From contig JAHRHZ010000093.1 of NCBI GenBank assembly GCA_024137785.1, forward strand, positions 3,910,087 through 3,974,086: a stretch of 64,000 nt of DNA, written 5' to 3'. The first letter of the stretch is position 1. Each line of letters begins with the position of its first letter. Source of the stretch: Ginglymostoma cirratum. Lineage: Eukaryota. The position numbers were made by a program, and so were the translations under genes. This document shows positions 1 to 64,000 of this stretch, one piece after another. A model generated the notes under the pieces. It saw nothing but the letters and a program-made list of their open reading frames with translations, did not search any database and was not told where the DNA came from.

Positions 1-1499
1 AAGGTGGCATTCTGTGCCTGGGCTCCCACTTCGGGGTCTACGTGGCAGAAATTTACAAGTGTTTTCTTTTTAAAATCTGGCTTGTAAATCTGACAATCAC
101 TTTACTCTGATTACCCCCAAGTTAATGAGTCCGATTCAGTCGTTGAACCCATTTAAATACCAGGTGAAGAGTAATTGAGCCAAAGAACAGAAGCAACAGA
201 CCTGAATCTGACAAGCAACAAGGAGGCACACTGACCTCTCAGCCTTTGAGGGGAGGGTGGATGGGGGGCATGTACGAACTCTGAGTACAGTAAGACAGAG
301 CATTGAAAACTCATTGTGAATTATTTATATTCACTCAATGGGCACAGGCCTAGGGTTGATGTGATCTTGCTAATCATACTTCACCATCTCTAAATGATAT
401 ATTGTAGATAATATTCATGCTTTCATACAACATACATTAATGCGATAAAGTCACATCATTTAAAAATGAAAGTTAAACCCCCAGACCTTGACTAAAACTA
501 TGGCTGTTCTTTTTTGGCGACCAGAAGACAAGCTGGTTTCACACCATATGGAGAATGGTAGTTGCATAGCAATTAGCTGTGGTGATTAATGGCGAACAGA
601 CTCTCATTTTATGCTTCTAACGGAGGGCACATTTGCGCCCTAGTGCAAATTCAGCACATCCGAACTTCTCTCAACAATGATGCAGAGTAGGATAGTGGGT
701 TTGCGGTGTGACAACCAAGAGAAGCAGGCAGAGAGGGGAGTGCTGCCCTGTGCTTAGGAGCCACAAAGGATTTGCAATTGAAAAGAGCATTAGAGGCACA
801 ATGGTTGACAGCTCCCACATCAGCCTGGTCACGTCTAGTAATAAATAAACAGCGCCCCAATAAAACCTTGCTTCAATAGTCAACAATGAAACCTGTAATC
901 TCCCTCATCAGCTGGGTGACCTTTCACAAGGCACCTTTTTATTTCCAGCCCCCTCACAACACTGAAATATATTATCCGTGTGGTGCTCTGTTTCCTAGAA
1001 TCTGGACCATACAGTGGTGGGAATTTTGGGCACCCTCCCTAATCTGACCTGACCCTTACCTACAGAGCACTGCAAATCCACAACACACTAACAGATAGAG
1101 AAGAGAAGCAGGCAATTGATAGTGTGGGCTAGCTATTCACTGTGGAACACAAACTTAACATTATAGAGCAAGGTTCCCACAAATGGAAAAAAATCAAATA
1201 GCCGAGGGAATGAGTATTTTCCCCCACCATGGAAATGTCTGGGTGTTTGTCCAGTGTCTCAAGAGATTAAGTCAATGAGCCCCTCGGCCATTCAGACCAG
1301 GATGGATCCACATTAACCCATCTGTCAGGCCATTGCATTGGAGCAGGAAACTGTGTTGCCAAAATCTGCTGGAATTTGCACCCAGGTGGTAGACGATGAT
1401 CCGAAAGATCGTATCACCCTTGCTTCCACCTCCCCCCACCACCAAACAAAGAACCCCAGACAGAAATTGCAGCACACTGTTAACTCGCATAGAATCCCA

Positions 1500-1810
1500 G
1501 CCCAGTCAGGAGTCAACACCTTCAGATCAACAGAAGAAAATTATCAACAAAATGTCAGCCCTGTCTGTTCTTTCCAGGAACTCTCCTACTTGGTTGTAAC
1601 ACCTCTGCAAAACAACAATTTTCACTTAACATCAAACTCCACAACAGAACCAGATTGGAGCAGAGTCCCACAGGAAAAGGTTCTCACAGAGTTTATATTG
1701 CAAACTCGAGGATCGAACATCTACAAATGTTCTGCAGCCCCCCTTAGCAGATTCAGACTCTGGCACAGGTATCAGCAAAATACCATATTTGTTACAATGA
1801 CCCATCCCTT
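1500..1810 (+). mobile_element. Possible highly decayed Penelope-like RT fragment
   Basis: ORF 1338..1826 has ELSYLVVT...NNNFHL and RLWHRYQQNTIFV, loosely like PLE RT segments (L..N.F.F; W.RY.DD.FV) but without the catalytic Asp pair. Confidence 0.3.
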
Positions 1811-3743
1811 TACACAGCCATCATAATTGAGTCTTTTGTATTTCACAATGTTTTGAGATTATAAAATGAATCAGGCATATTCTTTAGATACAGCTACCCT
1901 ACCTTTGATGCAAAATTTCAAATTATTATAAATAAATTGAAAGTCTATTTTTGACAAATGTAACCTGATGTATAACATCTTGGGTGATAAAATTAAGAAA
2001 CTTTAAAATTTAGCCAGCACTTTCTGAAAACTGTGTTTGTCCAGGTTAAGCGGAATGGTTTGTAATGAACATAAAAAGATTCACAGCCAGCACCCAGTTA
2101 CTGTCCAACCTAGTACAAGCCAAATGCAGCACATTAGCCTATTACAATACCTATCCCCTCCTCTCTGCATCAAAGCACCTGTAAAGTCTTGAATAAGACT
2201 GGTCTCACTTGGAGAAATATTAAGCATAGGGTTGCCCTTTTAAAAGACAATCATTTCTGTGTTTAAATCAATGTTGTGTTATTAGAATCTCTTCCCTGCA
2301 AATGTTTTTCTTCCATAATATTGAGCTGACCTTCTCAGGTATAGAAGGATACTCCAGCTGTCCTGAGAATCTAGCTTTTTCAGGAGCAGAAGGGCACTTA
2401 TTTGTTGAACAACCATAAATCTCAATTATAACAACTGCAACACAAATGTCTTGTTTTCAATTTTTGTTTCTCTATTCATTATGTTCCCTAGCTTACTCCC
2501 TCTCCTCTCCTGTGAACGAATACTGAAGTTTTATTTCATAGGCATTGATACTTCATGAGTGGCCAGGCAGTTTTTGATTAGATTCCAGAAAGTCGGCATC
2601 CGTGTGCTTGCTCGGAGCATTTATGCTGCTAAACACGCTCCTCATCTTCCAGACTTGTACATGAATGTTACTGTACATTTATAGATGCCAATACGCAAGG
2701 AACCTTACAACACAGGAGATCATCCAGCCAATCATACATTTGCTTTGTCCCCATTGACCTTAATTATGTTTCCTTTGCAAGTATTTGTCCAATTCCCTTT
2801 TGAAACCTACTACTGACTCTGCTTCCACAACCCTTTCAGGCAGCACAATCCAGCCAACGTAAAACAATATCGGGTGAGCTAGAGAACCTTTCAGACCAGA
2901 GTTAAGTACAATGTGTCTTCAGCAGATACGTGCAGAGCGAATTCCCTCACCATCCCTGCTGCCCCCATTGACACCCAATACTACACACAATACAAGCAAA
3001 CAAAACATGCACACACACATAGACTATCAATGCAGGAACATGCATACATACACACACACACCATACTCATCCATGACTGCATGTGGTTTTCCATCAGGAG
3101 CCTGTGGGTACTCAGGTAAAATTATTCTATTTTTTCCTTGTTCCAAGAACACCGAAGTGAACACAAGCACACCCAGCTTCTACCCTGCCTGAGCATGCAC
3201 AAGGAAGGTTGTATATTCAGCATCATTTGTCTTTCTTTTCATGGACTATTTTCCATAATTTATGTTTCTTTTACATCAAACACAAAATTAGAACAATAGG
3301 TTACATAAAAAAGGGACAACATTGCCACATTAAATGCTTTGAAGCCTGGAAATATGATATTCCACTGCCTACTATTTTAACAGAGGCATTGACCTATTTA
3401 TCTTAAATGGGTTAACTACACTGTTAAAATAGTGGAGAAAGAATGTGATGTGAAATCTCTCCATGGCATCATGCCACTCCATAGCCGTGATGATCTCCCA
3501 TGTCAGTCTTTACTTCTTGATCCTCTAATGCCTGTGGCTCATCAATCCCCTTCTCACCTCACTGTTCCTGCAAGAACCTCCAGTGAGGGAATCCTACATC
3601 CTGAAGCTTCTTCATGCCACATATCTGTTCTAATACTTCTCTTCATCTCATTAAAACCTTCCTCAAACCGATATTTTAAGAAAAAACATTTTTCAGTTTT
3701 CTCTGATTCTTATCATCCAGTTCAACTCTTCCAAGAACTTTTC

Positions 3744-4078
3744 AACCTGACAATTCAGTTGCAGTACTGAAGGAGTACTGTGTTGTCAGAGATGCCATCT
3801 TTTGGCTGGTCTATTGGATCATGTTTACTATTTGTCTGACCAATGGGACCCTATTGTACAGCTCATCAGTGTCCTGGCTAATACTTTTCCTCCACCCAAG
3901 TCCAATTCCACCATGTACAAACCAACAAGTCATTCATCTCATTAATGTCTGAAAGCCTTTGCTGTACACAAATTGACTCCCATTTGGTATGTTAGAAGTA
4001 ACTTCACTTCAGAGGTTATTTATTAATTATAAAGCACTCTCCTAAAAATGTGATCATGCATTATTTAAAGGCAAGTTC
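3744..4078 (+). mobile_element. Ancient Deu-domain SINE (SacSINE1/AmnSINE-like), decayed
   Basis: gcagtactgaaggagtactgtgttgtcagagatgccatcttt...gtgtcctggctaata...ttgctgtacacaaattg resembles the Deu domain; homologous to the reverse complement of 30985-31395. Confidence 0.7.
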
Positions 4079-6094
4079 TTTAATTCTATTCAAATGTATT
4101 TTATAGCTGTCGGTTTCACAGTTAGTATTTTCCTCATGATTATAGGTAGTTGCCATTAAATAAACTGTGTAGTGTGTAATTCACTAAATGGAACAATTTA
4201 CCTATTTACCAGGTTAGCACTGATTATCCTTTGCTGTTCTTTATATTGTGGTATACTATGTAGTATTTTAAAATTACAAATGAATATAACAAAAAAAATT
4301 ACTTTTTTCCAAAATGGCAAATAATAGTTCTTTCTTTATCTGGAATCTGAATAATAGTCCACCGGAAGCTGGGATAGCATTGAGAGGCACGGATGCTTGA
4401 TCAGGTAATTGCCTCTGAAGCTACTCAATGGTGAGGCTGCGGGTTCCTGATCTAATGTTGTTAACAGTTATCACTAAACTCCTACATTTAAAAGCTAGAG
4501 AATCGATTTTGTTTAACATTTCCTGAAACCAGGACTGCCCAATATTCAAATTGAACTTATTTTTATTTCCTCAACTTCCCTTCTGAATATAGAGAAAGTG
4601 GAAATCAGACAAATGGGCAGACCGAGCCATTGCAGTAATGGATCTTTCAAACCTCACTAAAAGCAGCTTAAAACACATGCAAAGCACACTAGTGAACGGG
4701 CATAAAATGGTTCCCAGAATCACTGAGGGAGTTGTGGCCTTGTTTATACACTTGCTAACCTAACGCTGAGTCTATAATGTAGCCGTATACAACGAAAATG
4801 TTACAAGTTAAGAGACATTCACTGTTTGATTTCCAGAAAGCAGTATTACGGGTCCATTCCAGCATTTATTATTCATAAGGACCCATTAGTGACTTTTACA
4901 AATGGGTCAGTGGGGTTACTCTGTGCCTGTCAAATATAATGATTTAAATTACTATTTTACTACTTGTGTTATGGAAGCAGGTAACTATAAAACAATTGTT
5001 AGAGGCATGAAGTCCACTTGCACGTAGGCACTATAGCACTTAAAACCAATGTCCAAACGTGATGATTTCATCGAATGGTAAGAGGCCTGTGATTTTTACC
5101 CCTTCTTCTCCCAAACGTTTCACTCTACAATTGCTGGCTGCCTTCCAATGGCCGCACTGGGCAGCCGCAGATTCTTTGCATCTGGGCGGCCAGGCCTAAA
5201 TCAACCAGCTTTGTCCACTGCACCTTCCAGCAAAGAGAATCCAATAGACTGCAAGGGCGCTCTCACGCTCACACCCAGTGGCAGTGGCCGCGTCCTCAAA
5301 TGTTGGCCAGTAGGGGTCACTAACTGCGGCTGGGCAACGGGGTCTCACCATTGCCCTGAGACATTTGGGGGGGGGGGAGGGGTGTTGGAGCAGCATTTGA
5401 TCCGCTTCATAGACACACACAAAAATAAACAAATTCACTGTGGAATAAGTTCCAGGCGTTTTCGGACAGCATAACAATGCAAGCATTTTTCTTCTTTAAA
5501 TGGCATACTTTGGAACTTGGAACAAGGACAATTTCCAGGACAAGCTCCTTGCTGTGTTGTGACTATATCAACATCATTTTTAGTTGGTGCCGCCAGCTGC
5601 TTTAAGCCTGGGTACCCCAATTCCTGCCACTGCACACTCTTCATGGCTTTCCTACAACATGAGCCAGGGGAGGTCATGTTCCTGAGATTATGAGTTACTT
5701 TCTCCACGTTATTCCCTCGAAACAGCCTGCTGCGGTTTTCCGACACTTAAATCTGTTCTGGAACCACATATGGGATTTTTTTGTTGTTTTTTTTGACGGC
5801 ATTGTCCACTTCCTGTGACTGCTAAAATAATTACAGCTGTTGTAGTTGTTATGGGACAGATGAAAACTTAGTAGGAATGATGCTATGGAACCAGACTGGA
5901 ATAAATCACTCTCTCTAACAGCAAAGTTTGTCTTAAACCGCGTTTGGACACCACAGGCTTTAATGCAGTCCAGCTGGGAGCTGGGGAAACATTTATTATA
6001 ATGGGAGGTTTTTTAATCCCTGAATTTGTTATAATGAGATAAATGTCATTAGTCAGTTGGAATAATTTGTCAAGTCTCGCAAATCTTCCAAGCC

Positions 6095-6350
6095 AAACAG
6101 TGAAATCAAGACCAGAAGGTCTCAAGTCCGATTCCTGGTCTGTTATGAGTTAGGTGGTGCTGCAGAAGAAATTGGCCTCGGTGCCCCTAGGGTTAAAGAG
6201 GGAAAATAGCAGCCAGGTTTCCTGTTCCTGACCAGTGTTGAGTGACTCCTGCTGGATAGTGCATGCACAAGGCCGGCAGAGGACCTTCGAATGAGATTCA
6301 GCTCACAGATCAGTATGTCTGACATATTCAGTTGTTAGCTGCCCGCCCCA
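6095..6350 (+). mobile_element. Decayed SINE-like repeat
   Basis: accagaaggtctcaagtccgattcctggtctg (B-box-like), then attggcctcggtgcccctagg...cagccaggtttcctgttcctga; a short similar piece lies near 33895-33930. Confidence 0.45.
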
Positions 6351-6925
6351 TTCACTGTTTCAGTCGAGACCTGAAAAAAATATTGCTAACTCGGTTTGGA
6401 ATGGGGTTTGGAGGAGAAGAGAATTCGGAGAACCAATTAAACTGCAGCACGGGCACCAGACAGAGGAAAATAAATGAGGAGCTGGGGAAAATAGAGATTA
6501 TTGTTTAATCGATTTTTTTGAATCAACAATAATATTTGGATAATCTGCCACATACTAGGACAATGGTAAAAACTCATATCAGTCCGACATTCCAGGCGCA
6601 AACTATTGGTGAAATTATTTTGAATTTTAAAAAGTAGTTTTTAAAATATATATGCTTCCAAATGGCTTAGGAAGACATTTCAAATCCTACAGTTGGATTT
6701 CTGAAAAGTCGTCGCTTTGGCTTGCTTCTTTAGTGAGCACACAGAACTGAACAAAACAAAATACTGTGGCTGAAGCTGTGGTCCATAAGGTACAGCGAAT
6801 GTAGCTCAGTATGTTGTTTCTGCAGTCTTGTTTAATTGCTGCTGAAATGGAAATTAGTCAACGCTTTGGGAACAAAACAAACAAGTTTGTGGGGAGAAAC
6901 TTTAGGACATCTCTGATGTTCCTTA

Positions 6926-7081
<156 letters not shown>

Positions 7082-9333
7082 CTAATGTCAGGATTTGAAC
7101 ACCATTGAAAAGGACAGAACTTATTTATCTTCCGGGCCATGTTGAGGGGTTTGCTATGCGGATTCGGAGTACAGTTCAGAGTCAGTCACATTGGCGAGAG
7201 GCTGGAATCCTCTGAAAAAATGTATATACAATTTCTTAGTTCGCAATGGTGGGGGTTGAACTCCAGTACATCTGGGTTCACCGCTCCTCTGCTCAGTAAC
7301 ATAACCGCTACATTGTCAAGCGTTGTCGTGGGATAATAGCATGGAGATATTCCCAGATCCACATTCACTCGTACTGAGGTTCTAGCTTCTCTGCATCAAA
7401 GTACTGACTGCCAGATAAATCTTTTTAACATTTTGCAGGACAGAACTGTTTTGTTTAAAATACAGTAAGTAGAGTTGTTAGGAAATATCCAACTTAACAC
7501 ATTGTAATGTGTTGTATTTTGTTATAGTGTTGTCACTGAATGTTCCCGAAAAAAATGAGCGAAACAGGACAAAATTTGTTAGTCTGCATTTTCCTTTCAC
7601 CGTATTCCTTCTCTTTAGCTTTATATTTTGCATGTTAACGGTCTGTATTCATGTTCGTTCCAGTATTTGCTAAGGATCTCAGTCCATACCTGTAAATCTA
7701 CCTTTTCTTATCAATGTCCGCCAAACTTACTCAAGCGCGATAGGAATTTAAATCCAAAATAAGTTGAGGTATTTAAACGGGAGACTTGCCTAGATTCCAA
7801 CCTGACGTGTTACCGTTCACTTGGTCAATGTTAATTGCCCGACTATTTCTCTCGGTTCATTTTTTTTGTGTGTATATGCTGGCGAATCCAGAGTTCCTAC
7901 TGGGTTAAAACTGCAAAGCACTCGCCAACATTTCCTGGCGAATTAAAGAGACTCAAGGCCAGCCTGGGTCCGAAAGACGGGGCTGCACAGGGCAAATTCA
8001 CATCTGTGCGAGGCCTTTCCATCTCCCTTACTTCCGAAAGGAACATTTTACAGATCGTCCATAAAGGGAGTTTGCAAAAGTTGGCAGTAATTTTGTACTC
8101 CCCGGTGCGGCAATGATCACCAGTCGTTCCCAGAACTTGGCGATGAAGACAGCATCCTTACGGTGATCAGTTACTCATCTGCATTCCATGCTGAAAATAA
8201 GTGCCACTTTATACAGGCAGGCTGTACTCTGAGTAAGTCAGGGCATTACAAAAGTAAAGGGAGTGTGGGCCTTCCTTCACTTAATAAGAGCGGGGAGAAG
8301 GGTGCAGTACCAAGATGCTAGGATTCTCTCACTAAAAGGCCACGCAAATTGTTCTGTCATGTTACAGTTATCAAATTGTGAATATAGACGCATTCGGTGC
8401 ACTCCAGCTACTAATTCTTGGACTTTACAATTATCCTGGTGAGGCATTTTATACTGTGCAACTTGGTATCTTTCCGATATTACACCAATGTTAACAATGG
8501 AACAGAATGGAAATCCAGCATAGAATGCACATTACACGGCTCGCTAATTTCATGTTAATTTCCACATTTGCCAAAAAAAATTCTTCGACAAAGTGAACTG
8601 TGATACACCTCACTGTTGCCCATACAGAATGCAGCGTCGCGTGTCAATATTGTGTATCAACAAGGAGGCCGAACACAATGTCATCTCCTGTTTTTTTTTT
8701 GAAAAAGGTACAATCGGGATTCGGAATCTTTGAGATATCCTGCCATGGCAGTGGGTTAGGGGTTGGGGATGCCGGTGGGAGAGAGGGTGAGGGGATCCGG
8801 GGACGTGTAACGCTGACTGTGGGCCGCAGACAAAGCGTAGCTGAGATGGAGAGAATGGGGCAGCAGATTTGGAGAGATATTCGCCGACAGATGGTGAGCT
8901 GCGTTCAGTATGCCACCCCAACTGTTCCCATGTGTTTTATTGTTGTTTCCGCCAGCTCTGTTTTCGTGTGAAAGCTTAACCTGGTTCCCTTGCAGACGCA
9001 CAAGAGAAGACAACAACAGAGGCGAAAGAACACTCAGGAAAAATAGCGAACTAATCACCTTTCCTGGTGTGGCTTTAACATAAATAAAATAAAATAAATT
9101 GTAAAAGCAATATATTAATAAATGATTTAACGAGAGAAATATATTAAATCCAGCAGTGGGAATACAGCCTTGGAAGCAATGTGTTTGATCACAGTGCTAT
9201 CTGGGATTTTTTATATTTCATACATTTTTAATGCCCACAGATAATTATTCTTACATTACACATACCGTCAGAGCATGTGAGTAGGCATTTAGAATAATAT
9301 TCCGTCTGACTAGATTTATGTGGGTTCTAAGCC

Positions 9334-9370
9334 ACCCCCCCCCCCACACACACACACACACACACACACC
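9334..9370. repeat. Poly-C plus (CA)n microsatellite
   Basis: Read directly; further (CA)n or (CT)n tracts at about 10167-10188, 13911-13956, 14247-14298 and 15809-15837. Confidence 0.95.
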
Positions 9371-11406
9371 GCCACGGTTTACAAATGGTACTGTGTGCAT
9401 TTGTGTGTGTGTGAAACAGAACTAGAATTTCAACAAAATAAAGCATCAAGCCTGGCCACTCCAGAAGTCTGACGGGTTCGGGATAATCAAATTCTTGCGG
9501 GTCCAGCGCAGTCGCGGGACTTCAACCTTATTTTACAAAGTACTCAGTGAAATCGCTCTGATTTAAAGGGGACAGTGTCTTCCGTCTCTCACAGGCAGAA
9601 GAAACCCTAATCTGTTCCATTTAGGGCTATCCTCCCAAGAAAAAATGGATAATCTGTTTGCGTGTGGGTTAATGGGATGGTTTTTTTGGGGGGGGAACAG
9701 AAAATAATTGTCCAACAACAGCAGAAGGTCCACATCATTACACAAAAAGTTATCTCGAGTTAATTCAACATTCTAGCAAGACCACACTCCAAGCAGAGGT
9801 AGGGTGTATAAATACTCGCCAAGAAGTTGCTGTTGCATTGTAACAGCGAAACGATTAGTTTAACAAAGATCATACGTATATTTTTGTGGTTGTTCAAGAC
9901 AAAAACATATTTGTTTGAATGCGGATCAATATTTTTAGAGTTAAAATTGGTTCTTTTCTCTGACTGCGCAGCGCTCTTCTTTCTCTGTTCGACCTGGTCT
10001 GACAGACCTCAATAGCAGGAAATCGCGTGCAGAAAAAAAAGTATCAAACGATCCGTGGAGACATTTTCATCCCAAAGAGTTGTCTGTTGATCTTACGGTT
10101 TGACTTAGGCAGGAAACGAGACACATTCAGAAGTAAACGTGGCGGGGATGTGAGCGTGAAGATTTTACACACACACACACACACACACAGAGCAAAACAA
10201 AAATAACGTTGTTACATTACAATTCTTTTCTTAAATCGCCTGAACTGATGTCCGTTTGCAGCCGCCGTGAAATTGCCCTTTTAAAAGACAGGGCAAATTT
10301 TGCACTGAATTGGCGTCCCTGGCAGGGTTACAATTCTGCTGTACTCTGTGCTGGGACACAGTTGACACCCCGAGTCCATAAACCGTGAGAACATCCAGGG
10401 GCAGAATTGTTTTATTATCATTAAGGGTAACAACTCTGAGATAAAATTGGAATTAACTCGAAAGCGACTTTTGTCGTTCGGGTAAAACGTTGCCTGTTGA
10501 TTAACTGAATCTTGGGGGCGGGGGGAAGACTGTACATTCACAGTCGCTGCTGGGTGCAATCTTCATTGGTAACAAACTGGACTATTTAACCCTTGGGGCG
10601 AGTGCTTAACGATAAGGGGAGTGCCTGCTAACCTGGCGAAACGCACAACATTCAGATAAGTCAATGTGCCAGGAGGTTGCTTTTACACGGAACAACTTCT
10701 CTAGTTTTGTACGGAGGTGCGGCTATTCCGCGCACCCGGTTTAAAACACACAGACAAACACACACGCACACTGCCTGTGAACTGGAGTGAAATTAAAGGC
10801 ATCGGTCTGCATAAATACGAAAGCAAAAAAAATCCTTCAACAATTTACACTCAAAGTGCCCCGACATATTTGCACTTTTTAAAGTTCCTACAACTTGAGG
10901 GCGGGGGATCGGCACTGAGGGGACACTATAACACCTAGCGCCACCTCCAAAGTGGAGAGGAGTTCTCTTCCTTGTCTCTGTCGAGGCGAGGTCTTCCTCC
11001 TGTCAATGTTAACAGAGTGGAGAGACTCCCTCTTCCCCTCTCCCGCTACATCCTCTCTCACCCCTCTCTGCCTCGGGAACAAAACTTTCTTTTTGTTCCT
11101 GTTAATTTTTTTTTGTTAAATTTTCTGTCAGAAAGAAAGGACCTCTTAACTTGCTCGCAGCATTGCCTGAACTTCCCCAAAACAGACCGACGTCAGGAAA
11201 CCGTTTCCTTGACTTTGAACGTTTCAGAATAATTATAAACCTCCGGCAGTTTTGTTTCATAACTTGTCGGAGTGCCATTAGCCTCGCTAGCTCCAGGACC
11301 TGTAGTTTAATCTGAACCCTCTGGACACCATTCAAACCTTGTTCTCGTCTTACGTGCTTCTATTTATATACAATTCCTGATAATTTTACGTGAAATATCA
11401 GCTTAC

Positions 11407-11462
11407 CTGTTTTGTCATCGAGTCGATGAGGCGAACATACAAATCCTGCTCGGTCCTTATTC
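11407..11462 (-). CDS. EBF1: EBF1 coding exon 4 (56 nt)
   Basis: Reads (G)IRTEQDLYVRLIDSMTKQ; acceptor TAG at 11465-11463, donor GTAAGC at 11406-11401. Confidence 0.97.
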
Positions 11463-12151
11463 CTAAATATCAGAACATATTGCAGATTGTCAGTCTGAAG
11501 GCCTCACTTGGTAAATGTAATGTCTTTTAGCAATACTTTAATTGTGGGTTGTACCTCCGGATCCCTCATCAAATTCTTCCCATATTTAGGGGCGAACATT
11601 CCCCAGCCTTAAACAGAATACCCAGGAACAGAGCAGTAAATCCGGGTGGAAGTGTTGCTGCACATGGAAAAAGCGGCTGGTGGCGATTTTTCAGAAGGTT
11701 AGGGGGAAATTAAAGGCGGACGAAGGAGGGGAGTGCTGTTAACAAGGACAGTATAAAGACTTCACTGATTCAAAACTGGCTTTCTGGACCACTCTCCAAA
11801 ACTCCCTCGAACGCAAGGCGAATGATTAAAACTCAATTTTTAAAAAAAATTCTAAGCCTAGTCTAGAGACAGATATAAGGAACTTCGGTGAGATACATAA
11901 AGCCAACATTTTATAATGAAAAAGAGTGAATATGTATGACAGAGAGAGAGAGTGGGAAGGATAAAGAGTGAGTTTAAACTGCTTGAAGCTTCTAAGCGAT
12001 ATGAAATGCAAGTTCCAGCACAAGGGACAAGTAACAGAGAAGGGATGTGCAAGTTACGGTGAGACTGAATTTAAACTATGCCTACTCCCGTTCCCGAAGA
12101 GCTAGCTCCAAGTTAGCAGCGACTACCATATGGCGACAGAAAGCGACTTAC

Positions 12152-12215
12152 CATTGCTGTAGAGAAGCTGTAATCTGTAGTGAATCCCGTTATTGGTCTT
12201 TTCACCACCGATTTC
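12152..12215 (-). CDS. EBF1: EBF1 coding exon 3 (64 nt)
   Basis: Reads EIGGEKTNNGIHYRLQLLYSN(G); acceptor TTTCAG, donor GTAAGT. Confidence 0.97.
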
Positions 12216-12705
12216 CTGAAACATTATTTTTAAAGATGCCGGATTTTAGAGAAATTTGTGCTAAATAGAGTGAAATCTCAATTAAGATACCTTGCAAAGA
12301 AAAGTCGTCAGGGTTTAACCACGCGAGATTCTCACCGGGGCGCCCAGTCCCTCAATCAATCAGTCCTTAGTTGATTTTGTTATATTTAAATCTGAATGTT
12401 TTGGTAAAAAGATTATTTCCCCCCCCATTTGAATGTAAGAGACGGAGCAAAGTTAAGTTTCTCTAGGGTATGTGTTTATATCGAACTGTATATGTAAAGG
12501 GCTCTGTACATATGAATATACATCGCACTTGTAAAAATGTTTTCATTACAGAAACGATACCAAATACATTTCAAAGTCTCCGTTTTAGTATAAAGCAGAG
12601 AGTTAAGCCAATGTTGGAGACAATTTTTTAACGCGCTTTGGCTCAGGCAGCTTAGCAGTTCCACCCCCAGAAACTTGGCCCCCGGTCGTTTCCTACAAAC
12701 TTCTA

Positions 12706-13014
<309 letters not shown>

Positions 13015-13552
13015 CTAAAAATACAATCTGCATCCTTTTATTTTAAATACAAAAAAATTCTCAATAGCACTGGAGAAGTTGAAGGTCCCAACACTCTAAC
13101 ATGCCCTAATTGAGTTGTACCGTCGTGTCAACGGTGGTGAGATGTTTAACTAACTTTTGGGGTGTTAGAAGAAGGGTGATTTTATTTTATTTTTAAAAAA
13201 AATCTATACTTTTAAGTTGAACGGTTTAAAACAAAGTTAGCGTCTTGAACTGAACCAGTCAACATAACGGGGAAAAGGTAAATATGGACGGGGCGTTCAA
13301 TTGTAATCAATTCATCAAATAAAAAGATACTCCGACAGCCCAAAGGAAGAAAACAACAAAAAAAAACACACACAGTGGGACGGTAAATGATTGGGAATCA
13401 AACGTTGCTGAAAATATGTCAGAATTTGAAAAAAAATGTATGTGGCCTGTCTCTGACTTACAAAGAGCTTCGCCAGATCTACGGTCGGGTTGTAAATAGA
13501 TTTGCCACAAATACAGTGTGCGCTCAAAATTGAGAGAAATTGCATTGCCTAC

Positions 13553-13686
13553 CTCTGAGCGGCCGAAGTAGCATCCATGATGCCGGCTCCTTGCATCCAG
13601 GACCGGACAGCGTTGATCCCGCTTCCCAGAGGCTCTTCCTTCATGCTGCCTCCGCTTCGTTGGATGTTTTCCTGAATACCGAACAT
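13553..13686 (-). CDS. EBF1: EBF1 coding exon 1 (134 nt from ATG), early B-cell factor 1 / COE1
   Basis: Reads [44 protein letters not shown](S). IQRSG, NAVR and MQGAG fit EBF1 better than EBF3, and RNF145 is the known EBF1 neighbour. Donor GTAGGC at 13552. Confidence 0.95.
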
Positions 13687-14830
13687 GGAAACACGCTTTT
13701 CTGTTTGGATTTGGGATTTTCTTTTCCTTCGCTCTCCCGTCCCACCCACCCCACCCCCCCAACCCCCCAACTCTGTCTCTGCTCGCCGCCGCCGCCGCCA
13801 GAAAGCGGCTGAAGATGTTCCAAACGCACTCAAGTCTCCGCCAAGAGCGGTGCGTGAAAACACAGAGCAAAATTGCGGTGATGATATCGAACTGTGATGG
13901 GGTCCGCTTGTCTCTCTCTCTCTCACATACACACACACACACACAAACACACACACAGTTGTGGGAGGGGTAGGGAGGAGGGGGTGGGGGTGAGAGAGAG
14001 AAAGGAAGGGGAGACAGAGAGAGAGAGAGGGACGCACACACACTCACTCACTTACTACCGGTTGGTGATCCGCAGAAAGTAAAGTATTTCCTCAAACACC
14101 CCCTTCCCCCCCCCCCAAGAAGTGGGGGTCAGAAAGGGCTGGCGAGGAAGCGGTAGCAGGTGAGGTTTGACAACACAAAATTAAAACCGAGCTACCGGGC
14201 TTTGAAGCACCCAAGTGTCATCATCCAATTGGAACCACTAAGTTTATTCTCTCTCTCTCTCTCTCTCTGTGTAATATGTGTGTGTGTGTGTCTGTGTGCT
14301 AACAAACGTCGTGCCTGCCAGTCCCAGCGAATGAATGAGTAATGTTGCTCCGCCGAGTTCTTCCCTTGTGAATGATGCTGGGTTGTTTTTTTTTGGTAAG
14401 GGTTGGGGGGGGGGGGGGGGGGGGGGGTGGGGGTGGGAGGGATGCGTGTTCTCTGATCTCGGGCTGGGAAGACGGGGAGGAGGAGTGGACACAGAGGGGC
14501 TTGGTGGTGGTGGGGAGTCAGTAATGGGAGCCGATTGTCCCTGTTGGAATTCACATTTCAACAGCCCCAAAAACCGTCTCAGATACCCCACCAAATTCCT
14601 CTCTCTCCCCTAAGGCAACAAAATCTCGCCGCTTCCCCCCTCCCACACCCCCACCCGAAAGGGTCGGAGCTGCTGAGGGGGTGGGGGAAAGAGGATGGGC
14701 GATGACTACCAAATATGGCGTGGAAAGCCCCGCCCTCCCCCCTAAACCAATGGGTTGGTCTGTCTCTGTGTAATGGACAGAAGGAGCTGACAATAGGGTA
14801 AATCATGTTTTGTTCTTGTTTTCATATTTG
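13687..14830 (-). promoter_or_regulatory. EBF1 5'UTR and proximal promoter, GC/CpG-rich
   Basis: Directly upstream of the ATG; GCC repeats, GC boxes, CCAAT (~14747), CArG box CCAAATATGG (14709-14718), G/C tracts and CT/CA microsatellites. The TSS cannot be determined from sequence. Confidence 0.7.
14399..14441 (+). repeat. G23 run with flanking G-tracts (G-quadruplex-capable)
   Basis: ggg tt G23 t ggggg t ggg a ggg. Confidence 0.85.
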
Positions 14831-15397
14831 GTACAACGAAGCGGTAAAGGTACAAAGAATTTACTGTTTCAAAACGCGGACCTGTCCTGTTGGACTTTTC
14901 CTTTCCTTCTTCTGGGTTGGTCTAATGGAAAATTAAAAGGATGAAATGTTTAATGTCTTGTTGGTCTGAGCGACAGATTCTCAAACTGTCCTGGGCTTGG
15001 GCAATTTCTGAAACAAATCCCATGAGGTTGCCCGGGGTCCATTTGACTGAACTGATATCATAGAAAGCAAAAATGAAATCTATCCCCTTCCCCCCACCCC
15101 TCATAACAACTTCACATGGAGTTACAGCTCTCTGCGTAGGGACAGCTGTCAGGATACGCTGGAGCAACTTCATGGAATCTGTGCTACAGAGTTTGACAAA
15201 TGCAAAAATCGAGCTTAATGTACATATATTATACCATGCACATTGATGCTATAATATATCTATTTTGAAAACTTATTATAAAAATTAAGAAGTCCTTGGG
15301 GCAAATAATAATCAATATAATTATTTGTCATCAATGAGAGCGGTGTACAATGTAGCAGTAAGGGCTACCGTGTAGTAGATTCAGGGCCTCCAGCTAT

Positions 15398-15720
15398 TAC
15401 CACATAGCCTCCCATTACACACTACCTGTTATTGGTCACTAACAGTCCCCGTTAACAACTATTCACCCTCCCAGCCTTGATAACAAAGAGTTATCAACTC
15501 TTTGTCTGTCCAACTGTTCTTCTCTCTCTTTAGGCTCTATCCTATGGTTTACATCCTACCCCATCTCCCTCCCCTATTTTCTGCATATGAACCGACGTTT
15601 TCCCCGCCACCATCAGTTCTGAGGAAGGGTCGCCGGACCCGAAACGTTAACTCTTGTTTGTTTTTCCTTCACAGATGCTGCCAGACCTGCTGAGCTTTTC
15701 CAGCAACTTCTGTTTTTATT
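15398..15720 (+). mobile_element. Non-autonomous Penelope-like pLTR fragment (family A) with an exact 11-bp TSD
   Basis: Homologous to about 19220-19666, which follows a GIY-YIG C-terminus; flanked by cctccagctat at 15387-15397 and 15721-15731. Confidence 0.85.
15615..15652 (+). ncRNA. Minimal type I hammerhead ribozyme motif, intact core
   Basis: AGUU-CUGAGGA-A-GGGUC(GCCG)GACCC-GAAA-CGUU-AACU: stem I AGUU/AACU, perfect 5-bp stem II, palindromic ACGU stem III. Confidence 0.8.
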
Positions 15721-15803
15721 CCTCCAGCTATGAGGATGTGTCCCGGCTGGACCGGGTTGGGAGTAATGTTGAAGTGAATCCAGATAACGTATACACGCAG
15801 GTA

Positions 15804-15840
<37 letters not shown>

Positions 15841-18052
15841 GCGATTATAATGCAGAGTTTTGGTAACGATGCTGTTGCATTATGTAACTGGGTTTTTTTT
15901 TAACAAAAATTAATAGTATGTCACATCTGAATACAACCTTCGAAACACAGGACCTTATACCAAATTAGAGCACCCTACTCTGTCGGCTGATACAGGATTA
16001 ACTTGTAAAAACAATCATTTTGACACTGTTTCAGAATGCACGCATCTCTCCTTAATACAACAGGTAGCCATATGCGACGTTGTCCTGGGTTCGCCGTCTC
16101 TCCCAGTGGGTTGAGCTAAAGGCTGAAGAAGAACAGCTCTCCCCAGCTCTGGAAATGATGCCCCTTCTTCCCCCCAAACTCAACCTCTGAGGCCTCCACC
16201 CCCTCCCCACAGTGCTCAGACACTGAGATTTAGCATTTTTAAAACCCACTTTCTGCTGTTTGCAGCCTGCGGTTTAAAACCCAGTTCAAACACCTCCTCG
16301 TCAAATAAGCAACACATGCAGGAATGAAATCAGCTGTAGATACTGGTAGTTTGATCTGGTGCGTCTGTGGAAATCCTTTACAACCCTGATTTCAGGGGAA
16401 ATACTTGAACATTAACAATGGGCATGTCGCGGCGTGGGATACCTCAACCGGACTGAAAACCGGCTAAAACACGGAGTTCCAGTTGCCCCCAGCCCTGCTG
16501 TATCGAATTCGGACAGTTCTGTACTTTTGACTTGGAGGAGGAGGAGGTGGACCTGAAGGTCCAGCAAACGGATAGGGAATCGCCTTTGTGCAGATTCAGT
16601 TTTAATGTAACAGCTCCCTTTGAAACGCCAATGTGTGCAGGTAGAGGGGAAGGCGGGGGCAAAGGTTTTGAGCGGGGAGCTGGAAAGATGGCCCAGTACT
16701 AACACTTTAAACATCCAACTCCTGCTGAGGAGTAGCTTGTTGTAGACAGCGCTGGGGCTGATGTGGGTCCCATGTTGGCCACGGCTTTGTGGGTTTGAAT
16801 AGAGAGGAAGGCTGTTCGCCAGTGGGAGGGATATGAGGGTAGGGTGTGCTGTCTCGATGGAAAGCTTTTGTACAAAGGAAAACAACTACATTCCACTTTC
16901 AGGCAATATTTCCGCAGGGACCCTGAAAGGCCACATCAAATACAGGCGCAGAATCTTGTCAAATTAAATTAATCTAAATTCATTCGCAACTTGCATCATA
17001 TCTGGACAAGACTATTGTTAAACTCCCGTTAAAATCTCCAGGATCGATAACGGGAGACTGCTACTACGGCATTGTTACCCCGGGAATTTTTTTAAAAATG
17101 AATTTACTGCGAATATAGTTCTGGTTGCAACCGATTGGAAACAGAGCGGGTGTTAGCGCTTCCGCTTGTTACTGGAGCCGTTCTACACGAGAGCCACAGA
17201 GTTCCATTCTCTTTATCAAAGCTCCGGGCAGCTTTGAGAAACGATTGCGATATTTTAAATTATTTTTAAAAAAAACTTTCTTCTCTCTCGAGTTCGCACG
17301 TGAATGAAAGGTTAATATCGAATAGTTACTTTCTCTCTCTGCCCTCGAAAAGGCCACTTTATTTCAAACGTGTCAAATCTTTAAACGATAGTTACTGGTG
17401 AATAATATTGGAAATTAAGTAACTGCTTTTAGCCAATTTCAGATATCTAACCCTTCCAGAGAGGAAGGTAGAGGGTTGAATGAATTGTAACCCTGTCACT
17501 CTGTGTGCCTGCTTAGGGTGAAATAAACTTCCAAATCTCCCTCTTCAATCTGCATTGTAACTGAACAAAGTGGACATTCCCCGCGAATATTGAATTGTGT
17601 CAGGATCGTCTGACTTTTAAACATGCCAGTGGCCGATGCTCAAGGTTGTAATTTGCCCTGTGGCTGAGGGAAACGGTGCGATGGGATCTCTTCCTAAGCT
17701 AATACACCGTTTGCAGGCACCCCAAAAATCGAAGCGTTAGAAATCGCAGCGTCGTTTGGCCTTGTGTCAATTCTAAATGCCTGACTTGATTGGTTTTTGT
17801 TTGCTGCCCAGGTCGAGGTGACGGGAAGAAATTTCTGCTGGCGAAAACACAGCCCCAAATCACCCCGCGATCCGTCAGGGACCACTTTTTGTCAAGGCAG
17901 ACGGGCAAAATATCTCGCCCCGTTCGCGCAGAAAAATTGCGGGTCGCAGAAACCCAACGCAGCTCCCATATTCTCGAAACTGCTGCCGCCTTTCATTCTT
18001 CATTTGTTGTTCGTGCAGCTCTTGGTGTCTGCGGAACGGAACTCCTGTCAGC

Positions 18053-18339
18053 TCCTGGACAGTGTCCCAGCCCAGGGAGAGGGACTGGATGCTGGACAGT
18101 GTCCCAGCCCAGGGAGAGGGACTGGATCCTGCGCAATGACCCAGCCCAGGGAGAGGGACTGGATCCTGGACAGTGTCCCAGCCCAGGGAGAGGGACTGGA
18201 TCCTGCACAGTGACCCAGCCCAGGGAGAGGGACTGGATCCTGGACAGTGTCCCAGCCCAGGGAGAAGCACTGGATCCTGGACAATGATCCAGCCCAGGGA
18301 GAGGGACTGGATCCTGGACAGTGACCCAGCCCGGGGAGA
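18053..18339. repeat. Minisatellite, 37-bp unit x about 7.75
   Basis: Unit tcctggacagtg(t/a)cccagcccagggagagggactgga starts at 18053, 18090, 18127, 18164, 18201, 18238, 18275 and 18312 (partial). Confidence 0.97.
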
Positions 18340-18849
18340 CGCACTAGTCTCGACTATTTGCATTTCTTTTGATTACGTTCAAATTGAGTTGTCAAGCCGA
18401 GAGAATACAATTTTAAAAATAAAACAGCCGATCCTTTTGCGAACAAAATAGGGCAATGAGTAGAATCCTTGTTTTTAAAAAATCTTTTGGCAAACTGCAT
18501 TCACCTATCTCATCTTCAATCCGAAAGAGCCTCTCTTTAGCAAACTCAGTATCGTTTATCGAGTACCTGCTGTACCCCACAGCAGGTACAGAAAGTTCAT
18601 TTGCAATGAAAGCCCTAAGGTTCCATCAGAAAACACCTCGATATTTGAGTGAGGTTGGACAATCTGGAAAGGGGAGTGGGGTCATCTGGAAGAATAGGAG
18701 AAGGACAGCGACGGGGGGGGTGGGTGGTGGGCAATAGAGATGAAGGAACGGAACTACGGAGAGGAGGAGTGGAATGTACGCACCGGGAGAAGGGATGGGG
18801 AGCGGAGAGTTAGAGACAGTATCGGCGAGAGAGCATTCTGTGCGTAAGC

Positions 18850-18864
18850 GCGCCATCTAACGGC
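18850..18864 (-). promoter_or_regulatory. Candidate CTCF site
   Basis: Minus strand GCCGTTAGATGGCGC versus consensus CCAC(C/T)AG(A/G)(T/G)GGCGC, 2 mismatches. Confidence 0.45.
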
Positions 18865-19109
18865 TGGCTGCACCCAATACACTGCAAGAAAGTCATCCCA
18901 AAACTTGGAGCCATCCTGCCCACGCTGTCATTAGCAAGATACGATCAAATGAAAGTGTCTGAAGAAAGAGGAAATGTTTGATAAGAATCAAACGTACTGT
19001 GATTAGCGTCTCGTTGGCGATTCCCATACACGTTTTGTCAAGACTTCTTTTGAAGACATGTAACCAAGGCCACTAACGCCAACTACCGGGAATCCGATTC
19101 CGCAAAATC

Positions 19110-19666
19110 CTCATTTTCCGCTTGGGGACCCTGCTGCCCTGCGGACTCAATATCGAGTTCAATAATTTTAGGACCTAAGTTCTCCCATGTCCCACCCCCT
19201 ACCCCACACACCAGGCCTTGTTACCATATAGCATGCCATTACACACTACCTGTTATTAGACACTAACAGACCCCATTAACAAGTATTCACCCTCCCAGAG
19301 ATAGTAGGAACTGCCGATGCTGGAGAATCTGAGATTACAAGGTGTAGAGCTGGATGAACACAGCAGGCCAAGCAGCATCAGAGGAGTAGGAAAGCTAAAG
19401 TTTCGGGTCTGGACCCTTCTTCAGAAATTCACTATCCCAGCCTGATCGTTATCAACTCCTTTATCTATCCAACACTCTTTTCGGGCTCTATCCTGTCGTT
19501 TATTCCCTACCCCATCTCCCTCCCCTTTTCTTCTGCATATAAACTGACTTTTTCCCAGCTACCAAGAGTTAGGAGGAAGGGTCACCAGACCCGAAACGTT
19601 AACTCTTTTTTTTTCTTCACAGATGCAGCCAGACCTGCTGAGCTTTTCCAGCAACTTGTGTTTTTG
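19110..19666 (+). mobile_element. 5'-truncated Penelope-like element (family A): GIY-YIG C-terminal tail plus pLTR with a mutated hammerhead
   Basis: 19110-19178 encodes LIFRLGTLLPCGLNIEFNNFRT*, matching the PLE GIY-YIG terminal motif L.TL.P.GLN. The hammerhead at 19566-19605 has CUGA changed to AGGA. Confidence 0.85.
19299..19426 (-). mobile_element. Second short PLE-derived repeat (family B) nested in family A, with a degenerate hammerhead
   Basis: Absent from the homologous copy near 15461-15480; flanked by attcaccctcccag and attcactatcccag; minus strand reads CUGAAGA-A-GGGUC(CA)GACCC-GAAA-CUUU. Confidence 0.8.
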
Positions 19667-19799
19667 TTCCACAAACACCCAAACGCTTACAAAATTGAAT
19701 CAATTTCGAATGTATTGTTTCCTAAAAGAAGAGTTCAGGAATCAAACAGAAGCGAAGGAAAGCAGACAAGAGATTTACTGAGATAGAATAGCAAGATAG

Positions 19800-20930
19800 T
19801 TCAGAAACCAAAACAAATGAATAATCAGCAGGGATGTCAAAAGGGCAAGTCTTGCTTGGTCAACCTCATCCGATTTTCTTTGAAGAGGTAAGAAAGTAGA
19901 TGAAAGCAATACAGTAGATGTAACATATCCAGATTTCCTTTAATAAGTTACTACGTGGTAGACAAGTAAATGAAGTTGGGGAAGGTGGAGACAAAGCACA
20001 CATATCAGAATGGACGGTTAGCTGGATGAAGGATAAAAATCAGAGAGTAGGCGTCAAGTGTAGCCATTCATAGTAGCCAAGAGCAGGAAATGTGATTCCT
20101 CAAGGATCAATGCTGGGCTAATGTTATACGCAATTCGTAGCAATAATTTAGATTTTGAAATCAAACAAAATTGCATTTGACACTGAGGAAGCCTTTAACA
20201 AATTAGAAGACATGAATAAACTTTCAGAATTGATTTATAATTGGTAAATTAATTTCAACCAGGTGAGTGTAGGCTTTTACTTTCTCCTAAGAGAAATAAG
20301 GAGGGTAGTATTTAATTGAGCTGGAGAGGAGGACAGGGATCTAGAAGAGCTAACTTCCAAATTCCTGAACCTCTGATAAAGCTGAATAAAGCCTTAAATA
20401 AAAGAAAACAGCCCAAGTACTGCGTTGGGTTTACTGTGGTGGGATGTAATTGAAAAGCGGAGAAGTGACACTAAACTTATATAAAACCTCACATTTGGGG
20501 CAATGCGGGCAATTCTGATAGCCATATAATAAGCAGTACATAGAGGCACTGCAGAAGGTGTAAAAACAAATAAAAGGATGATATCAGAAATACAAGGTTA
20601 TACCTGTTAGGGAAGAATGATCAGGCTGTTTACCCTCGAATGAGAAAGCAAAGAGATGACCGATTGGAAGTCTTTAAAATTGGTAATGCTTTGCTCGATT
20701 AGATTTAGTGTGTTTCCACTCGTGAACGAGATCAAAACGAGATGTCATCAATATAAGATAGTCACCAAGAAATGAAATCGGCAATTCAGAAGAAGCTCCT
20801 TTATTCAGAAATGGAGAAAATGTGGAACTCATTCCCCCACAAGGAATAGCTAAGGTGAATGGTACAGATGTAAGTAAAGGCAATATAGTCAAGCCCATGA
20901 GATAAAAAGGAATAGAAGGAGTATATTACT
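19800..20930 (+). mobile_element. Decayed CR1-type LINE, RT region and 3' end
   Basis: gggcaagtcttgcttggtcaacctcat...gtagatgtaacatatccagatttc...gattcctcaaggatcaatgctggg, i.e. remnants of SCLTNL, VDV.Y.DF and VPQGS.LG. Confidence 0.8.
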
Positions 20931-21479
20931 GGCGTTCAACAAGGAACTTGTTGTAAGAGCTAACATTTAAATTTATAGAGATACAAATACACACTATTTT
21001 GTGAGATTACAAAAACAAGCACACATAGATATACATGTATGCTTTCTTATATATATATAGGACAGCCTATGCATTTATACTGTTACCTAAGTAAGAAACT
21101 GAAAGTATAGAACAAATACAGCAATAACTTCTAGGAAGAGAACAAATTAACAATTGAATGCGCATTTCTATCTATGACTGGTAAGGACTGTTGACAGACA
21201 AATGAACCACTTTTATAGGACTAACCAAAAAGGAATAGGGATCAGAATAAGAAAAAGCCAAGGAGCAAGTATTTGTTTTCTATCAAGAACATACTAATAA
21301 GAAACAAGAATAGGTTACTCGGCTATTCGAGCCCGCTCGGCTACTCAACAAGATCATGGTTTCAACCTCAACTCTACATTCCTGCATTTCCCCAATAATC
21401 TTTCATCCCGTTCGAAAATCGAGAATCTATCCAGTTCTGCTTCTAAAATATTTAGACATCACCTGGCGCAGTCAATAGA

Positions 21480-21900
21480 TTTTAATGATTGTAAAAAAAA
21501 ATGCAGTGAGAAGATTTAAAAGAGGTGGATGATGTAGCAGTGTGATCTCAAGTTAGAAAGTGAAACAGCATTAATAAGTTTAAAAATAAAAACAGCTCCA
21601 GAGACTGCTTTGGAAAATCAATGAGAGAAAAGGCCAAGAGAACAGGGAGACAGCTGAGGTCTGGAAGTTGCTGTGGTCAGTAGTAGCAACAGAGAGAAGG
21701 ACACAGCTCCTAAAGCTGGTGATGAATGTGTTTGAGGAGCTACAGAGGGCTAAAGGCTGGAAGGTTTGATGGGAACTGAGCCAAGTTATGTTGAGTGCTG
21801 AGGCATTTGGATGGAGTCGAGGGTAGAGATATCCAGTGTTGCGGTCAAACAAGCTGCCTTTGGTCTACGGCTGAAAGGAGACTGTAAGTGTTTACTTGAT
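21480..21900 (-). mobile_element. Decayed L2-like LINE fragment
   Basis: Purine-rich plus strand with L2-like wording; similar tracts near 28850-28990 and 50520-50830. Confidence 0.4.
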
Positions 21901-22946
21901 TCTGACGAATCAAATCTTCCGGCAGTCCAGATGTCTTTTTTTGTCTCTCCCCCAACACCCATGCACACACCCTTTTGCATTCCGATTTCCCGAGCACTAA
22001 TTTTCTCTCTCAATGCTTTGGGCTCAATAGATGGGATTAAGTTGCGCTTCATGAGTCTCCAAGTTTAGGACGAACACTTGGGAGAATAAAGCGCAGGATG
22101 GGGTAGTCCGATGGTATTTTGGCAAGGGGCTGAGGGCTAAGTGCTGAATGTTATCCTGGCCTTTCTCTCTGCAGCTCCATTTCCCAGCGGCTGTGCCGGG
22201 GTATGATCACCTCCTCATTCCCATATCAACACTGACCTCCAGCGGCTGAGCTTGGGTATGACAAAGAGGGGACTCAGAAGGAGAGCTGAGATTGACGAGG
22301 TGCTCAGAGTGCATTTTAACCTGTGCACCTGAATGAGCGTTTAACGAGCTGGGCTCCGGATCGATTGAAAACCACCACCATCCCCTCCCCTTCAAAACCT
22401 CCCCAGCTCTTCCCTCATCCAATTCCATATTTCAACCCTCAGCTTGAACACCTTTGTTATTAGACTCGAGAATTCAAGTATCTGGGGGGTGGGGAGACAC
22501 CAAGCTTTTATTGATTTTTTTTAGGAGGTCTTAAATTTCTCCTTACTTTAAAAGTAATACACAAGCCCCTGTTTCGTAAGGAGACACAGTTCTAATGTAC
22601 TATCCCTGTAATTTTACCAAGACAAGACGAAAATTCAGTCGAGCGCAAACTGCATGTACAGACTCTGTGAGTGAGATGGTTTGGAAATGGAAAGTAAGGA
22701 TGGTGTCAGGACTCGGTGTCGGTATCAAACGAAAGGAAGCATCAGGACCTCCCTGGTCTGCGTCCCACAGTGCGTCTAAACGCCATAGCCCTCACTGAAC
22801 CGCAATTAGCCTACACCAGCTATCCGCTCCCTTCAGAACGCCTCGTTCTGCTCAAAGGCTGATACATGTGTCTACAAATACTTTCATGAACGTGGGGGCT
22901 GTTTGGGAGAGTCACAAAGCTTTCAGAAATATAAAGTTCTCTTGGG

Positions 22947-23042
22947 ACAAAAACAGAAATCTCTGGCGAAGCTCAGCAGGTCCGGCAGTGGGAAATCAGC
23001 GGAGTTAACTTTTCCGAGTCCGGTGACCCGCCATCGGAATTT
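22947..23042 (-). mobile_element. Degenerate family A pLTR/hammerhead remnant
   Basis: acaaaaacagaaatctctggcgaagctcagcaggtccggcag...gagttaacttttccgagtccggtgacccgccatcggaa. Confidence 0.75.
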
Positions 23043-24934
23043 CTGTCCGCTTGAAACAGCCAGGCTAGTAGAGCCGAAAGCTGAGTTCTTTTTCCCGGGT
23101 CCGTCACTCTGTCTGGTCGCAAGGCTGCCCCGCTATCCCTCCCAATCCTAAATTATAACAAAATACACAAGGGAATTTGTGTGGGCAAACAGATAAATGG
23201 AGGAAGGGAAATCAAACACAGCTCTGGGATATTAGTTGCTCGCTGTAAATAGTCATCGTTTGCAAACACACACAACCCAGCGGCTAAATAGTGCACAGCC
23301 ATCTCCCGCAAACAACGACATAGAAGATTTGGGCGATGCTGGTTTGTAGGACACTAGTTCGAACTCGGGTGCAGCACTGTCCTTGCTCCTTCTTCCCCAG
23401 GGGTCTCCGATTTCCTGTAGAGACTGGTATTTTGTCCAGGCAACTCCCCGCAACCCCCTTCGCCGAGGGTAGAATTTGTCTAGCGCCTGTCAGCGACTTT
23501 AGCATTAACGACTAACTGCACTCACAGCTTTGATGTGGGGCGGGGGGAGGGGGGCGGTGTGGTTAGCCAGGTACAACAAACAAAACTAAGGCCAGGCGAG
23601 TTTAAAAAGAAGCTGCCCTGAAGAGCAATTTCCATCGGAAGATCTAATGTATTCCTCAACAAAACCTGTTGACAGCCAGGCTATGCAGCCCTAATGACTC
23701 TGTCCCAAACAGGGTGACGCCTGTCCGATTCCCTACCAACTGGTCACACGGTTCGAGGCCATATCTGCCTGGATTGGTTAGCTATATAAGCCTGAGCACG
23801 ATGGAGGGAAGTTAGAAAACTATTTAAATGCTGAGCAACTCATCGCAGAATACCATCATCCCTCGGAGAAATAACAGCGAGAGAAACCCAGCAAGCCTAG
23901 CAGCATCTGCAGGGAGAGGGAAATGATTAAAATTGCGGGTCATGAACATTTAGAGACACATTTGAAATTTTGCAAACGTGTCGAGCTCCCATTTGCGTTG
24001 TGCACTTAAACAACAATTCCATTTTGCTCAAAAAAGAAATATCCTTTACATGAGGACGGTGGAAAAGTGGTGTATTTTTGTTTTCTGACGATCAAAAAGC
24101 TTTAGCTAAAGTAAGACAATTGCCCCAGCCGTAATCCCAGGCCCCCTTCTGTACACTGTCTGTTGCACAGATCTGATGGAGCAAAAACAGAATGGCTCAT
24201 GTACACAAGTGCAAACTCAACGTTGATTTCGATGTCTCACTGCATTCATTCTGTCCACATCCCCATTATGTTTGGAACCATTTCTACGGAGACTGGGAGA
24301 CAAAGAGCTCAGACCTTCTGCCCTGTCACTGAATCCAAAGAAATGACTATTAGAGATGCCCGGAAGTCACTGCTGAGGAATATAGACCCAAGGTCTCGAG
24401 GATTCCCCTTTATTTTACTACAGCCTCTGATTTCTTCAGTGCCCCGGTGACAACAGGAAGCAATCTGGGTGAAGTGTAGGTTCTGTAATATAGCATTCTG
24501 GTATGAATGGGTCCTGGCGTTAATGCAGCAAAGACACACAATTTAGGTGACCCTCGTTAAACCCGTGCCCCAGAAGGAAGGCAGATCGATTTTTTATTCT
24601 GTTCAGTACCCACCCCCACCGCATCACATCTTCACTTTGAATCTTTCAGCTGAGAAGCTTGTTAAATTCAACCACTGTGCGGTAAGGTGAAAGTAAATAT
24701 CGAAATTACTCCCCAGACAGGAGCCTGTGCACAGTTGTCAGAAAGAGTTTGAAACGCTGGTTTCTTAAAAAGAGGCATCACAGATCCGAAGCCATTCACC
24801 AGAGGACCCGGGTTCACCCCAATATTAACAGCCCAGTGGCGCCGCCTTTCGATCGAACCCAGCATCACATCCATGACAGCACCACAAGAACTTCCCTCCC
24901 CCACGCACCCCCAATTCCGCTAATTTTGTCCTCG

Positions 24935-25143
24935 ATAAAAACCGAAAGAACTGCAGCTTCTGTAAATCAGGAACAAAAACGGAAGTTACTGGAAAAGCTC
25001 AGCAGGTCTGGCAACATCTGTGAAAAGAAATCAGAGTTAACGTTTCAGATCCAGTGACCCTACAGTTCTGAGGAATCAGTTCTGGTTTTTCTTCACAGAT
25101 ACTGCCAGACCTGTTCGGCTTTTCCAGCAACTTCTGGTTTTGT
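24935..25143. mobile_element. Head-to-head fold-back of two family A pLTR ends
   Basis: Left arm ggaagttactggaaaagctcagcaggtctggcaacatctgtgaaaagaaatcaga is the reverse complement of right arm tctggtttttcttcacagatactgccagacctgttcggcttttccagcaacttc. Confidence 0.85.
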
Positions 25144-26197
25144 GCCTCAGTGCTCAATTCCCCGTACAGTGTCCAGCATGCCGGATTCCTGAACTGGTTA
25201 CATTTGCGTGTTCTTCTAGCATTAGCCCTCACGCTGACCAGTTCTTCATTAGCGGCTGACAGGGAGGCTAACACCTCACAAGCCACCGATTTTCCACCCA
25301 GCCAACTTTCAGTAGTCTGATGAACCCGTTAGTCTCGCGCAGCTGGATCACTGCTCATTCAACCGCCCCTAAGTTGTATAGTGTCACATGTGGGTTTATG
25401 ATATTAGAAGGATTTCAGGGCATGCAGAATGTGGCATTTCTAACAATGGCTCTTCCGCCCTAATGGATGGCCAGGCTTTCTAAAAGTAACTGTATCTGAA
25501 AGCCATCAGATTTCACTTGGTCTCATTAACCGCTGGAGTTTCCTGATCTTTACTTCAATTCAAGGCCAACCTAGTTTGTGAAGGGTTTAATTTCACCTTT
25601 TGCGTTACCCTCCCCGTTTGCAATTTCATAATCAGTTTGCAACAGTTTTTAAAAGTATATTAAAAATCAGGCAAGTCATTTCTCACTTTTCAAACACACG
25701 TACAGACAAAACAAAAGCTCTTTGGCTGCAAATAATGAACTCAGGGGTAAATCAGCGATATCTAGATATTTAGGAATCGGCTAACACTCTCCCCAGCCCC
25801 ACTTTCCCCTGGCAGTGCGTGAAGTCACACACCAGATTGCAATCCATTTCTCCTCACTCCCAGAGTGGATAATGCATACCAAATGTTTCCTTTCCGCCGC
25901 CACCAGTCGATTTCTGGATAAACTCCTCAAATGAAACCCAAATTAACCCCGCATTCCCAAATAATCTCATTGGATAAGCAAACTAAATCAAATTGATAGA
26001 TTGCTATGTATTTCTGCGTAGTTCCCACTTCTTATCAGCCACCACCCCACCCTCTGAACCTGTAGCCTCTGTTAAATGTTAAGGTAGAAGGGTAGGGCAT
26101 ACTCCCGTCCAGGTTGAACTCTCCCGTGACACGGGCCCTCGCACAAACTGGCTACAAGCGCGTTGTGAATGAGCAAAGAAAAAGGTTCATTTTGAAC

Positions 26198-26345
26198 ATA
26201 AAAACAAACCGAAAGAACCGCGGATGCTGGAAGACAGAAACAAAAACAGAAATTGCTGACAAAAATGCTCAGCAGGTCTGGCAGCATCTGTGGAGAGAAA
26301 TCAGAATTAACGTTTCAGGCCCAGTGACCCTTCCTCAGAACTGAC
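26198..26345 (-). mobile_element. Family A pLTR end with a probable 10-bp TSD
   Basis: Flanks are cattttgaac (26188-26197) and cattctgaac (26346-26355). Confidence 0.8.
26305..26342 (-). ncRNA. Minimal type I hammerhead motif, intact core
   Basis: Minus strand: AGUU-CUGAGGA-A-GGGUC(ACUG)GGCCU-GAAA-CGUU-AAUU. The stem substitutions are G-U compatible. Confidence 0.7.
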
Positions 26346-26387
26346 CATTCTGAACTCAGCATTATTTGCAAAGTCACTCAGAGTTGT

Positions 26388-26582
26388 GATGCGGAGGTGC
26401 CGGCGTTGGACTGGGGTGAACAAAGTCATAAGTCACACGACACCAGGTTGTAGTCCAACAGGTTTATTTGAAATCACACGCTTTCGGGGGACTGCTTCTT
26501 CATCAGGTGACGAAATAGCAGCGCTGCGCAAGCTTGTGATTTCAAATAAACCTGTTGGACTACAAGCCGGCGTCGTGTGACT
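26388..26582. mobile_element. Third PLE-derived family (C): fold-back with two degenerate hammerheads at its centre
   Basis: About 47-bp inverted arms agtcacacgacaccaggttgtagtccaacaggtttatttgaaatcaca / tgtgatttcaaataaacctgttggactacaagccggcgtcgtgtgact; minus-strand CUGAUGA-A...GAAAGC core. Confidence 0.8.
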
Positions 26583-28555
26583 CCGGCATGGAGGCAGGTG
26601 AAATGAGCGAACAAGGCAACGTTTCACAGGCTGGTGCTGTCGCTTTCTCTCTCCAGTTGCTGTAAGATATTCACTTCTTCAGTCCCAGCAGCGGGTTGCA
26701 GGCACGATGGGGCGATTGGCCTCCTACTACACCCAAACAAGTCTGCGATTTGAGGAAAACAACATTGACAGATTCTCTCCAAGCTTGCATCAAAAGAATG
26801 AAGACGGGCCTGTTGATTTCATAACAGGCAGGACGGGTTTCGTTCCGAGTCAGGTTAAGGGTTAATCATTGAGGGGAGAGTGGTGTAAATGCGCCTGTAT
26901 TCTGTGTTTTGATTAAACTCAGTTTACTAGCGTGCATCGGTCAGGGCGATCCTGTCACCGTTAACCACCAGGACACTGAACTTTACAGCAATTCGTCCAC
27001 TACCTCCTCCTGCGCGCTCGTTCACCGCCACTGCTATAGGGTTCTCTTGCTTAAGCAGTTTGCATTCAAGTCTGGAACTAATACAGGAAATTCAAGGTTT
27101 TAAATGCCCTTTCAGTCATAAACCAAACTGTCAAGAAACCATGTGCGCTCCCGAGTTTCCTGCAGGTCATACTACAGGCTAAACAACATGAAGGAGAGCC
27201 ATCGGAAGTCCGGGAGCAAACACACGAGCCATTAGCAGAGATTAAACAGGCTGTAGTACAAAGCGAGATGGCCCCGATTTCTTCAAGACCATTACCGCGA
27301 GAAATAACCCGGAGATGCGGTTGCCTACAGCACGAAGCGAGCGACAGTAACGGGACACTGGGATGTTGGATGTAAATTTGAAGCTGAGCCAGGCTCCCAG
27401 GGTAAATATTTGGAACTGTCGGTACATTGAGGCGAAAAAGAGCAGAGCTCAACATTCGTTCTTCTGGATTGCGGGCTACAAGTTTTGATTTTACTCAAGT
27501 TCGGACTTCCATGTTGCTCTATGCGCAGCACCAACAGCAAGCCACCAGTTCCATTATAAATAATTTTAACATATCTAAAATGATCCATTCATTCCAATAA
27601 CATTTCCAAATATCCCCAACCAGCTAGCATTCTCTCCCGTTGCTGATGAAGACAGAGCACTGCGCTGCAACAATTTAAGTGCACATGGACGGCCACTGCC
27701 GTCCAATTGCAGAACACATTAAATATTCCCCATTCAGAGCACTATGTGCGAGCAAATCATTATTTGCAAGCCCATTTTGCTAAAACTAATACTATCTAAA
27801 GACGATACCAGCACTCGGCAAAACCAGTCACCTGCGTCACTCATAATCTATGATCACTCTCTCGGATGTACATCAACAGTAAATGTTGGATTACTGCCTG
27901 CTTTCGGGACAGCAACTTTTGTCGCAGTTTGTAAGCTTTTGTTTTGCCTTTCCTCTTCAAAGTGAACTAGGTCTCCTTTTCAAAGTTAATACTGAATATG
28001 TATGCCGTGGATTTCTCTTCCACTCCCACCTTAAAGACAACTAACTAATTTTCCAATTTAAACATTCCCAGCACGCCGAAAATTCAGCTGTCCAGTCAAT
28101 TTTAGTTAAAATTCTTCAATTTTTTCGATGTGGCCATCATCACAACGAATGGGAAAACATACCGCTAAGTGTCTTTTAACCCGAAACAATGCCTTGCTGA
28201 TGTTAAAAAACCTGCGTGGCATTCCAATGTCTCTTTCATGTTTTATCTTAAACTGGTTGCTGTTGGCTGGCTGCCTGCTCTCGAGTTTAAAACACACACC
28301 ATTTACTCCTTTGCTTAAGAGAGATACAATTAACGTTTACTTGCTGCTCCCATAACAATAAGGAAGCCGAAAAACAGCAATTCCTATTAGATTCTTCCCA
28401 GCTACTGGGCACCGGGACATGGTACAGTCACGAGTCACGGTGACAGCATAAGGCTCAATGTGAAGAAAATGAGGAGCAAAATATCACAGAACATGCAAAT
28501 CTCCAATCACTCATCGATGTTTTTAAAGAAAATGTTCCTTTTCATCCGCAATTAT

Positions 28556-28775
28556 GGGGCGGCGTGGGCCTAGTGATTTTATCGCTAGACTATTAATTCA
28601 GAAAGCCAATAAATGTCGTCGGGACCCGGGTACAAATCACAAAAGGTAGCGAAGTTTTAACTCAATAAAAAAATCTGGAATAACCGACAGCAATGTGGTT
28701 TACTTTTAACAGTCCCCTGGGCAATTAAGGATGGGATTGTTGTATAGCCAGCGATTCCCACATCTTGTCAATGTT
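28556..28775 (+). mobile_element. tRNA-derived SINE, same family as 63412-63762, internally deleted
   Basis: ggggcggcgtgggcctagtgat (A-box-like)...gggacccgggtacaaatc (B-box-like)...ctgggcaattaaggatggg...ccagcgattcccacatc. Confidence 0.7.
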
Positions 28776-29159
28776 ATTTTTGAATTTTTTTTAAAATCAC
28801 CTAGAAAAAGAGGAAAAGGTCTAAGCTTTATATGCGTATTAACAGTTGAAGACGCAGGTTTTAAGACAGGTTCAGAGAGATAGTACTGAAGAAGTTCTGA
28901 CGGGTTTGTAGGGAAGGGGAGGTTGGAGATCGAGGACTGAATGCTACGATAGTGTAGCAGAGACGAAATTAACCAAGCTGTATGTCATACTCCATCGAGG
29001 TTTCAATAAAGAGGGAAACCCCGAGACTCGCAAAAATAACCAACAACTGCTGTTGGCTATGGAGAGGTGTGGATTGGGTCGTAACGTTCTTTCCAGGACA
29101 TTCAGTGTCGATTTGCACACCAGAAACGACTGCTTGGCAAGGTAGCAGAGATCAGTTGG

Positions 29160-29392
29160 AAAAGCTCAGCGGGTCTGGTAGCATCTGTGAAGAAAAGTCA
29201 GTTAACGTTTCGGAATGTGGTGACCCTTCCTTAGAAGGGAGGATGGGTAACCAGTTCTGAGGACGGGTCACCGCATTCCGAAACGTTAACTCTGACTTTT
29301 CTTCACAGATGCTGCCAGACCTGCCAAGCTTTTCCAGCAGCTTCTGTTTTTGTTCCTGATTTACAGCATACGCAGTTCCTTCGGTTTTTATT
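29160..29392. mobile_element. Head-to-head fold-back of family A pLTR ends with a probable 17-bp TSD
   Basis: About 75-bp inverted arms around a ~18-nt spacer; flanks tagcagagatcagttgg (29143-29159) and tagcagaaatcggttag (29393-29409). Confidence 0.87.
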
Positions 29393-30571
29393 TAGCAGAA
29401 ATCGGTTAGTAGTTACCCATCTTTATGAGTTATGATGATGTGTTCACCACACTGTCAGGGAGGAAATTCACATGGGAACAGCAACAAGTGTGAAACCCCA
29501 ATGGCAAAATTTTCCCAAATACAGGCGGACTGAAAACTGAAACGTACCTCCTTTAAGGAAAATTACTGACACAAATCTGTGTTTTAGAAGTATTGTCAAA
29601 TTAGATGGAAAAAAAACTAGAAAACAGCTTTTCTCTGCCAATAAAGCTAGAACTTAATTTCTTTTATTAAGTTAAAGATACCAGAGAAATGTAAGTCACT
29701 GTTAACCGTCCGTAGTTTTGTGCACACATTTCCTTTCCTTTCTTTTCTTACTAACCTATCTGGGAAATGATTGGCGCAGCATAACGTATATTTTTTCGAA
29801 AGCAAATCTGGAGAATGATTAATAATGGTAGCCTCCACATTGAAGCGGCAACAGAAGTGGTCCGGGGGAATTGCAGTGTTCACTAAATCAAACATTCGCA
29901 AATGGCTGCTCTAGGCTTAACATCAGCTAAGCCTAGCTGAGGCAATACGATGTCATTCTAATTAAACCAGCATTCCCCCCTTTATTAGAGTGGAGGAGAA
30001 TCCCAGAATTCCCACCCTGGATCATTTCTCCAAAATGATTGCTGGAAACCGTTGTGTGGACCCTGCTTAAAGCCATCAGCTGCGAAGCGTTTCACCTTCA
30101 ACAGGGTCTCAGCGAGCTCGGTTCACACACCAAGAGCAGTCAATTAGACTAGTCAACAGGAGATACGTGCGAAGGTACACAAAGGTAAGGCTTCACCAAA
30201 AGGGAAGGGAAACCTGAAAGGACAAACGATGGGAAAACGATTGGACACGAGATACAGCATGCAGATAGTTGACGTGGGGGCTGATACATGAGAATGACCT
30301 CAGAGCTCCAACAATGTCTTAAAATGTGACTGCAATCGCAAAGAGGTTTATAGTAGCATTTACACACACTAGATTGCAACTCATCTAACAGCGCCTTATC
30401 TATAATTTAGACTATGGCTTTAGTCTGTTCTTTTCTCGGACACTTATTTTGCTGTTACCATCGTAGAATCCATTCTCAATCCGCTTCACTTATTTTAGAG
30501 GTGATGATACCTGCAGTAGATTGATAGCAAGTGCAAAAGTAGACTACCATTTAGTGATTAGCAACTCACTC

Positions 30572-30775
30572 ACTGCCTAGTGGCTGGACGACAGTCTTGC
30601 ATTGCAGAGTGATGCCAACAGTACCCGCACCGGCTGAGATCATGAAGCAGTCTCTTTCTCAACCTTACCCTTTACCTGAGGCGAAGTGACCCTGAGGGTA
30701 AACCACCACCAGACGTCTCTCTCAAACGAGAGATTAGCTCCAATGATCTGGTAAGACTACGACGCCTTTATCTTT
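30572..30775 (+). mobile_element. tRNA-derived SINE, inverted homologue of 62440-62662
   Basis: tctcaaccttaccctttacctgaggcgaagtgaccctgagggtaaaccaccac matches the reverse complement of gtggtgatttaacctgaaggtgactacgcatcaggcaaggtacaaggttgaga. Confidence 0.75.
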
Positions 30776-30984
30776 ATCCCGGATCAGGTGCTACATAATA
30801 AAATTTGGATTTTAAAATAAGTAACGAAAAAAAAACTCGAATTTTATGGCGAAGTCACAATCAATAACATAGCATAATGTATTTTCATGACAATTCAATG
30901 GGTTTCGTAGCCATCTCAGCATGCTAGTTATTTATCGTTAAACTGCACCCCCTACAGGAGTTACTTTACAGAGCGTCATCCTAA

Positions 30985-31395
30985 AGACTCGCATTTATAT
31001 AGCATCTTTATTAATTATATCGCATTTTGCAGGCACTTTTCAAAGTGTAGCCATTGTTACAATGCAGGAAGCACAGCAGCCAATTTGTGCACAACAAGCA
31101 CCCACAAACATTAATGACCACATGATATCTTTTGTCATGTTGATTTAAGGACAAATATTGGCCACAACATTCCAAATGACATCCCACTCTTCGTCAAAAT
31201 AATGCCTTGGGATCGCATACATTCATTTGAAAAAGCACACAGAACATTCACTTCACATTCGAGCCAGAAATCAGTTGCTCAGTGATATGACACTCGCTCA
31301 GTGCTACAGTGGAGTCTCATCTTAGATTGCTGCACTCAAGTCTTGAATCCACAGCCTTCTGACTAAGACGCGAGTGTGCTATCAACAGAGCAGAG
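30985..31395 (-). mobile_element. Deu-domain SINE (SacSINE1/AmnSINE-like), near full length
   Basis: gcatttatatagca...gcagccaatttgtgcacaacaag...acaaatattggccacaac...tgccttgggatc...ctcagtgctacagtggagtc. Confidence 0.8.
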
Positions 31396-34300
31396 CTAAA
31401 ACCATCATCATAATTTGTGATGGTAACATATGGAAAAGTTAACAAGGTGCTCAGGCTTGACATGTATCCCACAAGTGTTAAGGCAATTGCAAATATCTTG
31501 AACATCTGCACATTTATCATGTCATTATAATTTTTCTTCCTAATTTTATCCTCTCCAGTTTAGAAGAGCTAGATTCCCACAGGGAACAAAAGCCCTTCAG
31601 TATCTCACCCATTCCTCATGAGTGCAGAAAATAATTACTGGCAGACAAAAGCAATTTCTTATGGAAGCTTAAAAGACTAAAGGAATCATTTCTGACTGAA
31701 TACATCCAACCGATGCAGGTTAGCAATGAACAAAACCAACGAAGTGTTGAAATACATAGCCAAACAGTAGAACACAAGTCTCAGGAAGCAGTGACTAAAC
31801 AGTGGAGCACTGCGGTGAAACCACATCTTAAGTAGTGTCTGGCTTTGGTCATTGAAACACAAGCGAAACACTCAAGTACTGGAGGCAGTAAAGAGAGAAG
31901 CCACAAGGCTGAGTCTCGTGTTTAACGGCTGTCTAATGAGAAAGACTAAATAAACACAGCTCAGACAGGGCATACATCCAAACTAGTCTTGTTTGGAAAT
32001 TCTTCACACTGAGCGATCAATATTTGGGAACCAATTTTAAGGGTGAGTCGTGAAGGCAAAAACTATGGAACTAGCTAGAAACAATTAAATGCTGGAATAA
32101 GATGACAGAAAGATCTTTCTGGGTAGATCAATTACTATGGGCCAAATGGTTTTGCTGAAACCAGCAACTATTCCATTCTTGCAGCTGAAATCGCATGGTC
32201 ATTTTTTGTGGCAGAGATGACCAAAATTCAACTGGACAATTGTTTCCTTTTGACAAGATAATTTTGAAGGTGAATGCTGCCTAATTTTTTGGCCATCAAT
32301 TTTCTATTCTTACGCCTTTCCTGAAGATGATGACTCACATTGCTTGGTTCATGAACAGAAATGGCTTCCCTTACCCCTCTATTTTGCCCCTCCTTCTTAT
32401 GATGGGACGCAAATATTAGACTTAATAGGCATGATCGTATAGACTGACGACTGTCACTAGGCATTCACACATGCGTTTTTCCAAACATGCACATAATGCG
32501 ATGGTAAGCAAAAATAAAGCCTACCGGATGATTCCAAGATCAGGGATAATGAAAATATCTGCAGCTTCTGTACTATTCCAATCACGTTCCCAGACCAGGG
32601 ATCAAACCACAAGAGCTGTGCATCAGATTAACAGTACGCTTAATCTTTCAGCAGTTTGTAGTTAGGGCATCATTTTAACAAGTCAAGAATAAACCATTAC
32701 AGTCAATTGCTTTAGTTTTCTGTGTCTTCTGTTCAATGTTTGGAAACATCACTTTTTAAAAAGTGAATGCTGAGGGCACAATCAGCAGCTATGTTAACGT
32801 GGATAAGCTCCCCTGCTGATAAAAATGAAGTATTAACTAGTTGAAATTGATGCACCTGAAATTACTAACTATCTTTATCAATGCAAATTGCTTTTTGTGG
32901 AAGGAATTTCTGACCACACTTACTATCTCTCCTGTCAGTTTTTGCTCCACTCCAAGTTTTAGATGTTGCTTATGGTTTACTTTTGAATTAATTACTGATA
33001 GAATGTCACTGTATTGGAAAGACCAATTCTTGAGATGAGCGCTTAAATTTAGGCCCATTTGGGAGGGTTTTAAACATTCCACAAAAGTACTTCAAAACTG
33101 ACACACAATTCTAATACCCTGCAGAACATTATGCTCCATTCACAGTTTTCTCTCAACCAACATTGCTTAAAAAGACTCATTCATATATGTTATGCTCTGA
33201 CGATCTTATTTTGGGATGTGTTACACTTAAAAATGACTGGTCTTCCAATTAACTACACAAATTCCTCACAAAGTTGTAGCTAATGTTAATGAAAAGTGAA
33301 AAAATCTAAGTAAATTAGACTTTCCTATTAACTACAAATTTTGCATTTGTTTTAGGTTCTGTAGAACCTTTTTCATGAGTGGAGAGAGTAAAACATGTGC
33401 CTTGTAAATTGAAGTACATTACATTGCTAAATTCCTATGTAACTAGTACATGAAAAAAGTGAAATAGCTTTTAAACAAAACATATTTAATATAAAGATAT
33501 AAACTCTATTTAGCAACCACTTGATGCCTCTCCTGTTTGCCAAACCTTGTCTCGCATATGACCTGCTCCATGACCCTTCCACTTGCTGAACTGCCTGCTG
33601 CTCACCCCCTCATCTCTCCCACTCACTGTCTATCTCTTCTGAACCCTCACTGAGTATTCTGGACAGCACCAACTTTTATTTCTGTAAATCACCTGTGACA
33701 TTCTTCAGGTTTGAGGTGTGGTACCAAATAGGACAGAAAGCTACAAAAACTAGCAAGATACAGAACAGCTGATATCATAAATTTTGTAATTGGAGTTTAA
33801 AGTACAGTTTCATACTAAAATTGAATTATGCAGTCTGTACATGGTACACAAGGACATAATAATTTGGGTAAATGTACTGTGAGGTTTATTATTGAGGCAG
33901 ATCAGGAAGTTTCTGGTCTGTTCTTGAGTACGTTTCCGCGTACTCAATCTATCATTGTGAAATAGCACATCGTGGAGGAACAAAGAGACTATGACAATAG
34001 TTGGGAATAAGGGAGAAGAGAAAATATAAGCAGGCCTTCCAATCGTACATCTTCAAGATGGTCAAATTCAAGATTCAAATTCCAAAACTGTCAGAACACT
34101 GTGCCAGTCTCATTTTAACTTTACAGGAATGGTGTTGAATGATACACAAACTGAACCGAGCATTTATCAGAACACTTCAGTACTTACCTGCATATATTCA
34201 TTCCTGGTTATTTGACACGAATGAGACTTCAACAATGGCTGTGAAGCATAAACAGTAAAACAAGCTGTACTAACATTATGCTCAATTGCTTTTAAAACAT

Positions 34301-36909
34301 GGTGTTTGAATCTTTCCAGCTGTTCTAAATGGATTTGTTAAAGTGTAAAAGTAGCTTGATGGGGCCATCCGAATAGTTAAAGATCTAAAATTGAGTTTTA
34401 TCCAAATTTAAATGATGGCTTGCATATGGGCCATATTTGAATTTCAAACCATCCCTTCTCCACTCTCTGGTTGCACCTAAACTTCCTCTCCATTCAAATT
34501 ATGGTGGAAAAGCATTTGTTGGAAAATTTGTGACTCCTGTGAAAGTTATTCTGGAATTGACTACAGAAGAACTTGTTTGTCAAGTCTGCAGTGCTTCAGA
34601 ATTCAATACCAAGCTTCAAGAATGATCAAATACCCACTGTAAATACCGACCAGCAATATTCCTAACTTTTTATTTCATCCACGAGCATCCAGGGAGACAA
34701 TTATGATGACTTCTCCAATAAGTGAAAGCTCATGTCCTTGGACCCTAGAATAGTAAAAACAGCACTTAGATATCATATTATGCTGACAGTCTTCAACATG
34801 TTTCTTCAGCCAAATGTCAAAGGTCTAAAATCTTGACAACAAACAACGAGAACAAGATTTCTCCACTGACTACATGCTAAGAATGCAAGAGATAGGGAGT
34901 GTATGCCATATCCTCGTTAAATGCCAGAACAAGCTTAATTATGTTCATAGCTGACGTTGGATTTCAATTCCACCTCTCACCTGTTCCTCATATCCCCCAT
35001 CTTATTGGCAGATCAAGAATCTGCTTCTTCCAGCTTTAAATGTAGTCAATTCTTGATGGAATGCCAAAGGCAAAGCTGCCTTTGAATAAAGAAATCTCTC
35101 CAACTCAATTCCAGATGACCGACCCCTTAACCTGACATTCTGCCCTCAACCTCCAGATTCCAAAGTCAGCAGAAACCTGGTTTTCATAGAATGATGTACA
35201 ATTAAACAGGGGTTGGATCATCAGATCCAATATCAGCAGGGACATTAAAGACAAATCTGTACTTGACCACATGGTAGTATCTCAAATTTTACAACAAAAC
35301 CCATCATAAAATTTAGGTGAATAAAATTATGAGAGAATGGAGCAGCTGTAGTGTTTAAGCACAGTGACTCAGATAGGCTTTTGAGAATTTCACTCACCTT
35401 TTGGACAATTGGCAGGTGAAGGAATCTTTCAAAGGAATTTAAAATTATACTCATCTCAACGAGGGATCATGATGTAGCTTCACAATCTTGGGCAAAGATA
35501 GCTAATTGAAAATTCAAACATGTCCTATGCTGGGTCTAGATTGTAGTTGTCCAATCCTGTTGCTTTGCCCTTTTACCTTTTTCTCTGCTTACACTGTAAT
35601 TAATTAACAGAGAAGAACATCAACAACCCTGGCTTCTAATTCAGCAGCTTAATCCTCAAGGAGGATAAGTAAAGGACCCATGAACTCTAGGTTACAGAGG
35701 TCAGGTCTCTACAAACCTGCACGGATTTCTTTTTCGGAAATACAAGAAAAAATAAAAGCTTTTGTGCAGTACACAAAAATAAATGACTTTAGCAGAAAAA
35801 AAAATACTGCATCAGCTGCAGATATCCCATTAACTTCTACACCCAAAAGGAACTAAATGGCCATACTTACTCTGTCCCCTCCCTATGCTGAGGATTAAAA
35901 TTCTCTTCTCCACTAACAGCAAAATTCCTAAATAAACCACGTGGATAACAAGGTGGTTTGTAGCAAGAACAAATCTGCAATGTTGTTCCTAACTCTACAT
36001 CAGACATGCAGCCCTATCAAAGAAAAGGGATAGTTGGTACTTAACATGACGAGCATGTCCCTCAAAGGGTTGGTTGAAGTCAGTTTCGGCTTGCGTCTAA
36101 TTAAGACGTTTGTGATGTGGCACTGACTCCGAAAGTACTATTCAGTATTTATTACTGGTGATCCTTTCAGTTGAGAGCAAAATTACAGCAAACTTTCAGA
36201 AATTAATAAGTCCTTCCTGATGCTGATTTAAAGTTTGACAGAAATTCAACTTGATTTAAATTAATGCTGTGAATCCGTCTGTGTACATTTGACACAGTTG
36301 TCAAGGAGTTGCCATCAGCTGTGCTCAATTGTATTATTCTACAAAATAACCCAAAGAAAAATTCAACAATGAACAATAAAAGTACTTTTATACCCTTTAA
36401 CTCCCTTGTTAATCAAGTATTGGTCTAATCCTGCCATACAATAAATTCAAGAATTTTGCATCCATGCTCTTTAGGGAATAGAATACCATACGCTATGAAT
36501 TCTCAAAAACATTTCATAAATGGTGTAATTAACCGATCTCAAAAACAAGACAAATTCATGGAAAAACAAACTGCTGCTCATTCCCCTGAAATTCAAATTT
36601 GATCTCACCAAACTGATTCCAGATTCAATTTCCAGTTTACGCCATATTAGTTGGGCTGAACTGTAACAATAAATTAGGGTGCTGGTAACTGACTTTGGGG
36701 TTAGGGAGTTGGGGTGTGAGATGGGGCAGAATCCAATCATCCTTGTTCCGAACTGCATGTGCGGTGGATGTCAGATGAGGTGTAATCAGGCTCAACTGCG
36801 CTGCATTCCATGGCTGAATACTCACCACAGCTCATTGCTAAAGCTCAGATATATAAAATGTTACCCCAGGAGGAATCAATATTTTCAAGACGAGAGGAAA
36901 CAGCAATTA

Positions 36910-38051
36910 TGTAACTGATGACTTGATGTATTTATTCAGACATATGTACACATTCTCAAAATAAAACCCCACAGGATTTGTCAGAATAATTTGAACCATG
37001 ATCTCATATTTATTATTTAATGCCAGTCTGGTTCTTTGCAAACTGTTCACAATTTTCAAAAGCTACAGAGTAAGACTCTCAACTCTCTAGTTCACTTATT
37101 GAAAAAAAATCAACTTTCCCTTTTATGTTCAAAAGCACACAGTAAAGTAATATTAAACATGAGCCTACCTACTTAAGCCATGAAGAATTAAGAAAATGTG
37201 TCACTGATAGCTCCCTTCCTCCAAAAAAAAATTGTGCAAAATCTATCAGAGCTCCAAAATGGCTTTTTCTCTTTTGCTTTGTTTCATCATACAAGTTAAT
37301 GTAATCATTTCCACAAATCATAATTGTCAAGTGAAAAATAACACTGTACCCCTCAGGCTTCAAAAGTCAAACGTGCCATATTCATCGTGCAACTCTGCTC
37401 TTATCTGTATCCTGTAGTTCATCCCACTTATGACCCTTCAAGAATTCCAAAGGAATCACAAAGTGCTCATAAAATCTCCAGTATACTTCATTGAGCAGGT
37501 TAAGTACAAGCCAAAGTTATTCACGCACCATTCATCAGGTACTCATTAAATACTTTGGAAATGCACTATAAACTATGACAGTGCGATCACAGTTGCTGAA
37601 TATAGAGCTACAAAAATTTTAATTTTTTTTTTTTTAAAAAGTCTGCTTGCAGCATGTGACTCTAACCATGCCTAAAGCCTCTAATTATATATAAATATAA
37701 TACGTCAGTCAATCTAATTATTTCATGCCTACAAAACGTCTAGCAAAAACAACCTCCCCATCCTGCCATGGTTGTGTCTAATACTGTAAAGATGATGTGG
37801 CCACAAATTCATTAGATCCCTTCTTACAAAATGTCTCCAGACCTGCTTGTGAGAACATTACATTCAGTTTCTCTAAATACATTTCAATTCACTTCCTGCT
37901 TAAACGGTCAATTTCAAATATAAAGCCATTGCCTACATTGTTTTAAGGCTTTAACATCGCTGCAGTATCACGGCAGGTTACAGTGACACTCTGTTTCATA
38001 CAATTCCCTTACACGGGCATTTGACACCTCCATGCATTGTTTATTGAAACT
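36910..38051 (-). other. Probable RNF145 3'UTR with poly(A) signal candidates
   Basis: AT-rich, repeat-free sequence after the stop; minus-strand AATAAA at 38045-38040, 37014-37009 and 36936-36931. Confidence 0.55.
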
Positions 38052-38492
38052 CTACTGTATTACAGACAATTGTTGATCTTCATCCTCACAAAGTTCTGCT
38101 GGATGTGAAAACTCAATTTTGCCAGCGAGAGCGCCATTTTGTTCACGTCGATGTTCACCTGTGCCGGGATCTCCATGGGAACTGCAATCAGTATTCAGAG
38201 CTTTCTGCCCCTCTTCTTTTTGCCCCACAAGGCCATCTTCAGAATGGATAGCTAGAACTGAATCATTACCAGCAGGTCCATCCTCTTGTCCAACCAATTC
38301 TTGCGTCGCTCTTGTCTCATTATGGGGCGATTGCTCTCCTAGAGCTTGCGCTGTTGTTGTCCCAACCTGCTGCCCTTGAGATTTCAGCTGCTGATGACAA
38401 AATGGGCATGTTTCTTGTACATATAGCCACTTCTTGAGACAGGCAGAGTGAAAGAAATGGCTGCATGGTGTAATCACAGCAGAATGCATGTC
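38052..38492 (-). CDS. RNF145: RNF145 last coding exon (441 nt): C-terminal part of the RING-H2 finger plus acidic tail, TAG stop
   Basis: Reads DMHSAVITPCSHFFHSACLKKWLYVQETCPFCHQQ...; acceptor TAG at 38495-38493; stop at 38054-38052. Confidence 0.96.
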   Translation of the reverse strand, partial: DMHSAVITPCSHFFHSACLKKWLYVQETCPFCHQQLKSQGQQVGTTTAQALGEQSPHNETRATQELVGQEDGPAGNDSVLAIHSEDGLVGQKEEGQKALNTDCSSHGDPGTGEHRREQNGALAGKIEFSHPAELCEDEDQQLSVIQ

Positions 38493-38629
38493 CTAAAGGA
38501 AAAAAAAAGCAATTTGGTAAGCAACATATTAAAATGTGTAATTCTGCAAGCCCAAATTATGGCTGACAATTTAAAGTATCCTGGGCAGCAAAGGATTTAA
38601 GGATATGTGTTTGCTCCACAGATGCCACA

Positions 38630-39890
38630 ATACCACAAGATAAAGCAGCAAATTAGGCCATTCAGCTCGATTCTATTCTGCCTCTTGATCATGGCTTATA
38701 CGTTTCTCAAACCCATCCTTCTACTCATAACCCTTGGTCTTCTCACCAAACCAATAACCTAGTTCTGTGTTAAGTACACCCTATCACTTGGCCTCCATAG
38801 ACTTCTAAGGCAACAAACCCTTCATTCCTGGGATCACTCATGTTAATGGCCTCTGGACTCCCCTTTGCCAGCACATCTTCCCCTAGCTACGGAATCAAAA
38901 ACTGCTCACAATATTCCAGATGTGGCCTCAGCAGAGCCTTATACAGCCTCTGAAGTACATTTCTGCTCTTGCATTTAGCCCTCTTGAAATGAATGCCAAC
39001 ATTGCACTTGCCTTCCTAACTGCCAACTGAAGCTGCATGTTAACCTTAAGATAATCCTGAACTAGGACTCCCTCGTCCCTTTTTGCTTTAGATTTCCAAA
39101 GCCTTTCCCTGTTTAGAAAATAGGCTACACCTCTATTCACCTTTCCAAAGTGCACAACCTCACGCTTTCCCACACTGTATTCCATCTGCCACTTCTTTGC
39201 TCACTCTCCTGGCCTGTCCAAGTCCTTCTACAGCCTTCCTGCTTCCTCAACACTCCTGTCCTTCCACCCATCTTGGTGTCATCTGCAAACATAGCAACAA
39301 TGCCCTCAGTTCTTTAACATACAGTGTGAATATTTGAAGTCATAACATTGACTCCTGTAGAACACCACTTGTCACTGGCTGTTATCCTTTATCCAATTCT
39401 CTGCCTTCTGCCAGTCAGCCAATCCTCTATCCAGCACCTTGCCTCAACTATCATGGACTCTTATTTTATTTAGCAGCTTCCCATGTGGCACTTTGTCAAA
39501 GGCCTTCTGGAAATCCAAACACATCACATTCATTGGCTCTCTTTTGGCTAATTTGCTTATTACCACCTCAGAAGATTTGGACAGATATGTCAGGGATGAC
39601 CTCCCCTTGACAAAGTGGTGCTGATTAAGCTCTATTTTTAACCATGCACTCCAAGTGCTTCACGAATCAGATCCTTAATAATGGACTCTAAAATCTCAAA
39701 AGACTGAGGTCATGCTAACCAGCCTATAATTTCCTGTCTTCTGCCTCCCTCCCATCTTAAACAGGGGTGTTACATTAGCCATTTTCCAGTCTTCTGAGAC
39801 TTTCCCTGACCACAATGATTCCTGAAATATCACCAACAATGCCTCCACAATATCCCTAGCTGTCTCCTTCAGAACTCTGGTGTAGTCCAT
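38630..39890 (-). mobile_element. CR1-type LINE fragment (RT and 3' tail) in the last RNF145 intron
   Basis: ORFs give RVLKETARDIVEALLVIFQESLWSGKVSEDWKMANVTPLFKMGGRQKTGNYRLVSMTSV and KREVVHFGK...AVRKASAMLAFISRG; gatttccagaaggcctttgacaaagtgccaca encodes DFQKAFDKVPH. Confidence 0.93.
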
Positions 39891-42037
39891 TCTGCCCAGC
39901 AGATCTGCTAAGTTTCTCGAGCAATTGGTTTTTGTTTCAGATTTCCAGAATCTATAGTTCTTTGTTTTATTTCACTCAATTAAACAGTTCTGATGTAAAA
40001 TCGAGTAAAGTACAAACTATTAGGATTGAAAGAGACTCAAATTACACCTTAAACTCATGCATACGATTCTTTGTACAGTCTTATGAACTTTAAAAGTACA
40101 ATTTTCCTGTTTTCATTTAATATAACAAGGAAATAGAAATTTAGCAGATTTACCTGTGACAATATATTGTTAGCAATGCACCACAATTTTAGTGGCAATT
40201 TGCTCAGAAATGTATCAATTAAATTAGTTTTCATTAGTCAACACGAAATATTAAATTTAAAAAATTAGGTGACAACTATATCTGTTAAAATGGAATTGAA
40301 ACAGTTTTTATTCAAAAAATAACTGAAATGTGGTTCCTAGAATTAAGAGTGATGCCAATGTCATTATATGAGGAAATGAAACATTAGTACAGATGACCAA
40401 AAAAGTAAACTTTTTGTCAATCACCCACTTTAAAGTATACTGCATTAACACCAAGATTGCAAAACTGGTCTCCTAGATTGACAGGGCAAATACACAGATC
40501 CACAATATCCTATGTAATAAGCAAAAACAAGATTCATTGCTCAAACTCTGAAGGGAGGGAAAGGTCAGATAAAGTCACCCTGACAGCTTGAGAATCACCT
40601 GGAATGTAGATATAAGTATTAAAATAGACAGATGCTTACAAAGGCTGAGCCAAAAAGAAACGCATAATATACTGACGACAACATGGATCCTATCCTCACT
40701 GTAATTTGTACAGCCAAAAAGGTCTTGGGTTAAAATCTATTGCAGCCCACTGAGTAACCCAAACTAGAATCAGGGAAGAATAGAAATCTAAAGGTCAGGT
40801 TTTGTCTCTAACCAGTAACTCCATGTACATTAGCACATTGAAGTGAAAGGAAAATAAACAGAGACAACACACATGAAAGAGGAGAACAGAATGCTCTGCC
40901 CTTCTTAGTTGGACAGACTGCCAACTGTCCATATTCACACATGAAAACTAGTAGTTAAGTTTGGTAGTGGAGCATTGCCAGTACCAGTGGAATGGCAATT
41001 TGGACTAATCCAGATAAAAGAGCAGAATGAATTGTGGTGGGAATTACAATATTATGAAGAAACTGATGATCCAGCACTGTCCTGAATAAACCTCAAAGTA
41101 CCAAACTTCAGGCAATACTTTTAGAAACTGTAAAACCTGTCCTTCAGGTCACCTTCAATAAACAGCCACCTGTGCAATAAAGCCAGCGATTCTCAAAACC
41201 AATAGGTTTCTAATTTACATGTAATTCAATAGAACCTGCAATTCAATTAAGCAGCCATCTGCTAACCTGGAAACAGACGCTAGTTTTGAAACAAACTGTT
41301 GAGAGGAGAAATGCGAATGGAACCTACACCTGGATTAAGAACTCCTCTCAAACATACTTCTAATCACTGTTTAAAAATGTTTTGTTATGATTACCCTTTC
41401 AAAACTCAAAGACAACAGCTTGATACAATTCATAGGCTGGTTATAATTACACAACCAAGGAAGGAATTTTTTTTGCTCAAAATGTTGATCGCAGTATATC
41501 TGTGAGCTAACTATTAAATCTCCTTTTTGTTGGAAATTCTTTTAAATTAAAGAATGTACATTTTCTACCCACAATGGGTAGAAGACCAAACTTTTTCTGA
41601 TTATTAGTAACAGATTTGCCTAACTATTTCTCTTCCATTACAGTGGTTACCTCTATATTTTACTGCTTATACCAAAACGGTAATTACCAGCACACTGTCC
41701 CAGTATTTATGCTTGTCCCTGAAATCCAACAATGATACTCATCTACTTTGAACTCTACTGGAGGCCTATATTATATAAACAAATGATTCAAGTCACTCAA
41801 ACACTGTTTGTAAAACAAATTACTTGGAATAAGTTTTGTTTGCATTTAAACCATTTTCATGACATAAGTGTCACTAGAAGGTGATGGAAAGAATTTTATA
41901 TCAGTTAGGAATTAGCAGAAGCAATACACATACAGAACGTGAACTGAACATAAGGACAGCCAACTGTGATCTTCCTGAATGAGTGTTTAGGTACTAAAGC
42001 CAGGGTTTAAGTGTTGCACTGGTGCCATGCTACATAC

Positions 42038-42394
42038 CTGGTAACAGATGGAACAAATGTCATTGTGCTCTTCAAGCTGCTCTTTAGTGGCAGTTGGCAG
42101 AGAGTTGATCTTATTTGCTGCATCCCTGCGGAGAAGAAAGCTCTTCCATCCCAACTGTGCTCGAAGCCAGACATTGAAGTAGGAATGGACAAAGATGATG
42201 GATGAACCCATCCAAGTCCACTCCCCTAATATCGTTTCTGCTACTCCATAAGCAACAACACACAAAGCCACCAGGAACTCGAGCAAGCGATATGTGCCAT
42301 TCACATAGTAGATCACATCGTCAAGGTTTTCCATTGGTTCTTTACTAAATTCCTCCACCATAAAAAGGATGTAAATGAAGAGTGTTCCAAGTAC
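42038..42394 (-). CDS. RNF145: RNF145 penultimate exon (357 nt)
   Basis: Reads VLGTLFIYILFMVEEFSKEPMENLDDVIYYVNGTYRLLEFLVALCVVAYG...HSYFNVWLRAQLGWKSFLLRRDA...HNDICSICYQ; TAG acceptor, GTATGT donor. Confidence 0.97.
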
Positions 42395-43194
42395 CTATTA
42401 ACAGGGCAAACTTGTATTAAAGGATGGTTTTAGCATGATGTCAACTGCCAAGATGTAAAAAACAGCAATTCCAATTAATAGATTTGTTATTAATTGAACT
42501 TGAAAAAATAGTATTTTATAATACATGCTATTTGTTATTTGTCTGTTTGAATTATACTACTAGAAAATATTCAGGTTTAACTGCACGCAATATTGAAAAT
42601 TGAATGTATCCACGTCATCCTAAAAGGGATATTGAATGATATCCAGTGATGATTTCAGTATTTCCATTTTCAATGCAAAAAGCTTACAAGTTGCTGCCAA
42701 ATAAAAATGGGCTTTTTTTTAAAATGAGATTCTACTTACGGGTCATAATTTCATTACCCTTAGCTATATTACATTATCAAAACACGAATTTTAAAACCCA
42801 CTAAAACCCAAGATAAAAATTCCTCTAAACTCTCATTGGATAAGTGTTTGGACTGGAAAATGCTACTCTTTGTTTTAGAAGATGAATGAATCTGTACTAT
42901 TAAGGTTAATTTAATAAGTCAATGAGAATGTATTTGCAGTTACTGTACTCAACAAGCGAGAACAGGCATTCAGTAAAAAAAAGTGGCTTTGCTCAAAACA
43001 TCACTGGACGTTATTCAATATCCCTCTCAGAATGATCTATCCCATTAACAGCATGCATAAGAGGTGTAAGGGACACATTAATTTCTTTCTACTAGTGTTG
43101 TCCCAAGAAATCATTTTGAACTACTTCCCTCAAGGCGAGGTAAAGTTGCCACACACATTGCCTGGCTATTTCTGGAATTATAAACATAAGTCAC

Positions 43195-43700
43195 TCAGCT
43201 AGAGGTTGAGTATGCTGGCTCAATGGGTGAGACCTGAATATTGAAGGGTATTTCACAAGACAAGAAACACAAGAAAGGCAGTGGAATAGCTCTGCTATTG
43301 AAAAATGGGATCAGTACAGTACTGAGAAACGAGTTTGGTTTGGAGGAGTGAGACCATAGAATCGGTTTGAGGGAGTTATTAATGGGAGCACTGGAAACTC
43401 TTCTGATAGTCAATATTCTGTAGAATAGATGATAACAAAAAATATTGGGGGCTTGCAAGAAAGGTACTATAATAGTCATGGAAAATTTTAATCTTCACAC
43501 AGATTAGACAAATCAAATCTACAAAGGTAGCTTGCAGGACAAATTCAGTGTATAATTGAGAAAGTTTCCCAGAGCAATACATTCTGCAAACAAGAAAACA
43601 TAGATGTTTTTGACCTGGTAATGTTTAAGAATTTAATCATTTATCTCAAAGTGTAAGGATCTACTTGCTAAGTGTCATTAAAATATGATAGAATTTTACA
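43195..43700 (+). mobile_element. CR1 endonuclease-domain fragment
   Basis: ggctcaatgggtgagacctgaatattgaagggtat...ggaatagctctgctattg...tagtcatggaaaattttaatcttcac (GDFN-like). Confidence 0.65.
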
Positions 43701-43839
43701 TAGCAAGAAAAGTAGATGGGAAACTTCAGTCTTAAATTTAAATTACAATTACATATTATGTTACCAGGACTAAAAAAAAAAAGAGTCTGTTTCTTCTTCA
43801 CTGTTGCACAACATGTTGTTCTAAGAGAAATTTTCAATT

Positions 43840-46720
43840 TCATAGAAACAGAAAATAGATACAGGAGTAGGTTATTTGGCCCTTTGAGCCTGCTCCACCA
43901 ATTCAATATGATCACAGTTGATCATCCTAATCAGTGTCTTGTTAACGCTTTTGCACCACACTCTTTCACCCTAAGAACTATATCTATCTCCTCCTTGAAA
44001 ACATTCAGTATTTTCACCCTAACTGCTTTTCATGGCAAAGAATTTTACAGGCTCACCACTTGAAGGGTGAAGAAATTCCTCTCATCTCTGTCATAAAAGG
44101 CCTAGCCCAAGTCCTGCGACTGCAATCCCTGGTTCTGGACTCCCCAGTCATTGGGAACACCTTTCCCACATTTAGCCTGTCCTATTAAAATTTTATAGGT
44201 TTCTATGAAATACCCTCCTTAGTTCTCTATACCCTAGTGAATACAGTCCTAACTGATCTGGTCTCTCTTTAAATATCAGACCTGCATCAGTCTGGTAAAT
44301 TTTTAGCAGTTGCACTCCCCTGATAACCAGATCAACCTTCCTCAGGAAAGGAGATCAAATATGCACACGATGCTCCAGGTGCAGTCTCACCAAGGCCCAG
44401 TACAATTTCAGGAAGACATCCCTGCTCCTGTACTCAAATCCTCTTGCAATGAAGGCCACCATGCATTTACCTTCATCACTGCCTGCTGCACGTGCAGCTT
44501 AATTTCAGCAACTGGTGTAGAAGGACACCCAGGTGTCGTTGCATGCTTCCCTTTTCTAATCTATTGTCAATTTATAACACATGTTCCTGTTTTTGCTATC
44601 AAAGTGGATAATCTCACATCTTTGCAAATCATACTTCATCTGCTATGTTTTTGCCACTCACCCAACTTGTCCAAATCACAGTGAAGCATCTGTGGATCCT
44701 AATCAAGAGTCTACCTTCCTGCCTAGCTTTGTGTCATCTGTAAAGTTGGAGATACTATTTAGGTCCCTCATCAAAATCATGCATATAACTTGTAAATAGC
44801 TATGATCCAAGCATTGATTCCTGTGGTACCCAACTGGTCAGTGGCTGCTACTTGGAAAATGACCTACCTATTCCTTTTCTTTCTTTGCTCTCTGCCAGAT
44901 CGTTCTGTATCCATGTCACTATCCCACCCGAATCCGTGCACTTAAATTTAACTTGCTAATCGTTTGAGAGCAACATTATCAAACTCCTTCTGAAAGTCCA
45001 AGTAAACCACATCCATGGGTTCTCCTGAACAATTCTATTAATTACATGCTTGAAAAGTTCCAACAGATTTGTCAAGAATGATTCCTTTCATAAATCCATG
45101 CTGCCTCTGTCAGGTCTTGTCACTGTTTTGCACGTGCTGTGCTATTACATCTTTTATCTACTCTCCAGTCCATAGGAACTGGTCCAGAGTCTATAGAATC
45201 TTGAAGGATGACAACCAATGCATCCACTCTTTCTACAGCCTCTTAAGTACTCTGGGGTGTAGATTGTTGGCCTTTAAATTTCCTTCCATTCCTCCCTCAC
45301 TACACCCTGTGTTTCCCAGCGTCTTTGGGACACTACTTTTATTCTGCCCTCACAAAGGAGGACAAAAATGTATATTAAATTATTTTGTCATCTCTTTGCT
45401 CCCCATTATATCTTCCTCAGTTATTGATTGGAAGGAATCTTCATTTGTCTTCACATGCATATAAAAGCTTTTCCAATCAGTTCGTATGATCATCAAAGCT
45501 CAGTTTCATACTCTTTCTCCTCTCTTAATAGATCCTTTTGTCCTGTTTTGTTGAAATCTAAACTGCTCCCAATCCTCAGGTCTGCTGCTATTTTTGGTCA
45601 ATTTCCCCTTCTAGGATCTAATGTTATCTCTAATTTCCCTTGTTAGTTGTGGTCATCACCTTTCTGGTTTTATTTTTGTGCCAGACAGGAATTAACAATT
45701 CCTGAAGTTCCTCCATACACTCTATAAATGCCTGCTATTGCCTGTCCTCTATTATCCTTTTTAGTAATGTTCCCCAATTTATCATAACCAGCTTGTGCCT
45801 CATACCATGGTAGTTTCCTCTATTTAGATTCAGGACGCAAGTCTCAAAATCAACTATGTCACTATCCATCATAATGGGAAATTCTATCATATTACCATCA
45901 CTCTGCCCCAAGTGGCCTCACACAGCTAGCTCGCCAATTATTCTCTCCTTATTGCACATAACCAGTCCAGGATGACCTGGCCTCTCGACAGTCACTCAAA
46001 GAATTGATCCAGAAAATCATCTTGCAGATGCTCTGGGTATTCCCCCTCTACACTATTGTTACTGATTTGACTTGCCAATTTATATGCAGATTAAACTCCA
46101 AAATAATTACAGTTGTACCTTTATTCTTTGTGCTTCTAATTTCATATTTAATACTTTCCCCTACGTACAGTCCAAAGTATCATTTTGGGATTTCCAAGAT
46201 CCACCTGTAGAGATTCCACATCACCATTACAAATATCCTTCCTCACTGTCGTTTTAATGTCTTCTTTAACCAGCACTGATACTCCACCTCCTTTTCTTAT
46301 TTGTCTGTCCTTCCTGAAAAGTGACTACCCCCGGATATTCTGTTTCCATTTCAGGTCACCCTACAGCCATTTTTGCGTAATCCCAACTGTATCGTATCCA
46401 TTTCTCTATTTGCATGGCTAACTCATCCACTTTATTGTGGATGCTCCATACAATAAGTCTTGTCTTAAAAATTTTCACCCTGTTCACATTATTTAGCACT
46501 GTGGCTTGAATTTTCTGCCTATCGGTTTTTGAAGTTCTGGTTCTTTTAGGTTCCTATTCCCCCTGCCATTTCAGTTTAAACACTCCCGTTTGCACAAGCA
46601 AATATTCCCAAGGATATCAGTTCCAGTCTTGTCCAGGTCATACCTCTCCCAGTGCAGGTCTCAACAGCCCAGGAATCTGAAACCCTCCCCCTTGCACCAT
46701 CTCTCCAGCCACATCTTCGT
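43840..46720 (-). mobile_element. Long decayed CR1 LINE: 3' tail, RT, endonuclease and ORF1 end, with internal deletions
   Basis: 3' tail catagaaacagaaaatagatacaggagtagg...gagcctgctccaccattcaat; RT remnants gtgtcatctgtaaa (F.DDT), ctgtggtaccc (GVPQG) and ttatcaaactccttctgaaagtcc (DFQK.FD). Confidence 0.88.
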
Positions 46721-46959
46721 CTGATGTATTGAATTTCCTACACTGTGAATACACTCTCTAGGTTACCTTTGCTGATGTGATTTGCATAATCCTAATGAGT
46801 TTGAAGTCTGTATGTAGCAGTGACTTCCAAAATTGGAAGTCAATGTGCCAGCATGCCAGCTGGCACTCTCAAACCCTTGGAGCAGCTATACAGTCTCGGA
46901 GCTTAGTGAGAACATTGGCACGAATATATGAAAAGGAAAAGGGTAGTGATGGATTTCTT

Positions 46960-47370
46960 TTTCCATTCATGGCGTGTGGACGTTGCTCCCAAGACCAGCA
47001 TTTGTTGCCCATCTCCCTAAATACTTTTGAACTCAGTGGCTTGCTGGGTCACTTCAGACAGCAGTTAAAAAGCAATGTGTTGACGTGGTCTCATGTCACA
47101 TGTAGACCAGGCCATGTAAAGACACTAGACATCCTATTTCCAGGGAGACAGTAGGGTTGTAGCAATTTCTCTAGGTTAGTAATTCAGGGGCTTAAGCCAA
47201 CACTTTGGGACATAGGTTTAAATCACACCATAGCAGCTGTTGGAAATATAAATTTAATTAAGTGTTAAAATCTGGAACTGAAAGTTAGTCTTAGTAATAG
47301 TGATCATGAAACTCGCATCGATTGGCAGAAAGACACATTTGATTTATTGTCTGTCGTTCATTGGGCCCTT
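46960..47370. mobile_element. Two oppositely oriented SINE fragments of the 63412-63762 family
   Basis: ccagcatttgttgcccatctcccta...gtcacatgtagaccagg (minus), then ggtttaaatcacaccatagcagctgttggaaatataaattt (plus). Confidence 0.65.
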
Positions 47371-49560
47371 AGTGAATAGGACTGTGAAATTATTAACATG
47401 AAACAGAAAAATGGTAGAGATTTAGAAAAAACATTTTGTATATGCCCTCACAGCAAAAGACAAAAAAGGCTCAATAACTGTCAAAAAGCAAGGGGCAAAA
47501 TGGAAAGGGGAACAATCATGATTACTAAAGAAAAGTTAATGGTAAGTTTCCGGGACCTGCATCCTCTTCACCTTAGGGCATTTAAAAAAAAATGGCTCCA
47601 GAGACCGTGGACACATTGTTGTAGATTTCAAAATGCTCCTATTTCCGGAAATGCCTCAGCAGATCAGAAAACTGCAAAGTAACACCTCTATTCAAGATAG
47701 GGGCGAGACAGAAAACAGGAAACTATAGGTAAGTTAGTGCAACATCTATCTTTGGGAAAATACCAGAATTCATTATTAAAGGAGGACTCACAGGACATTC
47801 AAAAAATACATTCAGGCAAAGTCAACATGGTTGCATGAAATGGGAAGTGTTTGGCAAATTTATTTGAGGATATAAGAAGCAGGGAAGTAAAAGGGGAATC
47901 AGTATATGTAGTGTACTGAAATTTCCAAAACAAATTTGAGAAAGTGCCACATAAGGCAACGACTCATTGTTTTGGGGTGATACATGAGCAGGGATAGAGG
48001 ATTGATTAACAAACAGGAAACACTGTAAAGGCAAGAAGGGTATTTCTTAGGTTACTAAAGTAACTAATGAAGTTCTTCAGGGATCAGCACTCTGACCTCA
48101 ACTATTTACAATCTAGGCTGATGACTTGGATAAAGAGACCAAATTTACTGCAATCAAATTTGCTGCGGCTACAAGGACAGGTTGGAATGCAAGTTGTGAG
48201 GAGGATAAAGAGAGTCTGCAAAGAGTTAGGATAGGTTAAGTGACTGGACAAAACTTTGAAAGATTGTGTATAAAGTGGAAAAATAAGAGGTTGTCCACAA
48301 GGAAGAATACAAAAGTAAATTATTATTTAAATAAAGAGAGACTTTAGAATGTTGCAGCACAGAAGTTATCTGGCTTTCCTTGTATACGAATCACAAGAAG
48401 TTAGTATATGGGTACAGATAGTAATTAGGAGAGCCAATTAATTTTTTTCCAAATATTTATTGCCATGCCTAACTGCCCAGAGGGCAGTTGAGAGTCAACT
48501 ACATTGCCGTGGTTATGAAGTCACAGGTAGGCCAGACTGGGCAAGGCTGACAGATTTCTTTCCCTGAAGGATATTAGCAAACCAGATAAGATTTTCTTGA
48601 CAATGGCCACATGGTCATTGTCATCTGCCATGGCTGGATTTGGACCTAGGTCTCCAGGTCATCGCCTGGATGAGAAGATTAATAGTCAAGTGATAGAATC
48701 CACAGAAGCCCTATAGTGTGGAAACAGGCCAGGGAAACAGCCCAATGAGTCCACACCGACTCTCAGAAGAGCATCCCACCCAGACGCATTGCTCTGCCCT
48801 AGCTCTGTAAGCCTGCATTTCCCATGGCTTTCGCACCTAACCTACACATCCCTGAACACTATATAATTTAACATAGCCAACCAACCTAACTTGTGCATCT
48901 TTGGACTGTGGGAGGAAACAGAGCACCCGGCACAAATCCATGCAAATACAGGGAGAACATACAAACTCCACAACACAGTCGCCCCAGTGTGGAATTGAAC
49001 CTGGGCCGCTAGCACCGTGAGGCAGCAGTACTAACCACTGGGCCATTAGGCCATCACCTCCCTCAAATATTGACCGTTATTGCATGAGAGACTGTGTATA
49101 ATAGTAGGGAAGTTTTGCAACAACTAGGCAGCTCACCAGACTATTATGTACAGTTTTGATCATCTTACTCAAGGAAGAATATATGTCTATTAGCATCTGA
49201 AGAATCACAAGGTGATTTCTGGAATAAAGGCTGTTTTATGAAGTTAAGATTCTGAGGGACCTTGACAGGGTGGATGCTGGGAGGACTGTTAGGGAATACA
49301 GACCTGGGGTGCATGGAAATAACTGGTCTTTTATGTAAGTAGTATGAGAACAGGAATTTCTTCTTTTCCATAGAAAGCAGTGGAGGCTCGGTAATTGAAG
49401 ATATTCTAAATTAGACAGATTTATGATCCTCAAAAGAGTCAACAATGATGGGGTACAGGCAGGAAAGGGGAGTTAAGGCCACAATAAAAGCAGTCATGTT
49501 CTTGCTGAATGCCAGAGAAGGTTTGATGGCCCTAATGGCCACTCCTAATTCTATTCCATA
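47370..49560 (+). mobile_element. Decayed CR1 LINE (RT and 3' end) interrupted by nested SINEs
   Basis: gtaacacctctattcaagataggggcgagacagaaaacaggaaactatagg (VTPLFK.G.RQKTGNYR), agtcaacatggttgcatgaaa (SQHG), cttcagggatcagcactctgacctcaactattt (PQGS.LGP.LF remnant). Confidence 0.88.
48695..49045 (-). mobile_element. HE1-like (V-SINE) tRNA-derived SINE
   Basis: Minus strand has A box TGGCCCAGTGGTTAG, B box GGTTCAATTCC, a V-domain-like GGAGTTTGTATGTTCTCCCTGT...TTCCTCCCACAGTCCAAAGATG and a CR1-type tail. Confidence 0.88.
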
Positions 49561-49734
49561 TCCACTTATGAACTTGGTACTGGAGAATTCTCTTGTCTTC
49601 ACAAGATACAATTTTGGAAGTGAAGGCGCTGACAATAAAAAAACCTGCAAATGAAGTAAACACAGAAAAGAATAGAAATAGACCTCAACGTAACAGATGG
49701 GCTTTTAAAGAAACATATTCTTGTATGGGATACG

Positions 49735-50050
49735 CATATTATTGGCAAGGCCAGCATTGGTTGCTTATCCCTAACAGCTCATAAACTGAGTGATTTGCTA
49801 AGCAAGTTCAAAGGGCAGTTTAAGAGTCAGCCACAGTGTCACATGAAGGCCTGACGAGTAAGGATGACAGATTTCCTTCTCTATAAAATGTCAGTGACCC
49901 AGATGGGAATTTACAAAAGAAAAACATCTAACCACTACAGAGAATAGCATTACATTCCAGAATTTTTTATTAAATTTTAAATTCCGTTTGAACCCATGTC
50001 ACCAAAGCAACATGATGATCCACTGGATTATGACTCCAATGACATTACTG
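49735..50050 (-). mobile_element. SINE of the 63412-63762 family
   Basis: ggccagcattggttgcttatcccta...gggcagtttaagagtcagccaca...gtaaggatgacagatttccttc...tttgaaccc. Confidence 0.75.
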
Positions 50051-50229
50051 AGGCAGGGATATAATTTATGGTCTCCCAGCCCTGAACTGAGCATAGCAGA
50101 CCCATACAGCCCTGTGTCTGGTTATTGGGTCCAGATTTACCACCTGTCTTGGGCTCGGAACAGGGCCATTAGACTACTGTCTCCCCCACTGGAATGGTTT
50201 GTCAGATAACAGACATCCAATGTGAGATT

Positions 50230-51310
50230 ACGTATAGAGTGGAAGAATGGAGTGACATAATGCCTGCTAAATGACACAATCTTAAATGGGAACGAGAACA
50301 ATGAGATATGGGATGTTTGCCCACAGATTTAAGATGGCAAAGCAGGGCAATAGATTGGCTAAAATATTATAATCATGAGCTTTGCACAAGGAGGCATAGA
50401 TGGCATCATGAATTTACACTAAAGAACACCAACTGGGGGATTGTGTTTAACTGGGGCAGCACATGTTAGGAACTTCATGAAAACAGCACAGAACTGTTTT
50501 GACAGTTCTCAAAAAAAAAAAAGAGGGAGGTTTGGGGGCAAGGTAGGGAGATGGTGCTGACAGACAAAGTTGTGACGGGGTGAGAGCTATCAGGAGGGGT
50601 GTGGAGATTTGTCAAAAGACAGGAGAGATTTGAGAGGTTTAGTGGGGTTGATGTGATTTTGGAGGTTGGAACAGGAAAAGTGGTGAGGATCAGCAAAATT
50701 CAGTTACAAACGTTTTTAAAAAACTTGACACTTGTAGGTTTCTTTGGAGCAGATGTCAGGTCTCAACGATTACTCAGTTACACCTCGCCACCATTAAGGT
50801 GGTACAAGCATGGACAAAGGTCTCACAGTTCTTAGCAATCAAATCAAACTAAATGGCAGTCATTGCTCCTTAGTTTGCAACCTGTAGCCCACAGCCATGC
50901 TTTAGAAAGGAAACTGAAGATATTTTCCAAGATGATTCCAGGGATGAGAAATTACAGTACCATAGATAAACTGTGGCAGTTGAAGTTTTCTCCTTGGATC
51001 AGAAAATATAAGAAGTAATTTAAATTCATGAAGGGTTTAGATAAAGGAAATTAACTGTTTCTAGTGGTTGAAGGTTTATAACCAGAAGGCACAACAAATA
51101 CGAGGCTGGCGAAGGGACCACAGGCTGAGGACAAAAGTAAGTTTACAGTTTGCTATGTCTCATTAGGAGGTTGCTTCAGGTTTATCCGTAGACTTAAAAA
51201 AAAGCTTAAGGAGAAAAATGCAAGGAAATTGGGAAAAGGGAGGAGGATTGGGACTGACCAAGCTGCTATTCGAAAGCAGCAGATCTGATGGCCTGAATGG
51301 CTGCATTATT
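50230..51310 (+). mobile_element. Decayed CR1 3' region with an L2-like insert (about 50500-50830)
   Basis: ttttccaagatgattccagggatgagaaattacag...tttaaattcatgaagggtttagataaagg...gatggcctgaatggct tail. Confidence 0.6.
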
Positions 51311-51544
51311 CTACGACAAGACAGATGATATATCAAATCCAGTTTAGGCAATATGAAGTACTTCAGAACACCAAATCAGTCATTGTGTTTTTTATGTTGC
51401 ACTTGCTAATACACTAGTTTAACAAGGAGTTCACTGGATGTAAAGCACTTTAGAATATTCTACAGGAGTGACTGATGCCGCAGAAATGCAAATGCTTACG
51501 GCAATAAAGTGTGAACAGAAATTAAATTTCCTTCTATATCAATG

Positions 51545-52460
51545 CTGTAAAGGAGGATTTCCTGCAGAGTGTGTAAGATGGTTTTTTGAATCACTATGTT
51601 GAGGGACCAATGATAGAACAGACCATCCTAGATGGGGTATTGTACAATGAGAAAGGAAACACTGACAATCTAGCTGGGCAAGGCCCCTTGGGACAGAGTG
51701 ACCATAATATGATAGAATTGAAGATGGAGAGTGACACAGTTGATTTAGAGACGAGGGTCCTGAATCCTGAGGGCCTTTTCTTCCTAAGTGGCAGCCAGTG
51801 ACTAGTGAGGTACTGCAGGAATCAGTGCTTGGACCTCAGCTTTTCGCAATTTAAATTAATCATTTACATGAGGGAACAAAACATAATATAACCAAGTCTG
51901 CAGATGCCACAAAGCTGCATGGGAGGGGAATCTGTGAGCAGGATGCAGAGATGCTTCAGTGAGATTTGGACAAGTTGTGGTTGTGGCAAATGCCTGGCAG
52001 ATGAAGTATAATGTGGGTAAACATGAGGTTATCTATATTGATCACAAAAATAGGAAGGCAGAATGGTACTATATTGGGAAAGGAGGGAGCATAATGACAC
52101 CTGGGTGTCCTTGTACACCATTTGCTCAATGTAAGTATGCAAATGCAGCAAGTGTTGAAGGAGGAAACAGTATGTTGGCCTACAATAGGGCAAGGATTTG
52201 AATACAGGAGCAGGAACGTCTTGTGGTAATCGTACAGGGTCTTGGGGAGACTACACCTGGAATGCAGTGTAGTTTTGGTCTCCTTATCCAAGAACGGATG
52301 TTCTGGCTGTGCACGAGTGCAACAACCATTTACCAGGCTGATTCTGGGATGGCAGGAGTTACGAATGGAGAGAGATTGGATCAGTTAAGACTACATTTAA
52401 TGGCATTTAGAAGAATGAGAGGTATCTTGTAAAAGCCGATAACATTCTAATTGGCCTAAT
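51545..52460 (+). mobile_element. CR1 fragment with the endonuclease end joined directly to the RT core
   Basis: ORF gives ILDGVLYNEKG...GPLGQSDHNMIE (APE SDH motif), followed by gtactgcaggaatcagtgcttggacctcagcttttc and ANAWQMKYNVGKHEVIYI. Confidence 0.85.
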
Positions 52461-52671
52461 CAGTGTAAGGCAGGATCCTCAATAAAATGCTTGTTTATAT
52501 CAAGACACTGTTGAAAATTTCAACCTCATTTCCTGATAAAGACCACTTCCCACTGTATTGATGGCAAATGAAATAGAAGGTCACGTTTCACGAATATAAC
52601 GTAGTGCAGTCGTCATGTTGAGAGAGACCTCGTGGATTCATTGAAATAAAGTAAGAGTTTTATCCACTTAC

Positions 52672-52819
52672 CTGCAAGGAAGTCAGAACACTGCTGGAAA
52701 TGATGATGAGAAGCCAAAAGTCCATCTGGAAAAACTGAGAAATCATGTAGGCCATATAGGCGGGGAACACCAACAAGAATAAACACAGACTGACTGCTCG
52801 AAAATGTTTCCACAGACTC
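52672..52819 (-). CDS. RNF145: RNF145 exon (148 nt)
   Basis: Reads (K)SLWKHFRAVSLCLFLLVFPAYMAYMISQFFQMDFWLLIIISSSVLTSLQ; CAG acceptor, GTAAGT donor. The ORF track shows a different frame here. Confidence 0.96.
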
Positions 52820-53344
52820 CTGTAGTAAAGTAAGTAAGTAAGATGTTTTAAATGAGATATATATCAAACTCAACTGCTCTCAGAAGCCAGAGACTTTTTC
52901 TTTTTACAAGTTCAATCTTTGAAAAATTAGTACAACTTTGTTAGAAAGCCCTCATTGGTTACATCTACTACAAAGCCATAGATAGTGACATGAGTATCGA
53001 ACTGATCCTGGCCCCTGGACAGCCAATCCACAAGATCAAGGCATCTCAGTATGATTTGCATTTGTATTCTTCATTTATTATATGTTAGGGCAGCCAAACC
53101 GCATACGCTATCAACTCCCAAAGAGCGAGAGAGTTCGAAAAGTAAACATGGAGGCAAATTTCTGATTGCCGAAAAGCTTTTTTTTGGGGGAGGTGGGAAA
53201 ATCAACAATTGCAGACCTGGACCACCCAAATATCAACGGGGATAGAAACTGTCAAAGGCATGGACAGCACAACATTCTTGAACTTCGTTTCTTTTCCCCC
53301 CCAGACAGGTTAGGTTGTTTTCCTTAAAAAAAAGAGCCAGGGTA

Positions 53345-53665
53345 CACAATATAATGAGGAGTTTGGATAGAGTGGATAGGGAAGACCTGTTTCTCCCAGT
53401 AGAGAAGTCACATGCCGGGGACAGATTTAAGGTGATCGGTAGAAACAGTAAAGAGGACTAAAAGAGGACTAAAACATTAAAGAGGAAGAAAAACTTTTCA
53501 CACAGAGGGTTTGGGTGTCTGGAATTCACTGCCTGGCTTAGTGGTTGAGGCAGAAACCCTCAGCCCATTTAAAAGGAACCTGAATCTGCATCAGAAGTGC
53601 TGTAACCTACAAGGCAATGAACATGATGGGCTGATTGTCCTCTTTGTGCTGTAAATCCTCTATGT
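53345..53665 (+). mobile_element. CR1 3' end fragment
   Basis: aatgaggagtttggatagagtggatagggaagacctgtttc...ggaattcactgcctgg...gatgggctgattgtcctctttgtgctgtaaatcctctatg. Confidence 0.8.
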
Positions 53666-55399
53666 TTTTTTTTTGAGACACAAAGCCAAGGCTCAACAGT
53701 TCTAACTTCAATTGAATAGCTAGCATTCAGGCTCTTTGGAATTGATATTTAAGTTGTAACTATCTAATTTTATTTGTGTACCAGTATTGCACTAAACTTA
53801 AATGAAGTAAATTTTCATGCACAAGTCATGCTTTCACGCACTTTGTAATTCAACCTTATTAAAGGGTCAGATGATATCATTCAAACAGCTCAATGTACTG
53901 GCTGATGTGGTCATGAAGTCCACTCATTAGGAAAATGGTGTTGTCTAAAAGCATATTTTTAATACACATGAATATAGTCTGTCATGTGTTTTACCCTAAG
54001 CGTGATCAAATGTCTTCCTCTTTGCTCCCTTAAATACTGTCTTTTAATATTGTGCCCATCATAGTAAATACTGCGGTGAAGTAATTATTATACCTGTCAT
54101 TTTGCTTTGTGTCAGAAGGCAATAGTATAAATTTAATAGGGTGCTATACATTAGATATGTTAGTAGAAGCTTAACTAATTTAAAAATCTGCTTTAAGGCA
54201 GAAATTTGTTACAATTACCATCTGTTGCAACTATGCAGTTCAGTAATTAAACAGGCTGGGACTTCAAGACACATTGCATGTTAACTCAAACTTAAATATA
54301 ATGAAGGTTCATAGAAAAGTTTCCGCTCTTATATTGAAGTTTGTTTTAAATAAAGTACCTGTACTAGGAAAATGACTTTGTACTAGGGAAGGTCAACAAA
54401 AATAGATAAACAGATTAAGGCTCACACTGAGTATATTATGGTTTTTGGCAATCCACTGTCCCCTCTTGAGTATCTTGGTCATCTGGGATCAATGAAAGGG
54501 TATGAGAATGGCCTGAAAGTTTCAGATGGAGGACACTCAAGATGTGGTATGGGAAACAGCCTAGCTTTCACATTCTAAACTGTCGTATCATAAAGCAATC
54601 ACGTAGATATCAAACAAGCCAGAAATTTTCACAGCTGTTCTAAACAAGTTGTCACCGTTATTATGGACACAACCCTTACACATCTTCTGCATCCTGGACC
54701 CATGTGCAGTCCTTGAAACTTAAGATCAAGTCATTCAGGAATAAACACGAAAAACTGACAGATAATAGCAGAAATAATAATTACTTCACCTCCGTGTTTA
54801 CTTGGAAGACTTGTATTTTGGGCCAATATTAGAAGGGATCCACAAAGATATACAGGTATTTAAGGGAGAGAAAGAGACATGTAATCATACTTGAAAAAAG
54901 GATAAAACACATGACCCAGATTGTACTCATGTGCATTGAAAACATGAGGGATGAGATAGGAGAAACATAATTTCATCTTTTCAGAGAAAAATCAGGAAAC
55001 AGAATTATACCAGAGGACTGACAGACAGCATACATGATTCCCAAATGCAGGACAGCTAGTAAAGGCCAATGAATAAAAGATTGAATTTTAATGCCTTAAT
55101 GTCAGTCTGTTAAAATTCATTTTGTGGGATGTGGGCGTCGCTGGCTGGGCAGCATTTATCGTCCATCCCTAGCTGCCCTTGAAATAATGGTGAGCTGCTT
55201 TCCTGAACCATTGTAGTTCATGTGCTGGTAGACCCACAATGCCGAGTAAAGGAATGTGACCAATGGACCAGAAAGACTGGATTCAAATCCCACCTCATGT
55301 AATGGCCACAACGGTACGTCATGAAACATCTCAACAACTTGATTTTAAAAAGATTACTGGTATAAATGGTCCTATCCTCCAAAAATAAAAAAAACACTA

Positions 55400-56200
55400 G
55401 AGGAGCAGGAGGTTATAACTCAATGAGGACTGCAACAGAAGCAGGTAGGCTGAAATAAACTTAAGTATAATTTCAAATTAAAATCAACATAATTAATTCT
55501 GAGGTGGTAGCTTTTAGTCTGAAGAATAAGGAGACAAATACTACTCGATCCAAATGTCTGAATTCAGTCAGGGACCAGAGGGAGGCTGAGTAAAAATACA
55601 TAAAAGACTACAGGTTAACAAGGTCACATGAAGCAAATACACCACTGGGGCTCAAGGACAGAAGATATCTGTAAATGAAATTACGTATCTATGGGGCTTT
55701 GATTAGACCATATAGGCAATGTATTGTGTTCAATGTTGGTCTCCAGATTAGAAAAAGAATTGGATGCACCGGTGTCAGAAAAAAATTTACTGAAATGATA
55801 TCAGATGTGAAAATTTGTTTCTTTCAGGAAAGATCAAGGTAGGCTGAAGTTCTTTCCTTCAGAAAAGAGATGACTGTATATATAGAGAGTCAAACGCTTG
55901 ATAGAAAAGACAAACATATTTCCATTTGCAGGGGAGACCAGAAATAGAAGCCGTATACAATAAACACAATTGGGAGTTCTGGAATAACATCTTCATCTAG
56001 AGATAAGTCAAAACACACAACTTCACCATAAGCAACAGTTCAAGTTGACTGGCACAGATGCAGTGAAGGGGAAAGCTGATGAACAAATGGAGAGAAACGT
56101 ATTTACAGGTACATTGGAAGATGTATAGAGGCTTTTGTGGATCAGAAATACAAGCATGGATCTGTTGGAGAAAATAGTGTTTATTGCTGGTAACAGGCTA
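55400..56200 (+). mobile_element. Decayed CR1 3' region
   Basis: attagaccatataggcaatgtattgtgttcaatgttggtctcca...tttccatttgcaggggagaccagaaatagaag. Other CR1 tail pieces lie near 2700-2860, 21295-21460, 31870-32150, 34920-35170 and 59570-59825. Confidence 0.65.
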
Positions 56201-56415
56201 TGAGAAAATATCTGAAACATTGACGGAAAGCAAGGGTACAACAATAACAAAACAACTTGCAGTTAACATATCACAGCAGTGAAAGCTGAATCTGTTAGAG
56301 AGTTTAAGCAACTTGATAAACAAGACTGGTTCCTTCAGGAATATGGGACAAAAGCAACAGATCAAAGCTGTGGCTTCTTATGCTGTAAAATATTAAGATT
56401 TTAAGATAATCTTAC

Positions 56416-56598
56416 TTGTTTCTTGAGGCTCCAAGTGCAAGAACGATAGGGTCAGCAATTTCTAACATTGACTGAAGGATTGAAGCCACCACAATAAAGA
56501 GAATGATACTCAGCAGAAAGGCTCGATGAACAACTTGCAATTCAATCAGGCCAGTCTGTACTGCCAGAATCAGTAATGTGATACCTTCAGTCATTCCT
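56416..56598 (-). CDS. RNF145: RNF145 exon (183 nt)
   Basis: Reads (R)GMTEGITLLILAVQTGLIELQVVHRAFLLSIILFIVVASILQSMLEIADPIVLALGASRN(K); CAG acceptor, GTAAGA donor. Confidence 0.96.
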
Positions 56599-58413
56599 CT
56601 GTGGAAAAGTGATTAAAAATAAGATCTCACTTGATGCAACAGATCACTTCTCTCCTTGTTCTAACAACAGTTGCTAGTGCTTGGGTGAAGAGAATTTCAA
56701 CTAGAGTAATCCAAATATCACAACCATACTATTTAGGATAATGCCACAAAACAAACCAATCAGGATTTTTGAAAGAAGTTCTTAAGCTGGGTTTTAAAAA
56801 AAAAATATTGTAAAGCACTATGCAACATGATCTATCTGGATACACCAGATATCAAACTTTTACTAAGATTTCCAACTGGTGCCTTTTCTTTTAAAAGTAC
56901 TGCTGAAAGAAATTTTACAAATAATGTACTGAGATGATGAGATTAATTCTGGAGTGTAGCTGTTTTAGAACAAACAGTGAACCATTCTGGAAAGACACTT
57001 TTGTGTTTATTAAGTGCTAATTGCTCCATTCTGTGCTGACTCCAAAACAGGCAGGATTACCATACAACAGTTCAGTCCACTGAGATGAAGGCTGTGATTT
57101 TTATATATTATTTTCATTTTTACAGGCTGGATAACTAAAGGTTTGGAAAATGGGTGTTGGTTATCTTTGTGAAGAGTGCTAAAATTAAAACCAGGCCAGA
57201 CAGTAACCTGAGCCAGTATGCGTCAGAGAGCAGGAAATCCTTGGACTGCAAATTGAACTTTTTCTTTAAAATACTGTGGGATTGCCAACAGGGGAACATT
57301 AAAAATCACTAGTTTCTTTCTGGTTCTGATAATCAAGGATTAAGTTCAGTTTAGAAAACCCGGAGATTTATGAAAGGTTTTTAGCAAAGTTCAGAGGAGA
57401 CATGACTGAGCTCACAGCAAGCACGCTTTCTCTCCTAGAAGAGACATTTTTCACAGTAATGAAGGGAATAAATTATTGCAGTCATAATTTTGTACAATTT
57501 CCAGATCAGGAGTGTTTGGTTCAAAACCTGCAAGTTCTAGAAAACAGAGAAAGTCTAAACTTTCAGTTTTGACGGTATTCTTGCTGGAAGACTCCATCGT
57601 TCACAGGACAGAGGCTTGAGAGAATGAATCCATTGAACTAAACGTCAAGATTTGATATAGAGGAGTAATTTCCCTGGATCGGATTCTTTGCTGTTGAGAA
57701 GTGGGTTGAACACTTAGTTTTGTCCTGTGTTTTAAGATCTCTATATCCATGTTCTACACCAAGACAGCTTGTTTCTTTCTGTTTCTGTCTTTTGTATAAC
57801 TTCTGTTGTGAAAGAAAGTCAACAGTCTTGCTTATTTCAGTGACTGACCACCAGGTGTTAGGTGCTAAGTATGAGTGTTGGGCCCAGCAGTTTTAATTCT
57901 GGTAGGATCACAATGCAAGAGGGTGGGATGGGTGTCTGTCTTGAGTCAGGGGTTCAGTTTAATAGTTAACCAGAAGTGACATGAAATTTTAAATGCTTTA
58001 ACTTTTCCCATGTAATCAAAGAACTTGAATGAATCTAAATGATGCGAATGATCAAATGAAAGTGCTTTTCCAGAATGTTCTGGATACAGGGGAACTGCCC
58101 ATCAGAAGTTTCAATTTACCAAGCAATTAGCACAGAGTTAGCTGTGTTGGGGATTCCAGTTGGACCTGATGAGCAATTCCATTCTCAAGTATCTTCAATG
58201 ACTTTCTGGCCAGCAGAATATTTGGGCCTACATCTACTTAAGAAAGATTTCAGAGCTTACGTCAATACTGAAAATAATAATTGTAATCTGAGCAGATATC
58301 TAGAAAAGATTTGATACACTACGTAAACTTTAAGTGAACTGTTCACAAGCATATAGGCCATCTAACTTTAGGTGCACTACACTGGTCATACATATGCACA
58401 GTTTGCTTCTTAC

Positions 58414-58554
58414 CTATGCATGAGATTGTCGTTCATGAAAGCTCCATAACCTTGAAGGTAGAACTTGCAAAGTGTCAGGACACCCAGGGTAATGAAGGAG
58501 ATTGTGAACATGAGGCCCAACAAAGAATAAGGAGTGCTGCAACATTCAGCAATA
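58414..58554 (-). CDS. RNF145: RNF145 exon (141 nt)
   Basis: Reads (S)IAECCSTPYSLLGLMFTISFITLGVLTLCKFYLQGYGAFMNDNLMH(R); CAG acceptor, GTAAGA donor. Confidence 0.96.
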
Positions 58555-59108
58555 CTGCAACAGAAATGTTAATTGAATGACCTAACTACAATGAAAGCAA
58601 ATATATCTTTATTAATCATATTGAAAGCACATAGATGTACATAGAAAAATATTTTCCCAAGCACCAGACTATTTTATCCCCCACCCCAGACTCTGCTCTT
58701 CTTTCTTCACTGAAGTTTACCATTTCCAAAGGGGCTGCGATTGGGCAACAGTATCTGAATTCATACGTTGAGTCCAGCATAAATGCAAGGGTAACCTCAT
58801 GTTCTCCAGAGCTGATTTATAGATAACTCCAAAGCAGCATTCGTAAGTGGAAGCAGGAGATAACATCTCCCAACTAGAGTGATAATACCATTAATATCAT
58901 TCCTACACTGCTGTAATGATCTGGCTGAACTCAGTAGCCCAACAAGGTTTCAATTTGCAATATCCATCCCTCAACAACAGAAAATACGAAAAGTAGACAA
59001 CTTCATCATACTGAAAATGATTTCAGCATGCACAGCCCAAATCTGAATAACACTGCCAACATTTATTTTTGTTGATGCTGCTAGCCTAAGTGCAATCATA
59101 AATCATAC

Positions 59109-59284
59109 CTTGTGAGAAAGAGGAATAGCAGTCTCTCCCGAGATGTGGGGTGATCACGTGTACTAAAGTAAGAATAGATCTGTAGAGCAAATAGGACCAA
59201 CCAGAAAACCATGAACAGCACAGGAACAACCAACTGATTCCAGAGAGACATCCCCAGTGCTAACAGTCCATAAACTTCAACTAC
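59109..59284 (-). CDS. RNF145: RNF145 exon (176 nt)
   Basis: Reads VVEVYGLLALGMSLWNQLVVPVLFMVFWLVLFALQIYSYFSTRDHPTSRERLLFLFLT(S); CAG acceptor, GTATGA donor. Confidence 0.96.
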
Positions 59285-61434
59285 CTGTTCAAGAGAAGGA
59301 TGATAAAGAAAGTACAAATGGATCATGCAAAAATCCATTCACATGACACATGACAATTGAATGCAAAATGACTTGCAACATGAGTGAGATAAGCAAAAAT
59401 AGATGAATTAAGTCAGCTCTCAGCAAAAAGCAGTGAACACAGTTGGATTGAAGAACTCATGTTAATTCTTGACTAAAAAAAAGTTTTTAAAGGCAACGCA
59501 ATGATATTCTTTTCCCTTCTTGACATAATATTTAAACAGACAAAATCCATTTGGATAATCTTAACCGATTCCATGATAGATGTGCTATGGAGCTAGCACA
59601 TTAAAAGGGCACGTAATTTGAACTAAATCATCTCGAAAGACACAAGGATAAACGAGTCATCAAATGAAGTGTTTGAACTGGACAAGTATCTGAAAGGGAA
59701 ATATTTTCAGGGCCAAAGGGAAAAAGGTACTGGAGTGGCATGAGGTGAATTGCTCTTACAGACAGACAGCACATACATAACAAGCTGAATGGCCTCCTTC
59801 TGTAGTATCACTATGCTAGGATTCTAATGGAAGAGGGAACTCTGTTCTGCGGTTGGGAATAAAACATTGTTTTGGCAGTGGAGACAAGTATTTTTTCTAT
59901 AGCTTGTACTATGGTTGATGCTGGTACAGCATGTGGAAAATACTTCATTTCTGTAACAGGCACCCCTCTGCATAGTAACCACAACTTACAAATTTAAAAG
60001 AAGAGAAAAACCGACAAAGCACTTGTCACTTTGCCACTTGTCAAAAGGTCTTAACCTATTTCTAAAGAAATTGCCTAGAAACAAAACTAACAAGTAGTAA
60101 ATTAATTGTTCAATTGTAAGTGAGGAATCAATATCCGTACACAACATCATGAATGATGCTCAACTTCTCAATGAAGGATTTGCTCAAGTCTGATATCTAG
60201 CTCATGGTTCTTTATTTAGGTGCTTTTCTTACCATTCAGTTCATAAGAACATTGTATTGGCAACTTTTGAGGGCTCATCTGCTAACAGATGGGCCCAACG
60301 GTCCACCTTCTTAAACAATGAGATTGAACGAGAGGAAAAGAAGAATGACAAAGGAGGACATCTGGTGAATTGGAGTCAGACTGGATACAGGAGGACAAAT
60401 AGAGATGGGAAAACCAAATTGAATTAAGGAACAGCATGGTCAGAGAAAATTGGATTCTTGAAAAAAATTCTTTAAGTCTTTGAAATGACAGCCCACAGTT
60501 TCAGCTATTGCCTTTCCAGAACAGATGAACAAGTATCCTGTTATTGGAGAGGGTCCATCACTATTAAATACTTTCTGCAGTGAGTTTAATTCATATTTAG
60601 TAAAAAACGGGGAAGATATCAAGGCCAACATGATAGAAATCATCCAGCAATATGTACTGATTTGAAACTGAAGGCACAGTTTTTTATCACTACAAACTGC
60701 TTTAAGGTTTACACAGAATAACAGCATTGCACATTAAACTCCATGATCTCCCCAGCAAATAAGAGGGCCCACTTTTCATCTAAATGATTAATCATCATAA
60801 CACAGTTGCATATCAATTAGTAAAGCAGACTAAAGGGAAAGCAAATTTTTTTTTACAATTTTTTTGGAAAAATCCCTGGACTCTTGTCTGTGATAAGAAC
60901 AATTATTTTTCTTGATAATCACCTCTGCAAGATTTAAAAAAAAAGGCTTCCTTCAGGCTTTTTTTAAGGTAAAATTGCAAATAAATACAAGGGAACTCCC
61001 AAGAGAAATGCAAAAGAATGAAAATAAACAAAACGGAGGTCAAAGTCACACCACATATCAGCAACAAGTCAAATGTTAGATTGTAGCAGTTGGGATGCAT
61101 TTAAGACATTTCAGAAACTTCAAAACATGTTTCAAAGAAGGCAAGAGAAACTGTTCAGTCAAGCCAAACCAGGGACAATCCCACTCAAACCACATTCTAG
61201 AAGTTTTAATGAGATCAGGACACAATCACAAAACTTAAATCAGGAATGCCCAATGAGCCAAACTCAAGAAAGAATATACCGGAGAGGGAAGCAGGATGCA
61301 TGACTGTACACGCACAACAGCGCATGTGTACAATGAGAAAGGGAGAGTGTGTATATGCAGAGAGCGAGAGACACAGAGAGAAGTGAGAAAGCAGCACAAA
61401 GTACTTAACACTCAGTCTGGTAGGTTTCTCTCAC

Positions 61435-61670
61435 CTGCACCAGTTCCTTGTATGCTAATTTAGCCAGCTTGTAAGGTACCAACAGGTTGGAAGCGAGGAA
61501 GTAAAGTACTTCCAGTCCTGTGAAAATCATGGCAAACCTGTTGATGATGACGAGCATTTCCACAGGAACCATGCAGAACCGTGCCAGTAAAGGTAGCAAA
61601 TGGGCAGAAAAGAGCCAGATCTGTTTAGTCTTCATAACGAAGGAGCAAAGTGTGCAGACCACCAGCTGCC
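61435..61670 (-). CDS. RNF145: RNF145 exon (236 nt), the most 5' exon in the window; ER multi-pass RING-H2 E3 ligase with a TRC8-like N-terminal domain
   Basis: Reads (G)QLVVCTLCSFVMKTKQIWLFSAHLLPLLARFCMVPVEMLVIINRFAMIFTGLEVLYFLASNLLVPYKLAKLAYKELVQ; CAG acceptor, GTGAGA donor. All seven exons join in frame (1682 nt). Confidence 0.96.
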
Positions 61671-61706
61671 CTGTAATAAACACAAAAGAGAATCAATATA
61701 ATTGGA

Positions 61707-61800
61707 TACAAAAACAGATGTCACATTGGAAAGCTCAACAGGTCTGGCAGCATCTGTGAAGAGAAATCAGAGTTGACTTTTCGAGTCTGGTCATCCTTCC
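61707..61800 (-). mobile_element. Family A pLTR remnant with a degenerate hammerhead, next to an RNF145 splice acceptor
   Basis: aagctcaacaggtctggcagcatctgtgaagagaaatcagagttgacttttcgagtctggtcatccttcc; flanks tcaatataattgga and tcaatataactgca. Confidence 0.8.
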
Positions 61801-62439
61801 TCAATATAACTGCAACAGATTCACTCAAAACAAGGTTACACAACAGTATGTTGCCTCCTCTCCAGAAGGCCACATCTTACTCACGGGAGCTCTCCATTCC
61901 CTTGACCCATTGGGTCATTCTCCACGAAACTGCTTAGTGCATGTGGGCAAGCTGTCTTGGCCCTGCCTATTACATACAGTTTCCAGTATGAGTAACTGCA
62001 AATTTAGCACCATGAGAACTTATCTTCTCATTACCGGACCAGAAACAGAATCTAATTGTTGTATCCCCATTTAGAACAAGATACACCTCAAGACCATGGT
62101 TCCAACTCGTGGCCTTCAGTTTAATCATAATACTTCTGAACATGGCAAGTTTTCCCACTATGTGACTAAATATTTTGAAATGTTGTTACTGCACATTTCT
62201 GAAGGCACTTAAATGCAGATCCAAAAAACTGACATCATATTGAAAAAGGTTCTCAATAAACTTTAATTAGCGCAACCATATTCTGGATAAAAGCATAAGT
62301 TACAACTAGAATGGAGATTCTGGTTTATACATACATTAATACATCAAAATCTCTGTCATTTAAATAATCCAACTCCAAAAAACTCATTATATCAAATGCA
62401 CTGTATACCTTGAAGATTTTTCACGTTATTATAGTCCTT

Positions 62440-62662
62440 AAAAGTAAAAGGTAAATCGCCATTGTCCTACCAAGCCATAGAACTGCTCTCGTTGTTGAGA
62501 AAAAAAACTTGTGGTGATTTAACCTGAAGGTGACTACGCATCAGGCAAGGTACAAGGTTGAGAACAAATGTCTTTCGTGGTAACCTCATTCGGTGTGGAG
62601 ATTGAACTCATGGCAAAAAGACCACTCTGCAACGCAAACCAGTCATACAGCCAACTGAGCTA
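62440..62662 (-). mobile_element. tRNA-derived SINE, homologue of 30572-30775
   Basis: Minus strand has TAGCTCAGTTGG (A box) and GAGTTCAATCTCC (B box). Confidence 0.75.
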
Positions 62663-63411
62663 TCCAACGAACTATAATCCTGGCCTTTTTAAAATTCATT
62701 TGTGGATGTCAGCATCACTGGCTGGCCAGCAATTATTGTCTGTCTTTAGTTGCCCTTGACAAAGTGGTGGTAAACTGCCCTCTTGAACTGCTACAGTCCA
62801 CTTGCCCACAATGCCATTGGGGAGGAAATTCCAGGATTTCAACCCATCGATAGTGATACATTTTAGGATACATTTTCGCAAGCGGCTTGGAAGGGAACTT
62901 GAAGGTGTTGGTGCTCCCTGACATCCATAAGTATGGTTTTACAAGTTGGGGGTCAATAAATAGTGACTAGTTTAGGCATTTTTTTTCATATTTTTTCCTG
63001 AACTGAATCTGCCTCAGATATATCGCGATTTCAACTCTGAAATGATCTGTTCCAATCCGTCATACCAAAAACCATCTGCTTCTGTTCCCTGTTCAACTTC
63101 AGGACTGCACTTCACTGTCTTTTGTTGGTTTCTGAGGCTCAAACTGCTGCTGTGTTGGAAAGAAATGCACTGTTAGATAAAATTCCATTCCCAACATTGC
63201 TCAGTTTCATCTCATTTTAGCTAAAACTTGTTGCAGAAAGACTCCTGCCGTGACCTATCTAAATTCCAGTCTCTCTGGCTCTGCTTTCTGCTTCTCTGGT
63301 AGGGTTTTTGTTTAATTCATTCTGGAAGAGCTCTGGCTGGTTCCCACTTCACATTCTTACTTCAGTCCAGCTGCTGCTGAAATTTTCAGACTCAATTATT
63401 CGAATTTTCTT

Positions 63412-63762
63412 CCTTTATTCATTCACGGGATGAGGGTGTCACTGGTTAGCCAGCATTTATCGTCCATCCATAATTGCCTAGAGGGCAGCTGAGAGTCAAC
63501 CACATTGCTGTGGGACTGGAGTCACATATGGGCCAGACCAGGTAAGGATGGCAGTTTTCCTCCCTGAAGGACATTAGTGAACCAGATGGGTTTTTCTGAC
63601 AATTGACAATGGATTCATGGTCATCATTAGATTCTTAATTCCAGATTTCTACTGAATTCAAATTCCACGATCTGCCGTGGCAGGATTTGAACCCAGGTCC
63701 CCAGAACATCATCTGCGTCTCTGAATTAACAGTCCAGTGATAATACCACTAGGCCGTCACCC
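63412..63762 (-). mobile_element. Full-length tRNA-derived SINE, the best copy of an abundant family
   Basis: Minus strand has A box CGGCCTAGTGGTAT and B box GGTTCAAATCC. Homologous pieces at 28556, 46960, 48445 and 49735, and tail-like pieces at 55115 and 62690. Confidence 0.85.
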
Positions 63763-64000
63763 TTGCTGACCTATTCAGGCCCCAGAAATCACTGCTTCTT
63801 CGAATAAAATTTTAATCTCTGCCTTCAGATAATTTATTATCTATTCCTTAACTCCAGTATAATCAGTGTTTCATATATGTTCATCACAATCGCCCTGATT
63901 TTGTACTCCTTATTTACAAAAGCTAGGGTACAATAGAATTTATTAGCCATGCTCTTGAATTTTTTTTTCTTTTCATAGATGTGGATGCCACTGAAAAGGT

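Follow-up and report, generated by a model that had tools for sequence, protein, structure and literature searches.

Hammerhead-bearing inserts upstream of EBF1 in Ginglymostoma cirratum: end-pieces of Penelope-like elements, the short ones likely copied from uncleaved RNA

Insertions upstream of EBF1

The window analysed was a stretch of 64,000 nucleotides of Ginglymostoma cirratum contig JAHRHZ010000093.1. The first coding exon of EBF1/COE was located on its minus strand near 13550–13700, so the interval 15387–29409 lies 1.7–15.7 kb upstream, between this exon and a TRC8_N/RING gene, which we take to be RNF145. The interval held 11 segments of three families (eight of family A, one of family B and two of family C), corresponding to eight insertion events. 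The hammerhead inserts are mostly decayed end-pieces of three protein-coding Penelope-like element (PLE) families. The features were:

13552..13698, minus strand: EBF1/COE first coding exon (match to PDB COE1, E 1.8e-13)
15397..15720, plus strand: untailed 3' end of a family A PLE, with 3' UTR and an intact minimal hammerhead (C3 at 15619)
19108..19668, plus strand: 5'-truncated family A copy; PLE ORF end, 3' UTR with TATA box, broken core
19299..19428, minus strand: leader-only copy of family B, nested in the family A copy; begins 4 nt ahead of C3 (19424) and runs through the tail end
22944..23040, minus strand: family A leader-only copy, decayed (~71% identity), broken core
24935..25147, both strands: family A head-to-head pair, no complete core in either arm
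26198..26345, minus strand: family A leader-only copy with tail, beginning 6–7 nt before C3 (26338)
26387..26582, both strands: family C (AGCU-type) head-to-head pair; minus arm tailed, plus arm untailed, cores or stems broken in both
29157..29392, both strands: head-to-head pair of family A; the short minus arm has A in place of G5, the plus arm is tailed with C3 at 29257
39900..39963, plus strand: family A fragment without core, from the part downstream of the hammerhead; missed in the preliminary description
61703..61803, minus strand: family A leader-only copy beyond the interval; core broken, 14-bp TSD with two mismatches

The copy at 15397..15720 carried a TATA-like box variant near 15586 and an initiator-like CA at 15614–15615, and was flanked by a perfect 10-bp TSD (15387–15396 and 15721–15730). 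It had thousands of candidate relatives, the best being 87–89% identical. The copy at 19108..19668 retained the last PLE ORF codons (LIFRLGTL...LNIEFNNFRT-stop, ending at 19180); C3 and U4 were changed in its core, and its TSD was at chance level. The nested family B copy had an intact core, a stem I of 2 bp, the stem III sequence ACUU (palindrome lost) and a 14-bp TSD with two mismatches (19285, 19427). In the pair at 24935..25147, the minus arm was tailed (24935–25061) and the plus arm was untailed with an internal deletion (25066–25147). The copy at 26198..26345 contained a near-intact hammerhead, with a G-U pair at the base of stem II, and a 10-bp TSD with one mismatch. The plus arm of the pair at 29157..29392 had an intact core and a stem II of 3 bp, and the pair a 15-bp TSD with two mismatches (29143, 29393). 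The inserts had been described as short and TSD-flanked. Many are, but the TSDs exceeded a random-pair null at only four of the eight interval insertions (15387, 19285, 26188 and 29143; also at 61693) and were chance-like at the other four, and the insertion at 19108–19668 comprised ~560 bp plus the nested copy.

The family majorities showed the shared features that had been reported: CUGANGA, an additional nucleotide following A9, a stem II of 5 bp, GAAA and a stem III that is palindromic (ACGU or AGCU). The assignment to PLE-type minimal type I hammerheads is borne out. About eleven cores had been counted. The interval does hold 11 segments of three families, but core, palindrome and stem I were kept only at 15619 (plus), 26338 (minus) and 29257 (plus); besides these and the core at 19424 (minus), the core was broken or missing in 7 of 11. 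The additional site reported at ~61760 was the copy at 61703–61803. A strict hammerhead descriptor found three sites in the interval versus none in 200 dinucleotide shuffles, and a loose descriptor four versus a mean of 0.115 (maximum 1). Searched at E up to 10, the window had no match to any hammerhead family of Rfam; minimal motifs escape its models. Stems I, II and III differed in sequence yet paired in families A and C, as expected of stem covariation, but stem I of family B was weak. Cofolding predicted that two copies pair with each other through stems I and II, which is not proof of dimer cleavage; a dimer result of Lunse et al. (2017) is reviewed in PMC6765202, here drawn on in part.

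Extrapolated genome-wide, the families amount to ~0.75 million insertions, about one per 6 kb, an estimate that may be biased since 34 of 64 random tiles were left out of the density background. The reported cluster stood for the interval as fixed, with eight events versus 2.43 expected (P 0.0036), but became borderline when the choice of the best 14 kb within the 64-kb window was taken into account (scan P 0.056). Eight of the 10 events in the window fell inside the 14 kb (P 0.004 given 10 events), three cores there were intact or nearly so and the copy at 15397–15720 retained a TATA-like box, as would suit copies retained or enriched for regulating EBF1 or cutting local transcripts. We regard such a role as highly improbable. 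Event density across the whole window (10 events) and across 99 kb of neighbouring sequence (17 events) matched the genome average, the intact fraction (3/11) was close to the 33–39% found elsewhere (35/107, 41/109 and 15/38), and the two intact cores on the same strand were 13.6 kb apart and outside the gene. Gene position, core integrity and copy density gave no evidence of a regulatory role at EBF1. The idea of self-cleaving sites seeded into a developmental regulatory domain was not upheld, as the interval lies upstream of the gene and most cores are broken. The group probably reflects passive insertion with a small local surplus, and its location at EBF1 looks incidental.

Three protein-coding element families

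Full-length family A copies were found at three loci (L062, L063 and L064), with pseudo-LTRs that were direct in L062 and L063 and inverted in L064. The sought link to full-length PLEs with RT and GIY-YIG was thus found, the full-length copies belonging to family A. Pfam detected GIY-YIG (23.2 bits, cut-off 22.6) and, weakly, RVT_1 (E 0.02) in family A. The long copies of families B and C, as read by translation, appear to encode the same endonuclease region upstream of the repeats. The family A frame contained a CX2-5CXXC linker motif between RT and EN, and similar cysteines were present in the family B and C translations; this linker motif suggests an EN+ PLE clade of the Neptune type. The features of EN+ PLEs were all present here: an ORF with RT and C-terminal GIY-YIG that is joined to the repeat, pseudo-LTRs with an optional tail of 30–40 bp, and a TSD of variable length. 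TSDs of 8–16 bp were found in 27 of 67 short non-inverted copies. No stop-free full-length frame was found in the best 104 of 116,588 candidates, all of family A. Four short broken frames of locus L002 had no Pfam match, and the RT frame had no match in a PDB sequence search.

The preliminary description had treated the families as non-autonomous. Each family has long copies that enter the PLE endonuclease ORF, including the subfamily of the short A copies in the window, for which seven loci join the endonuclease region through the repeat. The 5' ends formed a staircase extending up to 1.3 kb into the ORF. No fixed base was diagnostic of the short class, and subfamily alleles were common to short and long copies. 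Short and long copies were compared by a distance test over about 90 columns. For family A, the nearest-neighbour result was against a separate short lineage; for family B, short copies had a long nearest neighbour in 36% versus 54% expected, which leans towards a separate lineage, though in a set enriched for near-identical query hits.

Ends of the copies and the predicted RNA start

The 5' ends piled up 2–9 nt ahead of C3. Among short copies, 81 of 114 started at −9..+2 from C3 (41/57 in A, 17/28 in B and 23/29 in C), and few started in the following 24 nt. In random and neighbour tiles, starts at −12..+2 made up 14/24 in A, 8/36 in B and 3/7 in C. Near-full-length A copies started at −5..−2 in 7 of 30 cases. 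Against a fixed start just before the core, 25 of 117 family B copies started at +3..+17 and one near-full-length copy (L061/L342) at +28, within 2 nt of the cleavage site. Two internal 'tail' sites accounted for the 3' ends, one about 100 nt and the other 130–140 nt into the leader; the inserts keep the whole core and end 70–105 nt beyond the cut site. Close pairs were mostly head-to-head inversions. Back-to-back pairs that were not query-chosen combined one tailed and one untailed arm in 23 of 26 cases (50% expected, P 4e-5).

These ends bear on the earlier model of retrozyme-like short RNAs that are non-autonomous, are cut out by dimeric hammerheads, may be circular and depend on PLE proteins for mobilisation in trans. 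In its favour, the inserts are short, flanked by TSDs and present in very large numbers, a preprint reports non-LTR retrozymes of PLE origin in one chondrichthyan (bioRxiv 10.64898/2026.07.22.740005), and a few copies do start within 2 nt of the cleavage site (3/92 in A and 4/117 in B). However, a cut-to-cut unit would begin after the core or be permuted, and the inserts begin before it. When insertion ends were mapped against the predicted cleavage site, only 14 of 231 starts lay within 5 nt of it (5/92 in A, 9/117 in B and 0/22 in C) versus 89 of 231 at −12..+2. No head-to-tail arrays were found among 401 segments in the sampled loci, which contained only a few two-copy neighbours. A palindrome-less ACUU subfamily of family B (17 of 109 copies, five of them long) still spread, subfamily alleles were shared with long copies, and no short-only lineage was found. 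We consider a ribozyme-delimited system of this kind very unlikely; the short copies are likely DNA copies of the uncleaved first 100–140 bases of element mRNA.

A TATA-like hexamer was present at −33 (A), −35 (B) and −37 (C) from C3, unique within 150 nt in A and B, which places it 29–31 nt ahead of an initiator-like CA at the 5' pile-up. At least four T preceded C3 in 15 of 40 short B copies but in only 1 of 46 long ones (P 3e-5), over six haplotypes; a control T run was variable in 0 of 56. From such promoter-like sequence, the 5' pile-up most likely marks the RNA start, 4–7 nt before the core. A cap-derived untemplated G was present in only 2 of 16 TSD-resolved junctions; a hint of it in family C (three of six cases in inverted pairs, one from a TSD) was rejected.

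The same autonomous PLEs might instead produce the pile-up as a truncation hot spot, with an RT primed at the 3' repeat stalling after the hammerhead or at a protein-bound pyrimidine tract, or, in family A, by splicing at an AG. A pyrimidine-rich tract lies just upstream of the start in all three families, and microhomology marks 10 of the 16 resolved junctions, as a hot spot would have it. Family A has a branch-point-like motif, pyrimidine tract and AG directly before the core, where a splice acceptor could therefore produce an identical boundary. Among the reads of a polyA run (X24), 1263 carried unrelated sequence before position −3, in keeping with the reading favoured below; as the modal RNA boundary of family A, this position also suits exons ending in G. 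This run looked unstranded, had no pile of molecule starts or ends and was dominated by copies in host transcripts, which makes it neutral on RNA start or cleavage. D. virilis has a start 46 nt before a 75-nt intron (PMC2377424, in part) whose end meets helix I (PMC4209133, in part), a point in favour of splicing; this geometry also differs from a start just before the core and so counts against the reading favoured below. Against splicing, the 20 nt upstream contain no AG in families B and C, the stronger joints, listed apart from 151 weaker ones, included none into the start site, and many TSDs lie directly against the start, where an upstream exon would not fit. The TATA spacing, canonical in three families, and the extra Ts at the boundary of short B copies argue against a hot spot. 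Either alternative is, in our judgement, unlikely. We favour, as fairly probable, the joint reading that the inserts are end-pieces of autonomous PLEs and the short ones were internally primed on uncleaved transcript up to the predicted start.

Under this reading, the element's own reverse transcriptase would prime at the internal tail sites, about 100 or 130–140 nt into the uncleaved transcript, and copying would run back to the predicted RNA start just before the ribozyme core. Priming would be internal, as in vitro for the anole element, and in inverted pairs one arm may be primed on each nicked strand. For longer copies, priming at the 3' repeat of read-through RNA would yield the usual products with truncated 5' ends. 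Without a TATA box, short copies are likely dead on arrival.

Relation to known elements and role of the ribozyme

Hammerhead-bearing PLEs as a class have been known since 2014; the novel part is the insertion-end map. The comparisons here are with the accessible portions of the papers cited. With the min-HHR of PLEs in metazoans (Cervera and De la Pena 2014, PMC4209133), the shark motifs share a type I fold, an extra nucleotide between 9 and 10.1, a G10.1-C11.1 pair, a palindromic 15.2-16.2, a short helix I and an occurrence as thousands of scattered single motifs and opposite-strand pairs. Unlike the min-HHR, families A and C carry U at position 17, and those portions contain no map of insertion ends and no placing of the motif where the RNA starts. 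Two searched supplements of that paper contained no shark or ray names. Neptune EN+ PLEs (PMC8557442) and the shark elements both have an RT with a C-terminal GIY-YIG, pseudo-LTRs, inverted 5' repeats and TSDs that vary in length; the CX2-5CXXC motif is shared by family A.

PAc Poseidon of Anolis (Frangieh et al. 2024, PMC11167929) and the pLTR 'tail' (PMC3846280) have in common with the shark families two 3' ends 30–40 nt apart, a tail that is optional on one inverted repeat and insertion without need for ribozyme cleavage. In contrast, the shark 5' ends are fixed just before the core, the one-tail-per-pair pattern was counted, and in family A the first ATG follows C3 by 52 nt instead of lying at stem II. 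For PAc Poseidon, internal initiation occurs at two sites bounding the tail, both strands are extended and RNA that has not been processed serves as the main substrate; the in vitro start sites show no strand difference, which counts against the proposal for the pair arms (PMC11167929). Arkhipova et al. (2013, PMC3846280) note a TATA box plus initiator in the pLTR of a rotifer element. Non-LTR retrozymes (PMC7229834; bioRxiv 10.64898/2026.07.22.740005) likewise have type I hammerheads, a few hundred bases and PLE ancestry. They are, however, tandem repeats with a ribozyme per unit and circular expression, and with canonical helices in the 2020 paper (PMC7229834), whereas the shark inserts occur singly or head-to-head, have minimal motifs and merge into coding elements. 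The shark families and the start-site model were not found in the open literature; the supplements of the preprint may list families of this species.

The role of PLE hammerheads is described as unclear in the part of PMC8557442 consulted, with release or circularisation of unit RNAs as the leading idea. The natural insertions, in their hundreds of thousands, indicate that mostly uncleaved RNA was copied and that its start most likely lay 4–7 nt before the core. The end map backs, from genomic data, the internal priming seen in vitro, and would explain the 'solo' minimal hammerheads that swamp some genomes without any non-autonomous master. On a bolder and less probable reading, stem I would begin at +1, 30 nt past the TATA box, and most of the insertions would be promoterless by-products recording the RNA start and both priming sites. 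Tentatively, and with the odds against it, we hypothesize that the hammerhead is the first structure of a capped mRNA of which leader-only copying is routine, and that the ribozyme acts as a concentration-dependent brake on element mRNA. Needing a second copy, it would remove the cap and the first 34–36 nt rather than act as a unit-releasing cutter, and this cap-removal role becomes directly testable.

Hammerhead-bearing insertions upstream of EBF1

Comparing the window with itself and with natural copies of the elements identified 11 segments at 15387–29409, none in 1–15386 and two in 29410–64000. They belonged to three Penelope-like element (PLE) families (A, B and C) whose ends carry a minimal type I hammerhead. 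The 11 segments corresponded to eight insertions, including three head-to-head pairs and a B copy that lay inside an A copy. The interval was intergenic and upstream of EBF1, with genes on both sides:

near 13550–13700, minus strand: EBF1/COE exon 1
38055–42394: TRC8_N/RING gene

A loose hammerhead descriptor matched four sites in the interval (mean in shuffles 0.115), and a strict descriptor matched three (15619+, 26338− and 29257+) versus none in 200 shuffles. The many hammerhead-like cores of the preliminary description were recovered as 11 segments, but all except these three were broken, with G5A in 29234−. Rfam returned no hammerhead in the window. The intact share (3/11) was similar elsewhere (35/107 A, 41/109 B, 15/38 C). 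The stems covaried between families: those of A and C differed in sequence with pairing kept, while stem I was weak in B. TSDs, previously ascribed to most insertions, exceeded a 300-pair null in 4/8 interval insertions and did not in the other four. A GC-rich tandem repeat (18053–18340; ~39 bp unit, ~7 copies) lay between the first two PLE insertions.

Thirty readable tiles of 64 random ones (34 unreadable; 294,382 bases of the 4.36 Gb assembly) contained 51 insertion events, or 2.43 per 14 kb, which extrapolates to ~0.75 million insertions genome-wide. Ten tiles neighbouring the window gave 2.40 events per 14 kb, and the whole 64-kb window held ten. The eight events of the interval stood out if it was taken as fixed (P = 0.0036), but less so as the best 14 kb of the window (P = 0.056). 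Given ten events, eight inside 14 kb had a P of 0.004, indicating an uneven spread within the window, likely caused by depletion over the two flanking genes.

Identity of the three families

The window copy at 19108 encoded a PLE C-terminus. For the 15397 copy, the 29 best-matching relatives in the genome had common 3′ ends and a staircase-like upstream reach of 8 to 1,299 bases. Upstream walking from A copies led to full-length elements of ~3.3 kb, with direct repeats at sampled loci L062 and L063 and inverted ones at L064. Pfam detected GIY-YIG over the cut-off and RVT_1 weakly, and the CX2-5CXXC linker, described as a Neptune criterion in PMC8557442, points to the Neptune type. Long copies of B and C likewise reached into the endonuclease region. 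The subfamily that includes the window's short A copies also had long members. PLE repeats have been described as carrying minimal hammerheads (PMC4209133), and the window's inserts are further cases. A full open frame was absent from all of the 104 best RT matches, so family A looks decayed.

PLE copies repeatedly sat in the 3′ UTR of other A copies (window 19285–19440; L083, L107, L212), which suggests that the elements target their own repeats. Telomere-like TAACCC repeats adjoined the ends of two PLE copies (L126:1300–1450; L142 near 9500).

Ends of single copies and of head-to-head pairs

Signed positions are relative to C3, in the hammerhead core. Each family had two sites for 3′ ends: about +95 to +100 and +128 to +135 for A and B, about +82 and +121 for C. 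They correspond to the PLE tail as described in PMC3846280; PMC11167929 showed that this tail extends from one internal RT start site to another. Among copies found with leader-only queries (the leader being the stretch with the hammerhead next to the predicted RNA start), 5′ ends lay at −9 to +2 in 41/57 A, 17/28 B and 23/29 C, and 4/16, 2/11 and 1/6 of the remainder, respectively, ended within the next 24 nt. Among copies not chosen by query, 89/231 started at −12 to +2 and 14/231 no more than 5 nt from the cleavage site; 25/117 B copies started at +3 to +17. Thirty A copies contained the ORF start: 7 began at −5 to −2, another 11 had 24–439 nt of upstream sequence, and the other 12 began inside the leader. 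One of these twelve, a near-full-length A element (L061:4733, the same copy as L342), started at +28, at most 2 nt from the predicted cleavage site, and is possibly one copy of a cleaved RNA.

The leader ATG at +52 (L062:4720–4812; L319–L348) opened a 30-codon frame within which both tail ends fell. In 11/13 translated copies this frame was closed by a stop codon, nine codons ahead of the long ORF's in-frame Met. It resembles either a conserved upstream ORF or a stop that is read through.

In 26 of 38 head-to-head pairs not chosen by query, both arms ended at a defined site. One arm with and one without tail were combined in 23 of them, with tails on both arms in two and on neither in one (50% expected from single copies, P = 4 × 10−5). 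All 66 pairs followed the same trend (46, 3 and 1, respectively, and 16 with a shorter arm). A pair would consist of two cDNAs, one per nicked strand, primed at different sites and joined at their ends. PMC11167929 describes extension of both strands, with start sites showing no strand difference, which leaves the one-tail-per-pair rule unexplained by that work.

Origin of the short copies

Transcription follows a TATA-to-start spacing rule. In long copies of all three families, a TATA-like hexamer lay at −33 (A), −35 (B) or −37 (C) and was followed after 29–31 nt by a CA in pyrimidine context at −4, −4 and −7, respectively; in A, stem I started exactly at the A of this CA. The 5′ pile-up before the core is likely the RNA start. 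In B, at least four T preceded the core in 15/40 short versus 1/46 long copies (P = 3 × 10−5), and an A followed by exactly four T in 9/40 versus 0/46. The extra-T copies spanned six haplotypes, and a control T run was constant in 56 copies. Some extra Ts may derive from the target. Bacterial RNA polymerase is described as adding letters at homopolymers of at least three beside the start (PMC8812562); by analogy, Pol II, or RT at the template end, could have done so here. Against an RNA start, a cap-derived G was not found (G in 2/16 junctions), and A has an acceptor-like motif, through which splicing could set the same boundary. The D. virilis start is reported further upstream (PMC2377424).

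In polyA RNA from the same or a close species (run X24), read depth per direction was 14–33 over most of the ORF start but 2,000–6,400 over the leader, and unrelated sequence lay upstream of −3 in 1,263 reads; both reflect short copies embedded in host transcripts. Family A was matched at ≥85% by 22,763 of 12.9 million reads, nearly all in the leader (L062:4646–4809), which makes A leader stubs a common part of host transcripts. The molecule starts and ends listed for X24 formed no pile. Immediately before the A leader ATG (e.g. window 29288–29309) lay a branch-point-like motif with a pyrimidine tract and an AG, through which intronic A copies in sense orientation could become spliced into host mRNAs.

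The preliminary description proposed a retrozyme-like system of ribozyme-delimited short RNAs. Non-LTR retrozymes are described as repeats in tandem, with one ribozyme per unit and expression as circles (PMC7229834), and a preprint reports retrozymes derived from PLE repeats, some in one chondrichthyan (bioRxiv 10.64898/2026.07.22.740005). A nearest-neighbour test in B leaned towards a separate short lineage, in a biased set. The retrozyme-like system was not supported: there were no arrays among 401 segments of sampled loci, insertion ends avoid the cleavage site, and subfamily alleles were common to short and long copies. Circles are a possible source of some long copies. A B subfamily with ACUU replacing the ACGU palindrome comprised 17/109 copies, short and long (window 19299–19428; L084, L099, L103, L106), so dimer cleavage via stem III seems dispensable for spread. 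Most B copies had a stem I of only 2 bp; the B ribozyme seems to be decaying within a lineage that nonetheless spread. A bolder idea is a putative decapping of an element's mRNA by its own ribozyme upon the encounter of two copies.

The short copies are probably by-products that run from the start of an uncleaved mRNA leader to the tail. This reading was not found in the openly accessible articles and preprint texts searched. New here are the end map and the interpretation of short PLE copies as probable by-products of an uncleaved leader.
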